20,000 nucleotides of DNA from the IMG/VR virus record IMGVR_UViG_3300025000_000085; one strand, 5' to 3'. The position numbers and the translations under genes are program-made. Shown piece after piece: positions 1-20,000 of this stretch. How positions within the stretch are numbered: the first letter of the stretch is position 1; every line of letters begins with the position of its first letter. This stretch comes from an uncultured virus (IMG/VR IMGVR_UViG_3300025000_000085) (lineage: Duplodnaviria; Heunggongvirae; Uroviricota; Caudoviricetes). The notes beneath the pieces are model-generated. The model did not search any database, was not told the origin of the DNA, and saw nothing but the letters and a program-made list of their open reading frames with translations.

Positions 1-2
1 GA

Positions 3-1073
3 CCGCTCGTCGGCGACCTGCACGTCGTAGTCGCTGGCCACGGCGCTGATCACCGTCTGGCCCAGGGCGCCCGTGGTGTAGATCAGGTTCTGCCCGCCCA
101 CGTGCGCCACGGTGCAGAGCTCGTAGGCTCCGGTGGCCTTCAGGGTGATCCGCACCCGACGGTTGTCGGCTCCGGCGTCGTAGGCGTCGGGGAGGATGGT
201 GGCCACGCGGACCGTCATCGTGCCGTCGCCGTCGTCGACCACGGCGGTGGGAGCGCCGTTGGGGCCGATGAGCTCCGGCCAGTGGTCCACCTCGACGACG
301 GGCATGCCCCACGGGCCGGCGGTCATGCCGTTGTCGAGGATCTGCTTGACGAGCGTGTCCGCGCTGGGATGCTGGGCCTGCTTCCAGTTCCCGTAGTGGA
401 TGATCTCGTCGGGGGGGGTGTAGAGCCGCAGCGCCTTGGAGCGGAAGGGCCGCTCCAGCGCCTCGAGCGCCCGGGGGTAGATCTTGGTGGCGTCGTAGCT
501 CTGGGCCACACGCACGCCGCCGATCACCTGGGACAGGTCGACGATCTGCATCCCGCCGGCCTCGGCCCGGGTGCAGATGCCGTCGGAGCCGTTCAGCCCG
601 CTGTCGCTGCTGGTCTTGTCGCCGTTGATCAGCGTGCGGGCCATGCTGTTGCCGAAGGCGGCCTTGAAGCCCTCGCGAGCCTGGGCCTTCAGGTCGCTGC
701 CGGTGAGGGACTGCACCCGACGCTGGGCGTAGCGGGTGAGCTCCAGGTCCATCTTGTAGTGGCCCGGATCCACGTCGACCTCGCGGTAGGTCGGTTCGCG
801 GCTGACGGCGATGGCGTCTCCGTCCTCGGGGACGTGCTGCCAGAACTGGCCGTCGAAGTTCAGGAAGTCGATGGTCGACTGCCCCGGGGCGATGGTCGCC
901 ATGCGGCAGCCGTGCCGCAGCACGTTGCTGCGGTTGACCGTCTCGTTCAGCAGCGCCACGAAGCGGCGGCCGGTGAGCATGCGCGCACCACCGCTGTTGC
1001 CCGCGGTCATCGGCCCGGCAGCCTTGTGGGCATTCACCAGCCGGGCGAACTCCTCTTCGATCCTCGTTCCCAT
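3..1073 (-). CDS. Major capsid protein, HK97 fold (XkdG-like), 3' end runs off the window
   Basis: Absent from the ORF track because it has no stop in the window. My translation from ATG 1073 (RBS GAGGAG upstream) reads MGTRIEEEFARLVNAHKAAGP...FGNSMARTLINGD...NGSDGI...WGMPVVEVDHWP and stays open to the edge. The 'INGD...DG' and 'GxPV' motifs and the position after protease/scaffold fit a capsid protein. Confidence 0.85.
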   Translation of the reverse strand, partial: MGTRIEEEFARLVNAHKAAGPMTAGNSGGARMLTGRRFVALLNETVNRSNVLRHGCRMATIAPGQSTIDFLNFDGQFWQHVPEDGDAIAVSREPTYREVDVDPGHYKMDLELTRYAQRRVQSLTGSDLKAQAREGFKAAFGNSMARTLINGDKTSSDSGLNGSDGICTRAEAGGMQIVDLSQVIGGVRVAQSYDATKIYPRALEALERPFRSKALRLYTPPDEIIHYGNWKQAQHPSADTLVKQILDNGMTAGPWGMPVVEVDHWPELIGPNGAPTAVVDDGDGTMTVRVATILPDAYDAGADNRRVRITLKATGAYELCTVAHVGGQNLIYTTGALGQTVISAVASDYDVQVADER

Positions 1074-1149
1074 CTCGCCCTCCTCAGGCTGTTTCTGCAC
1101 GGGTCCAGCGGAGTCCTTGCCGCTTTAGGCCCGTCCGGGTCGTTCTTGC

Positions 1150-2745
1150 TCAGCCCAGCAGATCGTCGATCGCCGAGTCGCCCTCGCCCAGCCCGCCGGC
1201 CTTGACCGCGGGGGCTGCGCCCGCCGCCGGGAGAGCACGGCCGGCACCGGAGGCCTCGAGCCGCAGGGCCTCGAGCAGGAGCCCGCCCACCTGCGCCTTG
1301 AGGGCGGTGAGGGGATCGGCCGCCTGGCCGCCCGCTCCCTTCTGGGCCCCGAGCACGCCGAAGGGGCCTTCGCCGCCGGCGGGGGCCGAGCTGCTCAGCG
1401 GGCTGCCGAGGTTGAGCGAGCCGCTGAACATGTTGCGCAGCGCCTGCTCCGGGCTGTCCGGGTTGTCGATGGGCGCGGTCTGCGAGGCGGCCGGGCTGTC
1501 GTCGCCGGGGATGGCCAGCCCCGGGATGGCCTTCTGCGCCACGGCCTTCAGTCCGTCCCAGAGGGGCTTGACCGCCTCGGCCACGGCCGCCTTGATGGCG
1601 TCCTGCATCTCGACCTTGGGGTCGGGCGTGCCCTTGAGGGCGGCTTCCATCTTCTGGTACGCTGCCGCCCGCTCCTTGTCCGTCTTCGCGCCCTTCACCG
1701 CCTCCAGAGCCTGGAGGGCGGCCTCGCTCGCCTTCTTTTCGGCCATGGCCTGCTCCTCTTCCTCGCCCTTGGCGGGCGCGCTGCCGGCCGTCGGAATCTC
1801 TTCCCCGTCGGCCGTGGTTTCCGTCTTGCCCTTGCCCGCTTCGCCCTCGGCCTCGCCGGATTCGGTGCCGCCCTCGCCCTCGGACTTCGCATCGATCTTC
1901 GCCTGGATGAAGGCGGGCATCTTGCCCTTCTCGGCGCCTTCGCCGGATGCCTCGGCGGCGATCTCGACGGCGGGAGCTGCGCGGTCCAGGATGCCCTGCA
2001 GCGCGGTGGCTGCGGCCTGCAGGTCCGCCAGGTTGGCCTGGCTCAGCATCTTGCCCGCCTTCTGGGCGACGGACTTCGAAGCCTCGACGTGCTCGGACGG
2101 CAGCACGGGCTCGCCTGCGCTCTTGAGCCCTTCCAGCTGAGCCTGGCCCAGCAGCTGCAGCGCCTTGGCGTGGAACTCGTCGAGGATCTGACGCATCGAC
2201 TCGGCGCGGCGACCATCGAAGTTGCTGCCCCAGCTGGAGGTGACGTCGCACATCGCGTCGTCGAGAGCGTCCCGCAGGTTCCACCACTTCTCCCGCCACT
2301 CCCTGAGGACGAACTTGTCGACCAAGCTCGGCACCGGGGGAGCAATGACGACGGGAGTCGCTGCGGCCCCTTCCTTGACGGCCTCCACCGGCTCGATCCC
2401 GAACGGAGCGTCGTCGCTGCTGCCGGAGAACCAGGACATGAAGCGCTGGAAACGGCCGGCGGCCTTCTGAGCCTGCTCGGGGGTCTGCTGCTCGGACGCT
2501 GCGGCGGCTTCGTTCCTCTCGGCCACGGGGACCTCCTGCTTCGCTGCCCGCTGATCGCCAGCGGGTTCGCTGTCGCCCTTGAGCGCTGCGATGGGGGTGT
2601 GGTTGGATGGCAGCCCCACGGACGAGATCCGCCGCGCCTCATTGACCGGGATCAGGAAGGGGATCTCCCGACGCACACGCACACTGCCGTCGTCCAGCGT
2701 CTCCAGGACCTCGTCGGCTGCCAGCTTGTACGTGCCGGTCTTCAC
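1150..2745 (-). CDS. Capsid scaffold / protease-associated head assembly protein (531 aa)
   Basis: Lies between protease and capsid genes. GTG start overlaps the upstream TGA and follows a GGAGG RBS. Ala/Glu/Gly-rich and helical, with a 'KAGKMLSQANLADL' segment of the kind seen in phage protease-scaffold proteins and an N-terminal 'ISSVGLPSN' resembling prohead-protease 'ISLVxxPAN'. Confidence 0.65.
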   Translation of the reverse strand: MKTGTYKLAADEVLETLDDGSVRVRREIPFLIPVNEARRISSVGLPSNHTPIAALKGDSEPAGDQRAAKQEVPVAERNEAAAASEQQTPEQAQKAAGRFQRFMSWFSGSSDDAPFGIEPVEAVKEGAAATPVVIAPPVPSLVDKFVLREWREKWWNLRDALDDAMCDVTSSWGSNFDGRRAESMRQILDEFHAKALQLLGQAQLEGLKSAGEPVLPSEHVEASKSVAQKAGKMLSQANLADLQAAATALQGILDRAAPAVEIAAEASGEGAEKGKMPAFIQAKIDAKSEGEGGTESGEAEGEAGKGKTETTADGEEIPTAGSAPAKGEEEEQAMAEKKASEAALQALEAVKGAKTDKERAAAYQKMEAALKGTPDPKVEMQDAIKAAVAEAVKPLWDGLKAVAQKAIPGLAIPGDDSPAASQTAPIDNPDSPEQALRNMFSGSLNLGSPLSSSAPAGGEGPFGVLGAQKGAGGQAADPLTALKAQVGGLLLEALRLEASGAGRALPAAGAAPAVKAGGLGEGDSAIDDLLG

Positions 2746-3284
2746 TCGACCTCCTGCAGACGGACCTGGTTGGCGGGGATCACCATCTCGACGTGCTCGA
2801 TGAACACGATCACGTCGGCCTCGAACGAGAAGCCTGTCAGCTTGCCGCTCTTGACCTGCTCCCAGACCGCTGGGTCGTGGTAGCGAAGGGTCACGACCGA
2901 CGCGTCCACGGGGAACAGTGGAGAGGCGATTCGCTCGTCGTTGACGAAGATCTCGACGAGGCGGGCGGCGTCGGTCTGCTTGTCGTGCTGAACGTCATGA
3001 CCAGCCAGCCGGCCCTGCAGCATGTACGCCCGTGCCAGCTCGTAGACGGCCGCTGCCGTCATCGCCTCGCCGTCCACGTCCAGCGTGCCCAGGGAGCCGT
3101 CGAAGGCACGGGCGAGAACCCCCGTGGCCTCCATGCGCTCGACGTTGGACGGAGAGAGCTGCTCGACGGAGAACTTGATCGCCACCTGAGCCGTCTCGGC
3201 CCCGGTGGACGCAGGGGTGCCGGCCGGTCCGGCCCCCTGCTCCACCAGTTGCTCCCAGGCTCTCCGATCACCCATGCCGCTCAT
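2742..3284 (-). CDS. Prohead maturation serine protease, XkdF-like (Peptidase_S78_2)
   Basis: Motifs 'DVDGEAM', 'DVQH' and 'DPAVWEQVKSGKLTGFSFE'. RBS AGGAG precedes the start (ATG 3284 or 3275). Located in the head module. Confidence 0.85.
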   Translation of the reverse strand: MSGMGDRRAWEQLVEQGAGPAGTPASTGAETAQVAIKFSVEQLSPSNVERMEATGVLARAFDGSLGTLDVDGEAMTAAAVYELARAYMLQGRLAGHDVQHDKQTDAARLVEIFVNDERIASPLFPVDASVVTLRYHDPAVWEQVKSGKLTGFSFEADVIVFIEHVEMVIPANQVRLQEVE

Positions 3285-3333
3285 CGCTCCTGCACTCGTT
3301 GCTTGGCCCCAGCACGGGGCCCATCTCAGAGCC

Positions 3334-3371
3334 TCATGGTGAGTGCTAGGAGCGCTAGAGGGGTGCGGTGC
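3334..3371 (-). promoter_or_regulatory. Conserved motif copy 1 (candidate late promoter/operator) upstream of the protease
   Basis: GCACCG-N8-TAGCGCTCCTAGC-N2-TCA-N3-TGA in the 3285-3463 intergenic gap. Second copy at 10657-10693. Confidence 0.55.
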
Positions 3372-3463
3372 AGCGTAGGGGGTGCAGAGAAAGCCGGCGG
3401 TGTGGGCGGGAAGGCGTGCGGGAATGTCTCCTCATCCCCTCAGGCTACGAAGTGCTCGATGCG

Positions 3464-3685
3464 CTACTCCCCGGCGACGAACGGCTCGATGGTGCCCGCC
3501 TCGAAGTCGACGAGGACGACCTTGCCGAGGTAGGGCAGCAGCATCTCGTACGTCACCTGCAGGATGGACTCGCCCGGGGCAACGAGGCTAGGAGGAATTT
3601 CGCAAGGGAAGTCTGGCCGACTGATGCTCAGCTTGCCGTCTGCCCAAGAGCAAGTGCCAACAACCACCTTGGATTTCGTGCTCAT
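3464..3685 (-). CDS. Small hypothetical protein (73 aa), candidate immunity protein for the MuF toxin domain
   Basis: ATGA overlap with the MuF stop and the same lower-GC composition as the MuF C-terminal domain. Function inferred from position only. Confidence 0.55.
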   Translation of the reverse strand: MSTKSKVVVGTCSWADGKLSISRPDFPCEIPPSLVAPGESILQVTYEMLLPYLGKVVLVDFEAGTIEPFVAGE

Positions 3686-5349
3686 CGACCTTTAGGATAG
3701 ACGATGGACTGGACGTGCGCAAGCACGCCGGGGAACGTCTCGCGGAAGGCCTGCTCCCTTGGAGCGTCCATCGACGATTTCCCGCTCACAACAATGTTAT
3801 AGGCCTCGGCGAATGTCTCTTCATTCCCGCCGTCCCCGGACAAGAAGTAGTCAAGTTGAGCCCGTTTTTCTTTCTTCATCGCGCTGATGTCGCTGGCGTA
3901 GGCCTTCATGAAGGGCTTCCTGGCGCTCAGCGGATTCTTGCGCGATAAGTCGAAAGCATGCCCGATCTCATGATGGACGACTCGCTCTACAGGGCGATCG
4001 CCGATCCACTGCCCGGTTGTGAAGTCCTTCCACTTCTCTGCGCAGATCACCTTGTTGTCGTAGAACACGGCCTGGACGTGCTCGAAGGTGGTTCCAGGAA
4101 AGAAGTTGCGTGGGCGCTGCGAGGCCAGCTCGGGCGCATGGTCAACTACCTTCTCTCCGACGACGTACTCGACTTTGGCCGCCTTGAGCCGCCTCCTTAC
4201 ATGATCTGGCGTATTTCGGAAGGCCTCGTGCACCTGCTCCACTGTGCTCTCCTGCACGGGGCTGGCCATCTCGAGCTTGCTCCCTGGGATGACCGGTCGA
4301 GGGACGGATGCTGTTGGAGGCAGGACGGGCGCCGGCGGATAGCTCGGCGTGTACTCGCTCGCCCCCTCCACCCAAGCGTTCGCCGTGCACCGGCATCGCC
4401 CGTGGTACGGCGGCAACACGGTGCCCTGGCTCGCCAGCTCGGCCGCACCCTTGCCCACCACGTCCGCCGGCGGACGCCATGGTGCGACCTGCTTGGCCTC
4501 CTCAGGGCTCCCAGCCTCCATCATGGCGTTGCGCTGGCCCACCACCTGGGCGATCTCGAAGCGCTGCCCGCTCAGGTGGCGGCAGGTCGGGCAGGTGGCC
4601 TCGTCCTCGGGGTTGAGGATCTCGACCACGCTGATGCCGCCCTGGACGAAGGACTCCACGGCGCCGAAGGAGCGCGACCGCACTGCTGCGGCGTTGGCCA
4701 CCACCTCCCAGTAGGACAGCGGCTTCTCGCCGACGAGCTCCGGGCCGAGCTGCGTCTGCAGCACCTTGGCTGCGTCCTTGTAGCTCAGCCCCTGCTGGAC
4801 GACGTGTTCGTCGACGATGCCAGCGATGCGCCCACTGAACTGGTCGGGGTAGGCCTTGCCGACCCAGTACAGGTGGTGGTCGGCGAGCCATCCCTTGGCC
4901 TGCTGGTCGACGGTGTTGAAGGTCACGCTCTGCTTCAGGTCGGCCGCCACGCCGTCTCGGCCAATGCCGTACGCGATGCCAATCTTGTCCTCGTAGAGCG
5001 GCTGCAGCGACTCCTCGAGGCCGTCGAAGCGTCGAGCGATGATGCGCAGCACCGTGCGGGCCATCGCTGGCTTCGTCGATGCGAGCTTGCCGATGGCCTT
5101 GAGTGCCTTGCGGGCCCGGCGGTCCCATTCTTCGGCGCTCAGCGTGGCCAGGTCGTGCTCGACACGGACGAGCTTCCGCAGCCGGGCCTGCTGCTGGTCG
5201 TCGTCCTTCTGGGCCAGCAGGACACAGTCCTCTGCGAGCCGGACACCCTTCTCGGCTGCGGTCTCGAGCGACCACGCCCCGTGGGGGGGCCAGAGGGACG
5301 ATGCCGCAGCGAGGGCGGAGAGTGGGTGGTGAGCGCAGGAGCAGGTCAT
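3682..5349 (-). CDS. MuF/SPP1 gp7-like head morphogenesis protein with C-terminal zinc metallopeptidase (ATLF/PPEP-like) domain
   Basis: Directly downstream of the portal. MuF motifs 'DEATCPTCRHLSG' and 'LPPYHGRCRC', then a Pro-rich linker, then 'HHEIGHAFD...YFLSG...EETFAEAY'. Confidence 0.88.
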   Translation of the reverse strand: MTCSCAHHPLSALAAASSLWPPHGAWSLETAAEKGVRLAEDCVLLAQKDDDQQQARLRKLVRVEHDLATLSAEEWDRRARKALKAIGKLASTKPAMARTVLRIIARRFDGLEESLQPLYEDKIGIAYGIGRDGVAADLKQSVTFNTVDQQAKGWLADHHLYWVGKAYPDQFSGRIAGIVDEHVVQQGLSYKDAAKVLQTQLGPELVGEKPLSYWEVVANAAAVRSRSFGAVESFVQGGISVVEILNPEDEATCPTCRHLSGQRFEIAQVVGQRNAMMEAGSPEEAKQVAPWRPPADVVGKGAAELASQGTVLPPYHGRCRCTANAWVEGASEYTPSYPPAPVLPPTASVPRPVIPGSKLEMASPVQESTVEQVHEAFRNTPDHVRRRLKAAKVEYVVGEKVVDHAPELASQRPRNFFPGTTFEHVQAVFYDNKVICAEKWKDFTTGQWIGDRPVERVVHHEIGHAFDLSRKNPLSARKPFMKAYASDISAMKKEKRAQLDYFLSGDGGNEETFAEAYNIVVSGKSSMDAPREQAFRETFPGVLAHVQSIVYPKGR

Positions 5350-7796
5350 CCCTGCTGCTCCGGGGTGGAGACGCTGCGCTGCTGCAGCGCTACCTTCTGG
5401 ACCAGCACGCCCTTGAGGGCCCTCAGCGCGACCACGATGTCCTGATCGGCATCGAGTTGCGCTGCAGCCAGATCGGGAGCGGCAAAACCTCCGGCTCCCT
5501 TCTCGGCGCGGCCCCGCTCAGTGCCCGGGGTGTTCCCCTCGCTCGAAGCGGACGCAGCCGAAGGCTTGGCCGGTGGCTGCGCCTCCGGCTGCTGTCCGGC
5601 CTGGGCCGTCGGGGCCTGGGGTGCGCCGGAGGTCCCCCCGGGCAACCCGTGCTGCGCTCCGGGCTGCGGCTCCTGGCCGGGGATCTGCCCCATCTTCGCC
5701 GCTGCCAGCGTGAGGTCCCAGGGCTGGTCGCCCCAGTCGCCTTCGATCTGCGGCCAGTCCTCGCCAATCTCCCGAGAAATGAGCTGACGGCTTCGCTCCG
5801 GCGTGTCTGCGCCCAGCTCCTTGGCCAGCCGCAGCCACTTCTCCCGTTGATCGCTGCTCATGATCTTCGGGCCACGCAGGGTCATCTGGTGGAAGCGAAC
5901 GCGCATGGCGTGCCAGAGCGGATCCAGCCAATTCATGGTGCGGCGACGCTCTGGGCCGTAGACTTGGTGGTCGTCCATGATCAGCGAGCTCTCGGCGCTG
6001 GCGAAGCTGTCGTCCTCGCTCTCGCCGAGGGCCTTGTTGCTCAATCCTTTGGTGCCGCGGATGATCTTGCGGGCCCGGTCGATGAAGGGACCGTACATGT
6101 CGTCAGGGATAACCTTGATCTGGTCCACCGAGACGGGGCGCCCCTTGTTCCCCCCGTCCTCGCCCAGATCGATGTCGCCGGGCGGCGTGACCTCGAGGTA
6201 GAGCACCTCGTTGGTCTTCTCTGGGGCGTTCTCCCTTGCCTTGTCGCTGATCTCCTTCTGTCGCTGGATCTGCTTGGCGACGGCGGTGCCGAGTACACTG
6301 ATGATCACCCGAGGGATCTTGGGGCTGACGATCCCAGAATGGACGGCGGCTTCGGCGCCCATCAGCCCGAGCACCAGCTCCTGGTCGCCCCACCACCACG
6401 GGGCGCCGTAGGGACTCCACGTCGGCTCGGGGTTGATGTCGATGAGCAGCTCGTTGGCCCAGACCGAAGGAGGGAAGACCTTCATGTCCGGCCACTGCCC
6501 GAGGGCGTAGTTGCCGATCACGGCGCCGGTGCGGCTGTCGACAATCCGGGGGTCGCCGAACTGCTGGAAGTAGACGTACTGGCCGCGCCGCTCGTGGATG
6601 ATGAGCCGCCACCGGCGGGTCTCGTAGGCCTTCTCGTAGCGAGGCACGGGCTCACCACCGATGAGCAGGTTCTCGGGATCGTCCTCGTCTCCGTCGATGA
6701 GCCACCAGACCGGCGACAGGATTGGAGCGCAGGCGGGACACCAGCGCAGCGTCTCTGCTTCGACGTGGCGCAGCCCGTATGGCCGCCCCCGATAGTCGAC
6801 CTTCGACCAGTCGGGCTGCTGGCCGGACTTGACGGCGTTGAGCGCCCACGCAGCGGCCTGCGCGTAGAGGGCGGCAACGGCAGGATCGGCGGGCGAGGCG
6901 TCCCCTGCCGACTTCATCCCCATGACCGCCGGCACGGAGAGCATCGGGCTGGTTCCGCCGAACAGACCGAACAGCGCTCCGCTGGCGGTGGCCGTTGCGT
7001 CGATGCTCGAATCGGAGCCCAGCGGCAGACGCAGGTGCGGAGGTGGCGTGCGCAGCGCCTCGAGGGCCCGCATGCCGATCCCCTCCCGATCGCGCCGAGC
7101 CTTGCTCAGGCCGGAGACCCAGTCGTCCTCGCTGCCGAACGAGTACTCGAGGAAGCGCTTGAGCAAACGCCGCTCCGCACGCACGGCCTTTTTCAATGCC
7201 TCGGGCGTGCCCTCCTTGACGGTGACCGTCTCCTTGGGATCGTTGGCTCCCTGCATCTCGACGTTGCGGGCGATGGCGTTGCCGCAGCAGGGCAGGATCG
7301 AGCTCCAGGCGTAAATCGAGGACAGCACGCTGAGGTTCTCGACGGAGGCGATCGGCCAGGTGTCGGCCTTGGCCTGCCCGTCTCCCGCCTGCTCCTGCGT
7401 CCAGTAGAAGCCGGAAAACGGATCGGACTCGAGGTAGCGCGACACGCCGCCCCGCACGCTCAGGCTAGCGTCATCCGGCGCTCCCTCCTCGTAGGCGGAC
7501 TTGCGTGCCTCCTCGTGTTGCTGACGCACGCTGGCCAGCTTCTCGCTGCAAGCCTTGTGCGCGGCCTCGACCAGGGAGGGGCTGCCGCCCCCCTCGCCGA
7601 GCAACTCCGCTCCATGGGGCCCGATGATCTCAGCCAGCGTCTTCCCTTTGGCGGCCTCGACGAAGAACATGCTGCCCGGCATGCTCTCGGGGTCGAGCCG
7701 GCCCGGAGCACTCGGGGGGGCCAGCGGATCGTGCACCGTGGCAGCGTTCATGGCCATCAGGGCGCCTGGGGCAGTGGTCGGATGCGAGTCGCTCAT
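5346..7796 (-). CDS. Portal protein (816 aa, extended termini)
   Basis: Sits between TerL and MuF with ATGA overlaps at both ends. Motifs 'DREGIGMRALE', 'GLRHVEAETLR', 'YFQQFGDPR', 'ANELL...SPYGAPWW' and 'SFASAES' resemble PBSX/XkdE-type portals. Confidence 0.85.
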   Translation of the reverse strand: MSDSHPTTAPGALMAMNAATVHDPLAPPSAPGRLDPESMPGSMFFVEAAKGKTLAEIIGPHGAELLGEGGGSPSLVEAAHKACSEKLASVRQQHEEARKSAYEEGAPDDASLSVRGGVSRYLESDPFSGFYWTQEQAGDGQAKADTWPIASVENLSVLSSIYAWSSILPCCGNAIARNVEMQGANDPKETVTVKEGTPEALKKAVRAERRLLKRFLEYSFGSEDDWVSGLSKARRDREGIGMRALEALRTPPPHLRLPLGSDSSIDATATASGALFGLFGGTSPMLSVPAVMGMKSAGDASPADPAVAALYAQAAAWALNAVKSGQQPDWSKVDYRGRPYGLRHVEAETLRWCPACAPILSPVWWLIDGDEDDPENLLIGGEPVPRYEKAYETRRWRLIIHERRGQYVYFQQFGDPRIVDSRTGAVIGNYALGQWPDMKVFPPSVWANELLIDINPEPTWSPYGAPWWWGDQELVLGLMGAEAAVHSGIVSPKIPRVIISVLGTAVAKQIQRQKEISDKARENAPEKTNEVLYLEVTPPGDIDLGEDGGNKGRPVSVDQIKVIPDDMYGPFIDRARKIIRGTKGLSNKALGESEDDSFASAESSLIMDDHQVYGPERRRTMNWLDPLWHAMRVRFHQMTLRGPKIMSSDQREKWLRLAKELGADTPERSRQLISREIGEDWPQIEGDWGDQPWDLTLAAAKMGQIPGQEPQPGAQHGLPGGTSGAPQAPTAQAGQQPEAQPPAKPSAASASSEGNTPGTERGRAEKGAGGFAAPDLAAAQLDADQDIVVALRALKGVLVQKVALQQRSVSTPEQQG

Positions 7797-9970
7797 GCGG
7801 TTGCTCCTGCCCTCGCGGGCCTCTGCTGCAGTGCGGCGAGCTCGGCCTCGAGCTGCGCCTTCATGGCCTCCAGGTTGGCGACGTCGAGCGGCTCGTGGCC
7901 CTTGTCGTTGTTCCCCTGGCGATTGCCGCTGGCTGGCCCATCCCCGGCCGAGTCGTCATCCAGCGCCCCACCCTGCCATCTGGCGTCTGTCGCTCCGCCC
8001 TGCTGCCGGCGGCGGTCCAGGGCCCGCAGGAACTTGCGGACGAGCGTCATGAGGAACCAGAGCATCATCACGCCGTCGTCGTGGCCCTCTTTGCCCCAGC
8101 CCCAGAGCTCGTTGCAGAGCACGTCGACGAGGGCGCGCTGCTCGATGGCCTGCGGATCATCGCCCTCGGGGTAGGGCAGCTCGATCTGGCCATTCTCGAA
8201 GTAGGCGCTGAGCCCGGGGACGCCGTCGCGCAGATGGCGCTTGCGCTTGTCGGTGTTGATGGCCTTGAGCGGCAGGTCGGACGAACTGCGCACGCCGTGG
8301 AAGTAGAGCTCCTTCTGCAATCCGACCGTCTCGACCGCCACCCGGAACATCACGTCGAGCTCATCGGGGCGGATGTAGGCGGCCTCGGCCTCCATTCGCT
8401 GGCGCGTCTGCGCGGGCGTCATGCCGCGCTCGCGGTACAGCCGCAGCACCACGAGGTGACGGGTCTCGGGATGGATGGCCACCGCGCCAGAGAACGTGTA
8501 GTTCGAGTCCGAAGCCTCGGCGTGGTCCTTGTCCCGCACCCAGCCGAAGTCCCATGCCTGGAACACGGCGAGAGGTTCGACGCCCCCCATGGCCCGAACG
8601 ACGTCGTCCCAGGACTCGCAGAAGCGCCGGCCCCGCCCGCGCTCCTTGGCCGCCTTCAGTCCCTCGAGCTTGAACGCTGAGGCCTCGTCGGCCATCGGCT
8701 CGTTCTGGTATTCAGCCTCGAAGGCGACGGGGCCGATGTCCCAGCGCTCCTGCAGCAGCCTGGAAACGGGCCAGCGGGACGGCCAGAGCGACCACTGGAC
8801 GAGCTTCTCGATGTAGCCGAGGGCAGCCTTGCGGCTCGGGACCTTGCGCACATCCTGGTACAGGGCGCGGTAGAGCCGCTTGCGCCAGGTCTTGAAGTGG
8901 TCCTTGCTCAGCAGCCTGGCGAGCATGCTGTCGTGGTGCAGGATCGTGCCCACGACGATGAGCACGCCTGCCTGGTTGTCCAGGCAGGGGATCAGCACCT
9001 TGGTCAGCCAGTCCAGCGTCTTCTGGCGCTGGGCCTCGGTATCCACGAACTCGTCGTTCTCGCCGTCGTCGAGGATCACCAGGTCGGGCCGGTAATCGCC
9101 GTATTTCGCCCCGCGGATCTTCGTTCGGGTGCCGAACACCACCACCCGGATGCCGGTGCTGGTGATGATGTCGACCTCGGTCCACTTGCCGCCCTTCTTC
9201 GGCACCAGGTCGCCGAAGTCGTCCCGAAAGCGCTCGTTGCCCTCCAGTTCCGCCTTCAGCGCAGAGAGGTAGGCCTTCCCCTGCCCCATGGTGTCGGCGC
9301 CGATCATCATGAACCGGGTCAGCTTGTAGGCCACGGCGTGCAGGCGCAGCAGGTCGTAGATCGAGGTTTTCCCGTGCTGGCGGGGGCAGGCGTCGGCGGC
9401 CGAGCGAGGAGCGGCATCCAGTGCCTGCTCTCGAGTCAAGGCCTCCCACTCGTCGGGGGAGTAGTAGACGGACGGCAACCGCTTCGCTGCGTCCTCCTCG
9501 CTCTCGCCCTCCTCCCGGTCGATGTTGGCCCCGGCGGGGATGCCGTCCCGGTCGACGAGAACCTGGACGCTCCTCCAGTCCCGGGTGTCGGTCTGCGGGG
9601 CGCTGGGCAGCGTTCGGTCAACGACCATCTCCACGTAGTCGTTGACGATCTGCTCGTGATGCGGGCCGAACGCGCAGGTGAACTTCTCCGGCAGGTAGTA
9701 GGCGCCGAACCAGAGGGGGTCGCTCAGGCCCCGGGCCTTGCGCTCCTCGCGGTCGAGGACGTCGAGCTCGATCTCCAGATCCTCGACCTCCCTGCTGACG
9801 CTGATCAGCTCCGCAGGGGTGAGGAACTGAGCGGCCTCAGCCCACGCTGCCCGAAGACGAGCGATCTTCGCCGCCAGAGCCTCCCGGAATGACTCCCTGG
9901 ATGCGGGCGGAACGGGCTCGGTCCTCGAGACGGGCGCTGATGGCGTCGATGCGGCTGCCAAGCTGCTCAC
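7793..9970 (-). CDS. terL: Terminase large subunit
   Basis: Walker A 'PRQHGKTS', Walker B 'RPDLVILDDGEND', coupling motif 'VGTILH', 'FEAEYQNEP', and RNase H-like nuclease motifs 'AWDFG', 'AVE', 'HDDGV'. Confidence 0.95.
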   Translation of the reverse strand: MSSLAAASTPSAPVSRTEPVPPASRESFREALAAKIARLRAAWAEAAQFLTPAELISVSREVEDLEIELDVLDREERKARGLSDPLWFGAYYLPEKFTCAFGPHHEQIVNDYVEMVVDRTLPSAPQTDTRDWRSVQVLVDRDGIPAGANIDREEGESEEDAAKRLPSVYYSPDEWEALTREQALDAAPRSAADACPRQHGKTSIYDLLRLHAVAYKLTRFMMIGADTMGQGKAYLSALKAELEGNERFRDDFGDLVPKKGGKWTEVDIITSTGIRVVVFGTRTKIRGAKYGDYRPDLVILDDGENDEFVDTEAQRQKTLDWLTKVLIPCLDNQAGVLIVVGTILHHDSMLARLLSKDHFKTWRKRLYRALYQDVRKVPSRKAALGYIEKLVQWSLWPSRWPVSRLLQERWDIGPVAFEAEYQNEPMADEASAFKLEGLKAAKERGRGRRFCESWDDVVRAMGGVEPLAVFQAWDFGWVRDKDHAEASDSNYTFSGAVAIHPETRHLVVLRLYRERGMTPAQTRQRMEAEAAYIRPDELDVMFRVAVETVGLQKELYFHGVRSSSDLPLKAINTDKRKRHLRDGVPGLSAYFENGQIELPYPEGDDPQAIEQRALVDVLCNELWGWGKEGHDDGVMMLWFLMTLVRKFLRALDRRRQQGGATDARWQGGALDDDSAGDGPASGNRQGNNDKGHEPLDVANLEAMKAQLEAELAALQQRPARAGATA

Positions 9971-10517
9971 GCTGCCCCTCTTCTCCTGAAACGGCGATGC
10001 TGCCGCCGATGATCATGGTGGCCTTGCCACGCAGCAGGCGCTCTGCGTCGACGCAGACCTTGAGCGCTCCGCTGATCTGCTTCACGTCGCCGAACGGAAT
10101 CACCGCCCTCAACGCTGTCGTCAGGTCCCACGAAAGCACGGCCAGCCGGTCGGCCATGGCTCGCGGATCGGCGATGGCCGGGTGATTCTCGTCGGCCGGC
10201 GGTTCCTTGCTCAGCGACTCCAACTCGGCGATGACCTTGAGCGTCGCCTCCTTGAGCTGCTCGCTCGCCTTCTGCTTGGACTGGGGCTGGCTGGTCGCCT
10301 GCGCTTCGGTTTCGCTTTTCGGTTTTCGCCCTTCGGTTTTTGACCCGGATAACGAAGATTCGTCAGGCAGTTGGACGACGACCTTTTCCTCGCTGTTCAC
10401 CCAGGCGTGCACTGTAGACAAAGAACGCACATTCAGTTCATTGGCGATCTGCTGGTAGCTGTTCCCTGCGGCATGCAGCTCTCGTGCCTTCTTCCTGTGG
10501 GTGGGCGGGTAGGCCAT
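9837..10517 (-). CDS. terS: Terminase small subunit (N-terminal HTH)
   Basis: HTH 'GNSYQQIANELNVRSLSTVHAWV', helical core ending 'ERLLRG', and position immediately upstream of terL. RBS GGGGAGG. Confidence 0.75.
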   Translation of the reverse strand: MAYPPTHRKKARELHAAGNSYQQIANELNVRSLSTVHAWVNSEEKVVVQLPDESSLSGSKTEGRKPKSETEAQATSQPQSKQKASEQLKEATLKVIAELESLSKEPPADENHPAIADPRAMADRLAVLSWDLTTALRAVIPFGDVKQISGALKVCVDAERLLRGKATMIIGGSIAVSGEEGQREQLGSRIDAISARLEDRARSARIQGVIPGGSGGEDRSSSGSVG

Positions 10518-10520
10518 CGC

Positions 10521-11225
10521 TCAGCCCTCCCCGCCGGCCACGGACGACCCAACTCTGCGCTGCAGCTGCTCGACCATGTCCTTCAACTCCTCTGGCAGGG
10601 TCCCGATCACGATCACGCAGGCAGCGCCCACCCTCGACCTCGCACCTCCTCCAGCTTCACCCTGACCGCTAGGAGCGCTACGAGGTTCGGTGCCCTCCCG
10701 CATTGGCCAGCCGACGGAGACGGCCCACTCGTCGAGCTCGTGGCGAAGAGCCTCGGCCTCTTGCATCCGCCCGCGCTTGCGCAAGTAGCTGATCCTCGCT
10801 CGGATCTTGTCCGTCTCTTTCCTGCAGCTCATGGAGCAGTAGCGAGGATCGTGCGAGGATCCGCCGCCCCGGCCGCGCTTCTCTGCTCGCTCCCTGGCAT
10901 GGCCGGGACAAGACGGTCGACAGCATCCGCGCGGAGGCCTACTGCTCGGGAGCGCCGTTCCAGGCTGCTGCAGCACCCGCTTCGCCAGTTCGGCCGACAC
11001 GGACACCATGTCCCCGCTCGCAAGGCAGCGCTGTTCGCCGACAGCGCAATGCTTGCAGGCCATCAGGTCCTCCGCCTGCAGCCCCTTGGCCCGGCCCATG
11101 CGCCGATCTACGCAGAGGCGCAGCTGGAGCCGCACCTTCAGTCGCTGGCAGTCGACGAGCATCATGCTGCCCATCTGGACCTGCAGCTGCTGGTCGAGGC
11201 GCCGACGATCATCCGCCACGGTCAC
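10521..11225 (-). CDS. Cys-rich putative Zn-binding protein, possible late-gene regulator
   Basis: GTG at 11225 overlaps the upstream TGA (alternative GTG at 11219). Motifs 'CQRLKVRLQLRLC', 'CKHC', 'CCRPSC' and 'YCSMSC'. The regulator role is inferred from position only. Confidence 0.6.
   Translation of the reverse strand: MTVADDRRRLDQQLQVQMGSMMLVDCQRLKVRLQLRLCVDRRMGRAKGLQAEDLMACKHCAVGEQRCLASGDMVSVSAELAKRVLQQPGTALPSSRPPRGCCRPSCPGHARERAEKRGRGGGSSHDPRYCSMSCRKETDKIRARISYLRKRGRMQEAEALRHELDEWAVSVGWPMREGTEPRSAPSGQGEAGGGARSRVGAACVIVIGTLPEELKDMVEQLQRRVGSSVAGGEG
10657..10693 (-). promoter_or_regulatory. Conserved motif copy 2 (candidate late promoter/operator) upstream of terS
   Basis: GCACCG-N7-TAGCGCTCCTAGC-N2-TCA-N3-TGA, about 140 bp upstream of the terS start. 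Confidence 0.55.
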
Positions 11226-11608
11226 TCCCCTACCGAGAAGTGCCGCCACCCTTCCCGCTCCCGATGGCGCCACACCTCCCGCCAGGGCTCGGGCTTGTCT
11301 TCGAGGGCTCTGGCCTCCTGCTCGAGCCGGATGGCCCGGTAGGCCATGGCTCCGGCGTCCTCCTGCCAGCGCAGCGCCCAGCGGGCCCGCAGCCAGTCGA
11401 GGACGTAGAACCAGCCGAAGCGGAGCAGGCCGAGCTCCTCGAACTGCAGCACGTGCACGGCCTCGTGGCGCAGCAGCCGGTCAGAGGCCTCGACGCCCCC
11501 GCGCACGAAGATGTGCCTGCCGATGGTGACGGCCGCCGGACGGATCACGAGGGACAGCAGCGCGGGCACCCAGCTGTTGAGGTGGAGGATGGGGACGACC
11601 TTACTCAT
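11222..11608 (-). CDS. DUF4157-like (eCIS-core type) HExxH zinc metallopeptidase-like protein
   Basis: 'AAVTIGRHIF...LLRHEAVHVLQ...AYRAIRLEQEAR'. ATG 11608 follows a GGAGGAG RBS. Confidence 0.75.
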   Translation of the reverse strand: MSKVVPILHLNSWVPALLSLVIRPAAVTIGRHIFVRGGVEASDRLLRHEAVHVLQFEELGLLRFGWFYVLDWLRARWALRWQEDAGAMAYRAIRLEQEARALEDKPEPWREVWRHREREGWRHFSVGE

Positions 11609-11709
11609 GCTGCTGCTGCTCCTCCGCCGGCGCACCGCAGCGCTACCGGCAACCAGTCCGCACCCCACCGCTCGAACGGGATGGCAAAGCCTGCAGCTCG
11701 ATCGCTCAC
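11605..11709 (-). CDS. Putative 34-aa microprotein
   Basis: GTGA overlap with the VRR-NUC stop and ATGA overlap with the next start. Reads (M)SDRAAGFAIPFERWGADWLPVALRCAGGGAAAA. Confidence 0.5.
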   Translation of the reverse strand: MSDRAAGFAIPFERWGADWLPVALRCAGGGAAAA

Positions 11710-12110
11710 TGCACCGCCCCCCATCTCCGCAAAAAGTCGAGCATCTCTGCCTCGCTCCGGGCCACGCACCCTCGAGCGCCGAACGACACCTGCCACACCG
11801 CCTGCTCCGGCCGCAGCTTGCCGCTCTCGGTCTTGAGCTCGATGCCGAGCACCACGCCCCGCCCGGGCAGGCCGATGATCAGGTCGGGGAGCCCCCGGCG
11901 CTTCGCCTGCTGCCTCCCGGCCACGCCACGCTGCATCGCCACGTCGGGGATGTGGGCCCAGATGAGCGGCACGCCCCAGGACTGCAGCTCCCGCAGCACG
12001 GCCTCGCAGCGGGCCTGTAGGGTGCGCTCCTCGCCGGAGGGGGCAGGCGCCCGGGGCCCTTCCTGCCACTCTGCAGCAGCGGCGCGACGGCGGTAGCGGG
12101 GCAGGGGCAT
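11706..12110 (-). CDS. VRR-NUC family PD-(D/E)xK nuclease (Holliday-junction resolvase-like)
   Basis: 'RGLPDLII...GIELKTESGKLRPEQAVW'. ATG 12110 overlaps the upstream TGA. Confidence 0.88.
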   Translation of the reverse strand: MPLPRYRRRAAAAEWQEGPRAPAPSGEERTLQARCEAVLRELQSWGVPLIWAHIPDVAMQRGVAGRQQAKRRGLPDLIIGLPGRGVVLGIELKTESGKLRPEQAVWQVSFGARGCVARSEAEMLDFLRRWGAVQ

Positions 12111-12736
12111 CAGGCGGCCCTCCGTCCCTTGCCTCGCCCATCCGCAGCTGCAGCCGCTCCAGCCGCTGCAGCTGCCGGGCCCCGCTTCTGACGTACGGCA
12201 ACGAGCTGCTCCCTCCAGATCTGCGCCAGCGTCTTCGCCGGGGGCAGCTGGGCAAGGTCCTCGGCCACGACCTTCTCCCAGCTGCCGGTGGGTCCCGAGG
12301 AGACGATGCGGCCGCCGCTGGAGGCCTTCAGTGCCAGCGTGGAGGGGAGGAGGCCTTGGCGGACACGGTCCTTCGCTCCTTCGCCCACGAGGCGCACGGA
12401 CCACTCGCCAGTCGCCTCGTCGCAAACCCAGGCTGTGTCGCCCATGCCCCGGCGGGCCATCTCATCGGCGACCTCGGCGTGGAGCATCAGCTCGAGCAGC
12501 GCCTCGTGCTCGAGGGGGGAGACGGGGACGGGAGGAGAGGCCGGGACGTCTGGGGCTCCCACGGGCCGCCCTGCCATCAGCGCCTGCTCAGCATCCTCGC
12601 AGAGCGCCGCGTAGGTGGTGCGGCTGCAGGTCAGCGTGCAGCGGTGGCCGGCGAGCTGCAGGCGCAGGTCTGGGGCCTCGCCATCGGGCAGGTCGAGCCA
12701 CTGATCGAAGGTCGTCTCCGCTGGCGTCATGGGCAT
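12110..12736 (-). CDS. Hypothetical protein (208 aa)
   Basis: RBS GGAAGGA, normal amino-acid composition, coupled to VRR-NUC. No recognised motif. Confidence 0.7.
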   Translation of the reverse strand: MPMTPAETTFDQWLDLPDGEAPDLRLQLAGHRCTLTCSRTTYAALCEDAEQALMAGRPVGAPDVPASPPVPVSPLEHEALLELMLHAEVADEMARRGMGDTAWVCDEATGEWSVRLVGEGAKDRVRQGLLPSTLALKASSGGRIVSSGPTGSWEKVVAEDLAQLPPAKTLAQIWREQLVAVRQKRGPAAAAAGAAAAADGRGKGRRAA

Positions 12737-12749
12737 TGTTCAATCCTTC

Positions 12750-13028
12750 CCGGGATGTACCCCTGTTCCCCTTGTGTACCCCATCTTTTTTGGAGAAGGG
12801 GTACATGTTTTCCTTTGAAATTTCCGGCAGTTATATCCGATGTAACCCTGTACCCCTTCTTTTCCGGAAAAAAGACCCTGCTAGAAGAAACACGAAGAGG
12901 TGAGATGGATGCCTCACGTGCACGCGCGAAAAAGCCAAAAAGAAGGGAAACATGGGGTACATCTCGGTTTTTGCTCCGAAATGATAGGGGTACAACAAGG
13001 GTTACAAAGGGAAACATGGGTTACGCCT
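12750..13028. repeat. AT-rich iteron array, probable replication origin
   Basis: About 12 octamers of type TGT(A/T)(C/A/T)CCC in both orientations, A/T tracts, and the palindrome TTTTCCGGAAAA (12860-12871). Directly downstream of the primase-helicase gene. Confidence 0.75.
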
Positions 13029-13030
13029 CA

Positions 13031-15730
13031 TCAGAAGTACTTGTCCGGCCGGTAGCGATCCCGGCGGCTCTGACCTGGAGAGGGCCCCTGGTCCACATAC
13101 GCTGCCGTCTCCCCCTGCGGCCCCTCGGCAGCGCCATTGCCTGGCGCATCGTCGGGTGGGTGCCAGCACTTGCAGACCTTCCCGTCTTTTCGAGTGCTTT
13201 TCCTGCTCCACCCCTGCCTGCGCAGGATGGCGGTGACGCGGTGGGTGGTGTGCCATCCCTCCTGGGCGGCGTGCTTCTCCTTGATGTGTTCGGTGACGCC
13301 GGAGATCTGCACCAGGTCCCGCCCGTGGATGTACTCGAGCACCTCCTCGGTCCACGGGTCGTACTCCTCGAATTCCTGGGAGGCAGCGATGCGCTGCTGC
13401 TCAGCCTCCGGCGTGAGCCACCAGCGGAAGTCCTGGCCGGCCGAGCTGCGGTAGGCGTGCACGGCCTCGGCCCAGAGCTGGTCCCGGTTGTCTTCGACCC
13501 ACCCCACGTCCACGCTGTCGGCGACCCGGACGCACCAGAAGCGGCGGCTGCCGCTGGGGTCTCTCAAGAACTCGTCGTCGTTGGTCGTGCCGCAAAACAC
13601 GCAGTGCCGTGGCATGGTGACGGTGTTGCGGCCGTAGGAGGGGCGGAAGCGGTCCGTCCTCGAGGTGAGGAAGCTCTTGATGCCCTCGGCGTCGGCGCGC
13701 TTGAAGGCGAAGAGCTCGGCGAACTCGACCATCCAGACATCGGCGAGCAGCTGGTAGGCGTCCTTGAGGTTGGCGGTCAGGTCCACCTTGGAGTCGGAGA
13801 AGTAGACGTCGCCGGCCAGCTTGCGAAACAGGGTGGACTTGCCGGCGCCCTGCTCGCCGACGAGGATCAGGGTCGAGTCCATCTGGCAGCCGGGCTGCAT
13901 CGCCCGAGCGACGGCGCCGACGAGGAACTTCCGGCCGATCTCCCGGTTCAGCGCGGTGTCCTGGGCGCCGGCGCTGCGGACGAGCCAGGCGTCGATGCGC
14001 TGCTCACCGTCCCACGCCAGCCCGTCGAGGTACTGGACGAGGGGGTTTCTGCGGCTCTCCTTGGCCACCTGCTCGATGGTCCGGGCGACCATGTCCATGG
14101 AGAAGTCCACGTCGTAGCAGCGGGAGAGCCACTCCCTGTCGATGTTGTAGTCGTTGTCCTCGACGGGCCGGTCCGAGCCGTCGGCCATGATCCGGTAGGT
14201 CTTCCACTCGAAGTCATTGTACCAGTGGCGGGGCCCGTCCTCGTGGTGCCGGAACAAGCTGGCCAGGTTGTGCACGGTCCGCAGCAGCGTCTGGCCGCCC
14301 TCCGTGACCTTCCAGCGCAGCAGCCTGCCCAGCGTGTCGTCCGCGGCCGCCTTGCGTCGTCGCCGGACGGCCTTGCGCATGTCGCCGATCTGCTGCCGGG
14401 ACAGCTTCGGCCAGCGCTGCTTGATGGCCTCGAGGTAGCTGTCGATCTCGAAGTTCGGCCGCTCGACGAGCAGGTCGAGGATCTCCGGCAGCTGCTGGGC
14501 GACGAGCAGCAGCGGGTCGCTGTCTTCCGGGATCCGCTCGATGCGCTCCCGAATGGCCGCCACGGCATTCGCCGCACCCGGCGTGGCCAGGCTCTCCGCC
14601 CCCCCCTTCCGGTCGTAGCAGCCGGGCTCGAAGCGCTCCCGCAGCTCATGCCAGCCCCAGGTGCAGCTCGAGTGGTGGCACCCGGCGCTGATGGCACCCG
14701 AGGGCAGCTGTTCGATAGAGGCCTCGCCCCGGTCGTGGCCGTCGTCGTAGGGGCAGACGCGGAAGGTCCAGCGCCGGCCCGTGCCGCCCTTCCACGGTTC
14801 CTCGGCGCCGACCATGCCGCCCAGGTGGTCTGCGACCCACGCGGCCAGGTCGAAGTCCGCCGGCGCCGCACCATCTCTGCGCTGCGGAAGACGGGCCGGC
14901 GGACGGACGGGGGCTGCAGCCTGAGGGGCCTCGGCAGCCAGCGCCTCGAGCTTGTGGAGCGGCACCACCTCCGTCTGCTCGGGGGCCTCGAGGATGCCGC
15001 TCATCCGGTGGGGGCGATCCGGGGTACTGTCGCCCTTGCAGGCCAGCGTGCCGTACAGCTTGCAGATCCTGCTGGCGTTGAAGAGCTTCTCGTCGACCTC
15101 GACCGGCGGCGGCCAGACGGCGTCGCCGTGCTTCGCCGCCGAGATCTGATCGGCCGGGTCGGAGAACCTGGCGCCGAGCGCCTTGAGGCTCCGCTCGCAG
15201 AGCAGCAGCGACGCCGGATCGTTGGGCAGGTCGATGCGGTACAGCAGGTGCGCCCCGTTGCCGCTGTCGGCGAACAGGGGCTCGGGCCACCCCTGCTCGC
15301 GCAGCCAGGCCCTCACCGCTTCGGCCCGCTCGAAGGTGGAGGTGCGCTCCTCGTCCGTGGCGCTGATCTCGCTGGGGCGCGCTGCGTCGAAGTCGACGAG
15401 GAGCCAGCGACGCTGCAGCACCAGGTCGTCGAGCGTGGCCGACCCCTTCTCTCCGGCCTTCAGCCGGTTGTGCGCCCGGGAGAGCAGGGCCGGCTTGACC
15501 GGGTTGAGCGAGAAGTAGATCCCCTTGGCGCTGGACAGGCGGTCGAGCGCGGCCGAGACGTCGTCGCCGTTGTCGAAGTAGCCATAGAACTGTCGCACGT
15601 AGCGACTGCCCCGCTCGCACCCTTCGAGCACACGGATCTCGGCGATCATGCCGCCGTCGTAGAGCAGCCGGAGGGCCGTCCGGACCTGCTGGGGGTCGTG
15701 CAGGCGCAGCGGGGAAGTGGATGTGCTCAT
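13031..15730 (-). CDS. Replication protein: AEP-type primase + Zn-binding domain + VapE-family helicase (899 aa)
   Basis: AEP motifs 'LLVDFD' and 'DSGNGAHLLY'; 'CPYDDGH...CHHSSC'; Walker A 'GEQGAGKST', 'VEFAEL', 'GTTN', 'GSRRFW'. Start placed at ATG 15730, which gives an ATGA overlap. Confidence 0.9.
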   Translation of the reverse strand: MSTSTSPLRLHDPQQVRTALRLLYDGGMIAEIRVLEGCERGSRYVRQFYGYFDNGDDVSAALDRLSSAKGIYFSLNPVKPALLSRAHNRLKAGEKGSATLDDLVLQRRWLLVDFDAARPSEISATDEERTSTFERAEAVRAWLREQGWPEPLFADSGNGAHLLYRIDLPNDPASLLLCERSLKALGARFSDPADQISAAKHGDAVWPPPVEVDEKLFNASRICKLYGTLACKGDSTPDRPHRMSGILEAPEQTEVVPLHKLEALAAEAPQAAAPVRPPARLPQRRDGAAPADFDLAAWVADHLGGMVGAEEPWKGGTGRRWTFRVCPYDDGHDRGEASIEQLPSGAISAGCHHSSCTWGWHELRERFEPGCYDRKGGAESLATPGAANAVAAIRERIERIPEDSDPLLLVAQQLPEILDLLVERPNFEIDSYLEAIKQRWPKLSRQQIGDMRKAVRRRRKAAADDTLGRLLRWKVTEGGQTLLRTVHNLASLFRHHEDGPRHWYNDFEWKTYRIMADGSDRPVEDNDYNIDREWLSRCYDVDFSMDMVARTIEQVAKESRRNPLVQYLDGLAWDGEQRIDAWLVRSAGAQDTALNREIGRKFLVGAVARAMQPGCQMDSTLILVGEQGAGKSTLFRKLAGDVYFSDSKVDLTANLKDAYQLLADVWMVEFAELFAFKRADAEGIKSFLTSRTDRFRPSYGRNTVTMPRHCVFCGTTNDDEFLRDPSGSRRFWCVRVADSVDVGWVEDNRDQLWAEAVHAYRSSAGQDFRWWLTPEAEQQRIAASQEFEEYDPWTEEVLEYIHGRDLVQISGVTEHIKEKHAAQEGWHTTHRVTAILRRQGWSRKSTRKDGKVCKCWHPPDDAPGNGAAEGPQGETAAYVDQGPSPGQSRRDRYRPDKYF

Positions 15731-16134
15731 CGTGCAGACATCATTCGCCACGCCCCCCCCACTGCGATCAGGTCGAAGAAGCTCGTCTGCCCCTCGAGGA
15801 CCTCGACCCCCGGAGGCCTGCGTGCGGCCCGCCATCCAGCCCTCGGCCTCGAGGGCTGGATGGGTGAAGGCGCCTCGCCGGCGAGCAGGCTCTCTTGCGC
15901 AACCGGCTGCGCTTCCGGTGGCTGATCCCAGGCGGCGGCTCGGATGAATCCGTTGCTGAGCAGCTCCATGCGACCCCTGCGCCTGCGAGTCGGGCGAGTG
16001 CTCCCGGTCTCCCATGCGCAGATGCTGGCAGCAGGACACGGCCGGCGAGGGCCGAAGAGGGCGCCCAGCTCGGCCTGTGTCAGGCGCCAGGTCAGGCGGT
16101 ACAGGCGCAGCAGCTCCGAGCCGCGGGACCTCAC
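15727..16134 (-). CDS. Cro/CI-type (XRE) HTH protein
   Basis: 'LRLYR..WRLTQAELGALFG...AASICAWETGSTRP'. Start/stop overlaps at both ends. Confidence 0.75.
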   Translation of the reverse strand: MRSRGSELLRLYRLTWRLTQAELGALFGPRRPCPAASICAWETGSTRPTRRRRGRMELLSNGFIRAAAWDQPPEAQPVAQESLLAGEAPSPIQPSRPRAGWRAARRPPGVEVLEGQTSFFDLIAVGGAWRMMSAR

Positions 16135-17900
16135 GCCCGCCGCTCCAGCGCTGTCCGCTTGACCTGCCGCAGCGCCGCATCCTGCTCGGCGTGCCAGAGC
16201 AGGACCCGCATCAGGTAGCCGGCAGGCAGGTCCTCCGGCCGGGGCAGCGCGACCAGGTCGACACGCTCGTCATCCTCGAGGAGGCCCTGCCGCTCGGCGC
16301 AGGCGGAGCAGAGGTCACCAGCCTCTGGGTCCTCGACCCAGCAGCACCCACCAGGGCAGCCGCGCTCGTCGGTGCAGCCGCAGACGCGGCAGCGAGGGAT
16401 GTCGTCGTCCTCTTGGTCGCCCAGCGCAGCACGCAGCCGCTCCACCTCAGCCTGCAGCTCGAGCACCACGGCGCCTTGCTCGGCCAGCTGCAGCCCCTGG
16501 CGGCCGGCGATAGCCGAGTTCTTGGCAGCCGCCTTCGTGCTGATCGAATGAGCGACCTTCATGGCCGAGATGACCTGAAGCATTGCCCGGATGTTGCCGA
16601 CCAGCCCCAGCTCGTTGGGGATGTGGAGCCCTTCTACGCTCGTGCAGAGCAGGCAAATGGCCTCTGCGCGCTCCTGCTGCAGCTCGCTGAATGCCTGGTA
16701 GTGGCCGTCCCGCTCCTCTTGCGCTTGCTCCAGCTTGGCGCTGAGCTGATCGATGTACCCGCCCCTGTCCTGAAGGACCCCCTGCAGTCGCTCCACCTCG
16801 GCCAGAGCCTTGTCCCGCTCTTCCTCCATGCGGTCTCGGACGTGCAGAGCGATCCACTCGGCATCCCAGCAGCCCGACCGAGGAGCGCGAGCCGTCCCCT
16901 CCACCAGCTTCGACAGCCGCCCGCAGGCCTTTGCCCAGGGGAGAATGTCCTCCAACTCCGGCCCGCCGTGGGCCTCGACATGGACAGCGAGCACGCGCCC
17001 TGCGGTGAGGACCTCGCCGATCGGGTCGGCCTGGGGTCGGGCGAGCATCTCGTCCCGCTTCCGTCGTGCGGAGGCCAGCTCCTCGGCGAAGGTCGAGACC
17101 GGCCAGCCCTCGATGTCCGCAGTGCCTCTGGGCGGGGGCACGGGCACCTGCTCCGGTTCTCCGCCGGTGCGGGGCTCGCCGGGCCCAGCGGTGACATCCT
17201 CGGAGCGGAGCTCCGTTGCAGTCGTCGTCCCCTCGACCCTCGTCTTGGATCGCTTCTCGACGTAGCGCTCCTTCCAGAAGGCGTCCTTGCACTCCTCCGA
17301 GCAGTAGGTCCTGGGCTTTTTGCCGAACTTGGGCGGCGGGCACGGCGCGCTGCACCGCTTGCAGGGTTGGCCGGCTGGGACTTCGGAGGCAGTGGCGGTA
17401 TCGGTATCGGTCGCAGTCGTCGTCACCATGTCTGTCTCTCCCTTGCCGTCGCAGTCGTTGTTGCCGTCGCAGTCGTTGTTGCCCTCGCCCTCGCCCTCGC
17501 TGATTTCGCCGCTGATGCAGGCTAGCTCCCAGCTGTGCTGCCGCCGCTCGCATGGTCCATCGCAACGGCGGCCCTCGAGGCAGCGCAGGTCGCCGCTGCG
17601 CCACCAGGCAGCGCAGGCCTGCAGCTCCAGCCGTCCCCTGCCGCGCTCGCAGCGCACCCGCCGGGCAGGGTCGCCAGCAGCCAGGGACTGCTCCCGGTGG
17701 GCCAGCCCCCAGCTGCCATCGGCGAGGCAATCGGCCACGGCCTCGAGGGCGACGAGGTCCTCGATCTGGACGGGCTCGTCGGTCACGGGCTCGGCGGGTG
17801 CCGGCGGCTCGGCGTGGCGCTCAAGCTCCCGGGCCTGCGGAGCGCGCCGGCCGACGTAGCCGCGGCTCCAGCGACTGCGATCGGAGGACTGCGCGCTCAC
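16131..17900 (-). CDS. Multi-Zn-finger / coiled-coil protein (589 aa; possible internal start at 17429)
   Basis: GTG 17900 overlaps the methyltransferase stop and is in frame with the 776-aa track ORF. Motifs 'CERGRGRLELQAC', 'CKRC...YCSEEC', a coiled coil, and 'CRVCGCTDERGCPGGCCWV...LCSAC'. Confidence 0.7.
   Translation of the reverse strand: MSAQSSDRSRWSRGYVGRRAPQARELERHAEPPAPAEPVTDEPVQIEDLVALEAVADCLADGSWGLAHREQSLAAGDPARRVRCERGRGRLELQACAAWWRSGDLRCLEGRRCDGPCERRQHSWELACISGEISEGEGEGNNDCDGNNDCDGKGETDMVTTTATDTDTATASEVPAGQPCKRCSAPCPPPKFGKKPRTYCSEECKDAFWKERYVEKRSKTRVEGTTTATELRSEDVTAGPGEPRTGGEPEQVPVPPPRGTADIEGWPVSTFAEELASARRKRDEMLARPQADPIGEVLTAGRVLAVHVEAHGGPELEDILPWAKACGRLSKLVEGTARAPRSGCWDAEWIALHVRDRMEEERDKALAEVERLQGVLQDRGGYIDQLSAKLEQAQEERDGHYQAFSELQQERAEAICLLCTSVEGLHIPNELGLVGNIRAMLQVISAMKVAHSISTKAAAKNSAIAGRQGLQLAEQGAVVLELQAEVERLRAALGDQEDDDIPRCRVCGCTDERGCPGGCCWVEDPEAGDLCSACAERQGLLEDDERVDLVALPRPEDLPAGYLMRVLLWHAEQDAALRQVKRTALERRA
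17443..17478. repeat. Perfect 18-bp tandem duplication
   Basis: TTGCCGTCGCAGTCGTTG x2, encoding the NNDCDG repeat and followed by GCCCTC repeats. Confidence 0.9.
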
Positions 17901-18538
17901 CGGCCGAGCTCCAGCCAGCGCAGCGTGGTATGCTCTCCGTCGTTGCCCCGACGAGAAGGGGATTGAGACTGAAACCACTCGACCCAGCCGAGCTCCTGCA
18001 CGGCGTTTGGCCACGGGCGCCGCCCGGCGATCCACACCGTCGAAGGCCTTCGTTCTGCCCACCACGCCGGCTTCTGGCCGAGCCAGGCGAGCTGCGCCAC
18101 GGCGAGCAAGGTGCCGCCTGGGGCGACGAGGCCGAGGCAGACCTCGATCCACTGCCACCACTTCTTGAAGGGCGGGTTGGTCAGGACCAGGTCGTAGCGC
18201 CGTCCGGCGCCGAGCTCCTGCAGTGCCCAGGCGAAAAAGTCGGCCTCGACCCTCTCCCAGTGCGTGGGGCACTGCGACAGCCGTCCGGCGTGCTGCTCGA
18301 CCGCGGTGATCTCCAGCGGCATCAGCTCGGCCGGGCAGACCCGCCCCGCCTCGATGCCGAGGCATCCCGTGCCGGCGCCGGCGTCGAGCACCCGCAGCGG
18401 CTCGTCGCCGTCGAGCAGGTAGTGGCTCAGCGTCTCCTGCAGAACCGGCCGACTGAACCACGGCGGCGTGGGCATGAACTCGCCCCCATCATCTGGTCGC
18501 AGGGCCTCGCCAGCGAAGAGGTCAGCGGGCTGGATCAC
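17897..18538 (-). CDS. Orphan SAM-dependent amino-methyltransferase, probably DNA N6-adenine
   Basis: Motif X 'FMPTPPW', motif I 'VLDAGAGTG' and motif IV 'DLVLTNPPF' in gamma-class order. No adjacent restriction enzyme. Confidence 0.85.
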   Translation of the reverse strand: MIQPADLFAGEALRPDDGGEFMPTPPWFSRPVLQETLSHYLLDGDEPLRVLDAGAGTGCLGIEAGRVCPAELMPLEITAVEQHAGRLSQCPTHWERVEADFFAWALQELGAGRRYDLVLTNPPFKKWWQWIEVCLGLVAPGGTLLAVAQLAWLGQKPAWWAERRPSTVWIAGRRPWPNAVQELGWVEWFQSQSPSRRGNDGEHTTLRWLELGR

Positions 18539-18825
18539 CGCTGCCTCCTTCGACCCAGGCCGGGGATGACCGTGACCACGACCAGGCCGCGGCGCTGCAC
18601 GGTGACGATGGCCAGGCCCTGCCCTCTGCGCCCGGCCACGGCGACGTAGTAGGTGCCGCCTTCCCTGCGGATCACCGGGCCGCGCAGCACGGCCTCGGCG
18701 AGGTCATCGCCGCAGAGCCCGCAGCGCGTCTTCCCGCGCCGCATGGCGTGCCGGGTGAAGCCCAGCGCCATGCTGGGCAGCTCGTCCGGGCAGCGGGCGG
18801 GCATCAGGACAGGCGACGGGTTCAT
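18535..18825 (-). CDS. DUF4258-like small protein (RelE-like fold suspected)
   Basis: 'FTRHAMRRGKTRCGL' and a terminal strand 'LVVVTVIP'. Confidence 0.55.
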   Translation of the reverse strand: MNPSPVLMPARCPDELPSMALGFTRHAMRRGKTRCGLCGDDLAEAVLRGPVIRREGGTYYVAVAGRRGQGLAIVTVQRRGLVVVTVIPGLGRRRQR

Positions 18826-19175
18826 GGCGCCTGCACCCGCAGCCCCTGCACCATCTCCAGCACGGCCGCCGCTGCCGCCTTGTCCTCGGCGATCTCCTGC
18901 GCGGTCCGCAGCCAGCGAACACCGGCGAGCCAGCGGAGCGCTGCCTCGTCGGCTTGCTCCGGCGTGGCGAAGCGGCAGGCGTCCTCACCCCATCCGCCAC
19001 CCCCGATGGCCTGGCCGCTGCCCCGGTGGGTGATCCTCCACCACGGCTTGCGGGGATCGAGGGTCGTGACGACCAGGCCCGGCAGCGAGCAGAGGTAGGC
19101 CTCGACCGCGGGGCGCATCCGGCCGTCCTGGCCGTGGACGTGCGCTGAGCAGGGCTGCAGCTGCTGCCGCATCAC
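18822..19175 (-). CDS. Hypothetical phage protein (117 aa)
   Basis: Overlap-coupled at both ends, RBS GGAGGAGG, 'WWRITHRGSG' motif. Confidence 0.7.
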   Translation of the reverse strand: MMRQQLQPCSAHVHGQDGRMRPAVEAYLCSLPGLVVTTLDPRKPWWRITHRGSGQAIGGGGWGEDACRFATPEQADEAALRWLAGVRWLRTAQEIAEDKAAAAAVLEMVQGLRVQAP

Positions 19176-19702
19176 GCTGCGACCTCCTCCGCCATGCGCA
19201 CGCCGCCGGGCAGGGACGCGAGCCGGGCCAGCGTCTCTTCGACCTCGACCCGTCGCATCCTGCCGCTCCAGGAGCGACCGCAGCGGCCGCAGTGCAGCAT
19301 GCGCTGGACGGTGGTGGCCTCGGGCTCACCGGCCTCGGGCGCCGACCACGGCGTCGGGTGAGCGCAGAGCGGGCAGCGGACCCGGGAGGGGCGCGGGTCG
19401 ACCGAGGCGCCCACCTCGGCGGCGAGCTCGCCGACGAGCCGACGGATCGCCTCTGCCTCCGCCGGCGAGCAGCGGTCGTCTCCGCGCATCTCCGCCAGGT
19501 CGGCCGCCGCGGTGAGGCCGGCCTCGAGCCGGTGGGCGTAGTGGACCAGGCCGCGCATCTCCTCGATGGTCATCCTGCCCTCCCGCACTGCACTGCCCGC
19601 AGCGCCCCTGCCGGGAGAACAGGCGGCCAGCGCCTGCCGGACCCGCCGGTGCTCGGGGTCATCGAGGTCCCAGCGGGACGTGGTACGGCGTCCGTCGATC
19701 AT
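19172..19702 (-). CDS. Hypothetical protein with C-terminal zinc ribbon
   Basis: 'CPLC...CGRC'. Overlap-coupled at both ends. Confidence 0.7.
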   Translation of the reverse strand: MIDGRRTTSRWDLDDPEHRRVRQALAACSPGRGAAGSAVREGRMTIEEMRGLVHYAHRLEAGLTAAADLAEMRGDDRCSPAEAEAIRRLVGELAAEVGASVDPRPSRVRCPLCAHPTPWSAPEAGEPEATTVQRMLHCGRCGRSWSGRMRRVEVEETLARLASLPGGVRMAEEVAA

Positions 19703-19998
19703 TGCTCGTCAGCCGGCACGAACTTGTGGTCGTCGTCGAGCGTGTAGGCCACGCCCGGGAGCAGTCCGTCCTCGCCGATGTAGCCGAAGCTGGAGCGCGT
19801 GCGCTGATGCTTGGCGTCCCACCACCGGATGACGATCTCGCCGCTGTAGCCCGCCGTGGCCGTCCCCCTGTCGCCCGCCGTGGCCGTCCCCCACGTGCCC
19901 GCCGTGGCCGTCCCCTTGTCGCCCGCCGTGGCCGTCCCCCTGTCGCCCGCCGTGGCCGTCCCCCACGTGCCCGCCGTGGCCGTGCCCCTGTCGCCCGC
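19699..19998 (-). CDS. Octapeptide-repeat (GTATAGxx) protein, 5' end outside the window
   Basis: Absent from the ORF track. My translation: ...AGDRGTATAGTWGTATAGDRGTATAGDKGTATAGTWGTATAGDRGTATAGYSGEIVIRWWDAKHQRTRSSFGYIGEDGLLPGVAYTLDDDHKFVPADEQ*. The stop overlaps the next ATG. Confidence 0.85.
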   Translation of the reverse strand, partial: AGDRGTATAGTWGTATAGDRGTATAGDKGTATAGTWGTATAGDRGTATAGYSGEIVIRWWDAKHQRTRSSFGYIGEDGLLPGVAYTLDDDHKFVPADEQ

Positions 19999-20000
19999 CG
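19849..20000. repeat. 24-bp coding tandem repeat (at least 6 copies)
   Basis: Unit GCCCGCCGTGGCCGT(C/G)CC plus 6 variable nt. Continues past the window edge. Confidence 0.95.

Follow-up and report, generated by a model that had tools for sequence, protein, structure and literature searches.

Pro-Pro endopeptidases (PPEPs) are secreted, stand-alone enzymes of the Bacillota that cut surface adhesins, and we take PPEP-1 (Zmp1), PPEP-2 and PPEP-3 to be members of MEROPS family M34. In phages, ATLF (PF07737) has been listed among the C-terminal toxin domains of MuF proteins (Jamet et al. 2017, PMC5576092). In that survey, an ORF of less than 150 aa followed 89.4% of 191 MuF toxin genes as compared with 25.5% of 952 short MuF genes, and MuF-ATLF fusions with small downstream ORFs were tabulated. 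The ATLF examples found in the accessible part of that paper are prophages of sequenced bacteria, for instance Aeromonas; the same part describes the downstream ORFs by size and gives no conserved partner family for ATLF. MuF fusions have been interpreted as effectors that are delivered with the DNA, and zincin modules are also described on polyvalent virion proteins that are thought to be injected (Iyer et al. 2017, PMC5512222, accessible text). A third related system is Tox-ALFMPTase, in which an anthrax lethal factor-like peptidase forms the terminal toxin domain next to an immunity gene; in the accessible text their delivery route is PVC or type II secretion, and their immunity proteins are of the Imm-SuFu type (Zhang et al. 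2012, PMC3482391). In the literature that we searched, as far as its accessible text goes, the MuF metallopeptidase class is present only as an entry in in-silico lists, with neither a target nor a tested immunity protein. Our search for publications on a phage PPEP or on an immunity protein against ATLF found nothing pertinent.

We analysed a window of 20,000 nucleotides from an uncultured tailed virus (IMG/VR record IMGVR_UViG_3300025000_000085). On its minus strand the genes are ordered TerL, a gene of 816 aa, a MuF fusion, an ORF of 73 aa, an XkdF-like protease, a scaffold-like gene and capsid. The 816-aa gene (5346..7796) has no family match and is called a putative portal only for its position between TerL and MuF. 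It is followed directly, with a 4-nt overlap, by the fusion gene, which encodes 555 aa (3682..5349, stop codon included, minus strand like all features given here). The fusion comprises a MuF part, of the minor head or head morphogenesis type, at residues 1-340 (4330..5349), which ends just past the sequence LPPYHGRCRC, a Pro-rich linker at residues 331-364 (4258..4359), and a zinc peptidase domain of the M34 (PPEP and anthrax lethal factor-like) type at residues 365-555 (3685..4257), or from about residue 359 in a wider delimitation. The 73-aa ORF (3464..3685), a candidate partner of the peptidase, overlaps the stop of the fusion gene in an ATGA and so starts at -4 nt. A 179-nt spacer (3285..3463) then leads to the gene for the XkdF-like prohead protease (2742..3284). 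We found no promoter-like or terminator-like site in 3000-4000. The features listed in a preliminary description of this DNA (both ORFs, the ATGA overlap, LPPYHGRCRC, the Pro-rich linker, HEIGH at 3958-3972, YFLSG and EETFAEAY) are all present in the sequence.

This arrangement resembles that of the MuF-ATLF polymorphic toxins, with a MuF gene after the portal gene, an ATLF-type C-terminal extension and a small ORF directly downstream (Jamet et al. 2017, accessible text). The preliminary description had placed the locus in a known class of MuF polymorphic toxins and, since ATLF has already been published as a C-terminal domain of MuF proteins, as has the excess of small ORFs downstream of them, the fusion in the window is a further example of that class. 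It differs from the published examples that we found in coming from an uncultured phage, and from a MuF clade in which the other members are short.

The direct Pfam scores of the fusion protein are below the curated cut-offs both for Phage_Mu_F (21.6 bits against 29.6) and for ATLF (23.4 bits against 27.4), and both assignments therefore rest on further tests. For the MuF part, residues 186-322 match phage head morphogenesis proteins (tblastn, best E 1e-12), the fusion protein matches PHROG families of minor head proteins (E 8.3e-7), and the relatives P0157 (52% identity) and P0159 carry PF04233. The MuF motif P-P-x-H-x-x-C-R is present, and in the alignment with relatives H316, C319 and R320 are invariant columns. 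The first part of the linker resembles the Pro/Ala-rich C-terminal tail of P0155, the nearest short relative. By these comparisons, the N-terminal part is a predicted MuF minor head protein that is encoded directly after the putative portal gene.

HMMER found 718 relatives of the C-terminal domain at E<=1e-3. Among the 76 of them that are at least 340 aa long, 33 pass the Pfam cut-off for ATLF and 11 that for Phage_Mu_F; all 18 relatives from Myxococcota pass the ATLF cut-off. The zinc-binding and catalytic motif HEIGH (3958..3972) supplies His460, Glu461 and His464, and downstream of it lie Tyr501 (3847-3849, in YFLSG) and Glu511 (3817-3819, in EETFAEAY), together spanning 3817..3849. In an alignment of 75 sequences, the domain columns H116, E117, H120, Y157 and E167 are invariant or at least 90% conserved. 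A profile of the family matched PPEP-2 in the PDB at E 7.3e-13 and lethal factor at E 2.4e-4. In the profile alignment the columns of Tyr501 and Glu511 coincide with Tyr178 and Glu185 of PPEP-1 in a Y...EE-FAE segment; these PPEP-1 residues are presumably the downstream Tyr and the Glu that acts as third ligand, as in the PPEP and lethal factor literature.

An AF2 model of the domain was very confident (pLDDT 93.5, pTM 0.89). Foldseek gave 60 PDB matches at E<=1e-3, led by PPEP-2, PPEP-3 and PPEP-1 (E 1e-6 to 1e-4, TM by query 0.58-0.65) and then by lethal factor (TM by query 0.50-0.52). In VIA the Z scores were 15.8 to PPEP-3 (rmsd 3.4, 180 aligned), 15.7 to PPEP-1, 15.4 to PPEP-2 and 13.3 to lethal factor. 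The preliminary description had proposed a zincin fold related to both groups of enzymes and had named structure and profile comparison as the check; each of the two comparisons supports that proposal. The domain shares with PPEP-1, PPEP-2 and PPEP-3 the HExxH...Y...E arrangement and, in the family consensus, the PRGW...TW loop region. It differs from them in having only 13-18% identity, in being fused to a phage head protein and in carrying Phe at the loop Trp of the family consensus. The query departs from that consensus at two conserved residues, with PRNF in place of PRGW and Phe in place of the Trp after Thr. The catalytic domain of anthrax lethal factor has the same fold and, by transitive evidence, belongs to the same Pfam family. 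It is more distant than the PPEPs, and the fusion has no PA-binding or other lethal factor domain, no link to an animal host and nothing that suggests an animal toxin. From sequence and model, the domain is a predicted M34 zinc endopeptidase, catalytically intact and nearer to the Pro-Pro endopeptidases than to anthrax lethal factor.

A word-based search with the C-terminal domain returned the identical protein alone, phmmer with the whole protein against the PDB gave no relevant match, tblastn with P0080 gave matches to the MuF part only, and searches for related loci with P0091, P0133 and P0070 gave MuF-part matches only or none. Scanning viral contigs with a degenerate DNA pattern for RHExGHAxD gave mostly noise, with at least four true domains among the 80 loci that were retrieved.

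Several relatives of the domain have other architectures. Some are parts of multi-enzyme proteins: MuF with ART and peptidase (L166, L172), MuF with peptidase and topoisomerase IB (L167), peptidase with a partner and an S78 protease (L168), and portal with MuF and peptidase (L156, P0033). Other family members are fused to LysM (5/76), to PG_binding_1 (7/18 in Myxococcota), or to SH3_3 or cell-wall hydrolase domains (Atlas clusters).

The MuF proteins closest to that of the window, P0155 (72-75% identity), P0156 (67-71%) and P0157 (51-52%), all end right after the MuF motif, and every one of the 26 related loci examined has a short MuF without the peptidase domain. At the related locus L003, the short MuF gene is followed directly by the gene for the XkdF-like protease, so that both the peptidase domain and the 73-aa ORF are absent. 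The MuF clade of this phage is associated with Myxococcota, and its other members are short. Other C-terminal domains (PF15644, PF03496) are found only in distant MuF proteins with 31-33% identity. The domain had earlier been described as swapped in, with variable C-termini expected among relatives. It is indeed an add-on that has no counterpart in the relatives; among close relatives, however, we see presence or absence, and alternative toxins appear only at 31-33% identity.

Base composition sets the same segment apart. The GC content of 3464-4257 is 0.591 as compared with 0.688 for the window, and only 10 of 1,921 sliding windows of equal size are as low. The minimum, in a sliding window that begins at 3421, overlaps this segment, and the lowest that is clear of it has a GC of 0.596 at about 12.7 kb. 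The peptidase domain has a GC of 0.581 and a GC3 of 0.743, and the GC3 of the 73-aa ORF is 0.808; seven other coding stretches that we measured range from 0.86 to 0.95. The 73-aa frame has the coding pattern GC3 > GC1 > GC2. The dip in GC noted in the preliminary description for the domain and the ORF is thus real, and its count of 29/60 G+C at 3841-3900 was reproduced. Because the domain is absent in relatives, the ORF is absent at L003 and GC3 is lowered in both, the peptidase domain and the 73-aa ORF appear to have been acquired together as one cassette. Protein similarity to the XkdF-like protease gene of a relative already starts at 3341, which places the right-hand boundary of the insertion between 3342 and 3463.

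We counted partners at 29 non-redundant viral loci with a strong match to the peptidase domain. At 28 of the 29, a small protein is encoded within a few bases downstream of the peptidase domain or is fused to it. By family, 22 loci have a clear family-1 partner, two have a weak one (the window is one of these two), four have a family-2 partner and one has neither. Four of the 22 clear family-1 partners were outside the HMM training set and scored E 4.6e-9 to 7.5e-19. Two of these four are natural fusions: at L168 the partner is fused in frame behind the peptidase, and at L178 it is joined to the N-terminus of a MuF, with the peptidase encoded separately. By our definition of the family, a partner gene lies on the same strand as the peptidase gene, starts within a few bases of its stop and encodes 58-86 aa; the observed starts are at -4 to +1 nt. 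The partners of L183 and L205 have signal- or lipoprotein-like N-termini.

Related ORFs of 63-69 aa follow 15 of the 18 ATLF genes of Myxococcota, one of the 15 being a 114-aa, signal-bearing form, and 13 of the 15 start at -4 nt. The myxobacterial peptidases that precede these ORFs are encoded by the cell and are not of phage origin; PG_binding_1 occurs in 7/18 and MuF in 0/18. An N-terminal strand-turn motif, R-A-E-G-x-G-x-x-G-D-A, is common to partner families 1, 1b and 2, and 12 of the 15 myxobacterial partners terminate in a V-P-P-[WF] motif. A Pfam scan of 18 partners gave no meaningful match (two matches, each for a single member, at E 0.04-0.07), PHROGs matched 0/18, NCBIfam matched none of nine proteins, eight of which were small partners including the 73-aa ORF of the window, and the best match of the partner-family profile to PDB sequences was at E 0.24. 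Thus, the small partners linked to the peptidase form a conserved family across phages and Myxococcota that matches nothing in Pfam, PHROGs or NCBIfam, and this family is new. It also sets these loci apart from Tox-ALFMPTase, for which the accessible text gives Imm-SuFu as the immunity protein (Zhang et al. 2012).

The 73-aa ORF had been put forward as a gene coupled to the peptidase, and it does occupy the position where most of the other loci have the conserved partner gene. A search of 5.8 billion proteins returned no homologue of its product other than itself. The ESM Atlas gave no feature match at 0.9 or above and, by structure, only small beta-rich look-alikes. Its AF2 model (pLDDT 75.5) had no Foldseek match in the PDB at E<=1e-3, and the best VIA-wide Z was 2.8. 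Against the phage partner HMMs the protein scored weakly, with 11.7 bits for an 18-sequence HMM and 9.6 bits for a 22-sequence HMM over 16-30 aligned residues; with both HMMs it ranked first of 6,678, and the best decoy scored 7.2 bits. Comparison with the phage partner family by hhalign gave P 1.1e-4 and 2.2e-4, with probabilities of 57% and 45%, again over 16-30 residues. The RAEG-G..GDA-type N-terminal motif is missing, and the aligned stretch keeps A-D-G only. The HMM of the myxobacterial partner subfamily does not recognise the protein (0.5 bits, rank 316). The ORF contains I-P-P. Judged by these profile scores, the 73-aa protein is possibly a divergent member of the partner family.

Our preferred reading, to which we give a probability of about 0.6, is that the fusion is a MuF head protein with a peptidase acquired as a cassette, that the virion carries the peptidase into the host, and that the 73-aa protein keeps it latent. 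Because MuF proteins are head components that lie beside the portal and exit together with the DNA, the peptidase part would ride on MuF into the next host cell, where it may cut a host protein at an early stage of infection. Through the overlap of stop and start codons, production of the 73-aa protein would be coupled to that of the peptidase. This small protein would bind the peptidase in the cell that makes both and hold it latent, as an immunity or inhibitor protein does. A broader proposal, which we offer tentatively and at somewhat less than even odds, is that the partners as a whole are a specific inhibitor or immunity family of the ATLF/PPEP-like peptidases found in phages and in predatory Myxococcota, and that in phages they also govern MuF loading, with the ORF of the window as a divergent member. 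Such an inhibitor could occlude the active-site cleft by means of either its conserved acidic Gly-Asp turn or a Pro-rich pseudo-substrate. Two observations temper the inhibitor role. The natural partner fusions at L168 and L178 are as compatible with an adaptor or cis-regulatory domain as with an inhibitor, and a position in the late operon is odd for an immunity function meant to protect lysogens, which counts against that role.

We considered whether the 73-aa protein acts instead as an adaptor or a folding aid, docking the peptidase onto the MuF/portal complex, or is else an unrelated small cargo gene that travels with the domain. The arrangement at L178, with the partner domain on MuF and the peptidase free, is tether-like, and the lack of the hallmark motif and of homologues for the ORF of the window would suit an adaptor or an unrelated cargo gene. 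A MuF tether has no role, however, in Myxococcota, where partners follow cell-encoded peptidases that lack MuF (0/18), and the signal- or lipoprotein-like N-termini at L183 and L205 also argue against docking. Such N-termini are frequent among immunity proteins against exported toxins. We therefore regard an adaptor or passenger gene as possible but doubtful. The role of the peptidase itself could also be different. It may be a processing enzyme that cuts other phage proteins or its own polypeptide, for example at the Pro-rich linker, and so releases or matures cargo in the head or after ejection. Iyer et al. (2017, accessible text) propose that zincins in injected polyvalent proteins process the multidomain polypeptide, relatives of our domain do occur inside multi-enzyme proteins (L156, L166, L167, L168, L172, P0033), and the linker contains Pro-Pro-x-Pro, with solved relatives known to cut between prolines. 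Unlike the polyvalent proteins, though, the fusion has no other cargo domain to release; the peptidase is its only cargo, which makes a pure processing role less natural. The heads of close relatives assemble without the domain, the adjacent gene supplies a separate XkdF-like prohead protease, and of the 12 MuF-peptidase fusions that we inspected only 5 have a Pro-rich linker with Pro-Pro. We thus consider processing unlikely.

Two further explanations concern where the peptidase works and whether it works at all. Fusions of family members to LysM, PG_binding_1, SH3_3 or cell-wall hydrolase domains would be in keeping with an enzyme that, like the secreted PPEPs, acts during entry on proteins of the envelope or associated with the cell wall instead of in the cytoplasm. 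In the window, by contrast, the domain is joined to an internal head protein and we found no signal peptide or wall-binding domain, making this site of action quite improbable. The domain could, lastly, be a decaying and inactive passenger, as its low-GC foreign DNA and the two changes at family-conserved residues (PRGW to PRNF, and Trp after Thr to Phe) might indicate. This we think hardly credible: all five catalytic and metal-binding positions are intact, the frame is open and still marked by GC3, and the structural model is very confident.

Among the ways in which tailed phages are predicted to bring enzymes into a new host, MuF fusions are the most common. The locus described here offers a natural experiment on such fusions, since close relatives differ by exactly the cassette of peptidase and small ORF. 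The link of the partner family across phages and myxobacteria makes the hypothesis of a protease inhibitor directly testable. If true, the partners would be the first family of protein inhibitors for M34 peptidases and would provide a handle on what virion-borne proteases do.

The minus strand of the window is a head-packaging module arranged in the order terminase through capsid. It contains a small-terminase-like gene (9837-10517), the large terminase gene (7793-9970; PHROG 38, E 2.2e-55), a gene at the portal position that encodes a protein of 816 aa (5346-7796), the gene for a 555-aa fusion protein (3682-5349), a 73-aa ORF (3464-3685), a spacer of 179 nt, and genes for an XkdF-like prohead protease (2742-3284), a scaffold-like protein (1150-2745) and the capsid protein (3-1100). 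The preliminary description of this DNA read the fusion protein as a MuF domain joined to a zinc protease. The motifs that it named (LPPYHGRCRC, a Pro-rich linker, YFLSG and EETFAEAY) were all found, HEIGH was confirmed at 3958-3972, and the fusion gene overlaps the 73-aa ORF by ATGA as described. Judged by the sequence, these overlapping stop and start codons show that the two genes are translationally coupled.

Several features were seen upstream of this module or at its edge. A third dip in GC (0.577 at 10201-10500) lies about where the small-terminase-like gene ends. The 148-aa ORF at 11222-11668 (minus strand) has an HEAVH motif and matches a PHROG 'protease' family as well as Pfam eCIS_core (PF13699; 24.3 bits, cut-off 22); it is a second small zincin-like gene of the phage, unrelated to the M34 domain. 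Positions 13031-16180 on the minus strand encode a primase/helicase of 1049 aa that has a VapE-like domain (Pfam E 3.3e-79; PHROG DNA helicase E 4.7e-95). Adjoining these replication genes, GGGGTACA occurs in six exact copies in both orientations (12756-12994) and nowhere else in the window, with 0.14 expected by chance. The copies sit in the lowest-GC island of the window (0.48 at 12751-13050), are flanked by longer imperfect repeats, direct and inverted, and look like an iteron or operator array.

We assign the N-terminal part of the fusion protein to MuF from sequence comparison, its own Phage_Mu_F Pfam score (21.6 bits) being under the cut-off of 29.6. The assignment is based on tblastn matches of residues 186-322 to annotated phage head morphogenesis proteins (best E 1e-12), matches to PHROG minor-head-protein families, the presence of PF04233 in MuF relatives at 52% and 33% identity, and a C-terminal His/Cys/Arg motif that is invariant in the alignment of relatives.

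The C-terminal part is predicted to be an M34 zincin. Its ATLF Pfam score of 23.4 bits is under the cut-off of 27.4. When residues 345-555 were the query of an exhaustive HMMER search, 718 relatives passed E<=1e-3 and 184 passed E<=1e-10, with the top one 36% identical; among the matches listed that are at least 340 aa long (n=76), 33 passed the ATLF cut-off and 46 had ATLF at E<=1e-3. A profile built from this domain and 74 short relatives matched, among PDB sequences, PPEP-2 (6fpc) with an E of 7.3e-13; the values were about 1e-9 to 1e-8 for PPEP-3 and PPEP-1 and 2.4e-4 to 5e-3 for lethal factor. An AF2 model using the relatives' alignment (pLDDT 93.5, pTM 0.89) retrieved PPEP-2, PPEP-3 and PPEP-1 at the top of a Foldseek search of the PDB, followed by lethal factor. 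By VIA the PPEP structures are nearer to the domain (Z 15.8 for PPEP-3, 15.7 for PPEP-1 and 15.4 for PPEP-2) than is lethal factor (13.3 for residues 554-776). The Atlas's own model of the domain concurs, with ATLF clusters at a TM of 0.68 by query; viral MuF proteins of 576 aa make up one of the Atlas clusters matched. The earlier proposal of an anthrax-LF/PPEP-like fold thus has a strong match in profile, Foldseek and VIA comparisons. The columns of His460, Glu461, His464, Tyr501 and Glu511 are invariant or at least 90% conserved, showing that the active site of the predicted peptidase is intact. Two family-conserved residues differ, with PRNF in place of PRGW and Thr-Phe in place of a loop Thr-Trp.

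The peptidase domain and the 73-aa ORF are an insertion, acquired in the manner of a cassette. The three closest MuFs found (72-75%, 67-71% and 51-52% identical; 339, 318 and 342 aa long, respectively) end shortly past the MuF motif, and the nearest resembles the Pro/Ala-rich tail at its start only. The contigs of two of them, P0155 and P0156, are short and their ends were not visible; the related locus L003 is unambiguous. There, a MuF about 52% identical is short and its gene overlaps that of an XkdF-like protease, followed by scaffold and capsid genes, with neither a peptidase domain nor a small ORF between MuF and protease genes. The 26 related MuF genes retrieved from collections of viruses, metagenomes and genomes likewise all encode the short type, so the domain is not invariant but an add-on that these relatives lack. 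The lower GC noted earlier is also real: 29/60 at 3841-3900 on recounting, 0.591 for the inserted stretch vs 0.688 for the window, and GC3 of 0.743 for the peptidase domain and 0.808 for the 73-aa ORF vs 0.86-0.95 in neighboring genes. By alignment, the insertion starts at about residue 340-365 of the fusion gene and ends at a point within 3342-3463, since likeness to the L003 protease gene begins again at 3341. This likeness reaches 57 nt (3285-3341) upstream of 3284, where the window's gene has its first ATG/GTG/TTG, and the L003 ORF, counted from its first start codon, has an additional N-terminal segment absent in the window. The XkdF-like gene may have been truncated at its start by the insertion. 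Eight genome loci with short MuFs (L021-L028) and the fragment L029 are from Myxococcales/Archangium/Myxococcus assemblies, and the host of this phage may therefore be a myxobacterium.

The MuF-peptidase fusion belongs to an already described class. Jamet et al. 2017 (PMC5576092) define MuF polymorphic toxins with a C-terminal toxin domain and a small downstream ORF, the class named in the preliminary description. They report a metallopeptidase domain in 20% of 191 MuF toxins and an ORF of <150 aa downstream of 89.4% of MuF toxin genes, compared with 25.5% where the MuF gene is short. Their toxin table includes PF07737 ATLF, and across their tables the name 'ATLF' appears 32 times, for example in Aeromonas prophages. 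An anthrax-LF-like toxin domain and SuFu-type immunity proteins are listed in a passage of Zhang et al. 2012 (PMC3482391), and zincin modules in injected polyvalent proteins in one of Iyer et al. 2017 (PMC5512222).

We found that the peptidase domain is linked to a small partner gene across the family. The 44 viral loci with peptidase-domain relatives form 34 clusters at 90% identity, of which 29 match strongly (HMM E<=1e-17); the domain is C-terminal in 26 of these 29. In 18 clusters, visual inspection and later alignment showed a common pattern in an ORF starting -23 to +6 nt from the peptidase stop. A hydrophobic strand leads into the turn R-A-E-G-D-G-x-h-G-D-A, after which come V-x-P-G, G-h-T-Y-E-E-L and G-x-G. 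The ORFs of these 18 clusters trained an HMM, which they match by construction. In a six-frame scan of the 44 loci (3,848 segments) all matches to this HMM shared the strand of the peptidase gene and lay within that gene or immediately after it; they include four members outside the training set. Two of these are at L179 (E 3.7e-18) and L167 (E 4.6e-9); L168 has an in-frame fusion right behind the peptidase domain (residues 456-515; E 7.5e-19), and L178 has the partner at the N-terminus of a MuF protein (E 4.9e-13; Phage_Mu_F 47.1 bits), the peptidase being a free 265-aa protein. Four further clusters have family 2 partners, with a Y-G-D-G-h-h-G-D-A start as in family 1 followed by a Cys-rich part. 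Overall, 22/29 clusters have a clear family 1 partner, 2/29 a weak one (the window phage and L183), 4/29 a family 2 partner and 1/29 (L182) none.

Some of these loci are unusual in layout. L178 (2857-4984) has a permuted order of free peptidase, 96-aa ORF and partner-MuF protein. L168 (2278-6552), in a single contig where a sequencing error is possible, has one open frame of at least 1424 aa that joins peptidase, partner and S78 prohead protease domains. MuF proteins carry the peptidase with an ADP-ribosyltransferase at L166 and L172 and with a type IB topoisomerase at L167, and L156 has a portal-MuF-peptidase fusion. A third kind of small ORF, acidic, 62 aa long and conserved among loci, begins at -1 nt behind the genes of more distant zincin-bearing proteins at L184, L185 and L193-L196.

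The 73-aa ORF of the window has a position, size and start overlap in line with the partner family. Against the 18-sequence HMM it scored 11.7 bits (E 7.9e-6 for one sequence), ranking first among 6,678 sequences (1,677 segments from natural ORFs, 50-130 aa long, plus 5,000 shuffled versions of the ORF), with the best decoy at 7.2 bits; it also ranked first with the 22-sequence HMM (9.6 bits). Alignments with hhalign gave P of 1.1e-4 and 2.2e-4 and probabilities of 57% and 45%. The match is limited to V-A-P-G-E-S...T-Y-E-M-L, A-D-G is all that remains of the hallmark N-terminal motif, and the myxobacterial subfamily HMM did not recognize the ORF. We put the probability that it is a family member at about two in three. 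Five strands and one helix make up an AF2 model built from a joint alignment (pLDDT 75.5), which showed no convincing likeness to solved structures.

Chromosomal relatives occur in Myxococcota, where P0154 as query matched 16/401 sampled genomes at E<=1e-6. This sample and a separate five-genome search gave 18 loci (L197-L214), all of which pass the ATLF Pfam cut-off; seven of the proteins contain PG_binding_1 (peptidoglycan-binding) and none contains MuF. At 15 of the 18 the next ORF encodes a conserved protein, 63-69 aa long in 14 (subfamily 1b), starting at -4 nt at 13 loci and ending in V-P-P-[WF] in 12 of the 15 listed sequences. The phage partner HMM matches 14/15 via the common N-terminal motif. 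The myxobacterial pairs resemble effector-immunity pairs exported by predatory bacteria. Signal- or lipoprotein-like N-termini occur on the partners at L205 and at the viral locus L183. The partners matched nothing in Pfam at a meaningful E, and nothing in PHROGs, NCBIfam (eight partners scanned) or PDB sequences. Literature searches gave no account of such a partner, although the figures and supplements of the three key papers may hold an earlier mention.

MuF proteins lie inside the head, associate with the portal and leave with the DNA. Parts of this are described in passages of Iyer et al. 2017 (PMC5512222) and Jamet et al. 2017 (PMC5576092). Given these properties, a MuF-borne peptidase would be delivered into the next host. 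The linkage of peptidase and partner is family-wide and includes two Rosetta-stone fusions (L168, L178); the partner most likely binds the peptidase. It may be an inhibitor or immunity protein, a role in line with the pattern of polymorphic toxins and with the myxobacterial pairs that look exported. A role as a tether fits L178 equally well, where the partner domain is on the MuF N-terminus and the peptidase is free. As rivals to a delivered effector with its inhibitor, the peptidase may be a processing enzyme, have an envelope target or be a relic, and the partner may be an adaptor. The main addition to the published class is the partner gene linked to the peptidase domain.
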